DNA of 64,000 nt, taken from IMG/VR virus record IMGVR_UViG_3300009093_000003, positions 10,714 through 74,713 of that record; one strand, written 5' to 3'. The position numbers and the translations under genes were made by a program. Source of the DNA: a virus. The notes under the pieces were generated by a model. It saw only the letters and a program-made list of their open reading frames with translations, did no database searches and had not been told where the DNA came from. Shown piece by piece: positions 1-64,000 of the stretch. Numbering within the stretch: the first letter of the stretch is position 1; the number at the start of each line of letters is the position of its first letter.

Positions 1-87
1 ATTTGATTTTGAAGATGCTAAGGTATCCAATGAGCGGCCAAAGAATTTGTTGAGCCGGATGTTGCACTTAGCTAATAAAAGTAAGCT

Positions 88-198
88 ATGAGCAAGTCCT
101 TTAGAAACGAAAACTTAGGCGTGAGTGCCTATAACTGGTGGAATGCCTTTGCCATTTTGCTCATCTTTTTGATTGTTGCACTTATTTTAACTGTTTGA
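88..198 (+). CDS. small single-TM membrane protein (36 aa)
   Basis: Read manually: MSKSFRNENLGVSAYNWWNAFAILLIFLIVALILTV*, packed into the + operon; below the ORF-track cutoff. Confidence 0.55.
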   Translation: MSKSFRNENLGVSAYNWWNAFAILLIFLIVALILTV

Positions 199-201
199 AG
201 T

Positions 202-384
202 ATGGATTATATCTACCACGGCGATAAGTTAACGTGTCCTACGCTTAAAAAGAAGCCCTGTAAGGCCGTCAGGCGTTTGAGCGATGGAAAGTGCATCCGC
301 GGTAAAAACGGATCAATGCTCGTAGAATTTGACGGCAATACAAGGCATATAATCATTGGCAGGCTTTTAAGAAAATTAAAGTAA
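202..384 (+). CDS. hypothetical basic protein
   Basis: 60-aa ORF; stop overlaps the next ATG (TAATG). Confidence 0.6.
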   Translation: MDYIYHGDKLTCPTLKKKPCKAVRRLSDGKCIRGKNGSMLVEFDGNTRHIIIGRLLRKLK

Positions 385-1247
385 TGGGAAATAAAACAGA
401 TATTCAATGGACAGACTTGACCTGGAACGTCAGCCGGGGTTGTAAAAAAGTTGACGCTGATTGCAAGTACTGCTACATGTACAGACAGTCGCTCAACAAC
501 ACCCGCTATCAGGCAGACCAAGTTATTAAAACTAAAACGGTTTTTACGCTACCGTTGCATTACAAAGAAACGAAGTCTCAATGTTGGGAGGGCAGCCCGT
601 TGGTATTTACCTGTTCCCTCACTGACTTCTTTATAGAGGAAATTGACGCTTACCGGGATGAATGTTGGGACATTATTAGAAAATGTTCCCACCTAACATT
701 TCAAATACTTACAAAGCGTCCTGAACGAATTAAAGATCATCTACCGGCTGATTGGGGCGATGGATGGCCTAACGTATGGCTCGGCACTTCAATAGGTTCA
801 GAGGCGGGTATGGATAGACTAGGAGAATTATTACGCGCACCAAAAGCAGTAGTTAAATTCCTTTCGTTGGAACCGTTGCACGGACCACTTGATTTGATGT
901 ATCCGAAAGATGTTTTTCCCGATGGTCCCCAAATGTGCTGCGATGGCAGAGAGTGCGGTTGCCGCGGATTACCAATTGATCCACCGATTATTTACGGCAT
1001 AGATTGGGTTATTGTGGGTGGAGAGAGCGGTAATGACATTGGCAAGTATAAATATCGGCCATGCGAAATAAAGTGGATAGAGGACATTATTAACGCCTGT
1101 CAGTTTGTGCATACCCCTGTGTTTGTTAAACAGGTAGGTACACATCTTGCAAAGCAGTTGGGTATGAGCGAACGGCACGGAGGTAATTTTGACGAGTTTC
1201 CTGAAAGCATTAAATTTCGTGAATTTCCTAATCCTCCAAAGAAATGA
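384..1247 (+). CDS. phage Gp37/Gp68 family protein (DUF5131, radical-SAM-like)
   Basis: N-terminal TDIQWTDLTWN, GCxxVxxxCxxCY, FQILTKRPERI, WLGTS, FLSLEPL, DWVIVGGESG, VFVKQ motifs. Confidence 0.9.
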   Translation: MGNKTDIQWTDLTWNVSRGCKKVDADCKYCYMYRQSLNNTRYQADQVIKTKTVFTLPLHYKETKSQCWEGSPLVFTCSLTDFFIEEIDAYRDECWDIIRKCSHLTFQILTKRPERIKDHLPADWGDGWPNVWLGTSIGSEAGMDRLGELLRAPKAVVKFLSLEPLHGPLDLMYPKDVFPDGPQMCCDGRECGCRGLPIDPPIIYGIDWVIVGGESGNDIGKYKYRPCEIKWIEDIINACQFVHTPVFVKQVGTHLAKQLGMSERHGGNFDEFPESIKFREFPNPPKK

Positions 1248-1408
1248 CCTCAATAACCGACACCCTTTTTAAGCCCACAGCAATCCTTTGCCAATGTGGC
1301 AGAGGACATTTAAACCGGATCGGCAAGATGTTAATTTGTGAGCATTGTGGTTGGTATAAAGTGCATACGGGGGGGGGGCAAATCCTGAAATTAAAGAACG
1401 AAAATTAA
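1244..1408 (+). CDS. small Zn-ribbon protein (54 aa) containing a G10 tract
   Basis: Read manually: MTSITD...LCQCGRG...ICEHCGW...; ATGA overlap with the upstream stop. Confidence 0.6.
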   Translation: MTSITDTLFKPTAILCQCGRGHLNRIGKMLICEHCGWYKVHTGGGQILKLKNEN

Positions 1409-1412
1409 ATAA

Positions 1413-2243
1413 ATGAGCACCATAAAAGTAACCTCAAAAGGTGACGGAATGGCTATTGAGGCTAATCCGATGATAAAATGCGAACATTGGGACGATAAAA
1501 CATCACCATATTATAAAAAAATATGTTGTTCCGATTGTGAAAGTGACCATTGGGAAAAATTTGACAAAGAGCATCCACCCCTACCATTAATCGACCATCA
1601 AGGAAATGAAATTAAAGCCACTGGCGAATTTGAGGTGGAAAGGGTTTATTTTGTCAACAAAAACAAAATTTATATCAGTAAGGCGCAAGCAGAAGTAGCA
1701 GCTTTTAAATCAACCCCTGCCTACCGCCTATTATCACAAGTTGATAAAAAACTAAATAACCAAGCAGACGCGCTTGATAAAGTTAAAAAAGAACTGGAAA
1801 TAGCGTGTGACACCAATGCTGTATATGGCCCCGGCGATGATAATTATGGCAGGGATAAAAACGTCCCTGTCATCCTTGAACAAGACAATTCAAAACAGCC
1901 TGACAATCAATCTGAAAAGGTAAATGAAACAACAACGCCAGAGTTAATAATATCAGATGATCCACAAAGCGATAATTTAAAAATAGTGCGCCACGAATTT
2001 AATGATGATGAAGATAGATTTGTTATTATTCTTGGCGATGATAGTAATGATTGCGATGAGGATGCGTATAGAGTTCGGTTTTTAAATATAAATCAAGCTA
2101 AAAACGTTATTGCGTTCTTAAATAAAAACATTCCTTACCAACAAGGCATGATTAGCCGCGATAAGGTAGCGGAATTGATTGAAAGATTTTTAAAGAACGA
2201 AATACACCCATCACAAATTATAACCTTAATCAACCAGTTATGA
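1413..2243 (+). CDS. hypothetical protein
   Basis: 276-aa ORF with A-rich initiation region; mosaic-looking, no family recognised. Confidence 0.65.
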   Translation: MSTIKVTSKGDGMAIEANPMIKCEHWDDKTSPYYKKICCSDCESDHWEKFDKEHPPLPLIDHQGNEIKATGEFEVERVYFVNKNKIYISKAQAEVAAFKSTPAYRLLSQVDKKLNNQADALDKVKKELEIACDTNAVYGPGDDNYGRDKNVPVILEQDNSKQPDNQSEKVNETTTPELIISDDPQSDNLKIVRHEFNDDEDRFVIILGDDSNDCDEDAYRVRFLNINQAKNVIAFLNKNIPYQQGMISRDKVAELIERFLKNEIHPSQIITLINQL

Positions 2244-2455
2244 CAATTGAAGAAGCTGCTGAAGGATATTGCAATAGCAGAACTACAGACCACGATAAAA
2301 ATATCTTCCCAACATTTTATCAATCATTTATCGCTGGCGCTGATGAAATGCGTAATCAAATCGTTGAATTGCTCAAAACCAAACTATACGCATTAGACTT
2401 TCGGGCTGATGAACCCGGCGTTGAAGATATTTTTAAATCAATAGAAAAATTATAG
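2240..2455 (+). CDS. hypothetical protein
   Basis: ATGA-coupled; MTIEEAAEGY...SFIAGA pattern common in small Bacteroidota phage proteins. Confidence 0.65.
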   Translation: MTIEEAAEGYCNSRTTDHDKNIFPTFYQSFIAGADEMRNQIVELLKTKLYALDFRADEPGVEDIFKSIEKL

Positions 2456-2457
2456 CA

Positions 2458-2841
2458 ATGAAATCAATTTTGATAATAGACGATGACGAGATAAATAACT
2501 TTATCTCTATAAAATTAATAAAGAAAGCACTTTTAGACACTGAAATAATGGTTTGCCTTAACGGCAAATATGCTATCAATGTATTAGTTGATATTGAAAA
2601 AAAGCAGACCAAATTCCCCGATTATATTTTGCTTGATACGAATATGCCAATCATGAACGGATGGCAATTTTTGGATGAATATAACCGATTAGGGTTTGAT
2701 AAATATCCTACCAAAATTTACATGATAGCATCATCGGTGTTTTCAAACGATATTAATCGCGCCCGTTCTTATCCCGTTTTAAAAGACTTTATCTCAAAGC
2801 CATTGAATGTTGAAAAAATAAATACCCTATTCAATAACTAA
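2458..2841 (+). CDS. single-domain response regulator (REC/CheY-like)
   Basis: ILIIDDD acidic pocket, LLDTNMPIMNGW phospho-Asp motif, ASS switch, SKPL lysine motif. Confidence 0.92.
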   Translation: MKSILIIDDDEINNFISIKLIKKALLDTEIMVCLNGKYAINVLVDIEKKQTKFPDYILLDTNMPIMNGWQFLDEYNRLGFDKYPTKIYMIASSVFSNDINRARSYPVLKDFISKPLNVEKINTLFNN

Positions 2842-2929
2842 CCAATAAAAACGGTAGCCCAAAACATCCGATATATTGCAAAAAAGATATAAAACTAATA
2901 CATTATTAACCTTTAAAACCCAAAACATC

Positions 2930-3313
2930 ATGAACCATCTCGATCAACAAGAACAAAGACACGCCTTTCTAAAGCAGATCGGCACAATCGTAATAATCAT
3001 AGCACTGCTTGTGCTTGCATTATTAGTGGGCATTCAAAAAGCCCACGCCCAGCCACCAGGTAAACACCTACCGCAAAAAATAACGGTGGTATTTAGTGAC
3101 GCCCAACTAACGTCACTGGCCGCAAAGATTGACAGCGTTACAGCGATGCTATCTATTCACAGTGATTTGCCGGCCTCTTTTATCTACCAATTCAATCAAA
3201 GGCTTTTACAATCATTTTACCCCATTACCCACCAGGTGCAGGGGCAATTGATCGATGATAAAGCGGTTGTGCCTGATACTGTTAAGAAGAAATCAAAAAC
3301 AAATAATCATTAA
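2930..3313 (+). CDS. exported protein with signal peptide
   Basis: Likely ATG at 2930 (track ORF begins 2876 at TTG); hydrophobic stretch then AHA-Q cleavage site; two D-S/T-V sequons. Confidence 0.7.
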   Translation: MNHLDQQEQRHAFLKQIGTIVIIIALLVLALLVGIQKAHAQPPGKHLPQKITVVFSDAQLTSLAAKIDSVTAMLSIHSDLPASFIYQFNQRLLQSFYPITHQVQGQLIDDKAVVPDTVKKKSKTNNH

Positions 3314-3334
3314 CAATTTAAAAACTCAAAAATT

Positions 3335-3835
3335 ATGAACAAAACAATTTTAATTTTAATCGCATCTGCTGCTTTATTTTTAGCCGGATGCAACTTACCC
3401 TCTCAATCTGCCGATGAAAAAGATCAATCAAGGCAAGAGCGCATACAGGCAGAAGGACAAGCGCAGGCCGGGTTGCCTGACGTACACAACTTTACCGAAA
3501 AGAAAATGGTAAAGATGCTGTATGAATTGCGCGACAACCCAAATCTGATAAACTATGCCTACTTGTGGAGCGAAGTTTCCGGCAAATGGATTTATTTTGG
3601 CAAATGTATCGGCTATGGCATACCTTATTCAACGCAATACTGCAACCCCGAAAAATGGGTAATTAACTTAGGCGTAGATCACACTTTGCCGCAGGCTGAA
3701 CCTAACGGGCTATTTATGCCCTCAAGTAGCGAGGGTACATGGATTATGCTTATTAACCCATCCAACCCCAATGACATAAAGCCGGTCTATGTTGAACCGA
3801 AATTAATTGTTACACCTTTTAAACTACCGGAATGA
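3335..3835 (+). CDS. lipoprotein
   Basis: MNKTILILIASAALFLAG-C lipobox; GYGIPYSTQYxNP and QAEPNGLF motifs resemble a recurrent phage lipoprotein family. Confidence 0.8.
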   Translation: MNKTILILIASAALFLAGCNLPSQSADEKDQSRQERIQAEGQAQAGLPDVHNFTEKKMVKMLYELRDNPNLINYAYLWSEVSGKWIYFGKCIGYGIPYSTQYCNPEKWVINLGVDHTLPQAEPNGLFMPSSSEGTWIMLINPSNPNDIKPVYVEPKLIVTPFKLPE

Positions 3836-4155
3836 GATACTTTTTTATCACCGTGGGAGTAATAATAGGATTATTGCTTCTCGACTTCTTAGGAAATTAC
3901 TATGGCCTTTTTACCTACGGATTTTTTGCCCCTAAAATGGAAAACGTGCGTCGCAAAACTTTTGAAAACACCCAAAGCTACGTACAGGGCAAAATACAGG
4001 ATTTAAGCAACTATAAGTTGCAGTCGGACACAACTAAAGACCCCGACAAAAAAGCGGCTATACGGGCTGTAATTCGCTCCCAGTTCGCCAACTTCGATAT
4101 CAATCAATGCCCGGACGGATTGAAAGATTTTTTACAGGCGCAACGTGGATATTAA
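3832..4155 (+). CDS. membrane-anchored protein, probable partner of the lipoprotein
   Basis: N-terminal TM, ENVRRxTFENTQSYVQG motif, ATGA-coupled to the lipoprotein. Confidence 0.7.
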   Translation: MRYFFITVGVIIGLLLLDFLGNYYGLFTYGFFAPKMENVRRKTFENTQSYVQGKIQDLSNYKLQSDTTKDPDKKAAIRAVIRSQFANFDINQCPDGLKDFLQAQRGY

Positions 4156-4156
4156 T

Positions 4157-4164
4157 TATCTTTG
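4157..4164 (+). promoter_or_regulatory. Bacteroidota primary-sigma -7 element
   Basis: TATCTTTG matches TAnnTTTG, about 35 nt upstream of ATG 4199. Confidence 0.55.
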
Positions 4165-4198
4165 CTATTATTTCACCTCTATTAAAAATCAAAAACAC

Positions 4199-4765
4199 AT
4201 GAGCTTTTTTCAAAATTTACACTACTTTTTCACCAACATCGGAACAAAGGTTTCCAACTGGTTTCAAAAAGAACAGCCTGTAGTGCAGAAAGCCTACAGC
4301 GATGCAAACAACGTTGTCAATATCGTTAAGTCACTTTTGGGATCCGCAACCGGGCAAACGGTGCAATTGATTATCGAGGCATTAGCCCCCGGCGCGTCTG
4401 TACCAGTTTTTACCGCTCTCAACACGTTTTTTAATGCCTGGGGTATTGTGAGTGCCGAAGCGAATAAGCCTGCCGCAGAAATCGCCGCAGAGGGCTTTAA
4501 TAAGATAGCCTCAATGACAGGGGATAACAAAACGGTAACATTGCATAGCGTTACTGCCGTGTTAGGACACGCACTGCAAAGCCACGGTGGCGGTGATGCT
4601 ACGTTGCAGCAGGCGCTAACTGCGATAGGCCTCGTTCACAATCCAAACATTCTTGACGGACCCGTAACTATTACCACACCTGTAGTAGATCAATCGCAAC
4701 AGGCAACAAACTTTGTACAATCAGGAAGCGGTGAAGCCCCCGAAGAACAAAACCCACCAAGCTGA
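4199..4765 (+). CDS. hypothetical amphipathic protein
   Basis: Probable start ATG 4199 after promoter and A-rich leader (track ORF starts 4145). Confidence 0.65.
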   Translation: MSFFQNLHYFFTNIGTKVSNWFQKEQPVVQKAYSDANNVVNIVKSLLGSATGQTVQLIIEALAPGASVPVFTALNTFFNAWGIVSAEANKPAAEIAAEGFNKIASMTGDNKTVTLHSVTAVLGHALQSHGGGDATLQQALTAIGLVHNPNILDGPVTITTPVVDQSQQATNFVQSGSGEAPEEQNPPS

Positions 4766-4844
4766 ATACGCCGGTGGTGGAATTACTTTAAAAACTAAAA
4801 TAAAGTCTTATATTTAACATTTTAATTAATTAAAAACAAAAATC

Positions 4845-5189
4845 ATGTTCAACATCTTCAAAACACATTTCCGAACGCTATTAGCAGTTCTTTTAGCCTT
4901 TGTGATTTTTTCAACAACAACTTTCCAAGTATCAGCAAAACAGCATTATGGCCGCGCCTATCACGCGCCCACGGTCAAGGCCGTAAAAATAATTGCTTTT
5001 AGCATCAATGATACCCATTACGTTTATGTAGCCAGCCTGCCGGCCGAAGTGCCAACAATTTTGAGGATACCCGCGCCGCCCGTTAGCTATGGCCTGTATG
5101 TAAAAAATGAAGCGAAACCTGATAACCTGAATTACCAGCCGATAAAGTGGCGAAGTTTAGGTTTGATCGATGCGCAGAGAAATATTTAG
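4845..5189 (+). CDS. exported protein
   Basis: Signal-peptide-like N-terminus ending VSA. Confidence 0.6.
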   Translation: MFNIFKTHFRTLLAVLLAFVIFSTTTFQVSAKQHYGRAYHAPTVKAVKIIAFSINDTHYVYVASLPAEVPTILRIPAPPVSYGLYVKNEAKPDNLNYQPIKWRSLGLIDAQRNI

Positions 5190-5210
5190 CCAATAATGGC
5201 ATTTTAAAGG

Positions 5211-5244
5211 AAAGCCTGGTAGCGAAAGTTGCCGGGCTTTTTTT
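5211..5244 (+). terminator. intrinsic terminator
   Basis: AAAGCCTGGTAGC-GAAA-GTTGCCGGGCTTT followed by a T run. Confidence 0.8.
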
Positions 5245-5306
5245 ATGGCTTATTAGCGTAATACCAAACGATCACATTAAGAAGTAAGTTTCACGGCGGC
5301 AATCAT

Positions 5307-5390
5307 TCATCTAACAAAGTTAAGGATAAAAACAACGCTAATACCAATGATGATTAAAGCCCTGCAAAAATAAGCAAAGTAGTCTTTCAT
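5307..5390 (-). CDS. 27-aa hydrophobic peptide
   Basis: Read manually: MKDYFAYFCRALIIIGISVVFILNFVR*. Confidence 0.35.
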   Translation of the reverse strand: MKDYFAYFCRALIIIGISVVFILNFVR

Positions 5391-5598
5391 GCTTGCTTTT
5401 TACGGGGGTTGGTTAGGTAGAGTTACAAAAAAGCCCCGGAACATTTACCGGGGCCATCATCTGATCAAATGGAGTTACTGCTACTAATACATTTCAAGTA
5501 TCGTTTCCTATCGGCCTATTGGTAGAGAAACGACAAACCTACCAAAGCACATAATCACTAAATAAAATGTACCATAACCCCTGCGTTGGGTTGTGTTG

Positions 5599-5671
5599 TA
5601 GCGCGAGCCGGATTCGAACCGGCGACCTACGGGTTATGAGCCCATCGAGCTGACCGCTGCTCTATCGCACA
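5599..5671 (-). tRNA. tRNA-fMet (initiator, anticodon CAT), CCA not encoded
   Basis: Cloverleaf TGTGCGA...TCGCGCT-A; T-loop GGTTCGAATCC; anticodon arm ATGGG-CTCATAA-CCCGT with three consecutive G-C pairs; 1:72 mismatch. These are initiator hallmarks. Confidence 0.93.
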
Positions 5672-5792
5672 ATATTGTAATAAATAACTCAACTACTTGA
5701 TACTGCAAATCTGCAAAATAATTCTCATATATGCAAAAAAGCCTCAACTTTCATCAAGGCTTTTATTAACCGCATAAGGAAATCTGACTAAC

Positions 5793-6131
5793 CTAATTGG
5801 TTAATATTATATAATTACATGCTAAATGAAATGTCATGTCAACCATAAATATCAAATATGTATATAACCAAAAATCGCGTTGCATTTTTGCCCCAACTTT
5901 AAAAAAGTTTGTCCAAAGTCTTGCAATACTAAATTTATCAATAATAAAGTGTGTTGAAAAAATCAATAACATTTGTGATAAATTGCTATATGTGGCAAAA
6001 AATAGTGAGTAGACTAAACAATGAACAAAACACGCAAACCATCCTTTTGCAGTATATTGATTTTTGTTAATAGCCATCCAATCATTTTGAAAAACAAAGT
6101 CGCCAAATAAATGTGAAATAAATTGTATCAT
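5793..6131 (-). CDS. DUF3307 family membrane protein
   Basis: HLFGDFVFQ, HCLVY, THFIID, DMTFH His/Asp motifs in TM helices. Confidence 0.85.
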   Translation of the reverse strand: MIQFISHLFGDFVFQNDWMAINKNQYTAKGWFACFVHCLVYSLFFATYSNLSQMLLIFSTHFIIDKFSIARLWTNFFKVGAKMQRDFWLYTYLIFMVDMTFHLACNYIILTN

Positions 6132-6220
6132 TTTGTCAGATTTTTACGCCGCCAATGAATTTTAACGGCAATCAAAATTAACAAAAATTGGTGAATAAAC
6201 CATGTTGAACTTTTCGAATA

Positions 6221-6305
6221 ATTGATTTAAAAAGCCATATTTATGTTCCAAATGATTGCCTTTCGACACAATGTTTGTACTGATAAATTGGCTTTTTAAA
6301 TCAAT
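6221..6305. repeat. perfect 17-bp inverted repeat with 51-bp spacer
   Basis: ATTGATTTAAAAAGCCA (6221-6237) / TGGCTTTTTAAATCAAT (6289-6305). Confidence 0.9.
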
Positions 6306-6312
6306 CAATGTT

Positions 6313-6471
6313 TTAATTTATTGAAATTATTCTTATCCGATCAGAATTTGATTTTATCTTAGCCATTTCTGCCGCCGAAATCTTTTTTGTTTCAGCTTCC
6401 TTCATAAGCTGAGTGAAATTAACAGCATCATTACCTGTCAAGATCGGTGTTTCTTTAATTGGCTTTGCCAT
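6313..6471 (-). CDS. 52-aa protein resembling antitoxin-like proteins found upstream of Bacteroidota GNAT toxins
   Basis: Read manually: MAKPIKETPILTGNDAVNFTQLMKEAETKKISAAEMAKIKSNSDRIRIISIN*; own TACATTTG promoter (6504-6511, minus). Confidence 0.6.
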   Translation of the reverse strand: MAKPIKETPILTGNDAVNFTQLMKEAETKKISAAEMAKIKSNSDRIRIISIN

Positions 6472-6552
6472 AATTGTTTTTTGAGCATGAGATGCTCTCT
6501 TTGCAAATGTAAAAATTTTCGTAGATTTGGGGAATTAATTACCACGAAAAAA

Positions 6553-7185
6553 ATGAAGTTTACCGAAGCACAATTAGCCACGCATTTTATTAATACGTAC
6601 CTCTCTGATTTTGATGTTTATAAAGAAGTCCCATGCGCAGGCATAGTAGATATTTTTGCTGTTAAAAGAAATATTTATACATCCTTCGAGGCTAAAACTT
6701 CCTTTAGTTTTGATGTAATAGAGCAGGCAGTAAAGAATAAATCTTACTCGCATTATTCTTATGTTTTGATCCCTCACACTAAAAAAAAGTCTTTTGCTTA
6801 TGAAATATGCAGAGAATATGGAATAGGCATAATAACAGTATTTTGCATGAATGATGGTAGAATGGGAAACCCAATAGAATATTTAAAACCACGTTTAAAC
6901 AGGAATATAAGAAAGCCAAAATTAGCTGATTGGATGAAGTTAAACATTGCCGGTGTCCAATCGGGACGGATAACAACATTTTCGAATACAGTTTCAGAGA
7001 TAACAGCTTTTTTAAAAAGGCAGCGCAATCAGAGGGCTATAGTAAAAGATGTTTTTACAGGTGTTTCCCATCATTACGGATCACTAACATCCGCAACCAC
7101 TTGTATAATGAATATGTGTAGAAAGGGAGTTATAAAAGATTTTTACTTTGAAAAAGGATACATGATATTAACCGCTCATCCTTAA
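6553..7185 (+). CDS. PD-(D/E)XK nuclease-fold protein (MmcB-like) with C-terminal wHTH-like region
   Basis: EAQL...YKEV...VDIFA...FEAK...VIEQA motif order; likely start ATG 6553 after TAGATTTG (6522-6529). Confidence 0.7.
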   Translation: MKFTEAQLATHFINTYLSDFDVYKEVPCAGIVDIFAVKRNIYTSFEAKTSFSFDVIEQAVKNKSYSHYSYVLIPHTKKKSFAYEICREYGIGIITVFCMNDGRMGNPIEYLKPRLNRNIRKPKLADWMKLNIAGVQSGRITTFSNTVSEITAFLKRQRNQRAIVKDVFTGVSHHYGSLTSATTCIMNMCRKGVIKDFYFEKGYMILTAHP

Positions 7186-7212
7186 TGTGGTAATTAATTA
7201 TTGACGGTTGAT

Positions 7213-7237
7213 AGCCCCGGCAAGTCCGGGGTTTTTT
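7213..7237 (+). terminator. intrinsic terminator
   Basis: GCCCCGG-CAAGT-CCGGGGT followed by a T run. Confidence 0.75.
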
Positions 7238-7254
7238 ATTTCAAAAAATTGTTG

Positions 7255-7338
7255 TAGGTTTGAAAACCGAAAGCTCGAACAGGGCCAGCTTGAAAGAAAG
7301 TATAGGGAAAAGCCTTTGCAGTTTGTTAAGGCTTTTTT
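7255..7338 (+). ncRNA. candidate ~70-nt small RNA (promoter to terminator)
   Basis: TAGGTTTG at 7255-7262 followed by hairpin AAAAGCCTT...AAGGCTTTT and no ORF. Confidence 0.35.
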
Positions 7339-7634
7339 TATTTATTGTGCTTTTTAACGTACAAATACAATCTTTCCATTACAAGCATCATTGGCAGGTT
7401 ACAAAGTATCCGCAGTAAAACCGTGTCCCATGTTTGCAGGAAATTGAAATCCCAAAACAGGTAAAAGATTGCTGCTAACCCGTAGCACCATATTTTTGAA
7501 CCAAACAATTCAAGCATTAATAACCGTAGCTTCTCATCTCCCCTCGCCTTTTTAAACTCAATCAAAATAAAGACAGACCTGGTTACGATCCACCAAAACA
7601 ATAACTGGCTTATAATCATTTCTACTGTCATCAT
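7338..7634 (-). CDS. 3-TM membrane protein (holin-like)
   Basis: Hydrophobic helices; last gene of the late operon; ATGA-coupled; basic C-terminus. Confidence 0.55.
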   Translation of the reverse strand: MMTVEMIISQLLFWWIVTRSVFILIEFKKARGDEKLRLLMLELFGSKIWCYGLAAIFYLFWDFNFLQTWDTVLLRILCNLPMMLVMERLYLYVKKHNK

Positions 7635-7840
7635 TTTCGATTTTCCAAAAGGGCTTTCAACCCCGATAATATATTGGTGTTTTCCCTGATGTTGCGATTA
7701 CTATCATCCATTATCTTTTCGTTGCTCTCCCGCCACTCTTTTCGTTCTGCCCGATGGTCCTTCATAAGTTTTAAAACAAACCACGCAAGCGCCACTATAA
7801 CTATTCCGGGGATACCATAGCTGTCAAGGATATTATTCAT
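7631..7840 (-). CDS. holin-like (BhlA/UviB-type) single-TM plus coiled-coil protein
   Basis: YGIPGIVIVALAWFV then REERKEWRE-type charged coiled coil. Confidence 0.6.
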   Translation of the reverse strand: MNNILDSYGIPGIVIVALAWFVLKLMKDHRAERKEWRESNEKIMDDSNRNIRENTNILSGLKALLENRK

Positions 7841-8106
7841 TTCTTGGCAAGCTGGTTTCTCAGTTCATAAATACTATCCCCCAGCGTGTCAATCTTTTTT
7901 TCAATTGGATCAATACGCTCATTGACAATCTCCTTTAAACGCGCGTCCCGGCTCTCTGAAAAGTATTTGAAAACATAATGGATAGCAGCATAGCACAAAC
8001 CAAATATCGTTGCCCAGGGCAACAATTCACCGGCGAAAGAAAACCAATTATTTTGTTGAGGTTCAGGTGCTGCCATCGTTCTCGTTTTAATCTTGTAAAA
8101 ATCCAT
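7837..8106 (-). CDS. single-TM plus coiled-coil membrane protein (holin-like)
   Basis: TM followed by heptad tail IEKKIDTLGDSIYELRNQL. Confidence 0.55.
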   Translation of the reverse strand: MDFYKIKTRTMAAPEPQQNNWFSFAGELLPWATIFGLCYAAIHYVFKYFSESRDARLKEIVNERIDPIEKKIDTLGDSIYELRNQLAKK

Positions 8107-8452
8107 GATTTGTCGCTGCTATCAGTACAAAAATTGTTACTAACATAGTGCCAATATCTACAACCGCCATTAAGTAATAAGGATTAAGTATTAAAAATCT
8201 GTTAACCAATAGTGTTATTACGAAGGTAAAGATAACAACAAAATAGATAACCTGTATTAGTTGCCCCTGCAAGTTTGTATTTCCTCCAAATCTTTGAAAT
8301 ACATACAGGGCTGATAAAATAAAGGCGTAGTTAAAGGCGCGCCAGTTGCTTTTAGTCAGCTCCTGCATTGGTATGTTCCTTAGCCAGTAAACAAATACCG
8401 TATGGCTTATTAAAAACAATATCAATGCCGCACCGATAAGCCACGTTTTCAT
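8087..8452 (-). CDS. 4-TM membrane protein
   Basis: Probable start MKTWLIG at 8452 (ATGA overlap with upstream gene); four hydrophobic segments. Confidence 0.65.
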   Translation of the reverse strand: MKTWLIGAALILFLISHTVFVYWLRNIPMQELTKSNWRAFNYAFILSALYVFQRFGGNTNLQGQLIQVIYFVVIFTFVITLLVNRFLILNPYYLMAVVDIGTMLVTIFVLIAATNHGFLQD

Positions 8453-8685
8453 GTTTCGGGAACGGCAACACAAACGTTGCCATTGCAGGCGCAATAATAG
8501 TTAGCCAGGCCAACGGCTGGACAGCCGACATGGTCGTGACAATTAGCCGGGGAGCATCCGCCGCCATCTAAAGGCTTAGGTCGCGCTGTGCCATTCTGAT
8601 CGGCTTCCATGCAAGCCAATACAAATTCCCTTGTTTCTTCTTCGAGGGATTGTAAATAGGTGAAAATCTGTTTTTGTGTGTTCAT
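8449..8685 (-). CDS. small protein: acidic helical leader + GGG + six-cysteine C-terminal core
   Basis: ...PKPLDGGG-CSPANCHDHVGCPAVGLANYYCACNGNVCVAVPET. Confidence 0.7.
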   Translation of the reverse strand: MNTQKQIFTYLQSLEEETREFVLACMEADQNGTARPKPLDGGGCSPANCHDHVGCPAVGLANYYCACNGNVCVAVPET

Positions 8686-8696
8686 TGTTTTATGAT

Positions 8697-11600
8697 TTAT
8701 AGTTGTGTAATACGCGCCCCCGCATCATATGTAACACTTCCGGCCCCGACTGTCAAATTAGTTTTTACAGTAATAACCGTGCCGTTCTTTGCCCTTATTG
8801 TCACCGGGTTATAATTACTATCCGCAATTGAATTTAACGTTGTGTACGATACTGTTTGAGAAGTATTGTTTTCATCCGTATAAGTTACCTGCACCTGGAT
8901 AACATCGGTTGCGATTGCTGTTACATTTAAATATGCAGAAATGTTAAATGTTGCCGTTGATGACCCTACTGTAAACGTTGTAACGTTGCCGGCAGTAGTT
9001 TGTGCCGTCAGGTCGTTTGACGCTTGCGTTAGTGCTATGGTTGAAGGTGCCGCGGATGCGATAAGTGTTGCTACCTGGCTTGCGGTTAGTGCTGTCGGAA
9101 CTGCCGTACTGCCGGTCACATTGCCCAAAATGGTGTTATTCGCCTGTGTTTGTATCTTAGCATAAGTGACAGCATTGCCCCCCAAGTCGCCGTTAACCAC
9201 CTGGCTTGAGCTCATAACGTGCGAACTGTTAAAGTGAGCCACGCCAGCGCCCAACGAATTAACCGTAAGCGCATTTATAGCCACTGTGTTATCATTTAAA
9301 TCGGGCGTACCAGTACAATAGTAATGTGTGCCATCAGTGCATACAAACGCATATAACTGCCCGTTAGCGGTACGCTGGTTGGCAAGTGCTAAACCACCGC
9401 TAATATTGCCAGTGAAGTTAAATGATGTATTTGCTAACGCGCCCTGTGAAATAGCCGGATCGTTGATTAACACATAAAATATTTGCCCTGTTTTACCGCC
9501 GCTAAAGTTGGCTATAACCGTGGTCGAGCTGTTATTTGTGATAAAGTAATTACCGGCAGAAATAACGGGTGCTGTGCTGTTAACAGTAAGTGTTGTAGAG
9601 GTATTGCCTAAAAATCCGTTACCCTGGCTATAGGCAGGAAGAACTGCGTATTGCTGTACATTCGGCGAAAGTGTCCCGGTGGCGCTTGCACTTAATCCAT
9701 TCAGTGTTCCGCTACAAGTGCTTATAACAAGGTTTAGAGGTTTGTTATCGGTGTAAACCGACCACGCCGGTTTGTTAGCAGCTACGGCTGAATTACTAAA
9801 CTGGCAGAATTGAAAGTAAGCTGATATACCAACCCCGCTGTAAGAGTTAATATTTACATCTGCATAGGTATTGTCAGTCGTCTCACTATTGCCAAAAATG
9901 ATACAATGCTCAAACATATCCCCACGATTAGCGGTTAGCGTTGTTGTACCGGTAGCAAGCAATATCCCTTCATGCCCATTATAATTGCTGAAAACCTTTA
10001 TAAAAGAGTTGCTCGATCCTTCGTCATAAATCCCAACAAGGGTATTCGAGAAGAAGTCACTATTGAAGCAACGTAAAGAGGTGTTGTTTGTCCATAGGCC
10101 ATTATTACAGAAAAAGCCACCGCATGTCTCGATATAAGTATCGAGGGCTAAAATATGAAATCCGTCACCGGCGCAATTGTAAGCATAATCTGTGTTAAAT
10201 CGGATGCCGTCTACATTAGGTTGAATTAAAAACCCGTGAGTTTTACCATTTATAACCACAACGTTATCAATGTCTATGCCCGATTGAATAACCCCGTTCA
10301 TGGCGGGACCGCCTGTGCCTACGGTTGGCTGTATAAACTTAATACCCTCACCAGCGGTGGACAAAGCCATATCTATATAAAAGTTCTTACAATTAGCGTC
10401 ACTTGGCTGCGTAGCATTGGTCATTGTAGTAAAATCGTAAACTACCGCTGCGGAGCCTAACGAAGATGAGGCGACTAATGTAGATGCGTTAAAGCCGGAA
10501 AAACCTAAAACTGCGTTAACGTTTGCAGTAGGCGAAGTTCCCTCTAATGTTACCCCTTCCAACATCGATATGCTCGAAGATATTTTGTATCTAACGTTCC
10601 GAAGTTTAACAACTCCTATCTTTTTTAAATTGGCTGCCGCGATACAAGCGTTTATTGCCGGGGCATCATCGTGGCTGTTATCTCCTAACGCACCGTACCA
10701 TTCCGGCAACAGGTACGTACCGTCAATAACCCTAAGCCAGTAAAACCCGCCAAATGTGCTGTTAAAAATAATCCCGTTGTCAATTACCAACCCAGATGAA
10801 GAAACAAGTTTAAATGTTCCTCCTCTATAAACAGTGTCTACCACTATTGTTGTTGCCGGAGAAGTCGTTGCCTGTAATTGTGCAATGCCTGCTACGTGCG
10901 GGACATAAGATGTTGCCACATCAGTACTGTCTGCCAATACCGGATTAAGCCTATATGGGGCTTTTATCGTCATATCAGCCGCTCGGTTTACCCAAATAGT
11001 TCGCCTGTAGGTACTGTTTTTCCAACTTAACCGGTTTAAGCTATCGGGATAAATCTTCAACCTGCCAGTTGTTGATGACGGACTAATTGATTGTGAACCG
11101 AGATCAATGTACCCCTGTCCACCCTGTCCGGCCGCATAAAAATTAGTAGCATTGAGTGGATTTATAAAATAGAATGGATTGCCAGTAACGTTTACTGTGT
11201 CTGAATTAAGCCAGTTTACATTCATGGCCAAGAACCCGCTCGGCTGATACCCTGCAATTCCGTTAACACTGGCGGCAAATTGTGCTTGTGACCCGCCTGT
11301 TACATCAGTTAAATAAAGATTGTGCGAGGTAAGCAACCCGTTGAAATTGCCATTTTGAACATTATAGCCGTATACGTTACTTGTCGGGGTTAAGCTAATC
11401 CCGTTATTTGCATTATAAGGAACATACCCTGTTGTTGATAATTTTGCCCACCTCGTATCGCCCTTTGGAAAGAAATTTAAAACCGTCTGCAATACTGTGC
11501 TATCTGCCTTTACAGCACCGCTTGTAGTAATTGTGGTAAAGTTCATGCCATAGCCTGCCGAGACGCTTGTAACACTGCCTGGCGCACCGCCTGTAGCAAT

Positions 11601-12341
11601 CAGTTTACCATTTGCATCATAACCCACGCCGCCCACTGGTGTACCGCTGCCAATATTCGGTATCAGCACCTGCCCCCAAACGTAAAGTGAGTTTTGAAGC
11701 CCCAAGCCTGTAAACATATGGTCAAGGGTATCAACATTTTTTAAGTTTATATTGCCTGTCTTACCAAAGAAAGCCATTTTTGTGAGGCCGGTAGAATCCT
11801 GAAAGTTCCACCTTAACTCCCCCGGTGGTGTTACCGAGGGTGTATTTATTCTTAAAGCCCATCCTCTGAATGCTGTGGTTGATATTATACCACCCAACGA
11901 CCTCAAACCATTGGTGCCCACCAAAACATCAAGCAGATCGCTTGTGGGATGTGCCCCCTGTATCACACCCTGGTTATGAACATATAAACCAATACTTTCT
12001 GTATTATCTGTGTTTATATTCATAAATGACTTTAACTGTATTGCAGTTGTGGTAGCCAGTGAACCCGGTACTGCGGTATAAGTGCCTAATACCGTTTGTG
12101 GGGTTGGTGAGTTTAAAAGCAACGCCTGTGATTTTAAAGTATAAGGCGCTAAATCCCTTTGCAGCTGCACACTGTCAACATCTTGTGTCCACCCATACAA
12201 AGACCCGTGGTAAGTCCACCAGTTTTTGGTGCTGGGCTCAAAATATTTCGTGTTTGTTGTTATCGGCCCCACCGGCGATATTGGCTGTGCAAACGCAGCC
12301 GCCGATATAAAGAGCAATAAGATAAAGCTTAGTTTTTTCAT
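8697..12341 (-). CDS. tailspike/fibre with beta-helix (Pectate_lyase_3-like) depolymerase domain and N-terminal signal peptide
   Basis: PEWYGALGDNSHDDAPAINACI beta-helix cap, Asn/Gly-rich rungs, VTYAKIQ...ILGN fibre motif; N-terminus MKKLSFILLLFISAAAFA-Q. Confidence 0.85.
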   Translation of the reverse strand: MKKLSFILLLFISAAAFAQPISPVGPITTNTKYFEPSTKNWWTYHGSLYGWTQDVDSVQLQRDLAPYTLKSQALLLNSPTPQTVLGTYTAVPGSLATTTAIQLKSFMNINTDNTESIGLYVHNQGVIQGAHPTSDLLDVLVGTNGLRSLGGIISTTAFRGWALRINTPSVTPPGELRWNFQDSTGLTKMAFFGKTGNINLKNVDTLDHMFTGLGLQNSLYVWGQVLIPNIGSGTPVGGVGYDANGKLIATGGAPGSVTSVSAGYGMNFTTITTSGAVKADSTVLQTVLNFFPKGDTRWAKLSTTGYVPYNANNGISLTPTSNVYGYNVQNGNFNGLLTSHNLYLTDVTGGSQAQFAASVNGIAGYQPSGFLAMNVNWLNSDTVNVTGNPFYFINPLNATNFYAAGQGGQGYIDLGSQSISPSSTTGRLKIYPDSLNRLSWKNSTYRRTIWVNRAADMTIKAPYRLNPVLADSTDVATSYVPHVAGIAQLQATTSPATTIVVDTVYRGGTFKLVSSSGLVIDNGIIFNSTFGGFYWLRVIDGTYLLPEWYGALGDNSHDDAPAINACIAAANLKKIGVVKLRNVRYKISSSISMLEGVTLEGTSPTANVNAVLGFSGFNASTLVASSSLGSAAVVYDFTTMTNATQPSDANCKNFYIDMALSTAGEGIKFIQPTVGTGGPAMNGVIQSGIDIDNVVVINGKTHGFLIQPNVDGIRFNTDYAYNCAGDGFHILALDTYIETCGGFFCNNGLWTNNTSLRCFNSDFFSNTLVGIYDEGSSNSFIKVFSNYNGHEGILLATGTTTLTANRGDMFEHCIIFGNSETTDNTYADVNINSYSGVGISAYFQFCQFSNSAVAANKPAWSVYTDNKPLNLVISTCSGTLNGLSASATGTLSPNVQQYAVLPAYSQGNGFLGNTSTTLTVNSTAPVISAGNYFITNNSSTTVIANFSGGKTGQIFYVLINDPAISQGALANTSFNFTGNISGGLALANQRTANGQLYAFVCTDGTHYYCTGTPDLNDNTVAINALTVNSLGAGVAHFNSSHVMSSSQVVNGDLGGNAVTYAKIQTQANNTILGNVTGSTAVPTALTASQVATLIASAAPSTIALTQASNDLTAQTTAGNVTTFTVGSSTATFNISAYLNVTAIATDVIQVQVTYTDENNTSQTVSYTTLNSIADSNYNPVTIRAKNGTVITVKTNLTVGAGSVTYDAGARITQL

Positions 12342-12353
12342 TTTCTTTAAAAA

Positions 12354-12917
12354 TTAAGGTTGCACACCTGAAATTAAAATATAGCCTGTCGTTGCTATAG
12401 GGTACCCCCATGTAATTGAAACAATACCGCTTGTTGGATTCCCTGGCGTAGCATAAACATAGTCCGGCGCTGTGCCGTTATCCGGCGTAAAGCCGCCTAA
12501 GCCGTCAGCAACAAATATTTGAACGTAAGGCGTATTCCCGAAACGTGAGTAATAGGCCGTTTGATATGACAGTAAAGCAACTGTGGTTTGATTTGTAAAC
12601 GGAAAAGTATCACTATTAACTATTGAACCGGTTGTTGTCACATCAATGATTACTCCCGGATTTTGAGCGTTAGGATCAATAGAACCACCTGCATACTGCC
12701 CCACAAAGGCGCTTAAACACGCATAGGCTGCTTGAAATGTTGCAGACGAAGTATCACCCAGCGAATATCTGTTTTGTACCGCTAATACGCTCCTGTTGCC
12801 CTTAATAGCAGTATCCCAATTAACATTCAATGCCCCGTTCTGTAAAGCGGTATTATAACCTAAAACAAGGTTAGCAATTTTCAGTTGACCAGTTAATATT
12901 TCGTCACTTACTGCCAT
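12354..12917 (-). CDS. tail structural protein (fibre attachment/hub-like)
   Basis: Thr/Gly-rich; position immediately before the tailspike. Confidence 0.55.
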   Translation of the reverse strand: MAVSDEILTGQLKIANLVLGYNTALQNGALNVNWDTAIKGNRSVLAVQNRYSLGDTSSATFQAAYACLSAFVGQYAGGSIDPNAQNPGVIIDVTTTGSIVNSDTFPFTNQTTVALLSYQTAYYSRFGNTPYVQIFVADGLGGFTPDNGTAPDYVYATPGNPTSGIVSITWGYPIATTGYILISGVQP

Positions 12918-12918
12918 A

Positions 12919-13398
12919 TCACATTAATTGAGAAACTATATTTTGATTGACCCAATAATTAGCCATAATTATACAGGCGTTTGCCGAGGCAGCGCCTGCC
13001 AACCCTGCAAGGTTAAACCTCAATGCAGCCTGTAGTGACAACTGGCTTTTTTCAAGGTTACAGTTATTCCCCTGGCAACCGCAATTCGTTGCATTGAATT
13101 GTGCAAGATAGGCGTTCCAGTAATATCCCTGTGCCACTATGTACACCGTTGTGACCCACGGCGACCCCGAAACGTTATCGGTTACGGTACATACAAATTT
13201 TAACCAAACATCTGCCGGAAACGTATAGGTAGCCGTCAGGGTTGAACCCATATTTATCGTTTGCAATAAAGTTCCTGCTGAATTGTAAATGGTGAGTATG
13301 CGGGAACTAACAACCCCGTAACTTCCTGTATCTGTATAAATAATACTACCGCCAGTGAGGCTGTTTTCTACTGCGGTTCCACTTGGTGTACTCGGCAT
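12919..13398 (-). CDS. tail hub-like protein
   Basis: Ig-like N-half plus helical C-half with CGC...C cluster, as in crAss-like tail-hub proteins. Confidence 0.55.
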   Translation of the reverse strand: MPSTPSGTAVENSLTGGSIIYTDTGSYGVVSSRILTIYNSAGTLLQTINMGSTLTATYTFPADVWLKFVCTVTDNVSGSPWVTTVYIVAQGYYWNAYLAQFNATNCGCQGNNCNLEKSQLSLQAALRFNLAGLAGAASANACIIMANYWVNQNIVSQLM

Positions 13399-13410
13399 GG
13401 TTTAAATCAT

Positions 13411-14037
13411 TTAATGGTAGTACAAGGCGTATAGACTGCTGCCGGTTAAAGGCGGCGCTACAGTGGTAATCACATTACCAGCCACCGTAAAATCAATATT
13501 GTAAATTAAAAATACAGTTGGCTGCGTAGACGGTGATGGTGTGTAAATCAACGCTATAGCACCCTTAATAGGCGTATTGGCTAAAGTAAAAGTTTGATTG
13601 CTGCCATTGATTGCACCGGTTGGTATTTCACTGGAAACCAATGTACCAATAACTCCCGCCGAAGCCGATGCTTGTTTTTGCTGCAAAGATAGCTGCGATT
13701 GCGTTACCGGTATTTCAAGCATAACATTTAAAGTATCACTATTAGCTGCGCTGGCCGGAAGATTATTAATACCCCAAACAAATACCGGTAAGCCATTTGA
13801 TCTGAACCAGGCAAACTCGTTGTCATTTGGTAAACCTATGGATCCCGGATGCGTGGTGTCGTAAATTTCTTTCAATGAACTTACATCCAACGGAAAATTA
13901 TTTACGCCCGAAATGATTAACACCTTGCTAACCACATCCATATTTACTTGGTAGATATCGTTAGAACTTGAAATTAGCACTTCCAAAATAGCCTCCTTTT
14001 TTATTTGTAAAGATAAATCTTTTTCGTAAATTAGCAT
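13411..14037 (-). CDS. virion structural protein
   Basis: C-terminal EIPTGAINGSNQTFTLANTP...DFTVAGNVIT...PLTGSSL module typical of phage tail proteins. Confidence 0.6.
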   Translation of the reverse strand: MLIYEKDLSLQIKKEAILEVLISSSNDIYQVNMDVVSKVLIISGVNNFPLDVSSLKEIYDTTHPGSIGLPNDNEFAWFRSNGLPVFVWGINNLPASAANSDTLNVMLEIPVTQSQLSLQQKQASASAGVIGTLVSSEIPTGAINGSNQTFTLANTPIKGAIALIYTPSPSTQPTVFLIYNIDFTVAGNVITTVAPPLTGSSLYALYYH

Positions 14038-14110
14038 ATAAAATAAAAACGCTGTTGCAGAGCGTATCGAAAATATTAATTGTCCTGTTTTGGTGTCATA
14101 ACTGCAACTT

Positions 14111-14662
14111 ATGATTTCCGAAATGGGACTTTTAAATTTTATGCCAAAGAGGCTTTTACCAATAGAAGAAATACTTAAATCTAAGTATAAAGAAAACCTT
14201 GAAACAGGGTGTTGGGAGTGGTTAGCCGGAAAGAATAAAGCAGGCTATGGAGTGATAGGTCACAACCATACTCCATATTTAGCACACAGATTGTCATATA
14301 TCATCAATATTGGAGAAATTCCTAACGGGTTACTGGTCTGCCATAAGTGCGATAACCCACCATGTATAAATCCAGATCACTTATTCTTAGGTACACCTAA
14401 AGATAATGAAGCGGACGCCCGTAACAAAGGCAGGAAAAGAGCGAAAGAACACCCAAGCCTTGAATGTTATAAGTGCGGTTGTCGTTGCGACGATTGTAAA
14501 AGATTAGAATACGAAAGAAAAAAGAAAGCAAGGTTAAAAAACCCCGAAGTATTTAGTGAAAGAGGAAAAAAGTACTACAAAAATAATAAAGACAAGGCCA
14601 GTGCTTATGGGAAAGAATACTATCTGCGAAATAAGGAAATAGTAAAAAAAAAGAAGTGTTGA
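14111..14662 (+). mobile_element. HNH homing endonuclease, antisense within the late operon
   Basis: GCWEW...GYG...AHRLSY...[27 protein letters not shown]. Confidence 0.9.
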
Positions 14663-14682
14663 GAATAGAAGGATAAGAAACG

Positions 14683-15954
14683 CTAAAAAGAAACTCCTAT
14701 CTTAATGCCTTTGTCAATTTCTTTTTGAATTTCTGAAACTGTGGCGCAGGTTACTTTTACTCGGTAACCCTTTATCTGATCGGCCACTTTATTTATTTTA
14801 GTAGCGCAATCTTCCAGTGAGTTTCCCGTCATCACCACAACCCCTACACAATCGTTTTTATCTATGGTATTTGGTACGACGTAGTAGATTTCATCCACAA
14901 TTGTATAATTACGCAGTTTAATCCATTTAGCCACCTCTTTAGGGAACGATATGCCCACCCAATGCTCCATAGCAAAATCACATGTAATAACTAAGGTCAT
15001 CGCAAAAGGTTCAGAATATTCCGCATCTAAAAACTCGCCGTTCCCACCAGACCATAGTATTTCTGAAAAATTACTTATCCACTCATAATAAGCCTCACTT
15101 ACTGGCGATGGTTGTCTACAGCAGCAATCAGTAACGTAACCGACACCCTTCTGGGTCACCCTCATTTCCGCACTGAAAAAATTTCGATAGTTATTTATTT
15201 TAAGTGTTTCAGATATTTTAGTATTAAAATCCTTTATCGGTTCAAATAAAGTGCTGTATGGCTTTATCTTAGCTGCCCAACCCATATCCTTAACCTCAAA
15301 ACCAACCGCCACCTTAGATGGGTATTTACCTCCCACCGTGTAAAGATCGGCAGCCAACTCAATTCCGTCGATAGGTGAAAATACCGAAAAATCTAAAAGG
15401 TTCTTTACGGGGCCTAATTCACCTTCCAATTTGTCAAGCAGAGGGGACACTAAATCATAACTGGCGCTGTGAAAAGTTTCTATCGTCCCCCTAAATTGCG
15501 ATACTTTCACATACACATTCTCGTGTTTTTGGAGGTACTTTCTCAAGTCGTCTAAGCCATGAACCTCTGCGTATTCCGGTACAGGTAATCCCAACTCTTT
15601 AAAGTATTCCAACGTTTCAACACGTTCAAGTTCTAAAGCATCTGCCTTTCCGCTTGCCCATACACGCTTGCCAATTGAAATAAGGTAATCGGACCAATCA
15701 GAAAAACCGCAGTCCGGGAAAACAAATAGATCAACCGCGTCAATATAATTCCAAAAGTCGTTTACTTTTTCAACGCCCTCTGTTTCAAGCAAGCCCTCCC
15801 CGATTTGCGCGTCATTGAATTTAGGGAAAGCAGTGCGCCAAAATGGGTCGTGGTAGTAAACGTGTTTAAAGTCACGCGCAAGCCGCTCCGCCACTTTCAT
15901 GTACATACCTGGCGCCACCACCATTGCTGTTTTTGTCCCTAAATACTCTGCCAT
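14683..15954 (-). CDS. divergent PurD-like ATP-grasp ligase
   Basis: VWASGKADALELER, LGLPVPEY, YVKVSQFRG, GIELAAD, FFSAEMRV, TDCCCR follow PurD/ATP-grasp motif order; probable start ATG 15954. Confidence 0.75.
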   Translation of the reverse strand: MAEYLGTKTAMVVAPGMYMKVAERLARDFKHVYYHDPFWRTAFPKFNDAQIGEGLLETEGVEKVNDFWNYIDAVDLFVFPDCGFSDWSDYLISIGKRVWASGKADALELERVETLEYFKELGLPVPEYAEVHGLDDLRKYLQKHENVYVKVSQFRGTIETFHSASYDLVSPLLDKLEGELGPVKNLLDFSVFSPIDGIELAADLYTVGGKYPSKVAVGFEVKDMGWAAKIKPYSTLFEPIKDFNTKISETLKINNYRNFFSAEMRVTQKGVGYVTDCCCRQPSPVSEAYYEWISNFSEILWSGGNGEFLDAEYSEPFAMTLVITCDFAMEHWVGISFPKEVAKWIKLRNYTIVDEIYYVVPNTIDKNDCVGVVVMTGNSLEDCATKINKVADQIKGYRVKVTCATVSEIQKEIDKGIKIGVSF

Positions 15955-15958
15955 AACT

Positions 15959-16120
15959 TTAAATAAACCACCAACAAATACCGGCGATTGAAGCCAATAA
16001 TGTAATTGCAACTATAAATTTAAATACCGATTTCAAACCTTCGGATTTTGTTGTAATAAGTGCCAAATATAACAGTATTGCGACTATGCTTTCTATACAT
16101 ATTTTGGCTATGATTATCAC
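15959..16120 (-). CDS. 53-aa two-TM protein
   Basis: Read manually (GTG start overlapping upstream TGA): MIIIAKICIESIVAILLYLALITTKSEGLKSVFKFIVAITLLASIAGICWWFI*. Confidence 0.55.
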   Translation of the reverse strand: MIIIAKICIESIVAILLYLALITTKSEGLKSVFKFIVAITLLASIAGICWWFI

Positions 16121-16548
16121 AACGCGTAAATTTCATCTTCGTACTCTTTCCAGCTAACTTTTGCCGAAGCAATCACCGCCATTTCCACTGATGTAGCGAT
16201 AAGGTGCTGATCGCGATAGGGACAATCTACGGCCATTCCTGGTTCTTCTTCGTCATCAACCTCACCACGTTTTCGCTTTTCCTCAAATTCAAAATCAAAT
16301 TTATCAACATCCTCAAAAGTTACTTTTCCTTCATGGCGCAATAGTGCCATTTCAGTAAGCTCATGTATCAACACAGCCATTGCATGTATTTCTACCTTCA
16401 TTTGGCTTATACGTATTTGTAATACGCCGTCAACATCAAAAAAATAGTCGCCTACGGTTTCGTACCGTTGCTGATGGTGTGGGATAAACTCAATATTAAT
16501 TTTGGTCAACATTGGTTTCTTGGTAATTCTTGGTTTATAATCTGCCAT
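16117..16548 (-). CDS. HExxE metal-binding protein (zincin-like fold candidate)
   Basis: QRYETVGDY, VLIHELTE, EPG...CPYRDQH...E motifs. Confidence 0.6.
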   Translation of the reverse strand: MADYKPRITKKPMLTKINIEFIPHHQQRYETVGDYFFDVDGVLQIRISQMKVEIHAMAVLIHELTEMALLRHEGKVTFEDVDKFDFEFEEKRKRGEVDDEEEPGMAVDCPYRDQHLIATSVEMAVIASAKVSWKEYEDEIYAL

Positions 16549-16553
16549 AATCT

Positions 16554-19500
16554 TTATTTATTTATCTGCATTGCGGGATCGACCACAACTGACCTCCCTT
16601 TTTCATCAACATTCTTACTTGCAAAGGGCACCCCGCTTTCAAGTTTTTGAATTACATATCTCATCTTCCCTTTTTTAATATTAGGCTCCCTTTGTTTAGG
16701 ATCAATAAGTTTAGCAAGTTGCTGCATTGCTGCAGGTTCAACTTCTCCTTTTAATGTTTCTGCACCAAATTTAGTTAAAGCATTTAAATTTGTAATGTGC
16801 TGTGTCAAGCTAACCAGCCGCTTTATTTCCTCTGCCTGTGGCACACGGTATGCAAGTCCGCTAATCGTTGCCAACCCGGCAGCGCCTATAGCATCATCGT
16901 GTTTGCCAAACTTAGTTAATAATTGCCTAAAACTTGCGCCAACCTGCGCCGCAAGAAATACCGGGTGCTCGGTTAAAAATTCAGGCATCTCTACGCCAAA
17001 TACCTTTACCTTATTAAAACCAGTCTCTCCAGGTTTTTTTTTATGGCCTGGTTGATAAAACCCGCCAAATGCCTGCGGGTTAAAAAAGCCAAGCAATAAT
17101 GCGGCTCCGCCGACGCTGCCTTTTTTTAGATGTTCAAGTATTATATCCGCTTCTTCGGGCTCCAAGTTATCAAATCCCTTTAACATAGCCCTGCTAAGCC
17201 GTGCGATCCCTGATACCGACCCGAATGAGTATTTAGCGCCTTCAAGCACAATATTGGTAGGCACCTTTACAAAAGGTAGTAAAATACGAAAGGCGGCTGC
17301 TGCTGTTCTTGCTGTAGATGATTTGCTCTTTTCAAGTTTACCAACTGCATTTTCATAAATAGATGATAGTTCGTTGTCGCCCATAAAAATAGCCCTATCG
17401 CCGTCTTTATAAGCACCTAACCTGTTTTGAGCATCAATAACCGGGTCAAGCGGGTCGAGGCCAGCGCGTATCGCCTTTGCCGCACGTTTGGCATACGACA
17501 ACTCAAATGCAAAGCGTTTTATCGGAGCTTTTATAGCGCTGTGCAGGTGCCCGAAAAATTCTTTGGCCTCTGACGGCAGGTTAGCGCCGCGCTCTTTGTA
17601 TAATGCCGTAAGGTTGCTGCCCCCTTGCGATAGTTCCTGCCACGCATCTTTCATACCTATGGTTGCTGCCCTGGCATACGCCTGCGATATGGAACCTACG
17701 CTTCCGGTTAAATCCGCGGCTTGTTTCAATTCAGAACGGGATACACTCCCTTCAATTTTTGATAGCTTTGATATTTTTGGCAAAATAGCCGACCATCCCT
17801 TACCAATTGCTTCTGTAAACGGTTTTATACCGGCTGTTACAATACCCGTGGCCGCCAATTTGCCTAATACGGTAACGGAAGCAAGTTTTGCCTGCCTGCC
17901 GTAACGTACGGCTATATCAACCGCTTTCCTGTTCCATGATTTTTTGCTGTTTTCAATATCGTTGATTTTTTTGTTTATCCGTTGCTGCTCCCGGTTAATT
18001 TCAGCCCGGATATTCAAATAATCAACGTCAACTAATATTTTCTTAAAAACTTTTTTCTCATAGTTTTCATCTTTAAGGTTAGCAAGTTTGGTCTTTTGTA
18101 ATTTCTTTGCACGGCTAAGCCTTAACTCGTTTTGTTCCCGCAGATAATCATTGAAGCCATCTGCAACCACTGGGATAATATCGTCTTTAGTTATTCCATC
18201 AAGATGATCTTTAAGGTCATTGTAAATTTTATCGGCAACCTGTGCGATAGATATAGCACCATCCAAAACATAGTTTCGCGCCAGCTTAGTTAACGGCACA
18301 ATCATTTCAACTGGGATTTTATTAGCCCCGGCAGATGAACGTGCTTTTTTGGCGATTAAATGAAGATCAGCCAATATCCCTTCCCGTTCTTTGCGCAATG
18401 ATGCTTTGGTTATCTCCCGTTTTGCATTACGTTCCTCGCTTTCTGCAACCAGCTTAACTTTTGATACGGTTGTTTTATCCTGTAGTTTACGTATTTCTTC
18501 TTCCCGGTCAGCAAGTTTATTTTCCAGCTCCTCAATACGTTTTGTTCGTTTAATCAATTCAGCCTCATCCCTTGCGTCCAATGGCTCCATATTATTTGCC
18601 ATCTTTGCCCGCCGCAAGATATTAACCCGCGTATAATCTTCGTCAAGCGCCCCCTGGCGGTCGCCCAACGCCCGGCCTGTTTCGTTACCGGCTATTTCGG
18701 TTGCCTGCCTGTTTAGTTCAATTAAATCCTCATTACGGGCATACTCAATTTGATTATTGGCAATATTATCAGGATTACTCTCACTATCTTTAAATAAAGC
18801 CCGTTGTTTAGCGTTTAACTTTGCTTTATGATAACGTAACGCAGATTGCTCCTCGGCGGTTATGGGACGTGGATTATCAATCAAATCTTTCGCAAATTTA
18901 TCGGGGTTCATATCGCCGCTATCCACAAGGCGCTTGCCTTCCGCTTCTATTTCCTCACGGGTTTTATGTGTCCTGTCAATGCTTTTACCGCGCTCCGCCT
19001 CAACATCAGCATTCCTCACCCCGGTTGGCTCACTCGTTTCTATTTTTGAAATATCTTCGGGCTTACCACCTGATTTTTCCCATAGGTGCTGTAAATGTTC
19101 GCGTATCTTTTCGCCAACCTCATCGATAAGCGTTTTGGCAAATTGTTTAAACTCACCTTTGGCCTCTTTAAAAATAAGTCCGGCATACTCATAAAATTCT
19201 TTATCAAACAATTCCTTTCCGGGAACGCCGGTACGAAAAGTGCCGCTAAACTTTTTACGCAGTTCTACGCGCCGTGCTTCTTCGTCGGCTGTAAGGATTG
19301 GCTTATCCGGTTTCTTAAAAGTTGCTTTGCTCTTTGGGCTTTTGCCTCTTTCAGCGCTTTCGCCTGGTGGATCTTTTCCAGCATTTCCAACGCCGTCATT
19401 TTCGGGTTGTTGAATAGCTTTCTCATCAGTTGAAGCTTTCGCAGGTTTTTGGCTGCCGCTGTTTCGTTCTTCGTGTTCATCTTTCAGGTCTTGAATAGAT

Positions 19501-21977
19501 ATTCCATGTTCATTTTTTAAAATAGTGTTCAGTTCTGAATGTTCGGCAAGTGGTAGTTTAGAAAGTTTGCCGGTTTCTTCCGCGGTTAAACCAGCATCAC
19601 GGGGAAAAAGGTCTGTCCCGGACTTAATCGCTTTTCGTGTTTCTAAACGGGCTTTAACTGCGTCGATATATTTTTTACCGTCTTCGCTTAAATAATTGTT
19701 CCCGTCATATTCGTGTAAATAACCTTTTTTAACTAAGTTTTTGTACGCACCCTTTAGCATGGGTGGTACATCCTCTATGTTTATAGAGTTAACTGTTCGC
19801 CCATCCAATCCAACTTCTTTTTCATCATCTTTCTCAAACGGATCAAAAGCAGGCTTGTCTTTAAATTGCGAAAATAAAATTTCGCCATCACTATCTTTCA
19901 ACCCGTATTTAGCTGAAAGCTCGTTTGATGCTATTTTTTGATTTGCCTTGATTTGTTTGTTTGGCGTAATACCCGGTTCAGTTTTGGCCTCCCCGGATTT
20001 TACTTTCAGTACCCCTTTTTCATCTTTTTGATCTTCTTCATTTCCTTTTTGGGCATCTTGGCCGCTTTGGGCTTCTTCTCCTTTTTTGGAGCCATCATTT
20101 TTGCTTTCATCGCTTTTTGGATTAGTTATTTGATTATTCGTAGTTTCTTCATCAGGCTTGTTACCAGCCACCGCCGCGCCTCCGGGTGCATTCTCCTGTG
20201 GTTGGTCAGGTAATGGTTTCGCATCAGGTGCACTATTTTGGGTTGCCGCAGCATCACGCTCGGTTTTTTCAAGGTCATATCTGCTTTGTGTAATTTCTTC
20301 GCTTTTGCCATTTACTGTTTTAAAAAATAGACCTTCATCATCTCCCGTTCCTTTGCTATAGGTCATTTTGCTGCCCGTAGCCAAGTCTTTCAACTTGTCG
20401 TTAGCTTGTTCTATCTTATCGGTTAATAGTTGCTCCTGTGGTGTTATTTGCTCCTGGAAAGCCGGGTCAAGCGCCTGGCGTTGCTTTTGTACCTCATTCA
20501 ACTGCTTTTGCAAGTCATTACGCCCTATAACAAGTTCAACCGCTTTATTAGCTTTTTCAGGCGGTAATCCCTTTGGTAACACTTTGGTCACTTTAGCCAG
20601 TTCATCAACATGGGCATTCGTAGCCTGTATTTCTTCCGGCGACCAGCCTTGTTGCTGCCCCTGTTGCGCAATAAATTCTTTGGTTTTAGCCACGTTCTCA
20701 TCACTGCTGTCATGCAGTAAATTATCAACCACCGCATTTTTATACTGGCTAAACGGCGTTAACTTGGTTATGTCGCCTATCGAGCCTGCCGCGCCGAACA
20801 TCGCACCCGTCTTTATTACATTGCCCAACCCCTCAACCAAATTACCAGGCGTCTCATTAAACACCGGCTGATCGGTAGTAGCGTCAACGCCTTTTTTAAG
20901 GGCGAAGTCTGCAACATTCAAAGCACCCAAGTTAACTATGGCATGTTGTGTGTTTTTAAGATAATTTGTACCCGCTTGCAATGCTTTATCCTGCCAATCT
21001 TTTGCGCCTTTTTTTAACAGGTCGGTAAATCCCTGTGCCGTTATTTCTTTGCCAGCCGCCTCTTTTATGGCATTGGCTGTTATTTCTGAAACCACATCGT
21101 TTTTTAAGCCGGTACCCAATGATTTGAAAATACTACTACCAGCTTCGCCCATTAAAAAACCGTTCACCGCCCCCGTGCCTAAGATAAAAGCGTTTTTAAC
21201 AACGGGGTTGATTTTTGCTCCATTCGCTTCGGCTTTGTCCATTGTCTCTTTGCCCTGTCCCATCCCCTGCAAATATAGCGTTGCTCCGCCTGTACCCTCT
21301 GCCGCGGCCATGGCTGGGATATATTCGGCAAGTCCCCCTAAGTTCGACATCACCTTACTATCCTCAACCCGTGCTTGGTCACCTTTCGACAAAAAATCAG
21401 TTGCTGTATCGGCTTTTTTAAAGGCATTATCAAAATCGTGCGTATCCGTAAAGCCTAATCCTGCCTGTGCGTTTTTACCCAACTGTGCAAGATAGGCCGC
21501 GCCCTTAACAACCTGTAACGCACCTTTGGTGGCTTTTTGGGCAATATACTTTGTGGTGTTTACAACTTTGCCAATCGGGGTTTGAGAATAGGCGTATGCC
21601 TCTTGTTCTGCTTTTGGCGTAGCAACAATACTTTCGGCATCGTGCGCTTGCTGCACCTGCTGATTATGGCTGTTTAACGCTGTTTGTTCTTGTGGCGACA
21701 AACTTTTCCAATAAGCCTGTAAAGATGGGTCAACCGGGATATTTTGGGAATGATTTGAGCCACTGGCAGATTGCTCGGCACCACGCTGCACATCTTCTAA
21801 GGCTTTCTTTTGCTGAATATCCTGTGCAGTAGGTTGATAGCCATGCGTAAAATCGACCGATTGTTGTTTTTTTTTTGGCGATAACAATCCTAATGGGTCG
21901 GATTGCTTCGCCGGTGGTTTTAGTATCCCTAACGGGTCTTTAACTGGTGGGTCTTGTGTAGTTACGCCGCCGTCCAT
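16554..21977 (-). CDS. large internal virion/ejection protein
   Basis: 1807 aa, Ala/Gly/Lys-rich helical with LPFVKVPTN C-terminal motif typical of large ejection proteins; third of three internal proteins. Confidence 0.75.
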   Translation of the reverse strand: MDGGVTTQDPPVKDPLGILKPPAKQSDPLGLLSPKKKQQSVDFTHGYQPTAQDIQQKKALEDVQRGAEQSASGSNHSQNIPVDPSLQAYWKSLSPQEQTALNSHNQQVQQAHDAESIVATPKAEQEAYAYSQTPIGKVVNTTKYIAQKATKGALQVVKGAAYLAQLGKNAQAGLGFTDTHDFDNAFKKADTATDFLSKGDQARVEDSKVMSNLGGLAEYIPAMAAAEGTGGATLYLQGMGQGKETMDKAEANGAKINPVVKNAFILGTGAVNGFLMGEAGSSIFKSLGTGLKNDVVSEITANAIKEAAGKEITAQGFTDLLKKGAKDWQDKALQAGTNYLKNTQHAIVNLGALNVADFALKKGVDATTDQPVFNETPGNLVEGLGNVIKTGAMFGAAGSIGDITKLTPFSQYKNAVVDNLLHDSSDENVAKTKEFIAQQGQQQGWSPEEIQATNAHVDELAKVTKVLPKGLPPEKANKAVELVIGRNDLQKQLNEVQKQRQALDPAFQEQITPQEQLLTDKIEQANDKLKDLATGSKMTYSKGTGDDEGLFFKTVNGKSEEITQSRYDLEKTERDAAATQNSAPDAKPLPDQPQENAPGGAAVAGNKPDEETTNNQITNPKSDESKNDGSKKGEEAQSGQDAQKGNEEDQKDEKGVLKVKSGEAKTEPGITPNKQIKANQKIASNELSAKYGLKDSDGEILFSQFKDKPAFDPFEKDDEKEVGLDGRTVNSINIEDVPPMLKGAYKNLVKKGYLHEYDGNNYLSEDGKKYIDAVKARLETRKAIKSGTDLFPRDAGLTAEETGKLSKLPLAEHSELNTILKNEHGISIQDLKDEHEERNSGSQKPAKASTDEKAIQQPENDGVGNAGKDPPGESAERGKSPKSKATFKKPDKPILTADEEARRVELRKKFSGTFRTGVPGKELFDKEFYEYAGLIFKEAKGEFKQFAKTLIDEVGEKIREHLQHLWEKSGGKPEDISKIETSEPTGVRNADVEAERGKSIDRTHKTREEIEAEGKRLVDSGDMNPDKFAKDLIDNPRPITAEEQSALRYHKAKLNAKQRALFKDSESNPDNIANNQIEYARNEDLIELNRQATEIAGNETGRALGDRQGALDEDYTRVNILRRAKMANNMEPLDARDEAELIKRTKRIEELENKLADREEEIRKLQDKTTVSKVKLVAESEERNAKREITKASLRKEREGILADLHLIAKKARSSAGANKIPVEMIVPLTKLARNYVLDGAISIAQVADKIYNDLKDHLDGITKDDIIPVVADGFNDYLREQNELRLSRAKKLQKTKLANLKDENYEKKVFKKILVDVDYLNIRAEINREQQRINKKINDIENSKKSWNRKAVDIAVRYGRQAKLASVTVLGKLAATGIVTAGIKPFTEAIGKGWSAILPKISKLSKIEGSVSRSELKQAADLTGSVGSISQAYARAATIGMKDAWQELSQGGSNLTALYKERGANLPSEAKEFFGHLHSAIKAPIKRFAFELSYAKRAAKAIRAGLDPLDPVIDAQNRLGAYKDGDRAIFMGDNELSSIYENAVGKLEKSKSSTARTAAAAFRILLPFVKVPTNIVLEGAKYSFGSVSGIARLSRAMLKGFDNLEPEEADIILEHLKKGSVGGAALLLGFFNPQAFGGFYQPGHKKKPGETGFNKVKVFGVEMPEFLTEHPVFLAAQVGASFRQLLTKFGKHDDAIGAAGLATISGLAYRVPQAEEIKRLVSLTQHITNLNALTKFGAETLKGEVEPAAMQQLAKLIDPKQREPNIKKGKMRYVIQKLESGVPFASKNVDEKGRSVVVDPAMQINK

Positions 21978-21978
21978 G

Positions 21979-23397
21979 TTATTTTAAAGTGCCTAATTTT
22001 TTTGCTTCTTCAATTTGTTGTTCCGTATAGCCCATTTTTAATAAGTCTTTATGGGAATATGATTTGCCGTCAGTCGCTTTATAAGTTTGATTTACCGGCA
22101 CTCCAACATGCTTTTTCCCGCCAGGTGTTTCCAATGCTGAAATATCCACCTTTTCGCCGGTCACCTCATTTATCATTTCATTCAGTTTGATTTTGGCGTT
22201 TTTGTCTTTAGGGTCAATCCAAACAGTTCTTGCCGGAGCTGTTTCTACCCACGCGCTGTTAGCGTTATCCCACTTTCTTTTAGGCGGGATAGTAAAGGCT
22301 ATTTGACCTGCTACATTTCTGCCTGTCCCCTTTTCGATCTTTAAATTTCCTGCATACGATGGATCTGCCGCTATTTTAGCCTGCAATTGCTCACCGCTTT
22401 CAAGAACGCCGTCTAAAATGTCGCCTACAAGTTTTTGCCTGTAGGTCGGCGTGTTAGATTGCCCGGCAACATCGTTTTTAACCGGCCACGTTCCGTACTT
22501 ATTGTAATACTGTATATCGTCGAACGACGGCCTTACCGGGTCCTGCGGTTTGTACCCCTCAACCTCCCTCGTCTTTGGCTTGTCGTAAAAGCCTTTGTCA
22601 TCCCCCCTTGCAATCATATCCTGCCTCACGCGCAATGCCAATGTCGTTTTTGGGTCATCTGTAACGATCTGCGGGTATTTGTCATGTAAATACTTTTGAT
22701 AGTTAGCATCGGCTGTGGCATAGTTCAATGTATGCTCATAAGCGTCCTGAAACGGCACAATTCTATTTTGAGTAAGCGTGGCCATCTTCTTGCCCAAAAT
22801 GTTCTGTACGGGGCTTAAAACACCGTTATCGTAGGTAACGCTTGATCCCTTTAATATCATATCCTTGTGTTTCTGATATTCAGCATCTATTTTAGCGGGA
22901 TCAACGCCTCTTTCAAAACCGGTCACATCTTTAATAGTTCCCGGATCATCCCACGGTTTTTGCATTTGCGACTTTAACTGCTGCGCCGAATTGTCGTCAA
23001 GCATATACGGGTTTTTGAAATGCTCCATAGCTACCTGTCGTTCAAAAACGCCTTGTTTCTTACTCCCCTCTGCCCATGCGCCCAAATCAGTTAACTGTTG
23101 CCTTACCTGCGCCAGCGCCAATGCTTTTTTAGTCGGGTCTTTTTCGTTTTCAGCCTGGATAGCTGAAGTTTTTATATCACCATATTTTTTGAGGTATTGT
23201 TGCCGGTCGGCATCATTACGCAATACAGTAGGGTCATAGCCTTTGGCAAGTTCATCCCCCAACATCTTTACTTCCTGGTCATGCTTTGCCTGACGTTGCG
23301 CCAGTATTTGCCCGTACTGCTGAATAGCAGGATGTGGGTCGAACACCTGGGCTGCCCCCTCACCAATGCCGATATCAAGTCTTCCTACGCCCGGCAT
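21979..23397 (-). CDS. internal virion/ejection protein
   Basis: Probable start MPGVG at 23397 (TAATG overlap); Gln/Ala helical composition and position. Confidence 0.7.
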   Translation of the reverse strand: MPGVGRLDIGIGEGAAQVFDPHPAIQQYGQILAQRQAKHDQEVKMLGDELAKGYDPTVLRNDADRQQYLKKYGDIKTSAIQAENEKDPTKKALALAQVRQQLTDLGAWAEGSKKQGVFERQVAMEHFKNPYMLDDNSAQQLKSQMQKPWDDPGTIKDVTGFERGVDPAKIDAEYQKHKDMILKGSSVTYDNGVLSPVQNILGKKMATLTQNRIVPFQDAYEHTLNYATADANYQKYLHDKYPQIVTDDPKTTLALRVRQDMIARGDDKGFYDKPKTREVEGYKPQDPVRPSFDDIQYYNKYGTWPVKNDVAGQSNTPTYRQKLVGDILDGVLESGEQLQAKIAADPSYAGNLKIEKGTGRNVAGQIAFTIPPKRKWDNANSAWVETAPARTVWIDPKDKNAKIKLNEMINEVTGEKVDISALETPGGKKHVGVPVNQTYKATDGKSYSHKDLLKMGYTEQQIEEAKKLGTLK

Positions 23398-24122
23398 TAT
23401 ATTAATGGTTGATAAAGTGACTGATCTACGCCGTTCCATTGCTTAAACATCCCCGGATAGGGAACAGGCGAAGCGCCACCGAACGGATTAGGCGGGGTTG
23501 CATTTATATTAGGTGAGCTTGGGTTTGTCGCTGCAATAGGGTCAAGATTATACCGCTGCCCCATTGTTTGAGACGGGTTATTGGCTTTATAGTTAAGAAC
23601 CGTTTCACCCAATTGCTGCGCACCGCCTGCTAAATTATTGAAGTTTTGCATCGAAGCGCCACGGTATGCCTGCATTTGATTAAAATCGCGCGTAAACTTG
23701 TCAAAAACATCACTTTGTTGTTTTTGTAGTTCCTGCCCGGCCAACTTCTCATTTTCATTGATAAAGTAACGCTGGTTGGTTTGTCGCGCCTGTGCGTCCT
23801 CTGCGTCCAGCTTGGCTTTCGCTTGGTTACCCTGCCTGTTGATAGCAGCAATAGCGCCACCCGGATTATTGCTGTTTTGCGCCGCTGCTATGGCTGCAGC
23901 CTCGCTTTGATTGATATTACCAACCGCGTTATTATACTGCTGCTGTGGTATCCCTAATTGCGCCATTTGCCTCGCTATCTCACGATTTTCAAAAAACTCA
24001 CGGGGTATATTATAAACAGGGTCTTTAGGTTTAATAGCGTTTGCCTTCGCATTTTGCGCAATTCCTTCTCCCGCATTTAGCAGGAGTCCGGCACCGCCTA
24101 TTATCAAGCCACCGAGGGGCAT
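23397..24122 (-). CDS. small ejection/pilot protein
   Basis: Gly-rich hydrophobic N-terminus (MPLGGLIIGGAGLLL) then Ala/Gln coiled coil. Confidence 0.7.
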   Translation of the reverse strand: MPLGGLIIGGAGLLLNAGEGIAQNAKANAIKPKDPVYNIPREFFENREIARQMAQLGIPQQQYNNAVGNINQSEAAAIAAAQNSNNPGGAIAAINRQGNQAKAKLDAEDAQARQTNQRYFINENEKLAGQELQKQQSDVFDKFTRDFNQMQAYRGASMQNFNNLAGGAQQLGETVLNYKANNPSQTMGQRYNLDPIAATNPSSPNINATPPNPFGGASPVPYPGMFKQWNGVDQSLYQPLI

Positions 24123-24134
24123 CGTAATAATTGT

Positions 24135-24524
24135 TTAAATGGTTAATAGTGTTAAATTTTCCTTAACTGTCATTCCCTGTTTTATCAGGTGATCTATTGC
24201 CCGGTTATTTTTGCCATGCAATATGCACTCAAACTTAGGCATAATTTTTAATATTTCAGAAAACCATAATTTTAGTATCTCCGGCGTACGGTATTCAACG
24301 TTTATCCCGAAGCTGTAAAGCAACCCGGTCGATAGTACGGTAAACCCAAAATCACCTACTTTATAACATACCAATGGCATCATTTCGCTTGTCTTGCAAA
24401 TCTCATCAAACGTATGCCAGGCAAAATCTTTATCCGAAATATGGTACTTTGGCAACTCAACATCACCGTCAAAGGCTTTTAAAATAAAAGGCAACAATTC
24501 TTCAACGGGGATTTGGGTCAGCAT
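24135..24524 (-). CDS. GNAT-fold acetyltransferase-like virion morphogenesis protein
   Basis: LYSFGINVEYR and KNNRAIDHLIKQG GNAT motifs; typical position before ejection proteins. Confidence 0.6.
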   Translation of the reverse strand: MLTQIPVEELLPFILKAFDGDVELPKYHISDKDFAWHTFDEICKTSEMMPLVCYKVGDFGFTVLSTGLLYSFGINVEYRTPEILKLWFSEILKIMPKFECILHGKNNRAIDHLIKQGMTVKENLTLLTI

Positions 24525-25018
24525 TATTGTTTTTGTTTAATCGCGGATACCGCTTGTGATAATCTGAAATTAGGGTCATTAGATGCTTGTGACATTACCT
24601 TTTCCCTTGCTATAAGTGCTTTTACATAATCCCCATCATCGGGGCCGAATACAGGAACCTCTCCGGGCCTGCTAACCGCTCTCTTTAAAATGTCCTGTAC
24701 CCGTGGGTCGTTCTGGTACTTAGCCTGTATAATAGCTACGTCCAATCCCGGTATGTTTTGCCCATTCCCATAATGCCCATAATATTGATGAAAAACAATT
24801 GGATTGGTTAGCGGGTGCGCCCAGCCACCAACATAATCAGCATAGGCATCAAAGTCTTTCCATGCGTACCCGTTTTTATTGGCTTGCTCAAATTCCTGCC
24901 GGGTTATTCGTGCGCCGTGTTTCCCAATCACCACATCAGGGTCATTGGTTTTAGTGTAGTTTGGCGATATGGGGTCTCCCGTTACTGGCATAATTATCCT
25001 TCTACTTTTTTGAACCAA
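24524..25018 (-). CDS. hypothetical protein
   Basis: 164-aa ORF in operon. Confidence 0.55.
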   Translation of the reverse strand: MVQKSRRIIMPVTGDPISPNYTKTNDPDVVIGKHGARITRQEFEQANKNGYAWKDFDAYADYVGGWAHPLTNPIVFHQYYGHYGNGQNIPGLDVAIIQAKYQNDPRVQDILKRAVSRPGEVPVFGPDDGDYVKALIAREKVMSQASNDPNFRLSQAVSAIKQKQ

Positions 25019-25451
25019 AGGTCACTACTTTGGATATATCGACACCCATATCAATAGCAATACAAAATTTTATTTCATCAATAATTTGCTTGCGAATTTT
25101 ATCATCAAGTTCTTTTTTGTTAGATTGGATGGTACTGCGATATTCACGGAAAGCTGTATTTTGGTTTATATCCGGGTTACACATATTTAATACGCCAATA
25201 TGACGATAAACAGGGTTTTTTATTGTTTTAACCGTCATAAGAGAAGTGCCGTCATTATTTAGTTTTAAAAAACCAATTCTAACGCAATCATTAGGTAGTT
25301 CATTATCGCTTGATAAATCTTCTGTCTCTGATATAATTTCACTGCCCTCTCCTTCGTGTGGAGTTGAAAAAAAGTAAATACATTCCTCAAAGCTTAACGC
25401 TTTCAGGTCTGTGTACCCAACGGATTTTGTGCAATTTTCTGTGTATGGCAT
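25002..25451 (-). CDS. hypothetical protein (AT-rich insert)
   Basis: 149-aa ORF, more AT-rich than flanks. Confidence 0.55.
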   Translation of the reverse strand: MPYTENCTKSVGYTDLKALSFEECIYFFSTPHEGEGSEIISETEDLSSDNELPNDCVRIGFLKLNNDGTSLMTVKTIKNPVYRHIGVLNMCNPDINQNTAFREYRSTIQSNKKELDDKIRKQIIDEIKFCIAIDMGVDISKVVTFGSKK

Positions 25452-25466
25452 GATTTTTAAATTAGT

Positions 25467-26417
25467 TTATAAAGGCCTCGAACCCAAAAATACTGGTTTG
25501 CTGCGCACCGATATTGAAAACAAAGTTAATGGAGTTGAGCCATTAAAAGTAATTAATTCAATTATAATGAAAGAACCCCTAAGTCCGACGCCATTTGTAA
25601 TTCCACCATTATCATTTTCATCTCCTAAAAACGAAGCGGAATAAACCCCATCATTTTGGTAGGATATAACTTCTAAACCGCCGTCCTGTAGTTTTTGCTT
25701 TATAAAGTCTGTATCAATCAATGTGCTTATTTGGCCTAAACTTGTCTGCACACCGTCTTCGGTGGTAATCAACAATTGATTTGCCTGGTAGGTCAATGCC
25801 TCAAAATCTTTTACGATCTGCGGGTCTTTGGCCTCGACAAATTTTATTGAGCTCTGAAATTGTGTGCCAAAAAAGTTATTGGTACTGCCCGATTGGTCGC
25901 CGTTGTCAAATGCCCATAAAGCGCCGTTGTTAGCAACTATCGTTCTTGTGTACAATGACCATCCGAAATCAGGATAAAACGTGCGCGTATCGCTCCATAT
26001 AGCCATACCGCGCTTTGCTGAATTGGTTGCTGAATAAACAATGGTAGTGCCGGGATTGCTTGAAACTGGTTTTACGTTGAAAAAAGCGATCACACAATTG
26101 GCATCCGAATAAAACTGTAAATTTCCGTCTGATAACGGTGTAATATTTTCTACGTACAACCCTGCTGTTGTCCTGGGAACTATTGTAGCGCCCGGCGCCA
26201 CCAACTCTACTTCACCACCACCCGATATGGATTGAACAATAAAACTTACCTGGTATTCCTGACCAGTTTTTACAGGATAGCTTTCAAGTGTAATATAACC
26301 CCCGTTGCACGATGAATGTACCGCTGTTCCATCGCCAGGAACAGACCAACCTGTATCATTGGCTGCAACCAGCAAATTAACTTGTATCGGAGTATTTTCT
26401 AACGCGCTGTATGACAT
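25467..26417 (-). CDS. tail nozzle/stabilization protein, C-terminal part
   Basis: Probable start MSYSAL at 26417; NNFFGTQFQSSIKFV...KDFEAL and GVGLRG motifs typical of the C-terminus of crAss-like stabilization proteins. Confidence 0.65.
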   Translation of the reverse strand: MSYSALENTPIQVNLLVAANDTGWSVPGDGTAVHSSCNGGYITLESYPVKTGQEYQVSFIVQSISGGGEVELVAPGATIVPRTTAGLYVENITPLSDGNLQFYSDANCVIAFFNVKPVSSNPGTTIVYSATNSAKRGMAIWSDTRTFYPDFGWSLYTRTIVANNGALWAFDNGDQSGSTNNFFGTQFQSSIKFVEAKDPQIVKDFEALTYQANQLLITTEDGVQTSLGQISTLIDTDFIKQKLQDGGLEVISYQNDGVYSASFLGDENDNGGITNGVGLRGSFIIIELITFNGSTPLTLFSISVRSKPVFLGSRPL

Positions 26418-26418
26418 A

Positions 26419-29400
26419 TCACATTGTAAGGCAAATAATTTGTATTGTTGTCGGGTCGTTAACCGTTCCAGTAAAAGTAAGAAAATAGTCGTTCGGGCCG
26501 GTATATAAAACTGAACTAACCTGTACACCGCCAACGAATAGCGCTAAATACGTGTGTCCAGGGAAAGACGGTGTGCCAGTACCGGTTACCTTTACGGTTA
26601 ACCCTGCTCCGCCTGTGGTTGTATATGCAGCATAAATACGCTGCCCGTTGCTCATAGGGAAGCCTGCAAATACCGGTGTGCCCGAACAGGTGCCGTTGGC
26701 TACCGCCGAAATACCAACGTTGTACTGGCTGTAGATACTGTAGTTACCTGCCGCAGCCGCTAAGGTTGTCGCCGTAAACGTCCCGGTTTGCGCACCTATG
26801 GTCAATGTTGTGCTTACCGAGGTTGAATTGCTTGCACTGGTGGTAAGCCGCACCTGTATACTGTCCCCGGCTACCGTTGTGCCGGCCGCGCTTGTCCATG
26901 CACCACCATTGATGCTGTATTGTCCGCTGCCGCCCGATATGCTAATCGGTACAGCAATATTCGGCCCCGATACCGTCACGTTGTTGATACTTGGCTCCAC
27001 GGTATTCAATGGCTGCCCTGTGATCGCTATGAAGCTAAAAGGATTTACCGTTGTATCACCCGCTATCCAGTTTAAACAATTGTTGATTGTGGTTAACGAG
27101 CCGCCAGGGGGAGTGAAACTAAACATCGCTGTATCGCCGCCGCTATAGCCCGGCGTTGGGGTATAGGTAACAACCCCGGTAGCGCCGTTATAGCTTGCGG
27201 TGCAATGCGCACCGTTAGGCGTAGCCGAAACATCGCCGGGGGTAATGACATAGCTATTAAATGGGTTCCAATCGGCCAGCGTGAACGGGAAAAAGAAAAG
27301 TTGTCCACCGTCTGCCTCAATGGTTAATACCGCTTCTTCGTAATAATCACTATAGTAAAAATTTATACGTTTTCCCTGTGAGTACGCCAGTTGCAATAGG
27401 TTCTGAAAAAACTTCGTCATTTTACCGCTTATCGGCTCTATCCGGCCTGCAACAATACGGTAAGGCAATGATTTATTAGGGTCAATAAAATACATGGTAC
27501 TATATCGCCTGCAATATGCCTTTGTTAAGCCTATGCCAACGTTTTCGTTATCGTACCGCCCGTTATTAAGCAATATTGAACTTATGGACTGGCCTGTAAG
27601 TTCATCGTTCAATACCGTATACGCTTCATTAACCGGTATCCTGAAAACGCCTAATTCCTGCAATACCCATAGTTCCTGCCCCACTTGGTCCATAATTTGA
27701 ATACCGCCCTTGCTTGATGATGTTTGCCCGTTATTGTTGCCGTAAATATGCGCGGGATAAGCCCTGTTTAGCCCGTTTATGCGGCTCCCCAAAACATATG
27801 GCTGCCCGGTAATTATCAGCGCCTGTTGCTCGCTTTGCTCAAGCACATCATAATAGGTTCGTACCCGCCCATAGGAATGATAGTTCGATTGGTAAAAGTC
27901 ACTGTAATTTAAGTCTGTTGCCAAAACGCCTATCGGTGGATTTGTATATGGCTTTATCGGGTCAGGGAACTGCCTGGTCTTATAATAAGCGCCTACGCTA
28001 ATATTAAATGCAGTTTGGGTAATTACGCCGTTTACAACCGGTATCGGTTCACCGATCTCAAACCACTCTGTGGTGTTAAGCGCAGTGCTTGCCGTGGCTG
28101 ATTGCGGCGCAAGGGAATAAAGCCGCATAAATATTGCCCGGCCATCGATCTGAAAACCGTTGTAATAAATATGCCCGTTGTTAAATGTGAACGCTGCTGA
28201 ATTTTCAACCTTTACCAAATAAGTCCCGGCATCATAGCCTAAAACGGCTAAGTCAACACACGGCTGATTGAAAAAGTTGTTCCCATTGGTTACTAAGGAT
28301 ACGATTGTTAATGACCATCCGGTGCCGCCTGTTACCGTTCCTGTGAGCACATCACCCACGGTATAGCCACTCCCAGCGGTGGTTATCACAACGCCTGTTA
28401 CAACGTTCCCGGCCACTGTTACCGTGCCTATCGCGCCAGTCCCGGTACCGCCTGTCAATGATACGTTAGTGTATGTTCCATTAGTGTATCCGGTTCCGGG
28501 TGTAATGCTAAAGGTATTTACAGCGCCGATAGATGCGATCCAGTAATGCAGCGTACACCTGTCGCCAGGCGCAAAGTCATACACCAAATTGGTGCTTACT
28601 CCCTGCTGTGAATATTCGGCGTTTAATAGCGATAATGAGTTGAGGCTAAAAACCAGTATGCCGCCCTCTGCCGTAGCAAGATTGCCGAATGTCTTTGGTA
28701 GGACAGCGTAGTATTGCCCCGCTTCCGCACCTCCGGTAGTCCCGCCCACATTGGTAATGTAGTCACCCGTATTATAGGTATCATTATGCCCAAGGTTAGT
28801 GTAATCCGCTCCGGCCACGACAAGGTTTGCCGGGCTTGCCGGGGTTGTTATTTGGTAGGTGTCGCCAATGTTCCCGCTATTTATAGCCAAACCGGGGCTA
28901 TTGGTACGCGCATCCCAGCTGCCCTTAAATGTTACCAGGGTAGAGATAACATCCAAAACCTTCAATACGTTTGGCTTAGTAACCATTATCTGCCCGAAAG
29001 CCGCGCCTGCCGGGGCTGCTGTTGTATTTATAGTAAAGTTTAGTTGTGTGGCATTACCGTTCTGCTGCGCGTATGAGGGTAATGTAACTATATTGCTGTT
29101 GTCTGTTGTTACCGGCATTGGCCTCATCTTATAGTCGAACCAGCCTATTGCCGTTTGTACCGAGCAATTGTCAAGCATGGTCGGTATGGAGTTGGCTACC
29201 GAAGCACCGGCGAAATAAAGTTCTACCGAAAAGGTTTGCAACCCGAAATATGGTGCATCCGTCCAAAATATCTGGTAGCCCCCGCCCGGCGCTGTTTGAT
29301 AACTACCGCTCAATGTTTCTGCAATAGAGGTCACCACGGCCAGTAAATTGCCATCCTGCGCTATCGGTACAGTATATGAAAAATTTCTTATGGAGCTTGC

Positions 29401-30714
29401 GTTTCTGATGTCTGCATCAATAATAACCACCACGTCATTTGTATGCGGCGTACCCGTTAAAATTATCCACATATTCCTGCGATGGTTCCCGGCGCCGCTA
29501 CCTGATGCACCGGGGAATGATGGGCCTGCCGTCAGCGGATCGGGATAGGTATTTGCCGGGATAGCAATATTCGGATTATAGCCAACACCGGCCACGGTAA
29601 CAGGCGTAACGGGGCGTGGATAAAGCATTTTCCAGTCGCCCAAAGCCGGGATATTGCCGTTAAGCAGCGCCCCCGCGTTCGCCGGCCATATCACATCATA
29701 AAGCAGGTCGGTAAAATTACTGTCAACCGGTATGGTAACAGTATTGTTGTAAAACGTAAAATAATAGGTACTTGTGCCGGGGTCGTATGCCTCGTGTATT
29801 TCTGTAGATACGTCAACCTGCGTATTAGGCAATGATTTTATGTAAGCAACATCAACCGATTTTATGATTTGGAACTGGCCGCTGTCATCAAACTGCATAG
29901 CAACGTTAATGGTTACCAACCGGGTTGACCAAAGTTGAACGGCTACCACGATGTAATTATTTTGCGATACCGCCGCGCCAAGCGTTGGGGTATTTTCCTG
30001 GTATGGCGTAAACCGCTTGCCGCGCGTGCCCGGCGCTGAATAGTTAAAGTCAGCATTTATTCCATAAACTAAAAACTGCGGTAGCTTTGAAAAAAGCAGG
30101 TTTGCGGGTTGCCCCAGGTCGCTGCCGTAACCGGATGTAATCACGTCAGGGCTTGTGGCATTGGGAACAGGCACAATAGGTGCCATATTCTGCGGTTTTA
30201 ACAGTGATAAATCTTCCCATATCACTGTCGGGCCATAATCACCTGCAGCCAGCGTTTGCAAGTTGCAATAACCCACTTCAAGGTCTTTAGCCCACCATAT
30301 CAAATAAGTTTTATTGATTAAAATTGCTGTTACCTGGTTCTGCGGGTTGAGTGGTAATAATGTTGCGCCACCGCTATCGGTAATATCGGTGTAAATAACG
30401 CTGTAGGTATTGGTTGCGTTGCTGTAAAGGATTATTTGGCAGTTCCCGGCACTGTTGTAACGAAAACCAACAATTTCTCCAACGTCATCAAATTTTCCGC
30501 CGCCAATGACCGAATTTATGCCGGGAAGTAAAGATCCGGAAAGTTCAATGGTTGATTCAATATTTGTGTCGTAGCCTAACTCTTGGCCTTTCGTCCCTAC
30601 GTTTCTCAAATTGACACGACTGACGGCATCGCGCGGGTCGATGTCTTCAAATGCACTTTCGGTGTCCATGCCACCGGCATTTCCAGTTCGCTTGTAATTG
30701 TCGGTTTGAGCCAA
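26419..30714 (-). CDS. tail nozzle/stabilization protein (P22 gp10-like), N-terminal part with inserted beta domains
   Basis: GGMDTE...NLR start; INGLNR, GGIQIM, LWVLQE, YFIDP propeller motifs; 1431 aa. Confidence 0.75.
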   Translation of the reverse strand: MAQTDNYKRTGNAGGMDTESAFEDIDPRDAVSRVNLRNVGTKGQELGYDTNIESTIELSGSLLPGINSVIGGGKFDDVGEIVGFRYNSAGNCQIILYSNATNTYSVIYTDITDSGGATLLPLNPQNQVTAILINKTYLIWWAKDLEVGYCNLQTLAAGDYGPTVIWEDLSLLKPQNMAPIVPVPNATSPDVITSGYGSDLGQPANLLFSKLPQFLVYGINADFNYSAPGTRGKRFTPYQENTPTLGAAVSQNNYIVVAVQLWSTRLVTINVAMQFDDSGQFQIIKSVDVAYIKSLPNTQVDVSTEIHEAYDPGTSTYYFTFYNNTVTIPVDSNFTDLLYDVIWPANAGALLNGNIPALGDWKMLYPRPVTPVTVAGVGYNPNIAIPANTYPDPLTAGPSFPGASGSGAGNHRRNMWIILTGTPHTNDVVVIIDADIRNASSIRNFSYTVPIAQDGNLLAVVTSIAETLSGSYQTAPGGGYQIFWTDAPYFGLQTFSVELYFAGASVANSIPTMLDNCSVQTAIGWFDYKMRPMPVTTDNSNIVTLPSYAQQNGNATQLNFTINTTAAPAGAAFGQIMVTKPNVLKVLDVISTLVTFKGSWDARTNSPGLAINSGNIGDTYQITTPASPANLVVAGADYTNLGHNDTYNTGDYITNVGGTTGGAEAGQYYAVLPKTFGNLATAEGGILVFSLNSLSLLNAEYSQQGVSTNLVYDFAPGDRCTLHYWIASIGAVNTFSITPGTGYTNGTYTNVSLTGGTGTGAIGTVTVAGNVVTGVVITTAGSGYTVGDVLTGTVTGGTGWSLTIVSLVTNGNNFFNQPCVDLAVLGYDAGTYLVKVENSAAFTFNNGHIYYNGFQIDGRAIFMRLYSLAPQSATASTALNTTEWFEIGEPIPVVNGVITQTAFNISVGAYYKTRQFPDPIKPYTNPPIGVLATDLNYSDFYQSNYHSYGRVRTYYDVLEQSEQQALIITGQPYVLGSRINGLNRAYPAHIYGNNNGQTSSSKGGIQIMDQVGQELWVLQELGVFRIPVNEAYTVLNDELTGQSISSILLNNGRYDNENVGIGLTKAYCRRYSTMYFIDPNKSLPYRIVAGRIEPISGKMTKFFQNLLQLAYSQGKRINFYYSDYYEEAVLTIEADGGQLFFFPFTLADWNPFNSYVITPGDVSATPNGAHCTASYNGATGVVTYTPTPGYSGGDTAMFSFTPPGGSLTTINNCLNWIAGDTTVNPFSFIAITGQPLNTVEPSINNVTVSGPNIAVPISISGGSGQYSINGGAWTSAAGTTVAGDSIQVRLTTSASNSTSVSTTLTIGAQTGTFTATTLAAAAGNYSIYSQYNVGISAVANGTCSGTPVFAGFPMSNGQRIYAAYTTTGGAGLTVKVTGTGTPSFPGHTYLALFVGGVQVSSVLYTGPNDYFLTFTGTVNDPTTIQIICLTM

Positions 30715-30772
30715 TTTATTTTTTATTATATTTGTGGACTTTTGTATTTCATTTTAATACTTAGTGTTGTAT

Positions 30773-30806
30773 AAAAAGCCCGATTTGCGAGAAAGAGGGC
30801 TTTTTT
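30773..30806. terminator. bidirectional intrinsic terminator inside the tail operon
   Basis: AAAAAGCCC...GGGCTTTTTT. Confidence 0.65.
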
Positions 30807-31579
30807 TATGCCCTTGCTACTAATTTGGTATGGTATCGAAAAACTTTTTCCATTTCTGAAATCCTAACGGGATTTAGCCTTAATTTTGCCATTTTCTTCT
30901 CACGTGCGAAATCCAATCGCAACCTCTCTTTTTCACCACCACTAACACCCTTTTTGTCGATGTTATCTTTCCACCGTAGCCATGCCATAAAAGCATCGGC
31001 GGCAAAAGTATGTATCATATACTGATTACAGTCACAGTCAAAGCCATTGGTCAAATACTCCACTAAAATACTATCGAACGGGAAGCCGGGATTAATAAGA
31101 AAACACCTTGCATTATCGTCAACGCTAAACTCACCGTAGCGCGGTGCGCCGCCGCCAAAACCATACAAATGATAATATTCGCTCCCATCCTGGTAGTTGA
31201 GCCAAAACAAAGGCCATCCGGGCGCGCTTAATTGATCGATAAAGCCGGGAATGGTAGGTACACCCACCTGGCTATTTTGAGAGGCTATAAACGCCTGTTT
31301 TATGGGTATAATATCCTCATTGTGCCATAGTGGTCCACCTTCGCCACACTCGTTGACAATGCCAACCATTGCATAATCCAAATAATCTGATGGAAAAGGA
31401 ACTGTACCGTTAGAGTTTATTTGGAGCAATTGAGTACGAAACGAGCCAGTAACATCCATCTGAAATTTGCGCATACCCTGTAAACGTGCAATATTATACA
31501 GGCGGATAAAACGATCAGAACCTTCGTCTTTTGAGCCCAAATACTCCATTACCAATTGCTTAACGCTGATTTTACTCAT
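30806..31579 (-). CDS. tail ring/tubular protein
   Basis: PFPSDYLDY motif, ILVEYLTNG and YMIHTFAADAF resemble crAss-like ring proteins. Confidence 0.7.
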   Translation of the reverse strand: MSKISVKQLVMEYLGSKDEGSDRFIRLYNIARLQGMRKFQMDVTGSFRTQLLQINSNGTVPFPSDYLDYAMVGIVNECGEGGPLWHNEDIIPIKQAFIASQNSQVGVPTIPGFIDQLSAPGWPLFWLNYQDGSEYYHLYGFGGGAPRYGEFSVDDNARCFLINPGFPFDSILVEYLTNGFDCDCNQYMIHTFAADAFMAWLRWKDNIDKKGVSGGEKERLRLDFAREKKMAKLRLNPVRISEMEKVFRYHTKLVARA

Positions 31580-32220
31580 GATACTGGCTCCCCTGTTGAA
31601 ATATTTTGTTGTTGTATCTTGTAATCCATTGCAAGTTCATTAAGGAGTTCAAGCATAATATCATCCTGTACGTCCTTTGGAACGTTTAGCACACTGTCAA
31701 GTATAGTCGTTCCCGGTGGGACTGCACCGACTAACTTCATATTTACCGGCCCAGTTATAATCGACGGTAAGTTTTCAAAAACGATATTGCCATTTTCAAC
31801 TTTAAAAAGCTGTATCCCCTCTTGCGCCGGGATTGGTGGCAATCCATTTTGCATAAACTCATACCGATTGCTCATCGGCACACACCACACGTTAGGATAG
31901 CCCGTAAATGATATTTGCGCTATTTCCCGCCCTAATGGTAGCCCGGCTGGCGTGGCCGGCATAACAGCGTATTTGTTCCCCGTGGAACTATCGGTGAGCA
32001 ATGGGCAGTTGTTGAAAACACTTATAAATTGGTCATTCGCGTAGGTGGCCTCTGATAAATTTGAATTGCCATAGGCTGATTTTACCGCTGCTTTAGCAAC
32101 CTTCATCGCTGTGCGTTCGGCAATAAAACGCTCACTTATTCCCGATTCTGCCGTGGGATAAGCATCGTAATGCGCCTTTATGACGATCTGGCTAAACTTA
32201 CGGTAGGTTACTTGTGCCAT
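31576..32220 (-). CDS. tail ring protein
   Basis: Position and size; KYAVMPATP motif. Confidence 0.6.
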   Translation of the reverse strand: MAQVTYRKFSQIVIKAHYDAYPTAESGISERFIAERTAMKVAKAAVKSAYGNSNLSEATYANDQFISVFNNCPLLTDSSTGNKYAVMPATPAGLPLGREIAQISFTGYPNVWCVPMSNRYEFMQNGLPPIPAQEGIQLFKVENGNIVFENLPSIITGPVNMKLVGAVPPGTTILDSVLNVPKDVQDDIMLELLNELAMDYKIQQQNISTGEPVS

Positions 32221-33389
32221 TATTGTTGTGTTTGTGCTGATTTTTCAGCGAAACTCGTTAATTCCTTATCACGCGCCGAAATTGCGGCATCGGCAAGCGC
32301 TATATCAATAATTGTACTGATATCATCATTATTCCACTTTGGCTGCACTGACGTGTTCGGGTCATATATCGGTCTTATTGAACCAGGCACAAGGCTTGAC
32401 ACAGTTATTGAAAAGCCTGAACCAGTCCCGCCAATATTGCCGTTTGAGGCTGATAAAGTGTCCCCGTTTTTATAAATCTTTCCCGGATTGGTAAGCGTAA
32501 CGCTTGTTACCGCATTGCCCGAAACTACGATTGTTGCCAATGCGCCATTCCCGGCGCCGCCAGTTAACGGAACGTTAGTGTATGTACCATTAGTGTACAA
32601 ACTGCCGCCTACAAGCCCGGTCAGTGTTGCAATATAGCCGTTTAGTGTGTAGCCCCAAAAAGACCAAACCGGCTGCTGCAAGTAAACCATTTTTACCACA
32701 CCAACATTTATGGGGTAAAAACCAAAATAATCGGCATATTGCGTATAAATGGCAAATTCCTGCGTTGGCGGTTCAAACTCGCTTGAAAGATGCTTGGCAA
32801 TTTTATTCTTTTCTACACGCTCTATGGCTTTATCGGTTGTGCTATTCAGTGTATTAACCACCAATCCCCACCCGGTGCCGGTCAAACCTAACGTAGCCTG
32901 TAATGCGTCTGTAATGGCATATCCTGTCCCTAACTTAGTAAATATCACCGTTGTCACCGCGCCATCTGCCACAATAACGTTAGCTACCGCCCCGGTGCCT
33001 GTTCCGCCATCAAGTTCAACATCGGTATAAGTGCCGTCAGTATAACCGCTGCCTGGTACAATGGTTATGGTGCCTATTACGCCAGTATCGGGTTGCGGGA
33101 GATAAGAACTTAGGCTATCCACATGAAGCAAATTCATGTCTGTAAAAAATGGCAGTTTCCCCGTAGCGTCAACCTGTAGCCAAAGCGGATCACTCATCCA
33201 CTTGCTGATACTGTCGCTTATTGTTTGCTTGCGGTAGTACTCATCATACCGGGTATTGAAAAACTTTAATTCAGCGCTCTGCCAAAACCTATTGAATTTA
33301 TCAGGCGTTACGTTTGACGACACGCCGCGCGTCCCCGCCCGGTCGTTAAAAAGTTTTTTGGCGTCATCAATGTTGTATTGCACTGGCAT
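32220..33389 (-). CDS. head-tail adaptor/ring protein with two inserted Gly/Thr beta modules
   Basis: VTPDKFNRFWQSAELKFF, YLQQPVWSFWGY motifs; probable ATG 33389. Confidence 0.7.
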   Translation of the reverse strand: MPVQYNIDDAKKLFNDRAGTRGVSSNVTPDKFNRFWQSAELKFFNTRYDEYYRKQTISDSISKWMSDPLWLQVDATGKLPFFTDMNLLHVDSLSSYLPQPDTGVIGTITIVPGSGYTDGTYTDVELDGGTGTGAVANVIVADGAVTTVIFTKLGTGYAITDALQATLGLTGTGWGLVVNTLNSTTDKAIERVEKNKIAKHLSSEFEPPTQEFAIYTQYADYFGFYPINVGVVKMVYLQQPVWSFWGYTLNGYIATLTGLVGGSLYTNGTYTNVPLTGGAGNGALATIVVSGNAVTSVTLTNPGKIYKNGDTLSASNGNIGGTGSGFSITVSSLVPGSIRPIYDPNTSVQPKWNNDDISTIIDIALADAAISARDKELTSFAEKSAQTQQ

Positions 33390-33486
33390 GCTCAAAGATA
33401 TAAAATAAAATTATTGATTTTGTCAAAATAAAAGAGGGGGCAACCAACCCCCTCTCAACCAATTTATAAACCTAAATTATGAACAT

Positions 33487-33792
33487 TTAATACAATCCTG
33501 CTTCGGTGTCAAGTTGCTTTTCGTATACCGGGTCGATACCAACCCGCACCTTCAACTTTTTGTACGCCGATAACAATTGGTCATACTTCGCTTGTGTTAC
33601 CGTCACTGGCGGTTCTTCCGTTGACGCTTGTTCTGCGGGTGGCGCTGGAGGTTCGGGTGTTTCTTCAACGGGTGTGTCAACTACCGGCGTTTCAACCGGG
33701 TCCTGCGCCAACGTTTCGTCAACAACCGCTGGTTGCTCCGGTGCTACATATCCCGGATCTCCGGGCAATAAATTTCCTTGTTCGTCTGGCAT
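33487..33792 (-). CDS. acidic Pro/Glu-rich protein
   Basis: Low-complexity N-half, helical C-terminus; followed by a terminator at ~33430-33456. Confidence 0.65.
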   Translation of the reverse strand: MPDEQGNLLPGDPGYVAPEQPAVVDETLAQDPVETPVVDTPVEETPEPPAPPAEQASTEEPPVTVTQAKYDQLLSAYKKLKVRVGIDPVYEKQLDTEAGLY

Positions 33793-33800
33793 GGCTTTTA

Positions 33801-34916
33801 TTATTTAATTTCTGTTTCCAATTGTTCCAATAACTCCAACACCACCTTTTCCTTGTCAATAGCCCTGGAGGCTATCTCATCGGCAACCGATATTTTGCCT
33901 TCAAGCTCAAAAATAGGCGCTTCCAACTTTGCCCAGCTTAACTTGCCGGGATATTGCTCTGTCGATAATATCCCGCGTAACAAGCCCTGATTTACCAAAT
34001 ACTTGATTTTGGTAGTCGGGTTGTTGATGATCGCGGCAAACTGCTGCAACGCCTCTTTCGCCTTAGCATTGCGCGGGTCGTACTTGGCTTTGGCAAGAAA
34101 AGCATATTTTATCCTGTTTAAGCCTGCCGGGGTGGTATCATCGATGTTTATACCCATCAGTGACGATACGGCAAGCATTTCGGTAACAGTGCAATTTCTT
34201 GCCTGTGTCATTGTCCTGTACGCAATATCATCAATGTCGTTGCCTTCCTCAATAATAACATCCGGGTTATTGAGTTTAAAGCATTCGATAGGCGGGCGCC
34301 TTGTGCGTGGCTTAGGATTGTCAATATTGTAGTCGGAAAGGGTCAGCGCCTGTATGGTCAGTTGCCCGTTAGCGTCGCCGCGAACAAGCAATTTGCCGTC
34401 CTTAAATTCAAGGTCGTTCCCGGCATCGCCGAGCATCCGGTCAATTTCTTCTTTTTCGTAGTCCTTCAATTCGGGCTGTTCGCTTACAAAGCAACCGGGT
34501 TGCCCCTGTATGTATCGCCATTTCTCCCAATCGCCTTTGCCGCCTTTCGCTGCGGGGTTCCAGGAAATGCCCTGGTTAGGGAATGAGGTTGAAGCCCGGT
34601 ACCCGGTGCCAATAGGCAGCCCGGTGGCTTTATCTACCGGCCTGTTGTTGTTTCGTATTTCTTCGGGGATATTGAGCTCAAACTCATAAAGTTTATCCTC
34701 TTGTACTACGATCTGGCCTTTCTTCGGGCGGTACGGGGCAATTTCTGCTACTGTGGCTTCCATATTTTTTTTTATTGGTTGTTGTACTTGTGGCTGGTGC
34801 ATCGGCGGCGTTGGTGCGACTGGCGTTGCTACAATGCCCTTACGCTGCTCTGCCATTCTCGCATAATGCGCCAACTGCTTTTCAGACGGTGCTTTTTTTT
34901 CTTTTGTTGCTGGCAT
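33801..34916 (-). CDS. conserved post-capsid protein (crAss gene-75-like position)
   Basis: RYIQGQP.FVSEQ and FKDGKLLV motifs; position after the capsid gene. Confidence 0.65.
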   Translation of the reverse strand: MPATKEKKAPSEKQLAHYARMAEQRKGIVATPVAPTPPMHQPQVQQPIKKNMEATVAEIAPYRPKKGQIVVQEDKLYEFELNIPEEIRNNNRPVDKATGLPIGTGYRASTSFPNQGISWNPAAKGGKGDWEKWRYIQGQPGCFVSEQPELKDYEKEEIDRMLGDAGNDLEFKDGKLLVRGDANGQLTIQALTLSDYNIDNPKPRTRRPPIECFKLNNPDVIIEEGNDIDDIAYRTMTQARNCTVTEMLAVSSLMGINIDDTTPAGLNRIKYAFLAKAKYDPRNAKAKEALQQFAAIINNPTTKIKYLVNQGLLRGILSTEQYPGKLSWAKLEAPIFELEGKISVADEIASRAIDKEKVVLELLEQLETEIK

Positions 34917-34928
34917 ATTATTTTATTA

Positions 34929-34958
34929 AGCTGCCCCCGCTATAATCGGGGGCAGCTA
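34929..34958 (-). terminator. terminator after the major capsid gene
   Basis: AGCTGCCCCCG-ctataat-CGGGGGCAGCT stem. Confidence 0.75.
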
Positions 34959-34968
34959 TTTTTTGTTA

Positions 34969-36315
34969 CTAACCTTTTTTGATATAAATACCCTGGTTTG
35001 CTCCCTGAAAGGTCAGGCCGGGGTACTCAATCTGTGCGGTGTTTTTCTGCATTGTGCCGGTTTTACCGTTTGCAGAAAGCGCGCCGAACTCCCATGCGTA
35101 CACCATTTGTCCTTCGATCAACTGGAAACGTTTGATAAGCTGCGGCATATCGTTCTTCGACATATCCCCGCTAAGGTCGCGCTTCCCGGTCGGCAGGATA
35201 TAACCCGAATTTTGGTTCAGGTTGCCGGCCGCTACCGCGCCGTACATGGTTTCGTCTGAAATCGGTACGTACTTGGTAACAGAAAACTCGCGGAACATCG
35301 GGGTGTACTTTTTAAAGCCCCGGCGCAGGTCGCTCATATCATACACAATAGCGCCGTTGATGAACTCGTTACCCAACGAAAGGTTAAAGTCACCGTTTTG
35401 GTAAGTGTCCTGCAGCCAGTCCATGCTCATCGGCGCGCCCTGCGCGGATAGTTTACGCTCAATGTCAAAAAAGGTGGACTGCACGTTGAACGACGGGTAA
35501 GTGATATTGATACCGTAGTTCTGTATCCATTGCTTTAAGCCCAGTGTACCGCTATCGGCGGTCATGTTGGTGGCAAGGTTTGAATCCAGCAGCAGCAATT
35601 CGGCTTCCTGTATCCAGCGGTCACGGTCGTTTCTTTTCATCATAGCCATATAATATTGTTGGCCGTTAAAAATAAGGTCGGTTTTCTCGATCATCGCCAG
35701 GTCGGTGATGATGTTGTCAATACGGTGCTGTGTACAGTAATTGATGTATTTGGCAATGTTACGCACCTGCGGGGTGGTGGGTGTTGATGCTTCGCCCAAA
35801 TACTTATACCCACGCGATTGCAGTTCCTGCCCGGCAAGCCCGGCAACATCTGTACCGGCAACGGTAGGGGCAATCACAAAACTAAAGTTAAAAGGCGTAT
35901 TGGTATTTACCGAAACAACGTAAGATTCAACGCCGGTTTGCGCATTGTACATCACAAGGCCGGGTGCTGGTATCATACGCGTGCCGTTGGCAGAGTATGA
36001 GCCGGTGGTGATATTTACGGTCGCGGTAGTATTAACGCCGCTTGATGTAAAGTTGGCAGAGGCGGTCACGTAACCTAATGCGCGGCCAAAATCCTCGTAG
36101 TGATAAAATTGTTTGTTGGTTGTCTCTTTGGACTTGATCCTCAACTTGCCGCCGCCCAACTGGACAAGCAGCATATAGGGGTTCCAACCGAACTTCTGAA
36201 AAAACTCCAGGTGGTTGGTTACATTGATGATATTTAACTCACTGATAAGGGTACTGCCCCTGGTTATATCCGGGGTTGAGTAGCCGTTGGGAGTGGTTAC
36301 CGGTACGTTTGGCAT
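34969..36315 (-). CDS. major capsid protein
   Basis: 448 aa after scaffold; GTLGLKQWI motif, EAELLLL helix; higher GC3 codon usage; strong downstream hairpin. Confidence 0.85.
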   Translation of the reverse strand: MPNVPVTTPNGYSTPDITRGSTLISELNIINVTNHLEFFQKFGWNPYMLLVQLGGGKLRIKSKETTNKQFYHYEDFGRALGYVTASANFTSSGVNTTATVNITTGSYSANGTRMIPAPGLVMYNAQTGVESYVVSVNTNTPFNFSFVIAPTVAGTDVAGLAGQELQSRGYKYLGEASTPTTPQVRNIAKYINYCTQHRIDNIITDLAMIEKTDLIFNGQQYYMAMMKRNDRDRWIQEAELLLLDSNLATNMTADSGTLGLKQWIQNYGINITYPSFNVQSTFFDIERKLSAQGAPMSMDWLQDTYQNGDFNLSLGNEFINGAIVYDMSDLRRGFKKYTPMFREFSVTKYVPISDETMYGAVAAGNLNQNSGYILPTGKRDLSGDMSKNDMPQLIKRFQLIEGQMVYAWEFGALSANGKTGTMQKNTAQIEYPGLTFQGANQGIYIKKG

Positions 36316-36340
36316 GACTTTAATTTTTTAAATAAGTGAT

Positions 36341-37558
36341 TTAATCTGCTTCTTCACGTTCCACATTATTTTCCTTTGCCCTCATCTCCTGTAATTTGGC
36401 CGCCATAGCTTCTTCCAGCGTGTTGTACGCCTGTGGTGGGCTGGGGGCGACATAATTAGGGTCAATCCCCTTGATCTTCGCCATGGTAGCGCGTATGGCT
36501 TCGGTTTTTACCTGTGAAGCGACCGACGCGATGATTTTCTTATGGTCACGCAGTAATCGCACACCTTCGGCGATTTTGTCCGGGTTCCATGTTCCATCTT
36601 TGTTAGTCCACTGTTCAGATTCCATCCATTTGAAAATGTTGAAGTCTTTCATTTCCGCTACCTGTGCCGCTTTCTCATCATCAGTCCAGACATATTCCAC
36701 TCCCTTGTCGTCTATGTCTATCTTAAAGTTTGAAAGTTTAGGAACGGTTTCCTCAACCTTTTTCTGCCATTTGGCGATACGTTCGGCTGCCTGGTCAGGG
36801 GTTTCCTGGGGTGCCTGTGTACTTGTTTCTGCTTTTTTTAGTTCGGGTAATATTAGTTTGCTTTGTTTATCAATCATCGCTACACGCTTGTCAAAAGCAT
36901 GCATCTGCAATAATTCAAGATTTTTTTCAACCTCCCGGTTATGGGCGTTGGCCTCTTTCAGTTCCTCTTTATCTACTTCCGGGTCAAGGCCATCGGTATC
37001 AATTTTTTCAAGGTTCGTACCGTATTTGTGACGCAATTCCAGGTCGATACGCTTTGCGTCCCATGCGGGATTTTCGGCCTTTAAAGCGTTTTTCATAATA
37101 TCCACGTCGGACATCGACTTATAGTCCTTTTCCTTTTCGGAGATATAGTCTTTCAGCGCCTTTGTGCCTTCTTCAGATTGGACCAGTTCAAACCATGCCT
37201 TAGCCTCGTCATTCTTGAATTTTGGCACGGCTGATTCAAGTTCTTTAGCACGAACTTCAATACTGTCGTAGTTTTTTACTTTATCCAGGGCGGCAATAAA
37301 ATCAGCTTCTGTTTTGAAAAGGCCGTCAGACTTTGTGGCAAGCCATTCGTCATAGTTTACGGCAGGCGGCGCATCGGCGGGTGGTGGCGGGGTGTTCGCT
37401 CCAGGCGCAGGTGTGGTGTCATTAGTATCGGCAGGTGGCTGGTTCTCGGTGTTGATAATCTCGTCAAACTTAATTTCAGGAACTTCCGATACCGGTTTAG
37501 CCTCTTTTATTGCTTCGAGTAAAGCCGGGTCATCAAAGTTTATTTCGTCTACGTCCAT
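36341..37558 (-). CDS. capsid scaffold/assembly protein
   Basis: Acidic, Pro-rich N-terminus, KDYKSMSD motif, coiled coils; directly upstream of the capsid gene. Confidence 0.75.
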   Translation of the reverse strand: MDVDEINFDDPALLEAIKEAKPVSEVPEIKFDEIINTENQPPADTNDTTPAPGANTPPPPADAPPAVNYDEWLATKSDGLFKTEADFIAALDKVKNYDSIEVRAKELESAVPKFKNDEAKAWFELVQSEEGTKALKDYISEKEKDYKSMSDVDIMKNALKAENPAWDAKRIDLELRHKYGTNLEKIDTDGLDPEVDKEELKEANAHNREVEKNLELLQMHAFDKRVAMIDKQSKLILPELKKAETSTQAPQETPDQAAERIAKWQKKVEETVPKLSNFKIDIDDKGVEYVWTDDEKAAQVAEMKDFNIFKWMESEQWTNKDGTWNPDKIAEGVRLLRDHKKIIASVASQVKTEAIRATMAKIKGIDPNYVAPSPPQAYNTLEEAMAAKLQEMRAKENNVEREEAD

Positions 37559-37576
37559 AAAGTATTTTGAATAGCG

Positions 37577-37589
37577 TAAAGGTAAATTG
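37577..37589 (-). promoter_or_regulatory. late-promoter candidate CAATTTACCTTTA
   Basis: Identical 13-mer also at 50386-50398; contains TACCTTTA, a variant of TAnnTTTG; 19 nt upstream of the scaffold ATG. Confidence 0.55.
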
Positions 37590-37665
37590 GAATAAACAAT
37601 TTATTGCAAACAACATTTTGTTTATGATTTATCATTTATTTTACTATATTTGAATAAAAAACAGT

Positions 37666-37854
37666 ATGAATTTTTCAGATGATAAAGAAAAAATACAAGC
37701 GAGAGAAACTTCTTTACGCTTAGCGATACAACTTAACTCATCGCGTGGGGTATACAACCAAGGACTGGCCCAACAAAGCCATGTAGAAGCACCATCTATT
37801 TCAAAAATACTTGGCGATGCTGATAAAATTTATGAATGGCTAATAAAGGACTAA
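37666..37854 (+). CDS. hypothetical protein
   Basis: LRLAI...ILGDADKIYEWL; TATATTTG promoter at 37645-37652. Confidence 0.65.
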   Translation: MNFSDDKEKIQARETSLRLAIQLNSSRGVYNQGLAQQSHVEAPSISKILGDADKIYEWLIKD

Positions 37855-38042
37855 TGGCTACAATCGGGGAACAAGTTACATCAAAACGAAAAGAGTTAAA
37901 GCTAACTCAAATGCAACTCGCCACAAAAGCTGGTATTTCATTAGACACGCTTAGCCGGATTGAAAATAACAGGAGTGTTAACCCCACATTGGTCGTGATT
38001 AACCTACTTCAAAAGGCATTGGGTATTAAATTTGAAATATAA
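37854..38042 (+). CDS. XRE-family HTH regulator
   Basis: RKELKLTQMQLATKAGISLDTLSRIEN; probable ATG 37854. Confidence 0.9.
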   Translation: MATIGEQVTSKRKELKLTQMQLATKAGISLDTLSRIENNRSVNPTLVVINLLQKALGIKFEI

Positions 38043-38458
38043 TGGAAGTGCTTGAGCAGACAAAGCATACCGTAAGCAAATACCAAATGCTTGAAAGGTT
38101 ACAATTTAGTAAAAACTTACAAATTGCTATTAAAGCGAATCAATTGCTTCTTGGTGAAATCGGTGAACAGGATATAAAGGGGTTGTTTCTTGACGCGGTT
38201 TGCCGTAATGATTATGCTGATGCTATAAAACGGGCCGACGATCATAATTTAGCCGCTATAAAAGCAAAAGATTTTTCTGTCGGAAAGTTTATGTTTATCC
38301 ACCCCGATAAACTCGGATATGTCACAGGTGAAAAATATTACTTAAAAATAAAGACCGTCAATGGCTATATTCAGGTTACTCCGCCTGTTAATTCAGATGC
38401 TACAGAATTAATTTATCCAAATTTCTCTAAGTTTTTCTATGACTTTAAGTCAATATAA
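38042..38458 (+). CDS. hypothetical protein
   Basis: Coupled ORF. Confidence 0.6.
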   Translation: MEVLEQTKHTVSKYQMLERLQFSKNLQIAIKANQLLLGEIGEQDIKGLFLDAVCRNDYADAIKRADDHNLAAIKAKDFSVGKFMFIHPDKLGYVTGEKYYLKIKTVNGYIQVTPPVNSDATELIYPNFSKFFYDFKSI

Positions 38459-38460
38459 GT

Positions 38461-38652
38461 ATGGTAACAAAACAATATATGGCTGATAAAATAAAGGCGC
38501 TTCACGAAAGAGAAGATGAATTAAATCGCCGTAACGGTGAACTTGATAAACATATCAGAATACTTAAAAACGAAAAACATAAAATAGCCAAAGCTATCTC
38601 AAGATTGGTATTGTATAGAAATGGACAGGTAAAATTTTGGAAATCATTATAA
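38461..38652 (+). CDS. hypothetical coiled-coil protein
   Basis: 63-aa ORF. Confidence 0.55.
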   Translation: MVTKQYMADKIKALHEREDELNRRNGELDKHIRILKNEKHKIAKAISRLVLYRNGQVKFWKSL

Positions 38653-38662
38653 ATAGTAAACC

Positions 38663-38866
38663 ATGAAAATACTCGACACTTTTGAACCCGCTTTTTTCAA
38701 TAAAAAAATTATTGATGAAAAATTTACAGCGAACCTTGACATCGACTTAAATTGTAAAAGAGCTATTTTTCAGGATTATAATAAAAACGAATTTTTTTAT
38801 GAAAAAGGTCTGATACGTTCATTCAAATCGAATATACCAAAACCAACCGAATTAACCCTTGTCTAA
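38663..38866 (+). CDS. hypothetical protein
   Basis: 67-aa ORF. Confidence 0.5.
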   Translation: MKILDTFEPAFFNKKIIDEKFTANLDIDLNCKRAIFQDYNKNEFFYEKGLIRSFKSNIPKPTELTLV

Positions 38867-39344
38867 TATGACCAAATTGGAACAAATAGACCAACTACTT
38901 TCTATTTACCCTGAATATCTTAAATATTACATTGAAAAAAGGGTACCCGAAATTACCTATGCACAAGATTTAATGCGTGGGTATAGGTTGACAGGGAATA
39001 TGTTTTATCATTATGAAGAATGTAATGGGATACTTTCATTTGATGAATGGTTGGCTAAAAGAAGAATACCGGTGACAGAAGTGTGTATCCCTGAAACAGT
39101 GCTTATTGAAGGGAAAAAATATTATAAACTAAAATGCAGTTGTCCGTGCCATACACCAAATCGCGCTATTATCCACTTTATTGCTTGTTGTAATGACGGA
39201 TTTAATTATCGGCCAGTGAATAAAAACGAAATTGATTTAAGCAGTTTAACGATTGTTGTGCCAAAATCATTCATTGAATTTCAACAGAAATATCCAAACG
39301 CTAAGAATTGGCGACATCCCCCAACAGAACCGATTGATTGGTAA
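38859..39344 (+). CDS. hypothetical protein with CxCxCH...CC metal motif
   Basis: KCSCPCH...HFIACC. Confidence 0.6.
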   Translation: MSNMTKLEQIDQLLSIYPEYLKYYIEKRVPEITYAQDLMRGYRLTGNMFYHYEECNGILSFDEWLAKRRIPVTEVCIPETVLIEGKKYYKLKCSCPCHTPNRAIIHFIACCNDGFNYRPVNKNEIDLSSLTIVVPKSFIEFQQKYPNAKNWRHPPTEPIDW

Positions 39345-39347
39345 ACA

Positions 39348-41798
39348 TTAAGCCGCTACCGGCTGTTCTTGCTGTGGTGGGATTTGTTGTTGTCCAGGCT
39401 GCGCTTGTGGTGGTGGTTGATTTTGCTGATTTCGTTGCGCTTGTTGCTGCATGGCCGACAGCATAAATTGTTTTTGAGTTTCTTCGACTATTCCCAATCC
39501 ACTCCAAACAAATTCTGGAATATCCGCAATGGTGGCTCCCGGTTGACTTAATATAGCATCAGCAACCTTTTCTTTTAATACACCAGCCCATGTGTATGAA
39601 GCCTTCACGCCCTCGTTAGCTCCCTCCTGCTGCATTTGCTCTATCTTGTTTTTATGCGATTGTTGCTCCAATTCCATATCCCCCTTCGCCTTAACTTCCG
39701 CAGCGGCATTGGCCTGTGCAACATTGTTAGCTGAATTTTTCCTTGCCGTTTCTTCGTCTTCGGCTTTCTTTTGTTTGGCATATTGTGCCAGCATAAACGA
39801 CCGGTATGTTGGATCGTCTATTAGCGATAACTCTGCCACGGCTTCCAAACCTATTTGCCCTTGTTCCAATGCTATCTCAATTAGATGATCCCACTTCTCC
39901 TGATCGGCTTTATCCAGTACAACTTCGATTTTTGTGTCGAAGAGCAGTTGAGCAATATCTTCGCCCATATCCCTCATATACTTAATATCATCCTCTCCTA
40001 ATGCCATATTGTACCCGTCAAAGCTATCATCTTTCAAGAAAAATTTATCAAGCAACAGTAACTCCACATTCTTAGCAACACCCTTTTTAATGTTTAAAAC
40101 GGTTTTGTAAACATAGTTTGACGGTTCTGCAGCAATCTCCCTGGCATCATTCAGCGTTGCGTTAGCGGTTGCCTGGTTGGTGATGTTACCGCTTGCAAGG
40201 TTATTGTCCCCGGTTACGATTTGCAACTTTTTATAGGTTGACCAGAATTGTTCTTCCAGTTCTTTTAACTTTTGGCTTGCCGGGTGCGTATTTGGCTTTA
40301 TTGGCGGTTCCTGCGGCCTGTCGTCGCCCTCTATGTCGCGGCCCATGTAATATTGATTACCTGTTTGCAGGTAGATACCCAAAAGCTGCATAGGCGATAG
40401 TACACCTAACCCCTGTCCCATGTCGATATTAGCTATGCCAAGCGTGTCAATACTAAAGCCATCCGGTGCCGTCATAGCAATTATAGCCTGCGACTTGCAC
40501 CAAATGTTTTGCAGCATATCGATCATCGGCATCATTGTCTCAACCAATGATTTGTTGTTGCAATGGTGGTTATTGTGCATGTGTATGGTGTACGGGCTTC
40601 TTATCTCCACCAAATTATTATTTGGTTTCAGCATATCCTTAGCCAGTCCCCATTCCAGCACAATGTTGACGTCACCCTCTACAATGCCAACGCCGTGATA
40701 AGCTACATAATAAGGCTTAGATTGCTCTTTTCTTTCGGGTGGCAAAGCCTCTAACCTGTCCTCATACAGTTTGTCCCTGCCAAAACCTACCTTTTCCTTG
40801 CGATACGTGAGGTTATACAGCGTTTTATAGTACAAATCGACTATAGGTACGCTCACCGCGTCATAAGGCCGTGCAAGGGCTGTATTGTAGCTATAATCCC
40901 AATCACACGTCATATCGGTGGCATTGCCATAACTGCCAATAAACGTTTGCGATATTTCCCATAATTTTTCTTCGGTTACTACCGGGCTGCCGTCCGGCTT
41001 TGTGCGTCCGCTCGTGCGCAGCCTGACTTCTGATATGGCTATGTTTCGCGCTTGCCCCTGCCATTGCCAATCCTCGAAATTATCAAGTTCACTGTAAGAG
41101 CTAATAAAGCATTCGGGCTTTACCACCGGCGTTTTTATCCATCCGTTGCCGTTTAATTCAGTCAGGCAGCATGCCCAGCCGCAGCAAAAGGTATCCCATA
41201 TCAAACGCTTTTTTATCACATCGTCCCATTCGTTCTGCTCAAAGACTATGTTTTCGGCCATTTGCATGATCGTTTCTTCACGAAGCGGCTTTATTTTAAA
41301 CCTTACGTCGAGTTCGCGTTCTGATTTTGGGTCGTGATCTGAAAAGTGCTCTAATTGCAAACCTGATTGTTCCTGTAACCCTTGCAGAACCGGGCGGTAA
41401 TTCATTTTAAACCTGGCTTCGTCTTTTTCCTTTTTCTTTTTGTCGGAGGCAAGCTGGCCGGAAGCACGGCACTTTATTTTTTCTATTCGTTCAAGGTATC
41501 GGTCGGTTTTGGCGTTGAGCAATGGGGTTGCTATGGCAAGAGGGGAATAGTCGATGTTTAGCACAATCGGCGTTCCCTCAATTTTTATCAGGTCACGGTA
41601 TTGATCTTCCGGCTGCTTGCCCATCGCGTATAAACGAGACTTTTCGTAGCGTATCATCCTGGCCGCGTATGTTTCCGCACCGTAGCCGCTTTTCCACCGG
41701 GCATAACATTGGCGAAGCACTTTTAAGCCGAAGTCGTAACTGTCTTTCCTTTTATCGGGGGATAGGGGATTTTCGGTGAGTGGTGATTCCGGGTACAT
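39348..41798 (-). CDS. portal protein
   Basis: 816 aa after terminase; RLYAMGKQP, LNIDYSPLAI, PDGFSID, YLQTGN motifs of crAss-like portals; Gln-rich tail. Confidence 0.88.
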   Translation of the reverse strand: MYPESPLTENPLSPDKRKDSYDFGLKVLRQCYARWKSGYGAETYAARMIRYEKSRLYAMGKQPEDQYRDLIKIEGTPIVLNIDYSPLAIATPLLNAKTDRYLERIEKIKCRASGQLASDKKKKEKDEARFKMNYRPVLQGLQEQSGLQLEHFSDHDPKSERELDVRFKIKPLREETIMQMAENIVFEQNEWDDVIKKRLIWDTFCCGWACCLTELNGNGWIKTPVVKPECFISSYSELDNFEDWQWQGQARNIAISEVRLRTSGRTKPDGSPVVTEEKLWEISQTFIGSYGNATDMTCDWDYSYNTALARPYDAVSVPIVDLYYKTLYNLTYRKEKVGFGRDKLYEDRLEALPPERKEQSKPYYVAYHGVGIVEGDVNIVLEWGLAKDMLKPNNNLVEIRSPYTIHMHNNHHCNNKSLVETMMPMIDMLQNIWCKSQAIIAMTAPDGFSIDTLGIANIDMGQGLGVLSPMQLLGIYLQTGNQYYMGRDIEGDDRPQEPPIKPNTHPASQKLKELEEQFWSTYKKLQIVTGDNNLASGNITNQATANATLNDAREIAAEPSNYVYKTVLNIKKGVAKNVELLLLDKFFLKDDSFDGYNMALGEDDIKYMRDMGEDIAQLLFDTKIEVVLDKADQEKWDHLIEIALEQGQIGLEAVAELSLIDDPTYRSFMLAQYAKQKKAEDEETARKNSANNVAQANAAAEVKAKGDMELEQQSHKNKIEQMQQEGANEGVKASYTWAGVLKEKVADAILSQPGATIADIPEFVWSGLGIVEETQKQFMLSAMQQQAQRNQQNQPPPQAQPGQQQIPPQQEQPVAA

Positions 41799-41828
41799 AC
41801 GAAAAAATTTACCAAATATATAAAATAA

Positions 41829-43943
41829 TTAACCTGTATTTTTAAAAGCTAAACTTACGCCGCCGCGGGCATGTATGGGCAATATTTTCAAATTGTTCTT
41901 TTTAACTTCGTTTTTAACCTTAACACTTTCGCTCAATGCCATCAAAGCATATCCCCATGCCATACATGCGTCATATTTAGTCCTGTTATCCGGGTCAAAG
42001 TCCCGCATATCGGTAAGAAGCCTTTTAAACCGTATTTTATGAATGTTATTAAGCGCATACTCTACCATGAATGAAAGATGCTGCTCGATAGTGTCCTTGC
42101 TTTGCTGGCTCGGCTTGCCATATACTTCCGTCCCATCCCACCTTTTTGTTGTAACCAGGTAGCCATGCTTAACCACGCTTTCCTTTGGCGAAGCCAGTCG
42201 CCTTGACGGGCTTGTAAACCAATCTTCCCATGATGTTTCAGCACGTTCGGCAAGCATCTTTATCCCGTAATATTCGATTCCTAAAGCGATTTGCTGGTGA
42301 AAATCTTCTTTTGATTCCGGGTGTCCCAAAAACATCGCTACAGGGGCGTACGAATTGATATTAAAAGGATCAAGCGCCTTTTCGCGGGTGTGTATCATTA
42401 AACAAGCATCCGACCCGTCCTCAATAGCCGATTTCGAGTGCATGTAACTATCCATACCCGACGCACCATAAATTACATTATCAGGGCATTTAATGTTGTT
42501 TTTATAGACGTAGCGATTATTATTTTCAATAAGTTCTAAAATATACCACATTCCGGCAGGATCGTCTTCCGGCATAGACTTTCCTTCAAGGTTGCGCCTG
42601 AATGTCATTCTTCTGCCCATTTCCTTAGCGCCTGTTTCTTCAAGTATTTCCTCAATTTTTGCTAATTGGGCATTAACATCATCAAGTTTAAATTTACACT
42701 TGTTGTTGGCTCCCTGAAAACATTCCCTCCATTCAAAAGGATTGTTCCGCATTTCTTCGGCAAGTTCTTCGGGATCCGCGGCTTTCATATCGCGGGTCAC
42801 CTGTAACCATTGTTTAGCTCCGATATATGGGTCAGGGCATGTTTCCCACTGCTTGGTAACAAAGTTCCAGTATTTGTGTGTTTTAAGCCATTCTATTTGC
42901 TGTTCGGTTGGATTTTCAATAATACTCTCACCGTATTTTCCAACATATCCCAAATAACCACGATAAGCCGGCAAGAAAAATCGCTTTAATTTTGTTTTGG
43001 TACGGCCATACTTATCTACCTTTCCTGTTATATGGTCCGAGCCATCCCATATTTCCCTAAAGTTATCACCGCCTTGGTCGCCTTTGTTTACCGTGCTGAA
43101 TACCGATACCTTTCCAACAACCGTAGTACCAGTTATCAGGGTATCGCCTATTTTGTTTAAACAGGTTTTTACATTGACCTTTTTCCACTTAGCCGCTTCA
43201 TCAATAGTTACGTGACGCATTGGTCGTCCGTCATAGGCAGTTTCAGAGGTATCAAGATAGTTAACCCGGTTATTCTTTCCCCTGTCTGCCGAAAGAAACT
43301 TATTGTTCTTGCTGATACGCGGCACCTGCTTTGCTATCCAAATTTCGCTGTCATTGGCTGCGGCAATCTCCGGCATCAGGAACGGTGGAACGTTTTCAAG
43401 GCATTTACGTACCATTAGGTACATTTCAAACGCATCATCACCAGTTTTAGAGACAATCCCTGAAAGTGTATCGTTATCCAATAATGCAATAAGCACCTTT
43501 ATGGAGGCCGACATTGAGGACAATCCGACACGCCGCCCTTTTATTCCTATATCTCCGAAGCAAAACCTGTCCTTTTCACACAACTCAAAAAACCGGAAAT
43601 ATTCAAGGGATGTTTCTTTAAATGTTGGCCGGTGCCCGTTAAGCAAAATACACCATTGATGAAAGAAATAACAGTAATTATTGAAATAAACCGGCTCCCC
43701 TTTTATCATTATCCATGAGCCCACGTGCAAACGCTCTACTTCTTCTTCATACCATTTCAACTGATCGGTGAACCATAATTCTTGCGCAACTGTCCAATCC
43801 CATTGTTCATAGGTGGTGTCTCGAACCCAAACTTGATCTGATATTTTATTGGAAGAACGGCGTATACTGGATTGTTTTGGCGTTTTCGGGCATTCGTAAC
43901 GCATACCCTGAACCTCAACAACTATTACATCACCTTGTGCCAT
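41829..43943 (-). CDS. terL: terminase large subunit
   Basis: KGRRVGLS Walker A variant, TIDEAAK Walker B, FSTVN coupling motif, GMDSY nuclease, RTKYDACM. Confidence 0.93.
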   Translation of the reverse strand: MAQGDVIVVEVQGMRYECPKTPKQSSIRRSSNKISDQVWVRDTTYEQWDWTVAQELWFTDQLKWYEEEVERLHVGSWIMIKGEPVYFNNYCYFFHQWCILLNGHRPTFKETSLEYFRFFELCEKDRFCFGDIGIKGRRVGLSSMSASIKVLIALLDNDTLSGIVSKTGDDAFEMYLMVRKCLENVPPFLMPEIAAANDSEIWIAKQVPRISKNNKFLSADRGKNNRVNYLDTSETAYDGRPMRHVTIDEAAKWKKVNVKTCLNKIGDTLITGTTVVGKVSVFSTVNKGDQGGDNFREIWDGSDHITGKVDKYGRTKTKLKRFFLPAYRGYLGYVGKYGESIIENPTEQQIEWLKTHKYWNFVTKQWETCPDPYIGAKQWLQVTRDMKAADPEELAEEMRNNPFEWRECFQGANNKCKFKLDDVNAQLAKIEEILEETGAKEMGRRMTFRRNLEGKSMPEDDPAGMWYILELIENNNRYVYKNNIKCPDNVIYGASGMDSYMHSKSAIEDGSDACLMIHTREKALDPFNINSYAPVAMFLGHPESKEDFHQQIALGIEYYGIKMLAERAETSWEDWFTSPSRRLASPKESVVKHGYLVTTKRWDGTEVYGKPSQQSKDTIEQHLSFMVEYALNNIHKIRFKRLLTDMRDFDPDNRTKYDACMAWGYALMALSESVKVKNEVKKNNLKILPIHARGGVSLAFKNTG

Positions 43944-44301
43944 TTATTTTAGCCTTTACTTTTTTGCTGGCTTCTTCAAAGGGATTTCCAGTTGTTTTTA
44001 CAATTTCAACCTCCGCTTCTTCAACTGTTTTTTCGCCAGTGGTGGGTAAAGATAATGATAAAGCAAGAAAATCTTTTTTGTTTTTTACTACAGCAAGAAA
44101 GTTTGCAAAGGTCTGCCCATCTCCATTAAGCAATTTAAAATCTTCTTTTTTACCGCCCTCGGCTAATAATTCAAAATCATCAGCAAGTACATCACATACA
44201 TGGGCGAGTTCAAGCTGTAGCTTTGATACACCTCTCCCCTCTAAATAATCAATATAGGCAAGTATTTCAGCCGATACCTCTGATAAATCAGGTTTTTTCA
44301 T
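43930..44301 (-). CDS. putative terminase small subunit
   Basis: 123-aa helical protein overlapping the terL start, ends NPFEE. Confidence 0.45.
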   Translation of the reverse strand: MKKPDLSEVSAEILAYIDYLEGRGVSKLQLELAHVCDVLADDFELLAEGGKKEDFKLLNGDGQTFANFLAVVKNKKDFLALSLSLPTTGEKTVEEAEVEIVKTTGNPFEEASKKVKAKINGTR

Positions 44302-44980
44302 TTGCTTTTATTCTTTTAAATTCTTCCTGGTCAACAAAAACGCCCTTTGTCGATCCGTGCATCGGCGGCAGCATGCCCCCGCCCTGCAATAACCGGCGCT
44401 GGTGCCGCGTCAAATATACCTTTCTGAAATAAGCGCCGTCCTCAAAATTAAATGGTGTTAGCTTACCGGCCTTTAATTCGGCCATTTTCTTATCGTAATA
44501 CTTCTCATAGTCGGCTTCCAGGTCTTTGCCACGCTGCGTTAGCACCCATGCATTACGCGGACGCATTTTAATTTTGCCCGGCACTTTCGTTTTTAAAACA
44601 TATCCGCCTTTTTCCAATTCTTCCAAAATTTCTACAACTGGCTTTCTTAAATAATTTCGGTTGTACAACTTAAAATGTTGCCTCAAAAATACGCCAACAT
44701 AGCTTATAATAATCAGCACCTCCGCCTCTAATGCTGTTATCCCGTTAAGTGCATAAAACCGCCTGAAAAGCAAATGTCCGCTAAAAGAATAGTAGTAGTC
44801 GGGCTTTTTATCGACAAAGGTATATTCGTCAAATGACTTTTGCAGTTCTTTTGCTTTCGCCTCGGCTGCCTGCGCCCGTTCTTTCCATAGTTTACGCTCT
44901 GCGGCCATGTGCATGAGCTTTATGCCCTGTTTCTTATGCGCCGCCAGTAACTCACTGTATGTAAACTTACGAAGCCCCAT
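44288..44980 (-). CDS. winged-helix (MarR-like) DNA-binding protein
   Basis: ITALEAEVLI...LEELEKGGYV...WVLTQRGK. Confidence 0.7.
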   Translation of the reverse strand: MGLRKFTYSELLAAHKKQGIKLMHMAAERKLWKERAQAAEAKAKELQKSFDEYTFVDKKPDYYYSFSGHLLFRRFYALNGITALEAEVLIIISYVGVFLRQHFKLYNRNYLRKPVVEILEELEKGGYVLKTKVPGKIKMRPRNAWVLTQRGKDLEADYEKYYDKKMAELKAGKLTPFNFEDGAYFRKVYLTRHQRRLLQGGGMLPPMHGSTKGVFVDQEEFKRIKANEKT

Positions 44981-45892
44981 TTAGCTAACCACCCCGATAA
45001 TAATATCCATATTTAAAATGCACTGCCTGTTAGGCAAGATACAGCCGTGGTTACGGTACACAAGCAATTTGTCGCCAACTGACATTCGACCTGGCTTTAC
45101 CTTGTCGCCGATAGCAAGTACACTGGCGTACGTAAACCGTGGTTCCGGCGTTTCAAGATGCTTTGGATAGAGTGTCCGGGCGTGCGCCTTGTCAAGATGC
45201 GGATAGTGCTTGTCAACATATTCTTCCCGCGCATCCTCGTTAGCTATCTTCCATTGCTCCCAAGCCGGATCGGGCAAATACTCCACCAATACAACATCGC
45301 CAACCGGTAAATAACCATCATTGGTTTCAATGCCTACGATTTCCCGCTCATCAACCTTGATATACTTTTGCCCGTTGTAAATAAGGTCGTACTGAAAGGC
45401 ATCGACGGTGATAACAACCGTTCGAATATCTACCAATGGGTTGCAATCTTCCGGCAAATACTTTATTTTGATTTTTACCGGTTCTTTGGTTTCCAGCGAC
45501 GTCGATAAAATTATACCCGACGAAGTTCTTTCATATTCACTGTGTACCTCGTCGCCAAGATAAGTTCCCGGCATACACCGGATGGGGTCAACAAGAAATA
45601 AGATCATTTTTGCCGGTATCGCAGCGCGTTCCTCGTCAATCCATTTAGCCACTTCAAACGCGCCATAGTGAACGAACGCTCGGTGGCCTGCGTACCCATC
45701 AGACAATATGTCAACCACCTTCGGATTGATCTTTCTGCGGTCGGTAGTTACGCCCCAGGCAGTATCGGCATCCTCGTCCCCTTCCTCAATCACATAACGC
45801 TCCGGCACAAACAAACCACTGTCCTGCTTAACCAGCGCTGACGATTTATCATACTCGAATTTAACTATTATATTTCCGTTGGTTGGCGTCAT
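44981..45892 (-). CDS. tandem GroES-like co-chaperonin
   Basis: PTNGNIIVK, TSSGIILS mobile loop, LPVGDVVLVE, VLAIG...VGDKLLV, DIIIGVV. Confidence 0.7.
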   Translation of the reverse strand: MTPTNGNIIVKFEYDKSSALVKQDSGLFVPERYVIEEGDEDADTAWGVTTDRRKINPKVVDILSDGYAGHRAFVHYGAFEVAKWIDEERAAIPAKMILFLVDPIRCMPGTYLGDEVHSEYERTSSGIILSTSLETKEPVKIKIKYLPEDCNPLVDIRTVVITVDAFQYDLIYNGQKYIKVDEREIVGIETNDGYLPVGDVVLVEYLPDPAWEQWKIANEDAREEYVDKHYPHLDKAHARTLYPKHLETPEPRFTYASVLAIGDKVKPGRMSVGDKLLVYRNHGCILPNRQCILNMDIIIGVVS

Positions 45893-46872
45893 CTTGCTAT
45901 CTCAATTAGTCGGGTTTCCCTTAGTTTGTTAATTTTACTCAAAAGTAATTCATCGCAAATAAATTCCCAACTATCATCATGGGCACTTTCTAAAACATAC
46001 TGATATTGTCCACTCAACATTTTAGGTAATTCAACTAATGGCAAAATACCCGGCTTGTTAAATTCAGGAAATTCTTTATTGCCGAAATATGCCGCACCCG
46101 AAAAAATGCTTTCTAACCAGCTGCAATTAGATTTAGCCCGGTTAAACTGGCTATCGGTTAACGGATAAAAAAATACCTGTGGGTTTATGTCGTGCATCAT
46201 TTTATAAAATTGCACAGTTGACCCGCCCGGATTATGAAAAAAGTTCCCGTATTTAACACGGTACTCTATCCATTCAAATTTTTGTCCAAGCCAATAAAAA
46301 TGCCATTTTTTATTACTGTTGACTAATTTTACAATCCATTCTGCAACGCCAGGATAATAAATATCCCCCATATGGCTACCACCACCGCGCCACATTATCC
46401 GCTTATTTTTACCAAACGGCATTTTATCCTTTACCGGAAAGACAATTTCATTATGCGCATTCGGGATAACATGGATATTTTTATTGAATAGTCTAAAAGA
46501 GTTCTTTATGCCCTCCGTTGCTACCCAAATTTCATCAAGAAGCGCCAACCCTTTTAATGTGTGCTTCTTGTCCCCGTTATAAACGCCAAACATGGGGTTG
46601 GTTTCCGGCACGTGCAGGCAGTCGTCGTCAAAATCACCTATGACTAACTTATGCATGTCCTTAGCCATCTTTATCAGGTTTAGATGAGATTCCGACGACG
46701 GCCTTGAAATTATAACAACATCATAGGGGTTTAAAAGATGTGATTTTATGTCGTGTTCTGTTGACCGGGTAATGGTAAAGTTTTTATTTTTAAGATAATC
46801 CAACGGCATCATACGGTAGTATTCGGTAGCCGACTGCCAGTGATCGAAATATAAAACTTTTGTTACGCTCAT
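45889..46872 (-). CDS. GT-B glycosyltransferase
   Basis: YYRMMP, DFDDD, VIPNA, WRGGGSHMGD, PLTDSQFNRAKSNCSWLE motifs of phage GT4-like enzymes. Confidence 0.85.
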   Translation of the reverse strand: MSVTKVLYFDHWQSATEYYRMMPLDYLKNKNFTITRSTEHDIKSHLLNPYDVVIISRPSSESHLNLIKMAKDMHKLVIGDFDDDCLHVPETNPMFGVYNGDKKHTLKGLALLDEIWVATEGIKNSFRLFNKNIHVIPNAHNEIVFPVKDKMPFGKNKRIMWRGGGSHMGDIYYPGVAEWIVKLVNSNKKWHFYWLGQKFEWIEYRVKYGNFFHNPGGSTVQFYKMMHDINPQVFFYPLTDSQFNRAKSNCSWLESIFSGAAYFGNKEFPEFNKPGILPLVELPKMLSGQYQYVLESAHDDSWEFICDELLLSKINKLRETRLIEIAR

Positions 46873-47582
46873 TTCCTTTTCATTACCCTAATGTGTTCTA
46901 TATTAAAAACAAAATCCCATTTTTCGCCATGTTCCTTCATATAATCAAGGAATGCATCAGTCACTGGCTGTATCCCTGCAAAATGACCTGTAGGAGCAAA
47001 ATTAAGATCGTTGCAACAATCGTCCATTACCAAAAAACCGCCACGATATACTAACGGAGCATAATTGTTAAGGTCGGCCTCTACATCGTTATACTCATGC
47101 GACCCATCAATATACACTATATCAAAAAGCGAATTTTGATTTGCAAAATTTACCGCTTCTTCTTCTTGAGAAAAACCGCGGTATAAGTTCGGATATTCAA
47201 TGTTAAACTTGTCGTGTAGTTTTTGTATGTCTCCCTGGTAATCATCTTCTGTCCACCCGGTACCAGCGCCATTCATTGGTGTGATACCGAATATATTAGC
47301 ATTTTTACTGGCTCTGTTTGATAAAATTCGGATAAGGCTTATAACCTGGCACTTGTGGCAGCCGATTTCCAAAAACCTAAAATCATTTCGCATTTCATCC
47401 ACTAAAAGTTTCCACACCCAATGAAAGGCGTCCTCTCCCATCCCGAAAACATGGTCACGAACCCATTTTCTATGCGTGCTCAACTCTGTATCATCGGCGA
47501 CTAATTGCGATAACAAATGTTTTAAATGATAATGCGATTCCGGCGTATCGAGCCATTCTTGTTTTAATGTTTCTAAAGTCAT
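46869..47582 (-). CDS. class I SAM methyltransferase (Methyltransf_24-like, sugar O-methyltransferase)
   Basis: FLEIG, FDIVYIDGSHEY...DL...GGFLVMDD. Confidence 0.88.
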   Translation of the reverse strand: MTLETLKQEWLDTPESHYHLKHLLSQLVADDTELSTHRKWVRDHVFGMGEDAFHWVWKLLVDEMRNDFRFLEIGCHKCQVISLIRILSNRASKNANIFGITPMNGAGTGWTEDDYQGDIQKLHDKFNIEYPNLYRGFSQEEEAVNFANQNSLFDIVYIDGSHEYNDVEADLNNYAPLVYRGGFLVMDDCCNDLNFAPTGHFAGIQPVTDAFLDYMKEHGEKWDFVFNIEHIRVMKRK

Positions 47583-47662
47583 TTCTTTGTTTTAAAATAG
47601 ACATATTGAGAATAGGCGAATGCATAAAATGAACAAATCAATGCTATTATCGGTGACGTCAT
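47579..47662 (-). CDS. 27-aa single-TM microprotein
   Basis: MTSPIIALICSFYAFAYSQYVYFKTKK*; ATGA-coupled at both ends. Confidence 0.6.
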   Translation of the reverse strand: MTSPIIALICSFYAFAYSQYVYFKTKK

Positions 47663-48306
47663 AATTTTATCAATTCGTTAAATTTTTCATCAACTGTTTT
47701 TCCGTTAAGGTGAATAAAGCAGGGTTCATTTCCAAATATTTGCACCCGGTTATTATCATAAGTGTATTCTCCAGCAGCTATAAAACTATGTGAATTGAAA
47801 ATAGATTGCCCATAATCCGGCCTTATTTTTTGATGTTTTTCGTTCCCCTGCAACAAAAAACAAATGTTTAGCCATAATTGGTCATCTATCTCATAAAATG
47901 GTGGGTAATATTCAAAAAGTTGTATAAATATCTCTGATTTTGCGTAATACAAACCACTATTTGGAAAGTTAAACCCATGTCCAAAGTCCGCATACTCATT
48001 TCTAAATGGTATCATTGACGGCGGCCACAGATTCTTTTCACAAGAAACTACCATTTGATCCGTTATCCACAATTTACTTTCAAATTCATCAGGGCCGGCC
48101 AGCGCAACAACATCATGAGCGTCACAAAAAATAAATCGGTCAACCTCGGGATGCGATTTTAAATACTCATAGGTCGCAATAAGTTTTGTTCCGAACCCTT
48201 TCCATTCAGTTACAATAGCAACCCCATCCCACTTGTGTTTTCTAATGGAATCTAACAAGGTTTTGGCGAGCGAAATATCATTTGTTACTGTGATTACCCT
48301 AAGCAT
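47659..48306 (-). CDS. PLOD/procollagen-galactosyltransferase-like GT-A glycosyltransferase
   Basis: W.GFGTK, FIFCDAHDV, VSCEKNLWP, FPNSGLY, DDQLW, IHLNG motif series. Confidence 0.85.
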   Translation of the reverse strand: MLRVITVTNDISLAKTLLDSIRKHKWDGVAIVTEWKGFGTKLIATYEYLKSHPEVDRFIFCDAHDVVALAGPDEFESKLWITDQMVVSCEKNLWPPSMIPFRNEYADFGHGFNFPNSGLYYAKSEIFIQLFEYYPPFYEIDDQLWLNICFLLQGNEKHQKIRPDYGQSIFNSHSFIAAGEYTYDNNRVQIFGNEPCFIHLNGKTVDEKFNELIKL

Positions 48307-48922
48307 CTCTACGCCTCCATAATCCTTTTTTAAAACCTTTTTTTATACACTCAAACCTATCGCCCATGTGTTGTTCTACCAATTCGATAGGAATAAAATC
48401 AGATGTAATATCATCTATGCAAAGTATTGCGCCGGGAAGCATCCGGTCAGAAAACCAATCCACCTCATGATTAACGGATTCTACCGAATGTGGCCCATCT
48501 AAATGAACAAAACTATAACCTGTACAGCCTATCTCATCAATATTGTAAATTGGCACAAAATCACCAAACCTTTCAAAATATTCATCGTCTGTCATACAGA
48601 AATAATGAAAGTCAACCGGGTTTTCAGCTACGTAAGCCCATAGTGCAGCCAGCGTTTCCGCTTTCATTTGATTGGTGTAATCGAGCCGGCAGGCTTCCAT
48701 GTGTTCGCGTGGCTTATACAAAATTGATCCGTATGGATCGACCGCCACAACCGTTTTACCAGGGCAATATTGCCGGACAGCATCAATAATAGTCTTTGTT
48801 CCCAAGCCGCGGCGAAGGCCAATTTCAATGCACATTCCCGATACATATTTGCTTAGTTCGACCGATTCGGTCAAAAATTCGTATTCGCCGCTGTCGCCGC
48901 TTATTTGGTAATTATTCCCCAT
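48299..48922 (-). CDS. class I SAM methyltransferase (Methyltransf_24/TylF-like)
   Basis: IEIGLRRGLG, VDPYG, FVHLDGPH, CIDD. Confidence 0.85.
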   Translation of the reverse strand: MGNNYQISGDSGEYEFLTESVELSKYVSGMCIEIGLRRGLGTKTIIDAVRQYCPGKTVVAVDPYGSILYKPREHMEACRLDYTNQMKAETLAALWAYVAENPVDFHYFCMTDDEYFERFGDFVPIYNIDEIGCTGYSFVHLDGPHSVESVNHEVDWFSDRMLPGAILCIDDITSDFIPIELVEQHMGDRFECIKKGFKKGLWRRRDA

Positions 48923-49658
48923 CGTAATAATATGGCAATTCGCCTTTTTGTATCATTTCCATGTAAACCGAGGCTTCGGTAAGCCAAACACTGGCTTCCT
49001 TTTTCTTCCATTCGGTGTAATCAGTTCCACCCCGATCAAGATTTGTGATTTTGATGTGCGGTAAAAAAGCGTTTCTAAATCCTGCAGCAATAGACCTAAC
49101 GCAATAAATACTATCATCAAATCCGTACAAACTCGGCTGCGAAAGTCCGCCGCATTTGTCCATCATCAGCGGATTATACGCGGTACAAGTTCCAATAATA
49201 TCAGGGCATATTTCAAGTTTGCCCTCCATTTTTGTACGATAGTGAATGTTTTCGTGATCGGGCCGTTGCCAAATGCCATAGCGTTTTAATCCCAGAATAC
49301 CAATGTCAGGATGTTTTTTTATTTGCGCTTCCAATTGTTCAACCCAGCCGGCTATTGACCATGTAAGATCATCGTCACATTTTATAACCACCTCTCCAGG
49401 CTCCCGCGCATACAACCCTTTATTTATCCCTTTTGCTGTGCCAATATTTTGTTTTAAATGCAAGATGGTCACATTTAAGCCATCTGTTGGCAAACTATCG
49501 AGATATGCTTCTGTTTCAAGTGTACACGAATTATTTACGATTATCCAGCGATGTTTTTTAAGGTCAACGGTATTCATCAAAGATGTGAGGCACTCTTTGA
49601 CAATAGGCAATTTCTTATTGTCTTTCGTTGCGAAAATGCATTGAACTATGAGCGACAT
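48912..49658 (-). CDS. GT2-family glycosyltransferase
   Basis: IIVNNS, NIGTAKGINKG, KCDDD (DxD), YGFDD motifs. Confidence 0.88.
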   Translation of the reverse strand: MSLIVQCIFATKDNKKLPIVKECLTSLMNTVDLKKHRWIIVNNSCTLETEAYLDSLPTDGLNVTILHLKQNIGTAKGINKGLYAREPGEVVIKCDDDLTWSIAGWVEQLEAQIKKHPDIGILGLKRYGIWQRPDHENIHYRTKMEGKLEICPDIIGTCTAYNPLMMDKCGGLSQPSLYGFDDSIYCVRSIAAGFRNAFLPHIKITNLDRGGTDYTEWKKKEASVWLTEASVYMEMIQKGELPYYYDGE

Positions 49659-49843
49659 ATTTCCTCCATCATTGATTTTGCGATTTTGTTAAGGTTTTCC
49701 AACGATGAGCAAAAGGCTATATCTTTTTTGTAACGCAGATAAGTTGCCGTGTCAAAATAACCAACGCCAATACTTTGCGATGCGAATTGGCCGATCAATT
49801 TTTTTGGCTTATCCAGTTTGTCTATGTCAGCAATTGCGCTCAT
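49646..49843 (-). CDS. hypothetical protein
   Basis: Probable start MSAIAD at 49843. Confidence 0.45.
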   Translation of the reverse strand: MSAIADIDKLDKPKKLIGQFASQSIGVGYFDTATYLRYKKDIAFCSSLENLNKIAKSMMEEICRS

Positions 49844-50061
49844 AATTTTAAAAAAGCTCATCCATCCCAAAATGCGAAGACAGCGCAAGCAAATCAAGAC
49901 ATTGTACCGGGATGAATGAGTATGTTTTTGGTAAAGTACACGTCACTATTGTTTGCTTGCTACGCCAAAATTAAAACTAATAATCCATACTACCAAATAA
50001 AAAAATGCCGCCCGGTTGAGCAGCACTTTCTTTTTATGGATACGTAACAGAAGTTGAAAGG

Positions 50062-50370
50062 TTATAAACCGGCTTGAACGGTAGCAACGCTTTCGGTAAC
50101 GATGATTGTTGATACCTGGCGCATAGCGCCTGTAAAATACTGCACATCAATTGCGCAATTTCCTTTTAGGTACGCACCTGGTGTGTAGAGGTAAGGGCCT
50201 CCCACAATATTTGCCGTCAATAGCGTATATGCCGGTGTAGGTGACTGTGGAAAAGGGTCTGCTGCGGTGATCGCCCCGCAAGGGGGGAATGGGCCTGCGC
50301 CTATTGTTGCTCCCTGCACACCGTTTACGGTTGCGGCAAGGTGTACTGTTTGTTGTCCTGCTAACGCCAT
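50062..50370 (-). CDS. small virion-like protein (decoration/auxiliary capsid candidate)
   Basis: Ala/Gly/Thr-rich; ends IVTESVATVQAGL; own promoter and terminator. Confidence 0.55.
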   Translation of the reverse strand: MALAGQQTVHLAATVNGVQGATIGAGPFPPCGAITAADPFPQSPTPAYTLLTANIVGGPYLYTPGAYLKGNCAIDVQYFTGAMRQVSTIIVTESVATVQAGL

Positions 50371-50385
50371 GATGTTTTTTTTTGA

Positions 50386-50398
50386 TAAAGGTAAATTG
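50386..50398 (-). promoter_or_regulatory. late-promoter candidate CAATTTACCTTTA (second copy)
   Basis: Identical to 37577-37589; 16 nt upstream of ATG 50370. Confidence 0.55.
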
Positions 50399-50450
50399 TT
50401 CCTTTTAAATTTAAACTATATATTTTTCTATAGTTTATTACTTTTGTTAA

Positions 50451-50654
50451 GTGGAAATAAAAGAAAAACTTAGTTTAGGTGAGCAGCTGAAACAGGGGCG
50501 GGAGGCAAAAGGTATGACCCAGGAGGCTGTACATCAAATGTCAGGGGTAAGTGTTTTTGTCATTTCAGGATTAGAAACCGGCAGGATTAAAAATACCAGC
50601 ACCCATACGTTGAGGGGATTGCAGTATGCCCTTGATATAATATTTGAGATTTAA
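50451..50654 (+). CDS. XRE-family HTH regulator (probably leaderless)
   Basis: REAKGMTQEAVHQMSGVSVFVISGLETG; TACTTTTG (50439-50446) ends 4 nt before the GTG. Confidence 0.88.
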   Translation: MEIKEKLSLGEQLKQGREAKGMTQEAVHQMSGVSVFVISGLETGRIKNTSTHTLRGLQYALDIIFEI

Positions 50655-50749
50655 GCCACTTTAGCCCCCCAACCACCCCCAAGTATCACCGAATCAAATA
50701 AACTTCACCACAGGCGTTAAAATCGCGTCATATGGGTGGTTTAATGGTT

Positions 50750-51457
50750 TCATATCAAAATTAATTTAGCTTGGTTTTTATTAGCTTCAAATTTTTTCAG
50801 ATAATCATTATACCGATCTTCCTGCGCGTTGAAATAGTCCCCATCCAGTTCTGTAGCATAAAAATCAAATCCAAGTCCATGTGCAGCTAAACGGTGGCTA
50901 CCACTTCCTAAATGCGTGTCAAGTATGTTATATCCCGGCTGCGCGTATTTTGTCAGGCACCAGCGATAAAGTTGAATTGGTTTTTGTGTTGGATGTATCC
51001 TAACTTCATTGGTAGATTTATTTCCGTTGTTTAATTTTCCATCTGCAGTACTTCCCTGCATCATACCGTTCCACATGAAAGAAAATTTACGAACACTTGA
51101 TTTAAAGTTTGTCCATGCCAGTTCGCAATCGGCAAAATTAGTTCCAATATTGCATTTGTCCCAAACTATAAAACATCTGGTTGCGCCTAAATAGTCCAGA
51201 AAGTAATTACCGCCCCAAATTATCTGATGTTCTGATACCCGGAATAGTTCTTTAAAATAATCTTCTGAAGGTATTTCGTAATCCCAAAATTCCTTTTTGT
51301 ACATTTTGGTTTTTGCAAGCTTTGATCTGCTGATGTTGCGATGGGCGCTTTCTTTTATCCCGTAAGGCGGATCTACAATTGCAAGATCAAAAAACTTATC
51401 AGGATACCTTGCCATCATACCCATGCAATCCTCATTTGTTACTATACTTTTACTCAT
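50750..51457 (-). CDS. DNA amino-methyltransferase (N6A/N4C, beta class)
   Basis: DLAIVDPPYG, HPTQKP, ILDTHLGSGS. Confidence 0.93.
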   Translation of the reverse strand: MSKSIVTNEDCMGMMARYPDKFFDLAIVDPPYGIKESAHRNISRSKLAKTKMYKKEFWDYEIPSEDYFKELFRVSEHQIIWGGNYFLDYLGATRCFIVWDKCNIGTNFADCELAWTNFKSSVRKFSFMWNGMMQGSTADGKLNNGNKSTNEVRIHPTQKPIQLYRWCLTKYAQPGYNILDTHLGSGSHRLAAHGLGFDFYATELDGDYFNAQEDRYNDYLKKFEANKNQAKLILI

Positions 51458-52164
51458 ATCAATTCAAGTTTTTGTTGAATGTTGTTGAAGTGGGTGTGAT
51501 AATTTGTCCAAATAACCTCTGAATGTTTACCTGTTAAAACCTGTTGTGTCACCATTGGTAAAAATGGCAACCATGTCGCCTTATCATTTTCACAAACTAT
51601 TGCCTGCCCTTCCCGGGACCTGCACCAATCTGCCAAACTATTAAAATCTATTTTTTTTGACGAATGAATGTAAGCCTGTCCACCAACAGTGTATGGCGGG
51701 TCAATAAACCATGTCACAACCTGATTTGGTATTTCATCATAGCATCCCTCCATAATTTTCCAATGCCTGATTTTAAATAATTGTGAGGCTATTTTTTTGA
51801 TGGTATAATTTTGTTGATTGGGCCTATGCCTTGCGCGTGGCGTTGCAATTTTTCGTGGATGAATAAATCCAAAACCAACCAAAAAACCGACTAAATATCG
51901 TTGGGCATCGCAATCATAGACGTGATTGTTAATATTTTCTCCGGCTTTAAAACGGGGTAATGACAAAATATCCTGTTCACTACATTGTTGCAGCCATTTC
52001 CAAATCTCTGTAATAACGGGATATTTATCAACTAATAAGACATCTTTTTCCCAATATTTTAAAGCGTACCTTGCTGTACCGGCAAATGGTTCAATAATTT
52101 TTTCATGAACAGGCGCAGGGTATAAATCAATAATATTTGTCTTTGCTCCGTAATACGACCACAT
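51454..52164 (-). CDS. DNA adenine methyltransferase (Dam/D12-like, alpha class)
   Basis: YYGAK, EPFAGTA, FIDPPY. Confidence 0.88.
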   Translation of the reverse strand: MWSYYGAKTNIIDLYPAPVHEKIIEPFAGTARYALKYWEKDVLLVDKYPVITEIWKWLQQCSEQDILSLPRFKAGENINNHVYDCDAQRYLVGFLVGFGFIHPRKIATPRARHRPNQQNYTIKKIASQLFKIRHWKIMEGCYDEIPNQVVTWFIDPPYTVGGQAYIHSSKKIDFNSLADWCRSREGQAIVCENDKATWLPFLPMVTQQVLTGKHSEVIWTNYHTHFNNIQQKLELI

Positions 52165-52173
52165 TTCAAAAAA

Positions 52174-52347
52174 TCATTTAGTACCAATAAAAATCAATTT
52201 ACCATTAAACCACACCTCAACGGCAGTCTCACGGCTTAGTTTTATTTTTTTAATAACGCAGTCGGTTCGACCTTCTGCCCATGCTAATAAATCCGTGTCA
52301 GAAAGGTGCGTCTTTTCCGGTTGTTGGTGTAAGTTCTCCTGTTCCAT
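52174..52347 (-). CDS. hypothetical 57-aa protein
   Basis: Read manually: MEQENLHQ...VEVWFNGKLIFIGTK*; overlaps the helicase 3' end and fills the gap. Confidence 0.35.
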   Translation of the reverse strand: MEQENLHQQPEKTHLSDTDLLAWAEGRTDCVIKKIKLSRETAVEVWFNGKLIFIGTK

Positions 52348-54142
52348 TTTCTCTTATGTTGGCTATAAATTTAAAATTGTCAATTACTTGTTCTTTGATA
52401 GGTTCAGAATAATTTAATGACACCTGTTTAGGCGTTGGTATTAACCAGTTTGAATTATCCCATTCTCCATACATACCGCAAAACCGACTATTATTAATGT
52501 TGTATCTCACATTACACGACCCCTGCTTTCCTAAATGACAATATTTCATTTTCTGAACATGTATTTCACTAAGTCCGGTGGTGTAGTTTCTATAAAAAGT
52601 TACGCCAATATCAGGCTTATTAAACCAGTTGCTTGACCCCGATATATCATACAAATTAGGAATTTCAAATGCCCCGGACTTGTCTTTCCTTATTTTTGTG
52701 GGATGGGCGATCACAATAGATAATATTCCATGCCTCTGGTCAAATCTTATTATTTTATCCAATTGCTTTGAAATATACATCGTTTCATTATCCCCCTTTT
52801 CAAAATTATGTTCCAATTTATTCCATGGATCAATCAATAATCCTTTGATACCGTATTTTACTACCAAACTTTTTGCTTTAGAAATTATATTATCCAGTGT
52901 TACATCATCATCCTCTGGCTGAATAAAATAAAAATGCTCGTTTATAAATGCTTTAGCCAATTCTTTTTCCCTACTTGAAAATATTGTTCCTTTTCTAACA
53001 TGCTTACCTAATAGGCATTCACAAATCATTACGATAAAAACAGGTAGCGGTTTATGTTCCGGTGTAAATAAACCCCACTTATAGCCGTGATTTATTGAAA
53101 GCGCGCACATGACCATCAGGGCAAATGGACTTTTACCATGATTTGGTATTCCTGTTAGCACCATCATGTGGCCGGGAACAAAGGAAACCATTTCATCAAA
53201 TTCTTTTAACATACCCGTTGTATCTCCCCTCGGCAATCCGCTTTCAATATAATGCTCTACATCGTCCCAAATAGAATTTACTGTTATTATTCCGCTCAAC
53301 GGGAAATCAATAAGGTTTGATGGTTTTATAAGTTCTATAAGTGCCGATGCTCCCTTTGCAACCAATAACTCATTTGCATCTTTGAAACTGGTTAAATCGA
53401 CCTTGTAACATCTCTCATACCCTAATCTCCTGGCAAGTTCATCGCGCAACGCCATGCCTGCCGCATCATTATCGGTTGCTATAATTATTTTCTTCTTATC
53501 CTCGAAATATTCTATGCAGTTATCAAGATATTCAAGATCGCTATTCCCTTTACTTGCTCCATTTGGAACACTAACCACTTCCTTTATGCCGGCCTGTATA
53601 AAAGATAAGCAATCAGGCTCCCCCTCGACTATAACACACCAATCAGAATTTTCTATAGCATCAAGATTATAAAAAATCAATTCAGCATCTTTTATCATTC
53701 TGAACTTTTTATTACCTGTTCGATATTTTATATTGATGAGCTCATTTTTTCTGAAATAATTAAACTGAACCGTATTTTGCTGGCTTCCGTCAATAAAATA
53801 AAGTCCCTCTGATATTCTGCAATCAGTAAGTACTTTTTGAGAAATACCCCGCTTAAAAAAATACTTCACCAAGTTATCTGAAAGTGAAGTGTTGTTTATG
53901 TAAACTGGCTTTACATAAACTTTAGTCCTGGGGATAAATTCTTTTCGGTTAGATACGCGACCTCTAAAACCACAGTCGTTATGGCAATTATAATCTCCGG
54001 TATCAAGATCAATACTTAAACAGGGGTCTTTTTTATTTTTTCTCGTATGGCTGCACTTTGGGCAAAGCACTTTGTCGCCACCGCTATTCTTTCTTGTGAT
54101 TACGCCAATATCTGAAAATAATTCTTTAATTGATCTTTCCAT
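52298..54142 (-). CDS. primase-helicase (Twinkle/T7 gp4-type)
   Basis: CPKC...CHNDC Zn finger, TOPRIM VEGEPD...DNDAAG...KDANE, SF4 helicase TGIPNHGKS, IDPWN, VIAHP, YDISGS. Confidence 0.95.
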   Translation of the reverse strand: MERSIKELFSDIGVITRKNSGGDKVLCPKCSHTRKNKKDPCLSIDLDTGDYNCHNDCGFRGRVSNRKEFIPRTKVYVKPVYINNTSLSDNLVKYFFKRGISQKVLTDCRISEGLYFIDGSQQNTVQFNYFRKNELINIKYRTGNKKFRMIKDAELIFYNLDAIENSDWCVIVEGEPDCLSFIQAGIKEVVSVPNGASKGNSDLEYLDNCIEYFEDKKKIIIATDNDAAGMALRDELARRLGYERCYKVDLTSFKDANELLVAKGASALIELIKPSNLIDFPLSGIITVNSIWDDVEHYIESGLPRGDTTGMLKEFDEMVSFVPGHMMVLTGIPNHGKSPFALMVMCALSINHGYKWGLFTPEHKPLPVFIVMICECLLGKHVRKGTIFSSREKELAKAFINEHFYFIQPEDDDVTLDNIISKAKSLVVKYGIKGLLIDPWNKLEHNFEKGDNETMYISKQLDKIIRFDQRHGILSIVIAHPTKIRKDKSGAFEIPNLYDISGSSNWFNKPDIGVTFYRNYTTGLSEIHVQKMKYCHLGKQGSCNVRYNINNSRFCGMYGEWDNSNWLIPTPKQVSLNYSEPIKEQVIDNFKFIANIRENGTGELTPTTGKDAPF

Positions 54143-54801
54143 TAGTGAACAAGTCTTGGCCTCATTAAAACTTCTACTTTTGCTGCTTTATTTTCGTCTT
54201 TAAACCAAACTGAAATCATTTTTTGTTTCCAGTTTCTTACTGGCGACCCCTTACTATCTATCCACTTTGCCGTATCGTAATATTTATGAGCTTTAGCCCC
54301 GGCCCAATCTGCGTATCCATTCTCCACGAAATATGCCACTACCTCATCAACAGTTGGTGGCATAAATACTTCTTTTTCCTTCTTCTCCTTCTTATCTTTC
54401 TTATATGTGTTCACTGGCTGTTCACTGGCTGTTCGCTGGCTGTTCACTGGCTGTTCAATTTCATTTTCTTGTGAGTTATAACTATCATATTTACAAATAG
54501 TTATAATAGAGTATTTGTTGTTCGATTTTATAGAAATTGAGCCATCATTTTCAAATAATTTTAAAATTCTGTAGATCATAGATCCATTTAACTCTAATTG
54601 TTCTACAGCTTTATCCCGGCCAAATATAAATTGCCCACGCTCTAATTTAATTGTTGAATACCCGCTATTTACCTTCAACGATACGGTTTGAGGTTCATAA
54701 ACAGCTTTCAATAACATCCAAATCCAAACCTTTAAATAATTAGGATTACTGAATTGTAGGCTGTCCAGTAATTGTCGATGAAGTTTGATATATCCAGCCA
54801 T
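54142..54801 (-). CDS. phage replication initiator (replisome organiser)
   Basis: MAGYIKLHRQL, LERGQF, SIITICKY, PPTVDEVVAYF...NWKQ; internal iterons. Confidence 0.85.
   Translation of the reverse strand: MAGYIKLHRQLLDSLQFSNPNYLKVWIWMLLKAVYEPQTVSLKVNSGYSTIKLERGQFIFGRDKAVEQLELNGSMIYRILKLFENDGSISIKSNNKYSIITICKYDSYNSQENEIEQPVNSQRTASEQPVNTYKKDKKEKKEKEVFMPPTVDEVVAYFVENGYADWAGAKAHKYYDTAKWIDSKGSPVRNWKQKMISVWFKDENKAAKVEVLMRPRLVH
54408..54457. repeat. iteron array, 4.5 x 11 bp (TGTTCACTGGC); probable replication origin
   Basis: Copies at 54408, 54419, 54430 (A to G variant), 54441, partial 54452; flanked by a pyrimidine/AT tract at 54368-54406. Confidence 0.8.
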
Positions 54802-54803
54802 AA

Positions 54804-55274
54804 TTAAAATTCATAATCGATTGCTTTAAAAATAGCTGTTGTGGTTTCATCGAAATAATTAGCGTCAAAGTCGTAACAATAAAAAAAAGGATAATATTTA
54901 TTACAAACTGGCATTGGCACTAATTCATGGCTATCAGCACCATTCATAATTGTTTTTATCGTAGATAGAGTTGGAACCCCAACAAGCAATAATATTGGTA
55001 CATCAATGAACATCATAGATAATTCTATACACTTCAATCGCTCAAATGAAGTTAACTTATTTGGCTTTACTTCGGCAAACACTTTTAACGATGGAAAATA
55101 AAAATCAGGCAAATACCAACCGGATGGTAGCTTATATGATTTATATTCGTATTTCCAGTTATATCCAAGTTCATCGAAAAAAACGGCCCACATGACTTCA
55201 AGTCGGCTTCTAAATTTAATCCCTTTATAGACTGTTGGAATGGCAGAAATATCATAATGGCGTTTAATATACAT
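54804..55274 (-). CDS. PD-(D/E)XK nuclease
   Basis: FRSRLEVMWAVFFD...YE...YLPDF...FAEVK. Confidence 0.85.
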   Translation of the reverse strand: MYIKRHYDISAIPTVYKGIKFRSRLEVMWAVFFDELGYNWKYEYKSYKLPSGWYLPDFYFPSLKVFAEVKPNKLTSFERLKCIELSMMFIDVPILLLVGVPTLSTIKTIMNGADSHELVPMPVCNKYYPFFYCYDFDANYFDETTTAIFKAIDYEF

Positions 55275-55316
55275 AATAAAAAGTATTGAAATTTAAAACT
55301 GTATAAAGCCGACAAA

Positions 55317-55508
55317 TTAAGCTACCTGTGCTATAGGCAATTCGACATCTTTAAGAATTTCACGAAGTAAATCCTCTTTTTTAAGTGATAGGTTACGTTC
55401 ACCTCGCATACACATGCTGAAAAATTGCGGGTGAACATCGATCAACTTAGCCAGGTGATTGTACCGGAATCCGCTGACCTTTACTTTTTCTTTGATTAAT
55501 CCATTCAT
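55317..55508 (-). CDS. small HTH (Cro-like) regulator
   Basis: SGFRYNHLAKLIDVHPQFFSMCMRGER; TATTTTTG promoter (55515-55522) ends 6 nt before ATG 55508. Confidence 0.7.
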   Translation of the reverse strand: MNGLIKEKVKVSGFRYNHLAKLIDVHPQFFSMCMRGERNLSLKKEDLLREILKDVELPIAQVA

Positions 55509-55693
55509 AATGTCCAAAAATATGTAAAAGTTTCGTTATTTCAATACAATTGCACAATTTTTGTTAAAATATAGTTTTAAGAAAAAATGTATAGGTTTTA
55601 AGAAATGTGTATTGTGATTTGGACATAAAAAAGCCGGAGGGCATCAACTCCCCCCGGCACCAGGAATCAATATAAATCAATTAAAGGTAGGGA

Positions 55694-56140
55694 TTATATC
55701 GGTAATTGTTCTTGTTTTTCGGGGTATGGCAACTCATAATTGAATGTCTGTCTAAACCACTGCCGGCAGTTCTCCAACTTTGTTTCCCAACTCACCGTTG
55801 TTTGCTTAGTTGAACTTTCGGGGATCCGTATTACTTCTCCTGTCTTAACTAATACCTGTTCTTCACCCCAAACATTAGTTTTGTTAAAATCGTGTATTTG
55901 CTCTTTTGAATAAGTCTCACCCCAGTACTCTTTGAAGCATTCTATTTGTGCCGGGATGAAATTAGCCCAATAGAATGCGTTTTGGTCAAGCGTACGTTGC
56001 GGATAGTACTTTTCCAATGTAACTAACCATCTGCCAGGCTTAATCGATTGTAGCGTCTGTAATAGCTTATTGTAAGGCGCTTGGTTTGTCCAACTGCCAT
56101 CTTTAAGCTTTTCAAGATAGAATTTAGTCTGTTGGGGCAT
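55694..56140 (-). CDS. NinB-like recombination protein
   Basis: RTLDQNAFYW, EQIHDF, SSTK motifs. Confidence 0.75.
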   Translation of the reverse strand: MPQQTKFYLEKLKDGSWTNQAPYNKLLQTLQSIKPGRWLVTLEKYYPQRTLDQNAFYWANFIPAQIECFKEYWGETYSKEQIHDFNKTNVWGEEQVLVKTGEVIRIPESSTKQTTVSWETKLENCRQWFRQTFNYELPYPEKQEQLPI

Positions 56141-56141
56141 C

Positions 56142-56438
56142 TTAAAAACTGTCTAAGTAAGCATCAACCGCTTCTTTCGGTGTAAGGCCTTTTATATAAA
56201 AAGCAATATAATCATCTTCTTCGGTCATGAGAAATGCAGATATTTCTTCTTCTCGCCGTTGAACTTTTTTAAACCACTTGATAAAATCCCAATCCTCTTT
56301 TTGATATTTTGTTAGTAAATCATAGGGATACCATTTGTTATTAACCGGAAGTCGTGACCATTGACCACCGATAAACTTGCGGAACCATTTATACTTACTA
56401 AATCTTTCTCGAAAATTATTTAAAATAAACTTTTTCAT
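56142..56438 (-). CDS. hypothetical protein
   Basis: Coupled ORF. Confidence 0.55.
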   Translation of the reverse strand: MKKFILNNFRERFSKYKWFRKFIGGQWSRLPVNNKWYPYDLLTKYQKEDWDFIKWFKKVQRREEEISAFLMTEEDDYIAFYIKGLTPKEAVDAYLDSF

Positions 56439-56704
56439 TATTTATGATCTTTTAACTGATTTTCATACAAATGTGTCACCGGCCTACCATCAACATCGTT
56501 GATGGTATAAAACCACCCATAATAATCAGGTTCCTGATATGCTGCAGTCACTACACAAGGGCAAAAAACCATTAAAGGTACAAATGACTTTGACGGGTTG
56601 ATGTCATTGAAATACACAGTTTCGCCAATGTAAAAAGGTGGCTTAATGCTTTCTTTTTTGCAAGACAATAGCGTTAATAGTAGTATGATGGGTAGCTTTT
56701 TCAT
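56438..56704 (-). CDS. lipoprotein
   Basis: MKKLPIILLLTLLS-CKKE lipobox followed by K/E residues. Confidence 0.7.
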   Translation of the reverse strand: MKKLPIILLLTLLSCKKESIKPPFYIGETVYFNDINPSKSFVPLMVFCPCVVTAAYQEPDYYGWFYTINDVDGRPVTHLYENQLKDHK

Positions 56705-57294
56705 AAGTTAAGCATAAAATTATATAGTTCTAAATTCCATTTAGCATCATCGATGGCAGAATGTTCATTTGTCTGTTTTGGATAGTCAAGTTGACTTTTT
56801 AATTTACCATCCCACTGATAGTCTTTTTCATCAAATGTTTGCTTTAAATCTCTACAGTACATAGGGAAACCAGTTGGTAAATCAATCATTCTACCAAATA
56901 ATGAACAGAAAACAACCCAATCATAGTCGGCATAGTAAGCATAAAACTCGGGGTTATTAAAGACAGGGTTGTTGTTTTTAAATTCAATTTGTCCTTTAAA
57001 ACAAAACTTACGTATATCCTCCGCTATTTGTTTGTTTGATTTATAAAGCAAGCAATTTTGCCGTAATGTTGGACTATCATAAAACGACGTAGCGCGTCGT
57101 GGTAGTTTTGAAATGACATTTGTTTTAACCCAATCATCAGCATCTTTTTCGTTGAACTCTGTGCTAATAGCGTAGTACTCACGCCCATCTTCACAAACTA
57201 TTCCAATGCTGATAAGGTCGATAAAATGTCGTCTCTTGCCAAATAAAGGTTTGTGGAAACCCTCAATAAATTCTGTATCAATAAAATATTTCAT
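56701..57294 (-). CDS. 3'-5' exo(ribo)nuclease, DEDD family (RNase AS/DUF5051-like)
   Basis: YFIDTEF, LISIGIV, YADYDWV, HSAIDDAKW. Confidence 0.88.
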   Translation of the reverse strand: MKYFIDTEFIEGFHKPLFGKRRHFIDLISIGIVCEDGREYYAISTEFNEKDADDWVKTNVISKLPRRATSFYDSPTLRQNCLLYKSNKQIAEDIRKFCFKGQIEFKNNNPVFNNPEFYAYYADYDWVVFCSLFGRMIDLPTGFPMYCRDLKQTFDEKDYQWDGKLKSQLDYPKQTNEHSAIDDAKWNLELYNFMLNL

Positions 57295-57296
57295 TT

Positions 57297-57410
57297 TCAA
57301 AATAATAGTTTAATAGTAACAGCTATAAAATCCAAAATAAACAGCAATACTATGGCGATGATGAACACCCCGAATAGTATTCGTGTCAATAAGGATATGG
57401 CTTTTCGCAT
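57297..57410 (-). CDS. 37-aa membrane peptide
   Basis: MRKAISLLTRILFGVFIIAIVLLFILDFIAVTIKLLF*. Confidence 0.5.
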   Translation of the reverse strand: MRKAISLLTRILFGVFIIAIVLLFILDFIAVTIKLLF

Positions 57411-57652
57411 CATAATTCTGCGTAAAGTTGAACAAGGTTCAAATCGCCACCTGTCATATATCGGCTGAATTTTTCAATAAATTCGTCTTCGTCTTCTTCC
57501 TTTTCAAGTAGGTTGAAAAACTTGTCCTTTGTTTCAAGCGGGATCACATACCAGTGACCGCTTTCGTCTTGTACTGCATAAACTTTTTCCATAATCTTAT
57601 TTAATTTCAAATAAATCCTTATCGTCAGGGAACAGCAACCGTAAAACCTCAT
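57410..57652 (-). CDS. hypothetical protein
   Basis: QDESGHWYVIP motif; true start probably MEKVY. Confidence 0.6.
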   Translation of the reverse strand: MRFYGCCSLTIRIYLKLNKIMEKVYAVQDESGHWYVIPLETKDKFFNLLEKEEDEDEFIEKFSRYMTGGDLNLVQLYAEL

Positions 57653-57728
57653 TCCGCTGCCTCAAATATTCTTCAAGGTCAAACTTTGGCTTTACCTGTT
57701 TAGGTGGCTCCTGATCTGTGGTCATTTC

Positions 57729-57965
57729 TTAAAAATTTCCTAAATTAGTCCAGTCAGGAACGCCATCAAGCCAAAATAAAACTCTGTCTGAATCTTGTGC
57801 AGCACAAAACCAAAGAGTATCTCCGTCTTGAACATCAGCCCATGCGATACTAATATCCCGATAACCCATTTTCGTTAAATAAATTACAGGAACTTTAATA
57901 GTTGAGCAATCATAACTATCACTTTGCTCCGGTGTCCCATCTTTAACACTAACCCATTTACTCAT
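57729..57965 (-). CDS. DUF551-like protein
   Basis: MSKWVSVKDGTP...VLFW. Confidence 0.65.
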   Translation of the reverse strand: MSKWVSVKDGTPEQSDSYDCSTIKVPVIYLTKMGYRDISIAWADVQDGDTLWFCAAQDSDRVLFWLDGVPDWTNLGNF

Positions 57966-58005
57966 AACTACTATTTTAAAACTTTTTATTGACCTGGCGG
58001 GGGTG

Positions 58006-58506
58006 TTAATGCTTTTTACTATTAACAGTCGCCTTTACCACTACGTTTTCGGGAAAAGCCTTTATCCTATTGCCATTGAAAAAATAATGCGGATTGAGCC
58101 AGTAATAATCTATTTCGACAGTAATACCTATAAACCGCTTTTTAATCAACTCTTTCAAGGCCGCCTTATAAGTGTTGATAGAACTGATCTTATTTTCGGC
58201 CATGTACCTTTCTTTATTCAAATGCAACCAATCCTTTCCGGGCTTAATTTCATAAATAAGCCACATCAGTAGGTCTTTACCACGCGGGGTAAGTTCTACC
58301 ATGTGCAACCGCCGCGCTGCATCAGCGAACACCTTGCAATACGGCGTTGCCTCATACTCAAAACTGGCCCGTTCATAAATAGCATCCTCACCTGCGTTTT
58401 TATCATGAATTTTATATTTATCAGAAGATTTTACTTCATGGATTAAAACCTCTAAACTTGTAAGAAAAGGGTTTTCTCCCAAATCTTCTCGTTCTTTTTT
58501 ACTCAT
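58006..58506 (-). CDS. RepL-family wHTH replication/regulatory protein (probably leaderless)
   Basis: ALKELIKKRFI...YWLNPHYFFNGNR; TACCTTTG (58510-58517) ends 3 nt before ATG 58506. Confidence 0.8.
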   Translation of the reverse strand: MSKKEREDLGENPFLTSLEVLIHEVKSSDKYKIHDKNAGEDAIYERASFEYEATPYCKVFADAARRLHMVELTPRGKDLLMWLIYEIKPGKDWLHLNKERYMAENKISSINTYKAALKELIKKRFIGITVEIDYYWLNPHYFFNGNRIKAFPENVVVKATVNSKKH

Positions 58507-58530
58507 AAACAAAGGTAGTCAAAAAAATGA

Positions 58531-58540
58531 TGATATATCA
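58531..58540. promoter_or_regulatory. palindrome between divergent repL and MTase promoters (operator candidate)
   Basis: TGATATATCA lies between TACCTTTG (minus) and TATTTTTG (58553-58560, plus). Confidence 0.4.
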
Positions 58541-58582
58541 AAATTTTATTTTTATTTTTGGTGAATTATTTTAATCAAAACA

Positions 58583-59665
58583 ATGTGGATAATTCCCTCC
58601 CAACTCAAAACATCCTTTCTTACTGTTCAGGAATCAGAGGAATCGAAACCGGACTTGAACGAAGTGGCCTACCAATTAAAACAGTCGCTTTTTTGGAAAT
58701 CGAAGCCTTTATCGTGGCAAATTTGGTTGCGCAAATGGAAGTCGGTTTATTGGCTCCGGCACCTATTTGGACAAATATTAAAACTTTCGATGCACGACCG
58801 TTTCGTGACCGCATACACGGAATCGTTGGTGGCTATCCGTGTCAGCCATTCAGCCACGCCGGACAACGCAAAGGCATTGACGATGAAAGACACCTTTTCC
58901 CGCATATATTGGAACAGGTTAAAACAATCAGACCGGAATGGGTTTTCTTTGAAAATGTCGCAGGGCATTTATCCATGGGATATGAAGAAGTACGCCGAAG
59001 CCTATCAGATATTGGCTACAGAGTTGAGGAAGGAATCTTTACTGCGCAGGAAGTTGGCGCGCCCCATCGACGAGAGCGGCTCTTTATTCTCGGAATTATG
59101 CAAGACGCCGGTATCGTCGGATGGGGAAGGCGGCGTTTTGCAAATCATAGACAGTTCCAACGCCAAATACAAACTTCGCGACCAGGCACCTCATTGGACA
59201 ACACCTACAGGGAATGCGAACACGGGTGCGTGGCAACCAGCGGCAGGCGGATCGCCAAACCTTCAGTATCAAGTGAAGAATTGGCTAACACCCACTGCGA
59301 TGATACAGGAACAGGATTTACAAATATTCAACATCAGGAAAGAACGGGCGCTGGCGAAGCATATCAATGGGAACGGATGCGGGGAGAACCTTGGCCACTC
59401 AATTCAGAAATGGCCAACACCTGTAGCACACGAAACGAGATTGGGATATCAGGACAGGGAGAATGGCAAGAAAGGCTCACAGGAGAGTTTAACAACCGTT
59501 GTGATAAACACCAGTTTCCCGCAGGTCAAGGAACATATCAGCACCCATGGGAAGAGCCCCGCACTATTGAATCCGGCATGGTCTATACAATTGATGGGTA
59601 CAACTTTACAGAAGACCTTCACCGCGCTATTGGTAATTCGGTTGTGGAGCAAACAGCAGAATTAG
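58583..59665 (+). CDS. overlapping alternative-frame protein: putative specificity/motif-IX subunit of the C5 MTase
   Basis: 360 stop-free codons inside the MTase gene; four (W/C)xTP...L..(Q/S/V) modules; LNPAWSIQLMG motif-IX-like end. Confidence 0.75.
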   Translation: MWIIPSQLKTSFLTVQESEESKPDLNEVAYQLKQSLFWKSKPLSWQIWLRKWKSVYWLRHLFGQILKLSMHDRFVTAYTESLVAIRVSHSATPDNAKALTMKDTFSRIYWNRLKQSDRNGFSLKMSQGIYPWDMKKYAEAYQILATELRKESLLRRKLARPIDESGSLFSELCKTPVSSDGEGGVLQIIDSSNAKYKLRDQAPHWTTPTGNANTGAWQPAAGGSPNLQYQVKNWLTPTAMIQEQDLQIFNIRKERALAKHINGNGCGENLGHSIQKWPTPVAHETRLGYQDRENGKKGSQESLTTVVINTSFPQVKEHISTHGKSPALLNPAWSIQLMGTTLQKTFTALLVIRLWSKQQN

Positions 59666-59700
59666 CTTTCATTTCTTTGATAAAAAAGCAAATTACCTAA
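58585..59700 (+). CDS. DNA (cytosine-5) methyltransferase, catalytic polypeptide lacking motif IX
   Basis: SYCSGIRG (I), FLEIE (II), GGYPCQPFS (IV), FENV (VI), HRRERLF (VIII), AIGNSVV (X); probable GTG start 58585. Confidence 0.9.
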   Translation: MDNSLPTQNILSYCSGIRGIETGLERSGLPIKTVAFLEIEAFIVANLVAQMEVGLLAPAPIWTNIKTFDARPFRDRIHGIVGGYPCQPFSHAGQRKGIDDERHLFPHILEQVKTIRPEWVFFENVAGHLSMGYEEVRRSLSDIGYRVEEGIFTAQEVGAPHRRERLFILGIMQDAGIVGWGRRRFANHRQFQRQIQTSRPGTSLDNTYRECEHGCVATSGRRIAKPSVSSEELANTHCDDTGTGFTNIQHQERTGAGEAYQWERMRGEPWPLNSEMANTCSTRNEIGISGQGEWQERLTGEFNNRCDKHQFPAGQGTYQHPWEEPRTIESGMVYTIDGYNFTEDLHRAIGNSVVEQTAELAFISLIKKQIT

Positions 59701-60530
59701 ACCAAAAAACTGATTTTTTGTCAACTAAAATATCCCCGTCAAATTTCTGCTTTCAAAGCATTATTTTGATACCCCCAAAAACAGTATTTAAACCTATAAA
59801 AACCCACTTTTTTATAATTTTTATACAAAACTTCGATTCGTCATATATAATAGTATTAACACAAATCGATAAAAAGCAATTTTTTACCTAAAACCACTCC
59901 AATCCCCCACCCCATAACCTTAACCACTAACACTCCTTTGATGGTGGTTTAACCAACACCCATTTTTAAACCATTTAACCTAACCACTAATTACCTCCCA
60001 CAATATCACCATATCATTTTTACCTATCACCATCGCTGATTTTATAATCATACTACCGTTTTTACACCAATTATAACCCCATTTACCACTAATATTTAAT
60101 ATTTTTACGCCTGCTGAAATAGCTTTATCTGTTCACTTGTTGGGGTTTACCCCACCTATCCTGGCAAAACCCCTACCCCCTAAATGGATTGAAACCTATT
60201 CAACCGGGGTACCCTAAAAAGCCAATTATAATAACTTAAAGATTAGTTCAAAATGGTTATCAATGTTAATGGCATTGATCTTTAACAACAGTTAGTGTGA
60301 TAATCATAGGTGTTAAGTAGTAATGATCTTATGCATCTATCATTACCAAAAGTAATAGTGTAACATATCCGGTATTATGTTAAGTCGATTTGATGCTTTC
60401 ATCATTACTTTTAGTTATGATGCTTTTATAGCTTAGTGTAAATTTAGGCTTGTCTAAAAATTGAAAGCGGTTTAATCTCCTACCAAACAAATAGGAAAAA
60501 GAAATAAAGCTATATCAGGCAGGAATGAGA
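59701..60530. other. 830-bp non-coding region (candidate genome terminus/packaging or origin region)
   Basis: No ORF of 60 aa or more; G-poor + strand at ~59880-60110 with ACCACTAA repeats at 59923, 59983, 60085. Confidence 0.45.
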
Positions 60531-60737
60531 TTACTTCTTAACGACGACAATAGTAAGATCAAGGGCATTGCAGATGTTTATAACCTTAGTTAAACTAATG
60601 CGTTCATTGCGTTTTGATGCTTCAATATTGGAAATGTCGGCTTTGCTTGTTTTGGCCTTTATAGCTAACTGGTTTTGAGATAGGCCGGCTTCTATCCTTG
60701 CTGGCTTAATCAGGTTAATGATTTCATCTGTCTGCAT
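60531..60737 (-). CDS. XRE-family HTH regulator divergent from the early operon
   Basis: RIEAGLSQNQLAIKAKTSKADISNIE; TACTTTTG (60744-60751) ends 6 nt before ATG 60737. Confidence 0.88.
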   Translation of the reverse strand: MQTDEIINLIKPARIEAGLSQNQLAIKAKTSKADISNIEASKRNERISLTKVINICNALDLTIVVVKK

Positions 60738-60831
60738 GGGATACAAAAGTAACAAACTATTTTTGATATATTTATATGTAATTTTATTTAGGTGATTATC
60801 AACAAGTTATAAAATAAATAACAATTAGCTA

Positions 60832-60860
60832 TTGACACGTGTTATATTTAAGTGTATAAT
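60832..60860 (+). promoter_or_regulatory. early promoter, perfect sigma70-type TTGACA-N17-TATAAT
   Basis: TTGACA 60832-60837, TATAAT 60855-60860, AT-rich upstream; TATAATTG is also one mismatch from TAnnTTTG. Confidence 0.7.
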
Positions 60861-60904
60861 TGTATTGTCTTAGCAATGCATCTAAGGCGAAAACATACCT
60901 TACT

Positions 60905-61120
60905 ATGTTATACTATAAAGTAAAGCCATCTGCTGACCAAACGCGCAAAAACGTTAACACGTCAGATATATTAATCGCAAATGAATTATACACTGCTAAA
61001 GAGATTAAAAGATTTGCATTAATAGATAGTGTTTATGTGACAAATTATTTCGACAAAATAAACCTATCATCAAAGAAAACACATTTTTCTTTCGGCGCCA
61101 GATTTGCCAATCAAAATTAA
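60905..61120 (+). CDS. early hypothetical protein
   Basis: Probable start MLYYKVK; LIANELYT.KE and FSFGARF motifs. Confidence 0.6.
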   Translation: MLYYKVKPSADQTRKNVNTSDILIANELYTAKEIKRFALIDSVYVTNYFDKINLSSKKTHFSFGARFANQN

Positions 61121-61210
61121 GCTCAACGCGGCTTAGTCTGCCAGCCTAACGACCTTATAAAGTCTTAGGCATTCGGCGGTAAGAAACATTAACATTTTAA
61201 CCCTCACGTT

Positions 61211-61495
61211 ATGAAAACAATTTGGAACGACACTAATTACGGCAATGATCTAAGATTAACCCGTGCAGATGCTGCAATGTGCAGTCATTCGGGCGCCTGT
61301 GATGATGATGTGGCTTTTTTAATAACAAAGCCCTATGTAAAAAAGCAAATCGCTTGTATAGACCCTGAACAATTAAAAAAGGAACTTAAAGAATATGGTG
61401 CATGGGATGATGAAGAATTAAGCGTGCATGAAGATAATATCCGCCGCTGGGTATGGATAAGCGCCGGAACTATCGCAGACAAACAAAGCAATTAA
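61211..61495 (+). CDS. early hypothetical protein
   Basis: CSHSGACDDDV, ELKEYGAWDDEEL, RWVWISAG look like conserved motifs. Confidence 0.7.
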   Translation: MKTIWNDTNYGNDLRLTRADAAMCSHSGACDDDVAFLITKPYVKKQIACIDPEQLKKELKEYGAWDDEELSVHEDNIRRWVWISAGTIADKQSN

Positions 61496-61528
61496 CCAAC
61501 CCAAATAATCATTTAACCTCACTAAAAA

Positions 61529-61831
61529 ATGAAAACTACAGAAGCACAAATCAGCAAATTAATTGCGCAGCTTGCAAAACTTGCGGGTATGAGCAATAAC
61601 AAAATGTCGGCTATTGAAGCAGGGCGCGAATTTTATTTAAGCTATGAAAATGCCCCCGTTTATGGCGGTTATCGCTTGATAATGATAAATGTTAAAAACG
61701 GTAGCCATTACGGTGCATTTGGCATGTCGTCAACTTGTCCCCGTCAAAAACCGGCAACCTTTTCGCTAATGCTGGAAAGCTTAATCTTAGGTCTTGAATA
61801 TGCTAAGGATCACGGAATAACAACTAATTAA
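61529..61831 (+). CDS. early hypothetical protein
   Basis: YGGYRL motif. Confidence 0.65.
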   Translation: MKTTEAQISKLIAQLAKLAGMSNNKMSAIEAGREFYLSYENAPVYGGYRLIMINVKNGSHYGAFGMSSTCPRQKPATFSLMLESLILGLEYAKDHGITTN

Positions 61832-61832
61832 A

Positions 61833-62276
61833 ATGCAAACCGGATATTTTGTGCGTGATACCCTTGTAAAGTACGAGGTATTGCAACAGCTAAGCGAAGA
61901 AAAACGGGCTAAAATAAAGGCGTTAACAGAACGATTTAATAAACTGGGTTATATAGACGCCAGAACGGAATTAGGCCCGTCACAAGCCATTAGAATGACT
62001 TCAAACCAAAGCAAATCTATGCAATCAACATTATTGCAGGTATTTGAAATCGAAAGAGAGATAAAAGAACTTTTAAAGCTTGATGTGGAGTTAGAGGCAG
62101 AAGATAAATTGAATAGGCAACAAGCCACGCAAAATAAAATAATATATCTCGAAAATAGTATAAGAACATTAAAAAATTGTTGCGCGCATAAGCTTGCTTC
62201 GCCTAAGGATAATGCAACTAAAAGAACACTGGCGGAGTACGAAAAAGAATTTATTAGTTTAACAACGACCTTGTGA
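61833..62276 (+). CDS. early coiled-coil protein
   Basis: 147-aa ORF. Confidence 0.6.
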   Translation: MQTGYFVRDTLVKYEVLQQLSEEKRAKIKALTERFNKLGYIDARTELGPSQAIRMTSNQSKSMQSTLLQVFEIEREIKELLKLDVELEAEDKLNRQQATQNKIIYLENSIRTLKNCCAHKLASPKDNATKRTLAEYEKEFISLTTTL

Positions 62277-62392
62277 CCAGGCGGTGAGGCGCTGACCTCA
62301 CGAGCTTAGCCCGACACTTGCCTTAATTGGTAGGTTCGGGCTTTAAGGGTGGGTAAACATGGTGTTTGCCTTATTAACCTCACTTAATAATT

Positions 62393-62626
62393 ATGACACA
62401 CAGACAATCAGAACTTAGAAGCCTTGTAGCCTATGAATTGGGCGCAAGAGGCGAAGTGTACAACCCTACTGTTATCTTTGATACAGTCAGGCAATTGTAT
62501 AGCTATTACAGCAGTAAACAACTCACAGAAATGATATTAGGCGAGGGCGACAATGTGAGTATGAGCGAAGCGATACAGTGCATTTTAAGCGAAACCTATT
62601 CAGAGGCAGCAATGACAAATCATTAA
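62393..62626 (+). CDS. early hypothetical protein
   Basis: 77-aa ORF. Confidence 0.6.
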   Translation: MTHRQSELRSLVAYELGARGEVYNPTVIFDTVRQLYSYYSSKQLTEMILGEGDNVSMSEAIQCILSETYSEAAMTNH

Positions 62627-62648
62627 GATATGAACACCGAAAAAATAA

Positions 62649-62774
62649 CAAAAGATCAAATTAGGCCCATCGGCTGACAGGGCAGAAAAGAGGTCAAAAA
62701 CTTACCCCGGTATAGCTAAAGCCATTGCAAGCCAATGGGGCAATTACATTTTAAACAACATCAACAACCAATAA
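62649..62774 (+). pseudogene. C-terminal remnant of a phage cytosine-methyltransferase-like gene
   Basis: Start-less frame KLGPSADRAEKRSKTYPGIAKAIASQWG...*, preceded by in-frame TAA at 62646. Confidence 0.65.
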
Positions 62775-63006
62775 CAGGAATCAAAAATCAACATTATGAA
62801 CCAAATCATCAACAAGCCCCGTCCGCGGAGCATTAACGTAGTCAGAAAATGAACATTATCACATTAGTGGGGCTTACCGCACAAGGTGGGGTAATAGCCT
62901 GGATGCTATTTATCAGCATTAAAAACCGAAAGACAATATTTTAAAACCCCATCGCCTGCAACTGAAATAAATTGCGGGCTTTGGCGGTAAAAAACGTTAA
63001 GAAATC

Positions 63007-64000
63007 ATGGAAAAAACAAAAATTACACCTGACAACATCACAAAGCTAAAGAAAAACGAAGTTTTTATATTTGGCTCAAACATGGCGGGAAACCACGCGG
63101 GCGGTGCCGCAAAATACGCCCTCGATAACTTTGGCGCGCAAATGGGCAACAGCCTGGGCATTCAGGGCAGTTCATTTGCTATCCCGACATTAGACGCAAA
63201 TTTCAATAAATTGCCGTTGGAGGCAATAAAAGAAAGTGTTGCGCTTTTACAATCGTCACTACAATTATTGCCAAAAAAGCATTTTTTGCTAACTGAAATA
63301 GGCTGCGGTATAGCCGGTTTCAATGTTGAAGAAATAGCACCGCTTTTTAAACAAATTTACGAACTTAACCCATCAAACATTTCATGGCCACAACTATTTG
63401 TAGACGTGTTGGGAAAGCCCGTAATCATCCATGGCTTTAAAGGCTTTGACCAAAATCTCAAATGCAGGGGCTTTCAATATGAATTGGGCAAAGAGTACAC
63501 CACAGATGAAAAAGTAAAAATCTGTAATACTGGCTTTCACTTTTGCGAACATCCGCTGGATGTATTTAACTATTATCCTCCCGCATCTAATCGTTTTGCT
63601 ATGGTTGAGGGAAGCGGCGAAACAGATCGCGAAAACAATAATACAAAAGCGTGTTGCTCAAAAATAAAAATTGGCGTGGAGTTAAATTTTAAATCATTGG
63701 TGGAGGCTGCGATAAAATTCACATTCGACCGCGCCAAATGGACAAAAAACGCGCCAGCACATAATGACGCTTCCAGTGGTGCTGCATCTGCGACAGGTTA
63801 CGGTGGTGCTGCATCTGCGACAGGTGACAGGGGTGCTGCATCTGTGACAGGTTCCAGTGGTGCTGCATCTGCGACAGGTTACAGGGGTGCTGCATCTGCG
63901 ACAGGTTACAGGGGTGCTGCATCTGCGACAGGTGACAGTGGTGCTGCATCTGCGACAGGTGACAGTGGTGCTGCATCTGCGACAGGTGACAGTGGTGCTG
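63007..64000 (+). CDS. macro-domain-like (A1S_2505-type) protein fused to a KCRGFQY/CxxGFH domain and 9-aa repeats; truncated by window end
   Basis: EVFIFGSNMAGNHAGGAA, FAIPT, TEIGCGIAG...IAPLF; then FKGFDQNLKCRGFQYELG, CNTGFHFCEHPLDVFNYYPP; missing from the ORF track because it has no stop in the window. Confidence 0.88.
   Translation, partial: MEKTKITPDNITKLKKNEVFIFGSNMAGNHAGGAAKYALDNFGAQMGNSLGIQGSSFAIPTLDANFNKLPLEAIKESVALLQSSLQLLPKKHFLLTEIGCGIAGFNVEEIAPLFKQIYELNPSNISWPQLFVDVLGKPVIIHGFKGFDQNLKCRGFQYELGKEYTTDEKVKICNTGFHFCEHPLDVFNYYPPASNRFAMVEGSGETDRENNNTKACCSKIKIGVELNFKSLVEAAIKFTFDRAKWTKNAPAHNDASSGAASATGYGGAASATGDRGAASVTGSSGAASATGYRGAASATGYRGAASATGDSGAASATGDSGAASATGDSGA
63778..64000 (+). 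repeat. 27-bp coding tandem repeat (GAASATGxx), 8 full copies plus a partial
   Basis: GGTGCTGCATCTGCGACAGGT plus 6 variable nt at 63778, 63805, 63832, 63859, 63886, 63913, 63940, 63967. Confidence 0.95.

Follow-up and report, generated by a model that had tools for sequence, protein, structure and literature searches.

A phage host-recognition protein with a secretion signal and clustered glycosylation sites, features shared by more than 100 relatives: probable synthesis and sugar coating beyond the cytoplasm

Introduction

Tailed-phage particles are taught as assemblies of the cytoplasm. The closest described counterparts of the protein considered here, P0001, are the tailspikes and fibres of podoviruses (the P22 gp9 type, PF12708 spikes and SGNH-esterase fibres), each, like P0001, a large late protein ending the tail module and built from a conserved N-domain, a distal region that varies and a C-terminal head of the trimer type. 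Podovirus tailspikes lack a signal peptide and are put together in the cytoplasm, whereas P0001 carries a Q-rule Sec signal ahead of its N-domain.

A second comparison is with exported endolysins, of which Lys44 of phage fOg44 is a Sec-exported case. Sec-exported and SAR endolysins (phiKMV/JG068 gp47; PMC3765740) are, as P0001 would be, late products sent by Sec across the inner membrane before lysis, and both would remain in the envelope up to the moment of holin firing; the endolysins are small lytic enzymes that do not become part of the particle, whilst P0001 is a fibre-type protein of 1214 amino acids with a predicted cleavable signal.

The third comparison is with the O-glycosylation and Q-rule substrates of Bacteroidota (PMC12871550, PMC8729774, PMC5837995, PMC10653852), which share with P0001 both a signal with Gln at +1 and an above-chance content of the glycosylation motif; the known substrates are cellular proteins, however, and P0001 is phage-encoded. 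The Q-rule has been described as specific to signal peptidase I (SPase I) substrates of Bacteroidetes (PMC5837995), and Bacteroidota O-glycosylation as restricted to non-cytoplasmic proteins, the Asp of the motif not being replaceable by Glu in B. fragilis (PMC12871550; PMC8729774). Prophages of P. gingivalis have been reported to encode Q-rule proteins of unknown function, though not fibres, in a study without sequon analysis (PMC10367356); we found no published precedent in the literature for an exported, sequon-rich phage fibre, and the link from signal to sequon is the new part of the present finding.

Results

The P0001 gene and its neighbours

The genes that concern us lie together in the window (the whole 64,000-nucleotide stretch analysed):

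8697–12341, minus strand: P0001 gene, predicted exported fibre/spike of 1214 aa (open reading frame and translation)
12354–12917, minus strand: 187-aa gene, candidate adaptor and syntenic partner without signal peptide (homologues in the related phage loci L003/L004, L018 and L011)
12919–13398, minus strand: 159-aa gene, syntenic partner without signal peptide (homologues in L003/L004, 163 aa, and L011, 60% identity)
7837–8685, minus strand: three small downstream genes, possible lysis/holin region (open reading frame list)

The P0001 frame opens with an ATG, 12 nt beyond the stop codon of the next gene upstream, and its A/T-rich leader shows no Shine-Dalgarno sequence. P0001 is also encoded on a virus record of 74.7 kb with a rating of complete, which encodes a portal and a primase-helicase; the portal bears a distant likeness to those of Flavobacterium and Cellulophaga podophages and, from this together with the signal peptide and the Q-rule, we infer a Bacteroidota host. 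In L003/L004, homologues of the 187-aa gene (50% identity) come directly before fibre genes with a signal, whilst in L018 one signal-bearing gene lies between homologue and spike; L011 also has a homologue, and family searches gave the 187-aa product no assignment. The small downstream genes encode a 78-aa Cys-rich, a 135-aa multi-TM and an 89-aa TM protein, the last matching phrog_1009 and having a homologue (49% identical) downstream of the signal-bearing gene cluster of L018. A search for an endolysin within the window identified none.

A signal peptide of the Q-rule type

From N- to C-terminus, P0001 can be divided as follows:

12288–12341, minus strand: signal peptide, aa 1–18, MKK, hydrophobic core and AFA, then Q (read from the sequence)
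12132–12287, minus strand: conserved N-domain, aa 19 to ~70, with DSV56; candidate particle-attachment/anchor domain (alignment)
10827–12131, minus strand: sequon-rich stalk, aa 71–505, with 7 sequons (sequon count and permutation)
11412–11624, minus strand: stalk module A, aa 240–310, with DST280 (repeat search among homologues)
10887–11162, minus strand: stalk module B, aa 394–485, with DSL433 and DST471 (alignment A1)
9342–10826, minus strand: central domain, aa 506–1000, presumed beta-helix enzyme domain (sequon-free; 9/11 Cys)
8700–9047, minus strand: C-terminal head, aa 1099–1214, predicted C1q/TNF-like jelly roll (AlphaFold and VIA-align)

The protein begins with MKK, a positive n-region, followed by LSFILLLFISAAAFA; a hydrophobic core of 15 residues leads into A-F-A, with cleavage expected before Q-P, so that positions −3 and −1 are Ala and +1 is Gln (Q19). 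All the elements of a Sec/SPase I signal of the Q-rule kind—n-region, core, small residues at −3/−1 and a conserved +1 Gln—are therefore present, and an earlier reading made from the DNA letters (the ‘sequence-only reading’), which had seen here a classical SPase I signal, is borne out. Signal peptides were called throughout by a simple rule-based scan, which flagged none across the structural operon besides that of P0001. Amongst 66 matches to P0001 residues 1–520 (the N-set), 61 have a signal peptide, and every one of these (61/61) shows an [A/G/S]-Q cleavage motif with Gln at +1, against an overall Gln frequency of 3.1% of residues. A second set of 70 proteins, found through a shared C-terminal head, yields a Q-rule signal in 55 (53 by the scan, plus P0113 and P0115, which it missed); in all, some 115 homologues carry a Q-rule signal peptide of the P0001 type. 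An in-frame start directly downstream of the signal is not conserved among the homologues, and thus no signal-less isoform is indicated. Export of P0001 is, on these comparisons, very likely.

The opposing view is that P0001 stays inside, its hydrophobic N-terminus being a structural or membrane-tethering element of a cytoplasmic fibre, and any glycans coming from the phage's own cytoplasmic glycosyltransferases. Cytoplasmic assembly is the textbook route for tailed phages, and the late region of this phage does encode a GT2, a PLOD-type glycosyltransferase and two sugar-type methyltransferases. Such genes are not constant partners, however (Methyltransf_24 is present in 1/5 related records and absent from a complete one), and the same type of signal is found on an ordinarily secreted nuclease family in related phages. 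Moreover, a +1 Gln in 61/61 proteins, with small residues at −1 and −3, goes unexplained unless SPase I cleaves on the periplasmic side (PMC5837995); we regard a non-exported P0001 as very improbable.

Glycosylation sequons are concentrated in the stalk

A scripted count of D-(S/T)-(AILVMT) sequons in P0001 finds DSV56, DST182, DTL204, DST280, DTV381, DSL433, DST471 and DTV502; that is, 8/20 Asp in residues 1–505 and 0/30 in residues 506–1214, exactly as the sequence-only reading had counted. Over the whole protein the excess is slight (8 observed against 4.5 expected, P=0.07); within residues 1–505 it is 8 against 1.7 (P=2.5e-4), with a boundary picked post hoc, and a permutation corrected for the best split still gives P≈7e-4 for the clustering. 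The other 29 proteins in the window hold 25 sequons against 30.7 expected.

The same pattern recurs amongst the homologues. Along 46 full-length proteins the ratio of observed to expected sequons runs, by decile, 6.0, 3.7, 3.6, 3.2, 2.6, 2.9, 1.5, 0.9, 1.0 and 0.55; the canonical sequon is ~3-fold enriched over the proximal 60% and depleted in the distal third. In the proximal part D[ST][AILVMT] stands at 3.45x, against 0.63 for E[ST]x, 0.89 for N[ST]x, 0.82 for the reversed motif, 0.82 for D[AG]x and 0.66 for D[ST]-polar. These counts ignore kinship, and module A alone contributes 192 instances among 61 signal-bearing proteins; with modules A and B masked, the sequon nevertheless remains at 2.94x, 44/46 proteins lying above expectation. 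Within the set defined by the C-terminal head, sequons stand at 2.26x in signal-bearing and 1.00x in signal-less proteins (P=2.9e-4), so that signal and sequon do co-occur in the survey of homologues which the sequence-only reading had proposed. That said, GC content is 58–59% in two of the three signal-less loci represented by DNA sequence and 30–45% in the signal-bearing loci, and the contrast is therefore partly one of host phylum, the signal-less controls probably coming in part from higher-GC phages of other host phyla.

Could the triplets be there for structural reasons instead? P0001 would then be exported and attached to the virion, the Asp-Ser/Thr-hydrophobic triplets forming turns or helix caps that are un- or only incidentally glycosylated. 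The repeats lend themselves to such an explanation: the first Asp-Ser/Thr of module A keeps a single position in 99% of 149 copies; module B (33 copies) has two invariant Asp-Ser pairs in alignment A1; and the flanking consensus (…aDTxvLsTRA…kgiDSL…) resembles a helix start. Glycosylation in P. gingivalis is, in addition, biased against abundant surface-exposed proteins (PMC8729774). Against this stand the enrichment that persists outside both modules and the behaviour of the third position, which obeys the glycosylation rule, hydrophobic residues or Thr being enriched and polar ones reduced. Motif sites in exported proteins are also reported to be in general near fully occupied (PMC12871550), and foreign or engineered motifs do become glycosylated (PMC12871550; PMC8729774). 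Module A is absent from the full-length signal-less proteins, and there is thus no comparison within the module with and without export. We judge a purely structural role for the triplets improbable.

The homologue survey gives good comparative support both to export and to selection, on the stalk, for the motif of Bacteroidota O-glycosylation; glycosylation of P0001, given export, is likely. These two parts of the sequence-only reading, which had described an exported, glycosylated beta-helix spike, have thereby gained support; its beta-helix label stays a presumption.

The central domain and the C-terminal head

The label in question belongs to the central domain, for which P0055 is the sole homologue found (46% identity). 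P0001 gave no match to Pfam (E≤1), PHROGs, NCBIfam or PDB sequences, and so none to the PF12708 or PF13229 profiles; BLASTP against the PF12708-bearing P0084 showed no similarity, and two AlphaFold runs left residues 506–1090 below a pLDDT of 50, a low-confidence model. An ESM-Atlas lead to PF12708, at 0.89, is the sole support for a beta-helix.

In contrast to this region, the C-terminus models as a compact jelly-roll head of the C1q/TNF-like kind (AlphaFold pLDDT 75–92). VIA-align places it beside the C1q globular domain, 4-1BBL, PRD1 P5 and the receptor-binding protein (RBP) of lactococcal phage 1358 with Z of 8.5–9.4, a Z near 9 being moderate and slightly over the typical best score of unmatched models: Z is 9.3 for the zebrafish C1qA head (rmsd 2.6 Å, 105 residues aligned), 8.8 for PRD1 P5 and 8.5 for the phage 1358 RBP. 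Comparing the C-terminal 116 residues with PRD1 P5 (1yq8), phage 1358 RBP (4l92) and BclA (1wck) gives Z of 8.0–8.8, rmsd of 2.5–3.5 Å and 104–114 aligned residues at ~10% sequence identity, a likeness that does not imply function. The head is conserved at 55–89% in >70 proteins, is ~95% identical to that of P0055, and is also found on signal-less proteins, some with fibre-like N-termini.

We also considered P0001 as cargo for type IX secretion. A type IX sorting domain (TIGR04183/PF18962, TIGR04131) was sought in P0001, P0055, P0003 and P0008, with no Pfam/NCBIfam match at E≤1; the conserved C-terminus occurs on signal-less proteins too and models as a jelly roll, and a type IX route is not supported.

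Related phage loci

Genes of the P0001 type occur in at least five phage lineages, ending the tail module or adjoining lysis genes; a copy of such a gene turned up in neither of two scans across 185,579 bacterial species genomes. The gene of P0055 stands just ahead of genes for a holin, for a GH25 endolysin and for a nuclease with a signal. The N-domain aligns with those of P0050, P0052, P0057, P0015, P0054 and P0017, and with the syntenic genes of L003/L004 and the L018 spike; in L003/L004 these signal-bearing genes come after homologues of the 159- and 187-aa genes. Stalks amongst the homologues reach 18 repeat modules, and recurrent N-domain types are joined to varied distal enzyme domains (SGNH, SASA, PF12708), the Pfam domains being PF13472, PF03629 and PF12708 (esterase or lyase). 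A conserved N-domain with varied distal domains is how virion receptor-binding proteins are usually put together and, from this architecture, the syntenic partners and the position at the end of the tail operon, we infer that P0001 has a receptor-binding role on the virion. Given export, gene context and architecture lead us, on balance, to favour attachment to the particle.

A different fate for the exported protein, one that the sequence-only reading also allowed, has to be weighed here, namely that it never joins the virion and acts, in the periplasm or after release, as a polysaccharide-modifying enzyme of the exit programme, stripping or altering capsule, LPS or slime from inside, late in infection, so that progeny avoid sticking to debris or the infected cell loses its receptors; glycans and Gln cap would merely lend it the stability that they give to periplasmic proteins of the host. 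The surroundings of the genes accommodate this readily. The P0001 gene lies immediately before the small membrane-protein genes, and its counterparts in L005 and L011 precede holin and endolysin genes and a signal-bearing Endonuclease_NS (the endolysins of related phages being without signal peptide). In L005 the gene follows its own intergenic region of roughly 680 bp, and the spike opens a transcription unit with the lysis genes and the secreted nuclease, an arrangement that fits an exit enzyme equally well; the esterase/lyase domains of the homologues also speak for one. Five phage records with P0001-type genes have portals not detectably related to that of the P0001 phage, and ready exchange of a cassette between unrelated phages is easier to picture with a free enzyme than with a component that must fit the virion. 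A bacterial model exists in WceF of Pantoea stewartii, an exopolysaccharide enzyme of tailspike fold which carries a signal for export, as P0001 does, and works outside the cytoplasm, as P0001 would (PMC7949094); it is a chromosomal protein from Pseudomonadota, not phage-borne, and is described without repeat stalk, Q-rule signal or sequon cluster.

What such an enzyme has no obvious need for is a set of conserved N-domain types directly behind the signal, stalks of up to 18 modules or a trimeric C1q-like head, the head being common to signal-less proteins that resemble conventional fibres. Its N-domain type also travels with the homologues of the 159- and 187-aa genes in L003/L004 and L018. 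The fibre region of L018 holds four consecutive signal-bearing proteins, and no signal-less fibre candidate was noted in this 20-kb locus. Bacteroidota SPase I substrates stay periplasmic unless they carry a further sorting signal, and none was found in P0001 by Pfam or NCBIfam. An exit enzyme is in our estimation the strongest alternative, though less likely than not.

The first 50 kb of a related Flavobacterium podophage show no large signal-bearing protein, and the export route is therefore not general.

Discussion

Taking attachment as the preferred fate, we tentatively propose, at slightly under even likelihood, that P0001 is exported, Gln-capped, O-glycosylated on its stalk and added to particles at lysis. 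P0001 would serve a lytic podovirus on a Bacteroidota host as its host-recognition fibre or spike. Its precursor would cross the Sec translocon and be cleaved by signal peptidase I after Ala18, the new N-terminal Gln then being cyclised by the host glutaminyl cyclase. In the periplasm the protein would fold and trimerise around its C1q/TNF-like head, and the host's general O-glycosylation system would modify Ser/Thr at the eight sites, all within the proximal 505 residues, leaving the distal enzyme and head parts unglycosylated. The DNA-filled particle, assembled in the cytoplasm, would meet the fibre only on rupture of the inner membrane by the holin or on lysis of the cell; docking of the conserved N-domain on the tail would follow, perhaps via the two conserved upstream proteins (159 and 187 aa).

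Extended beyond this phage, the proposal becomes a little more tentative again: several unrelated lineages of Bacteroidota tailed phages may build their host-recognition apparatus in the periplasm, exported, pyroglutamate-capped and coated with host O-glycans, and fit it to cytoplasmic particles when the holin opens the membrane.

If this is true, a receptor-binding protein matured in the periplasm adds an assembly step at or after lysis, and P0001 would be the apparent first virion part modified by a bacterial host's general protein-glycosylation system; the virions would wear host glycans. Host-type glycans on the stalk could affect stability and protease resistance, as well as immune and lectin recognition in gut and environmental settings, and recombinant fibres from E. 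coli, being without these modifications, could behave differently. For uncultured phages, a Q-rule signal combined with a proximal excess of sequons would be an inexpensive indicator that the host belongs to the Bacteroidota, and the same signature would flag proteins that need a Bacteroidota expression host to be native.

The phage and its candidate fibre gene

The window covers positions 10714-74713 of a 74,713-bp IMG/VR record that is rated complete by CheckV. The phage is podovirus-like; its portal (phrog_6547) shares 23-26% identity with portals of Flavobacterium, Cellulophaga and Maribacter podophages, and the window also encodes a Toprim-DnaB primase-helicase. A further match, listed here, may reflect a remote structural relationship of the tail to crAss-like phages.

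25467-26534, minus strand: 355-aa protein with a crAss muzzle-protein C-terminal domain (PF25729, E 1.8e-6)

The gene for P0001, the protein of 1214 aa considered here as a candidate tail fibre or spike (8697-12341, minus strand), is the last large gene of a long structural operon; a 187-aa gene ends 12 nt ahead of its start, and its A/T-rich leader lacks a Shine-Dalgarno sequence. The Bacteroidota -7 promoter motif TAnnTTTG shows no significant excess (98 vs 83±8). Inside the operon, on the opposite strand, lies an HNH endonuclease gene (14111-14662, plus strand; phrog_1872, E 1e-27), probably a homing endonuclease. Three small genes follow that of P0001, encoding a 78-aa Cys-rich, a 135-aa multi-TM and an 89-aa TM protein; the first (six Cys in its C-terminal half) overlaps the second directly after the fibre gene (8087-8685, minus strand), and neither of these two proteins had a match in family searches. 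The window yielded no identifiable endolysin.

The signal peptide and the Q-rule

Read from the sequence, the N-terminus of P0001 comprises MKK, a hydrophobic core of 15 residues, Ala at -3 and -1 and Gln at +1; a rule-based call bears out the Sec/SPase I signal proposed in the sequence-only reading, the pattern being a textbook one. The same rules, applied to all ORFs of the window, flag P0001 alone within the structural operon; elsewhere they pick out just three small proteins, two of them lipoproteins and one secreted, the first of which matches a family without assigned function (phrog_24725):

3335-3835, plus strand: small lipoprotein (lipobox LAGC)
56438-56704, minus strand: small lipoprotein (lipobox LLSC)
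4845-5189, plus strand: small signal-bearing protein

An exhaustive phmmer search with residues 1-520 of P0001 returned 66 cluster representatives (the N-set), 61 of which start with a signal of the same type; the remaining five look like fragments. All 61 carry an [A/G/S]-Q cleavage motif (56 scored by script, 5 by eye as a later Gln in the proper -3/-1 context), Gln making up 3.1% of residues overall in these proteins. Gln at +1, the 'Q-rule', which a glutaminyl cyclase converts to pyroglutamate, is described as a peculiarity of Bacteroidetes SPase I substrates (PMC5837995, PMC10653852); since its conservation has no other apparent reason, the signals are very probably cleaved in a Bacteroidota periplasm. 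No in-frame start just past the signal is kept among five orthologous genes, so that nothing points to a signal-less isoform translated from an internal start. Nor is an excess of Cys seen in signal-bearing proteins, whose Cys content is, if anything, below that of signal-less ones. In the syntenic fibre of another phage locus (L004:10517-10600, L003/L004) a possible lipobox (LMAGC) precedes the AMA-Q site, which could make this protein a lipoprotein instead of a substrate of SPase I.

Anatomy of P0001 and its C-terminal head

Similarity to P0001 is modular: two segments, module A (residues 240-310) and module B (394-485), reappear in long metagenome proteins, with the first ~70 residues forming a conserved N-domain common to a smaller set of homologues.

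Anatomy of P0001 (amino acids)
1-18: signal peptide
19 to about 70: conserved N-domain
71-505: sequon-rich stalk with modules A and B
506-1000: central domain, without sequons, holding 9 of the 11 Cys
1001-1098: linker
1099-1214: C-terminal head

P0001 has no match in Pfam, PHROGs, NCBIfam or PDB sequences. The label 'beta-helix', which had been attached to it from sequence, could not be confirmed for the central domain: besides the missing profile match, BLASTP finds no similarity to a family member that bears PF12708, and AlphaFold gave a pLDDT of 35 for residues 496-1090 from the single sequence and no confident model from a 40-row alignment.

Upwards of 70 proteins share the C-terminal ~115 residues of P0001 at 55-89% identity, while their central parts differ (among them PF12708, PF13472, PF13229 and PF26696). 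Modelled from a 40-row alignment, this head reaches a pLDDT of 75-92 and, at moderate Z scores with a coherent set of matches, groups with C1q/TNF-like jelly rolls, trimeric fibre-tip domains.

Matches of the modelled head in an exhaustive structural comparison (Z)
C1qA head: 9.3
4-1BBL: 9.1
PRD1 vertex spike P5: 8.8
Lactococcal phage 1358 RBP: 8.5
BclA: 8.0

We reject P0001 as a T9SS cargo, there being no T9SS sorting domain detected with Pfam or NCBIfam and the head modelling as a jelly roll; a sorting role of the head is further argued against by its presence on signal-less proteins. P0001 and its homologue P0055 are ~95% identical over their last ~150 residues (8700-9150, minus strand, in the window; L005:12900-13351) vs about 45-46% in their central domains, a pattern that looks like a recent exchange of heads between phages that do not share the window portal.

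Sequons are concentrated in the proximal part

The Bacteroidota O-glycosylation sequon, D-(S/T)-(A/I/L/V/M/T), occurs in P0001 at residues 56, 182, 204, 280, 381, 433, 471 and 502, a count that agrees exactly with the sequence-only reading. Residues 1-505 contain 20 Asp, of which 8 lie in a sequon; residues 506-1214 contain 30, of which none does. Taken over its full length, P0001 shows a modest excess (8 vs 4.5 expected, P=0.07); for the clustering in residues 1-505, chance is excluded by a permutation that includes the choice of the best split (P≈7e-4). The 29 other window proteins hold 25 sequons vs 30.7 expected.

Across the 66 N-set proteins we count 634 canonical sequons vs 259 expected from composition; sequon counts in the family are not phylogenetically independent. 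On single-linkage clustering, intended to give independent groups, nearly all proximal parts fell into one component. By decile from the N-terminus, the ratio of observed to expected in the 46 full-length members runs 6.0, 3.7, 3.6, 3.2, 2.6, 2.9, 1.5, 0.9, 1.0 and 0.55. The proximal excess is specific to the canonical sequon and mirrors the published motif rules, under which the site needs Asp, B. fragilis does not accept Glu in its place, and the third position holds a hydrophobic residue or Thr (PMC12871550).

Observed/expected motif counts in the proximal 60%
D[ST][AILVMT]: 3.45
E[ST][AILVMT]: 0.63
N[ST][AILVMT]: 0.89
Reversed motif: 0.82
D[AG][AILVMT]: 0.82
D[ST]-polar: 0.66

Fixed positions in the repeat modules account for some of the excess: an Asp-Thr/Ser kept in 99% of instances of module A and two invariant Asp-Ser pairs in module B, all of which could be structural. 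With both modules masked, proximal sequons still number 259 vs 88 expected (2.94x), and 44 of the 46 proteins lie above expectation.

Sequon excess accompanies the signal

We also assembled homologues by the head alone, disregarding the N-terminus (the C-terminal set). A Q-rule signal is present in 55 of 70 (53 by scan, with P0113 and P0115 added by eye), and in roughly twelve full-length members the N-terminus is ordinary and not hydrophobic. Signal and sequons co-occur in this survey of homologues, a step that the sequence-only reading had proposed: 58 signal-bearing proteins hold 360 proximal sequons vs 159 expected (2.26x) and 15 signal-less ones 52 vs 52 (1.00x; Mann-Whitney P=2.9e-4). 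Saying this, two of the three signal-less loci with DNA examined have a GC content of 58-59%, vs 30-45% in signal-bearing loci, and the contrast is therefore partly one between host phyla; module A, moreover, is found only in signal-bearing proteins, so that no single stalk module can be compared in both states.

Probable export and glycosylation

Export is the best-supported step, and on these sequence features P0001 very probably leaves the cytoplasm. Given its arrival in a Bacteroidota periplasm, glycosylation would be the default expectation and is likely, because the literature describes nearly full occupancy of motif sites, modification of engineered and foreign motifs, and periplasm-facing domains as the principal targets (PMC12871550, PMC8729774). 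With no sequons in the distal part, the presumed enzyme domain and the receptor-binding head would stay unglycosylated.

The window carries four late genes that match sugar-modifying families (46869-49658, minus strand) and could act on a lipid-linked glycan of the host or on virion proteins; the adjoining gene at 45889-46872 has no Pfam match.

48912-49658, minus strand: GT2 (family match)
47659-48306, minus strand: PLOD-type glycosyltransferase (family match)
46869-47582 and 48299-48922, minus strand: two Methyltransf_24/CmcI-like methyltransferases (family match)

A required partnership of the fibre with phage glycosyltransferase or methyltransferase genes is not supported, Methyltransf_24 being present in one of five related records.

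Genomic context and possible attachment to the particle

Contigs of most homologues (in Logan) are phage-sized, many of 70-77 kb like the window genome; gene context was read for a handful only, at loci L003/L004, L005/L008, L011 and L018. In L003/L004, homologues of the 159-aa and 187-aa genes upstream of P0001 (12919-13398 and 12354-12917, both minus strand) are followed directly by a signal-bearing gene with the same N-domain, including the DSV site. In L011 these upstream genes precede a 5.5-kb insert, behind which a PF12708 spike with a signal is found, followed by TM proteins, a nuclease that also bears a signal, and a GH108 endolysin. In L005/L008, a complete 45-kb phage, P0055 is immediately followed by a holin, a GH25 endolysin lacking a signal and an Endonuclease_NS that has one. 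The fibre region of L018, a 73-kb phage, encodes four signal-plus-Gln proteins of 440, 1168, 452 and 795 aa (L018:5406-15732), the first three consecutive, with a signal-less M15 endolysin downstream of the signal-bearing proteins; the 1168-aa protein has the N-domain type of the window phage and the 795-aa protein five He_PIG Ig domains.

Endonuclease_NS nucleases with Q-rule signals adjoin the lysis genes at L005:14472-15035 and L011:11573-12172, and are possibly secreted to thin the lysate or a biofilm. L003/L004:1-9399 encodes a protein of >3100 aa with methylase-like and SNF2-helicase-like stretches, in which, by eye, an intein-like insert splits the DEC…H helicase motif.

The window portal has no detectable match in the five related phage records, and two scans covering the species genomes of 185,579 bacteria and archaea gave no copy of a P0001-type gene; we conclude that such genes belong to lytic phages from several lineages. 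The same absence, together with the phage context, rules out a bacterial adhesin or prophage cargo. Among 50,697 phage records, tblastn returned only a marginal 87-residue match in a DNA-metabolism region of Rhodobacter phage RcBigEagle, which is uninformative; searches for related loci found nothing in IMG/VR or GTDB genomes with P0001 or a module B alignment, and nothing with the ATP-grasp neighbour.

Whether an exported P0001 joins the particle turns on this context. The recurrence of N-domain types directly behind the signal, the linkage of such a type with the 159/187-aa genes, the long stalks made of repeats, a head of fibre-tip type that also occurs on signal-less proteins, and L018, where no other fibre candidate was seen, argue together that it does, a reading we moderately favour. 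Counting against it are the tie of the fibre gene to the lysis cassette and secreted nucleases, its easy transfer between unrelated phages, and the fact that no docking partner on the particle was identified. For export, glycosylation and joining of the particle taken together, we put the chance at somewhat under even; the main rival, a P0001 that is exported but stays off the virion, is somewhat less likely than that.

Relation to known systems

Sec-exported and SAR endolysins show phages placing late proteins in the envelope ahead of lysis. The work on JG068 deals with a SAR endolysin only (PMC3765740), and P. gingivalis prophages encode Q-rule signal proteins of function not known (PMC10367356). 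In full-text literature we found no precedent for signal-bearing tail fibres or spikes, or for host-type O-glycosylation motifs on them. What is new here, as read from sequence, is the Q-rule signature combined with a proximal excess of sequons that is motif-specific and linked to the signal.

What the first reader, a model, noticed from the sequence alone, without database searches (positions are those of the whole stretch)
58558..59700. C5 DNA methyltransferase encoded as two full-length proteins in overlapping frames from one ATGTG double start
Seen: the MTase frame has motifs I-VIII and X but no motif IX, and its variable region looks like low-information sequence. A second frame stays open for 360 codons over nearly the whole gene. 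It carries four repeated modules (CKTPVSSD...LRDQ, WTTPTGNA...LQYQV, WLTPTAM...LGHSI, WPTPVAHE...LTTVV) and ends in LNPAWSIQLMG, resembling motif IX (LTPRExARLMG). The two starts are 2 nt apart (ATG 58583, GTG 58585) behind one A-rich initiation region and one TATTTTTG promoter. Known: M.EcoHK31I needs a small beta polypeptide carrying motif IX, encoded in an alternative frame inside the alpha gene. Inference: this is a much larger version, with both subunits made from a shared start region. The repeated modules may be multiple target-recognition domains, giving a modular, possibly multispecific anti-restriction enzyme. The Trp/Lys-rich N-terminal ~170 aa of the second protein, overlapping the catalytic core, is unexplained.
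Basis: partly seen in the sequence, partly recalled or inferred. Interest (0 to 1): 0.85.

Follow-up and report, generated by a model that had tools for sequence, protein, structure and literature searches.

The report
Two-frame, two-subunit phage cytosine methyltransferase
One 1.1-kb phage gene is read in two overlapping frames from starts 2 nt apart, probably making the catalytic and DNA-recognition subunits of one DNA cytosine methyltransferase; about 70 related loci keep this layout, but neither protein has been detected.

Summary
Frame A (GTG 58585 to stop 59700) encodes C5-methyltransferase motifs I-VIII, a 140-residue unconserved, disordered linker, then motif X. Frame B (+1; ATG 58583 to stop 59665) is open for 360 codons. 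It belongs to a large family of its own (2472 cluster representatives; PHROG 1008).

Both frames are fully open from a conserved (A/G)TGTGGAT start in 20 of 22 genome loci and 53 of 64 viral loci. The third frame carries about 20 stops. In 39 loci no other start codon is available for frame A. Frame A's synonymous sites are frozen only where B overlaps.

A predicted alpha-beta complex scores 0.85, against 0.01 for controls. B's invariant N-terminus and N-domain sit on the catalytic core. Its LNPAW..QLMG segment sits against motif X. In variant loci B carries motifs IX and X in one frame, which ties B to the enzyme.

The W-x-T-P modules fall into recurring types that are combined differently in almost every protein. 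Multispecificity is untested.

The closest precedent is M.EcoHK31I (1995), where only a 61-residue motif-IX chain is nested. This scan has noted the same layout on other DNA many times. No protein-level evidence exists.

The parts
58553..58560 (+). TATTTTTG, a Bacteroidota-type -7 promoter-like box (TAnnTTTG), 23 nt upstream of the ATG
   Evidence: Read from the sequence. Only 1 of 22 related loci has such a box within 90 nt upstream. It is window-specific and untested. The sigma-70 scan found nothing here.
58583..58590 (+). Double start ATGTGGAT: ATG 58583 opens frame B (beta) and GTG 58585 opens frame A (alpha). An A-rich tract lies upstream.
   Evidence: (A/G)TGTGGAT is present in 23 of 23 sequences: 22 genome loci plus the window. 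ATGTGG is present in 69 of 70 viral loci. No other ATG/GTG/TTG lies between the upstream in-frame stop and this GTG in at least 10 genome loci and 29 viral loci.
58585..59700 (+). Frame A, the alpha subunit (371 aa from the GTG; 380 aa if started at TTG 58558)
   Evidence: PF00145 E 1.4e-34. phrog_363 E 1e-45. Open in relatives.
58585..59112 (+). Alpha catalytic core, residues 1-176. Motif I is near 58615-58653, motif IV (GGYPCQPFS) at 58828-58854, motif VI (FENV) at 58948-58959 and motif VIII (QEVGAPHRRERLFILG) at 59047-59094.
   Evidence: Alignment A2 invariant columns. AF2 pLDDT about 85-95. Foldseek top hits are M.HaeIII and M.HhaI. HMM match to M.HhaI motifs IV-VIII.
59113..59532 (+). Alpha linker, residues 177-316. 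It is unconserved, variable in length and predicted disordered. It is the alternative-frame shadow of beta's modules (ELANT in A corresponds to NWLTP in B).
   Evidence: pLDDT about 30. Column identity 0.02-0.18. Alignment A2.
59515..59697 (+). Alpha C-terminal conserved block, FPAG..Q..WEEPRT..DGYNF..DL.R..GNSVV plus a helix. Motif X (GNSVV) is at 59632-59646.
   Evidence: Invariant columns P312, Q319, E323, R326, G338, Y339, R347, G350, N351, V353, V354. Helix 342-370 is modelled with high confidence.
58583..59665 (+). Frame B, the beta subunit (360 aa)
   Evidence: 166 relatives, mostly full-length. 2472 cluster representatives at E<=1e-3. Alignment A1 with invariant M1, W2, I3, P5 and L329, P331, W333, L337, G339.
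58583..58807 (+). Beta residues 1-75, an N-terminal extension specific to this clade (MWIIP..., Trp/Lys-rich). It overlaps alpha motifs I-II.
   Evidence: It lies outside the phrog_1008 match, which starts near residue 76. Nested ORFs of other clades start 120-200 nt into alpha. Residues 1-8 are predicted to touch alpha 60-62.
58808..59092 (+). Beta residues 76-170, an N-domain shared with the nested proteins of other phage clades. It overlaps alpha motifs IV-VIII.
   Evidence: phrog_1008 match over residues 77-239. Predicted contacts with the alpha core at beta 74-87, 100-106 and 132-159. Excess of identical codons in A over this stretch.
59099..59434 (+). Beta variable region with four W/C-x-T-P modules, starting at 59099 (CKTP), 59195 (WTTP), 59282 (WLTP) and 59411 (WPTP). 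This is the candidate target-recognition part.
   Evidence: Positions. Module number is 0-7 in 124 relatives. Recurring module types give 111 architectures. The last module, residues 274-285, is predicted to touch alpha.
59567..59599 (+). Beta LNPAWSIQLMG, a motif IX-like segment (residues 329-339)
   Evidence: Invariant or nearly invariant in A1. Nucleotide-level invariance of the overlapping codons. Predicted to pack on alpha 323-356, which includes motif X. In L046-type variants the same segment is followed in frame by motif X.

Best explanation
The gene encodes a heterodimeric C5 DNA methyltransferase whose two subunits are written in two fully overlapping frames of one 1.1-kb stretch.

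**Alpha (frame A).** It holds the AdoMet-binding and catalytic core (motifs I-VIII), a disordered linker that exists only to carry the ribosome across beta's coding region, and then the C-terminal block with motif X.

**Beta (frame B, +1).** It holds an N-terminal domain that clamps onto the catalytic core, a mosaic of W-x-T-P modules that most likely form the DNA-recognition (small) domain, and a motif IX-like segment (LNPAW..QLMG) that packs against alpha's motif X.

**Translation.** Both chains are translated from one mRNA and one A-rich, Shine-Dalgarno-less initiation region. Ribosomes choose either ATG 58583 (beta) or GTG 58585 (alpha).

**Role.** The gene is an orphan methyltransferase. 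It lies beside the replication module of a phage of a Bacteroidota host and has no nuclease gene next to it.

**Shown and inferred.**
- Shown by comparison: both frames and the start are under selection.
- Inferred: both proteins are made, they bind, both are needed, and beta sets specificity.
For: **Both frames are kept open.**
- Both are open over 300-450 codons in 20 of 22 usable genome loci at 29-58% beta identity.
- Both are open in 53 of 64 untruncated IMG/VR loci.
- The third frame has about 20 stops per locus.
- Shuffled synonymous codons predict 198 (B) and 280 (A) stops across 21 loci.

**The start is conserved.**
- (A/G)TGTGGAT is invariant.
- Frame A has no other start codon in at least 39 loci.
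- Beta's M1, W2, I3 and P5 are invariant, although the alpha residues they overlap lie before motif I.

**Synonymous sites in A are constrained only under B.**
- Where B overlaps, the same codon is used for the same amino acid in 0.587 of cases (0.403 expected) and 0.608 (0.424 expected).
- In alpha's tail beyond B's stop the values are 0.483 observed and 0.508 expected.
- GGG TAC AAC is nucleotide-invariant over beta's M-G-T-T.

**Conservation is divided between the frames.**
- A is conserved at residues 1-170 and 310-371.
- B is the better-conserved frame in the middle and at LNPAW..QLMG.

**Alpha alone lacks a small domain.**
- The linker is modelled at pLDDT about 30.
- Only the large domain matches M.HaeIII and M.HhaI.

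**The predicted complex passes its controls.**
- ipSAE is 0.85; the best of 3 controls is 0.01.
- That mark was reached by 58 of 80 solved complexes and 2 of 110 mismatched pairs.
- The three runs agree in at least 60% of contacts, and partner pLDDT is 59-60.
- Beta 1-8 touches alpha 60-62. Beta 325-352 touches alpha 323-356.

**Natural variants link beta to the enzyme.**
- In L046, L070, L081 and L090 frame B carries motif IX followed by motif X, and frame A ends early.
- L046 beta aligns to the window's beta at E 3e-44.
- Its C-terminus aligns to the motif X region of a Paenibacillus phage alpha at E 4e-5.
- That C-terminus also hits phrog_363, the alpha-type family.

**The nested +1 ORF exists in other phage clades.**
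- It lies inside the methyltransferase genes of Paenibacillus, Lactobacillus, Salmonella and Pseudomonas phages.
- In some Paenibacillus phage records it is annotated as an 'internal gene'.

**Precedent.** M.EcoHK31I and M.AquI are active two-chain C5-MTases (PMC2836561; PMC3404938).
Against: - There is no protein-level, ribosome-profiling or methylation evidence for this or any related locus.
- No listed sequencing run holding this DNA is on record as RNA.
- Beta has no Pfam family and no sequence match to any solved structure. Calling LNPAW..QLMG 'motif IX' therefore rests on pattern, position, the variant loci and a predicted interface.
- Beta modelled alone is poor, with mean pLDDT 52.7.
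- The motif IX-X part of the predicted interface could be recalled from solved single-chain methyltransferases.
- About 8 of 64 viral loci have a stop in one frame. These may be pseudogenes, sequencing errors or other layouts.
- Initiation at a GTG 2 nt after an ATG is unproven. In the window and some relatives alpha could start a few codons upstream.
Confidence: 0.78

Rival explanations
1. One chain is made by two programmed frameshifts. Ribosomes start in frame A, shift +1 into B after motif VIII to read the modules and motif IX, then shift -1 back into A for motif X. This would rebuild a canonical I-VIII/TRD/IX/X enzyme.
For: The order of motifs along the DNA (A, then B, then A) matches the canonical order in single-chain C5-MTases. 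Two database proteins (P0110, P0122) read A and then B.
Against: - This model needs neither B's first 170 codons nor A's 140-codon linker to be open. Both are open in about 73 loci.
- B's extreme N-terminus is invariant.
- No conserved slippery sequence lies at the A-to-B junction. Codons there vary freely at synonymous sites.
- P0110 and P0122 switch frame before motif VI and so lack ENV and motif VIII. P0122's B part is identical to P0040. They look like indel variants.
Confidence: 0.04
2. Frame B is a real, selected protein but not a methyltransferase subunit. It would be, for example, a regulator or an anti-defence protein overprinted on a methyltransferase gene that works alone.
For: Beta has no Pfam family and no solved relative. 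Its N-half has no counterpart in canonical C5-MTases.
Against: - Alpha lacks any folded or conserved region between motifs VIII and X. It therefore has no evident DNA-recognition domain.
- Beta is only ever found inside this kind of methyltransferase gene.
- In variant loci beta carries motif X itself.
- The predicted complex scores 0.85, against 0.01 for the best control.
Confidence: 0.1
3. Only a shorter beta is made, from an internal start (as in Paenibacillus phages, where the nested ORF begins about 200 nt into alpha). On this reading, the openness of B's first ~75 codons and the ATGTG arrangement are incidental.
For: In other clades beta starts 120-200 nt inside alpha. The phrog_1008 match begins near residue 76.
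Against: - M1, W2, I3 and P5, and W38, W57, L61, L66 and K67, are invariant in 44 sequences.
- ATGTGG is present in 69 of 70 viral loci.
- Residues 1-8 give the most confident predicted contacts with alpha's conserved APIW.
Confidence: 0.06
4. The second open frame is a chance or compositional artefact, or an assembly error.
For: None beyond the prior rarity of long same-strand overlaps.
Against: Synonymous shuffles predict 9-13 stops per locus. The third frame has about 20 stops. The layout recurs in independent assemblies from isolates, MAGs and viral contigs.
Confidence: 0.01

Closest known systems
M.EcoHK31I (E. coli HK31, YGGCCR; Lee, Kam and Shaw 1995, as described in PMC2836561 and PMC3404938)
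   Same: It is a C5-MTase made of two polypeptides. The second chain is encoded in another reading frame inside the gene of the first. [quoted passage not shown] Both are needed for activity.
   Different: The target-recognition domain is in alpha.
- Here beta (360 aa) is as long as alpha and overlaps it from the first codon.
- Here beta carries the whole variable region plus an extra N-terminal domain. Alpha's variable region is a disordered spacer.
- The shared ATGTG start has no counterpart described for M.EcoHK31I.
- I could not read the 1995 paper, so the frame offset and sequence relation were not compared.
M.AquI (CYCGRG; Karreman and de Waard 1990, as described in PMC3404938)
   Same: It is a two-chain C5-MTase split within the variable region. 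The variant loci L046, L070, L081 and L090 have the same division of motifs: alpha I-VIII, and beta with IX and X.
   Different: In the window's clade motif X stays in alpha. [quoted passage not shown] No fully overlapping frames or N-terminal beta domain are described for it.
PHROG 1008 ('DNA methyltransferase') and the annotated 'internal gene' of Paenibacillus larvae phages (e.g. Diva gp50, Bloom gp57)
   Same: It is the same beta family: window beta scores E 4.6e-9 and Paenibacillus beta E 6e-72. The ORF is nested in the +1 frame inside a 32%-identical C5-MTase gene. It has W-x-T-P modules and LNPDWVECLMGFPIGWTD.
   Different: - There the nested ORF starts about 200 nt into alpha, stops about 150 nt before alpha's end, and has the full LMGFPxGWT ending.
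- The window's clade adds 75 N-terminal residues and the double start.
- The two phage papers I read list two methyltransferase genes without comment.
Multispecific Bacillus phage C5-MTases (SPR, phi3T, rho11s; from my own knowledge, not checked here)
   Same: They are phage-borne orphan C5-MTases with a variable region built of several tandem units that differ between relatives.
   Different: Those enzymes are single chains in which each unit recognises a separate target. Here the units share a W-x-T-P signature and lie on a separate subunit. Nothing shows that each recognises its own site.

Membership tests
C5 DNA methyltransferase (PF00145) | Motifs I, IV (PCQ), VI (ENV) and VIII of the large catalytic domain | tested here: met
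   Alpha scores PF00145 E 1.4e-34. Invariant G16/G19, P85-C86, E123-N124-V125 and R163/R165. The fold matches M.HaeIII and M.HhaI.
C5 DNA methyltransferase (PF00145) | Target-recognition domain and motif IX in the same chain, between motifs VIII and X | tested here: not met
   Alpha residues 177-316 are unconserved and disordered. Solved enzymes match only up to about position 178. The candidate equivalents lie in frame B.
C5 DNA methyltransferase (PF00145) | Motif X (GN.V) C-terminal helix | tested here: met
   Alpha G350, N351, V353 and V354 are invariant. Helix 342-370 is modelled with high confidence.
M.EcoHK31I-type nested heterodimer | The second chain is encoded in another frame inside the first chain's gene | tested here: met
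M.EcoHK31I-type nested heterodimer | The second chain supplies motif IX | tested here: inconclusive
   LNPAW..QLMG fits the motif IX pattern. It is followed in frame by motif X in variant loci. It is predicted to pack on alpha's motif X. No profile or structure match supports this.
M.EcoHK31I-type nested heterodimer | The large chain holds the target-recognition domain | tested here: not met
   Alpha's variable region is a disordered spacer.
M.EcoHK31I-type nested heterodimer | Both chains are required for methylation | not testable with these tools
   This needs expression and methylation assays.
M.AquI-type split (alpha I-VIII; beta IX-X) | Motif X lies on the second chain | tested here: not met
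   In the window motif X is in frame A. The feature is met in relatives L046, L070, L081 and L090.
PHROG 1008 (nested beta proteins of phage C5-MTases) | Profile match | tested here: met
   Window beta scores E 4.6e-9 over residues 77-239. Relatives score 2e-21 to 6e-72.
Multispecific phage C5-MTases | Several independent target-recognition units, each with its own target | not testable with these tools
   Module number (0-7) and module types vary. Target sites are unknown.

The most novel reading that the evidence does not exclude
The family is a natural combinatorial specificity system. Beta's W-x-T-P modules are exchangeable DNA-reading units: at least 10 recurring types, one copy of each per protein, and 111 architectures in 124 proteins. 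Swapping, adding or losing them would re-target or broaden the methyltransferase, while a constant alpha, made from the same ATGTG start, supplies the chemistry. Every module change must also stay stop-free in alpha's frame. If so, this would be one of the longest conserved same-strand dual-coding genes known. It would also be a second, independent way, besides SPR-type enzymes, for phages to build multi-target anti-restriction methylases.
Probability: 0.2. Interest if true: 0.88.

Novelty: new variant of a known kind. Interest (0 to 1): 0.74.

Why it matters
- **Overlap length.** Same-strand overlaps of more than 1 kb in which both products are conserved are very rare outside small viruses. 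Here two proteins of about 360 aa share every nucleotide and even their initiation site.
- **Annotation.** Gene callers keep only one of the two frames. One subunit is therefore missing from most annotations, and the 'hypothetical' frame-B proteins (thousands of clusters) are unexplained.
- **Enzymology.** Cloning the annotated methyltransferase ORF with recoded codons would silently destroy the second subunit.
- **Translation.** The conserved ATGTG in Shine-Dalgarno-less Bacteroidota offers a natural test of how start codons 2 nt apart are partitioned.
- **Specificity.** The module mosaic gives a tractable system for how C5-MTase specificity evolves under a double coding constraint.

Tried and rejected
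I used the search for related loci instead.
- The single-sequence viral scan found nothing. The profile scan found 71 loci.
- tblastn of beta's C-half against phage records found nothing. The Paenibacillus beta was needed as a bridge.
- Beta had no Pfam hit, and the variant betas carrying motif X had none either.
- The beta profile against PDB sequences gave nothing at E<=10.
- The beta monomer model is poor (pLDDT 52.7), so I ran no fold search on it.
- The ESM Atlas gave only low-TM rows.
- A search for longer fused forms found one 885-aa protein without Pfam domains, so no single-chain fusion was found.
- No RNA holder is listed for this DNA. The only full holder is a rhizosphere metagenome that may be the source.
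- The sigma-70 and terminator scans were uninformative.
- Literature searches found no paper describing this family's layout. The 1995 M.EcoHK31I paper is not held.
- I considered that LMG followed by YNF could mark a -1 shift that joins motifs IX and X. I rejected this because alpha's NGYNFR.DLLR..GNGVV aligns to NRVGRIKALGNAV of Paenibacillus alpha, where no overlap exists.
Full report
**1. What is in the window**

Between 58558 and 59700 on the + strand, two ORFs overlap almost completely.
- Frame A runs to the stop at 59700. Its possible starts are TTG 58558, GTG 58561 and GTG 58585.
- Frame B is shifted +1. It runs from ATG 58583 to the stop at 59665 and is 360 aa.
- The ATG and the GTG at 58585 share one G, giving ATGTG.
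- The third frame has 22 stops over the same span.

Frame A is a C5 DNA methyltransferase: PF00145 E 1.4e-34 and phrog_363 E 1e-45. Frame B has no Pfam family. It hits phrog_1008, which is annotated 'DNA methyltransferase', over residues 77-239.

The surroundings are phage genes:
- a replication module on the minus strand (primase/helicase, DnaD-like loader, RNase H);
- an HTH regulator;
- tail-fibre-like genes.

No nuclease gene lies next to the methyltransferase. The only sequencing run holding the whole stretch is a rhizosphere metagenome.

**2. Frame B is a protein family of its own**
- A word-seeded search found 166 relatives, mostly covering 94-100% of the query at 30-65% identity. All are 'hypothetical'.
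- An exhaustive HMMER search of 1.84 billion cluster representatives found 2472 at E<=1e-3 and 117 at E<=1e-30.
- In an alignment of 44 members, the N-terminus M-W-I-x-P, several Trp and Leu residues in the N-half, and L-N-P-A-W-x-x-Q-L-M-G-T-T near the C-terminus are invariant or nearly so. The middle varies in length and is punctuated by W-x-T-P.

**3. Both frames and the double start are conserved**

A profile scan of one genome per species gave 23 loci. Nearly all are from Bacteroidota: Mucilaginibacter, Dyadobacter, Chitinophaga, Aquimarina, Tenacibaculum, Saprospiraceae and Cyclobacteriaceae.
- In 20 of the 22 loci I could use, both frames are open from the start to within 5-83 nt of each other's stops, over 280-400 codons. 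The third frame has about 20 stops in each.
- A scan of IMG/VR gave 71 more loci. Of 64 that are not cut by a contig end, 53 have both frames open with PCQ, ENV and GN.V in A. The third frame averages 20.7 stops.
- The start context (A/G)TGTGGAT is present in all 23 sequences of the first set. ATGTGG is present in 69 of 70 loci of the second.
- In at least 10 genome loci and 29 viral loci there is no ATG, GTG or TTG in frame A between the upstream in-frame stop and this GTG. In L007 a single non-start sense codon (AAT) separates the stop from the GTG. In those loci alpha must start at the GTG of ATGTG.
- The 25 nt upstream are A-rich, and only two loci have a Shine-Dalgarno-like GGAGG. This fits what I recall of Bacteroidota initiation; I did not check a paper.
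If it is a promoter, it excludes the two upstream start candidates in the window.

**4. Selection acts on both frames**
- Permuting synonymous codons of A within each gene predicts 198 stops in B across 21 loci (minimum 174). None is observed inside B.
- The reverse test predicts 280 stops in A. One is observed.
- Between pairs with at most 55% alpha identity, positions with the same alpha residue use the same codon more often than regional codon usage predicts:

| Region of alpha | Observed | Expected |
|---|---|---|
| Residues 1-170 (overlapped by B) | 0.587 | 0.403 |
| Residues 310-358 (overlapped by B) | 0.608 | 0.424 |
| Tail beyond B's stop | 0.483 | 0.508 |

- The tail is an internal control and shows no excess.
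- Over beta's M-G-T-T, alpha's codons GGG TAC AAC are identical in 20-21 of 21 loci.
- Per-region identity shows how the constraint is divided. Alpha is conserved at residues 1-170 and 310-371. At residues 181-300 its identity is 0.02-0.18. Beta's identity is 0.34-0.57 in its N-half, peaks at the modules, and reaches 0.62 at LNPAW..QLMG.

**5. What each chain looks like**

Alpha:
- Modelled with 21 sequences, it has a confident catalytic core (residues 1-176, pLDDT about 85-95).
- It has a disordered stretch (177-316, pLDDT about 30) and a confident C-terminal helix (342-370).
- Foldseek places the core on M.HaeIII, M.HhaI and DNMT2. Only about 175-180 columns align, and TM normalised by target length is about 0.43-0.45, so the small domain is missing.
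- A profile of alpha matches solved enzymes only up to about position 178.
- The recurring ELAN(T/S) in alpha's linker is the shadow of beta's N-W-x-T-P.

Beta modelled alone is poor (mean pLDDT 52.7). It shows some helices in the N-half.

**6. Do they bind?**

The complex prediction supports binding but does not show it.
- Score 0.85; best of 3 controls 0.01.
- That mark was reached by 58 of 80 solved complexes and 2 of 110 mismatched pairs. These counts hold only roughly, because I supplied my own alignments.
- The three runs agree in at least 60% of contacts. Partner pLDDT is 59-60.

The contacts are informative:
- Beta residues 1-8 (the invariant MWIIP) touch alpha 44, 48 and 60-62 (the conserved A-P-I-W).
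- Beta 34-40, 54-64, 74-87, 100-106 and 132-159 touch alpha 39-78 and 146-164.
- The last module (beta 274-285) and beta 325-352 (LNPAW..QLMG) touch alpha 311-356, which includes motif X.

The motif IX-X part could be recalled from single-chain structures. The N-domain interface has no solved counterpart that I know of.

**7. Natural variants tie beta to the enzyme**
- In IMG/VR loci L046, L070, L081 and L090, frame B does not stop after LMG. It runs on through ...LMG.P.GWT... into N-R-x-D-x-x-R-x-L-G-N-G-V-V-P-Q, which is motif X. Frame A ends early without motif X.
- L046's frame-B protein aligns to the window's beta over residues 1-310 (E 3e-44).
- It aligns to the Paenibacillus nested protein (E 9e-14).
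- Its last 40 residues align to the motif X region of the Paenibacillus alpha (E 4e-5).
- Its C-terminus also hits phrog_363, the family that alpha belongs to.

Motifs IX and X can therefore sit in one chain in the canonical order. That is the M.AquI division of labour (PMC3404938).

**8. Wider distribution**
- Alpha's best phage matches are Paenibacillus larvae phage methyltransferases (32% identity over 96% of the query). Some of those records annotate a second CDS inside the first, in the +1 frame. In phage Diva it is labelled 'g49 internal gene'.
- That 234-aa protein has W-x-T-P modules and LNPDWVECLMGFPIGWTD.
- Using it as a query, tblastn finds relatives under annotated methyltransferase genes of Lactobacillus, Acinetobacter, Pseudomonas, Salmonella, Burkholderia, Xanthomonas and Erwinia phages.
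- In the three I checked, the match lies in the +1 frame of the annotated gene and is not itself annotated.
- There beta starts 120-200 nt into alpha. Only the Bacteroidota-associated clade has the extra 75 N-terminal residues and the shared start.

**9. The modules**
- Among 124 full-length family members, the number of W-x-T-P motifs ranges from 0 to 7. It correlates with protein length (r = 0.71).
- Clustering 24-residue modules at 50% identity gives at least 10 types that each recur in 12-26 proteins. Each type occurs once per protein. There are 111 different architectures in 124 proteins. The window's is types 1, unclustered, 2, 4.
- This confirms modularity. It says nothing about whether each module reads its own target.

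**10. Rivals**
- A frameshifted single chain would not need B's first 170 codons or A's linker to be open. It also has no conserved slippery site.
- The two database chimeras lose motifs VI-VIII and look like indel variants.
- A beta unrelated to methylation is hard to square with sections 5-7.
- Chance is excluded by section 4.
- A shorter beta made from an internal start conflicts with the invariant N-terminus and its predicted contact.

**11. Relation to what is known**
- M.EcoHK31I is the precedent for a second chain nested in another frame. There beta carries only motif IX, and the recognition domain stays in alpha (PMC2836561; PMC3404938).
- The two P. larvae phage papers I read list two cytosine methyltransferase genes without comment.
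- Six literature searches found no description of this family's layout.
- Earlier notes of this scan describe the same layout on other DNA in at least 178 genomes. I reached my reading before seeing them, and I re-tested the shared claims here.

**12. Limits**
- Nothing here shows that either protein is made, that they bind, or what sequence is methylated.
- About 8 of 64 viral loci have one frame interrupted: L035, L060, L074 and L099, plus the four variant loci.

Noticed in passing
L046:1501-2637, L070:1501-2487, L081:94-1062, L090:1501-2640: A variant layout. Frame B carries motif IX and then motif X in one frame, and frame A stops early without motif X. This is an M.AquI-like split within the same family.
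   Followed up: yes
L099:1503-2927: Frame A is interrupted inside the linker. Motifs I-VIII (188 aa) and the motif X block (115 aa) are separate open stretches, while frame B (448 aa) is intact. It may be a three-piece form or a pseudogene.
   Followed up: no
L035, L060, L074 (IMG/VR loci): There are single in-frame stops: in one of the two frames in L035 and L074, and in both frames in L060. These may be decaying copies or sequencing errors.
   Followed up: no
P0110, P0122 (database proteins): These chimeric predicted proteins read frame A through motif IV and then frame B. P0122's B part is identical to P0040. They are likely 1-nt indel variants or errors.
   Followed up: partly
window 59591-59605 and the equivalent in 20 loci: The 15-nt string A(A/G)T GGG TAC AAC TTT is almost invariant at nucleotide level across loci whose proteins are only 40-60% identical. 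It lies where beta M-G-T-T overlaps alpha (N/D)-G-Y-N-F.
   Followed up: partly
window 58006-58512 (-): This is a 168-aa ORF transcribed divergently from the methyltransferase gene. It has no PHROG match. The 45-nt gap between the two genes holds the promoter-like box.
   Followed up: no
window 60531-60755 (-): This is a small HTH (Xre/repressor-like) regulator downstream of the methyltransferase, separated from it by about 800 nt with no ORF of 60 aa or more.
   Followed up: no
L012:640-662 and L003:2985-3000: Two relatives have a Shine-Dalgarno-like GGAGG just upstream of the double start. All other loci have only A-rich leaders.
   Followed up: no
P0229 (885 aa, JGI): This is the only long protein matching the beta profile (E 3e-43, 33% of the query). 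It has no Pfam domains and may be a fusion with something else.
   Followed up: no
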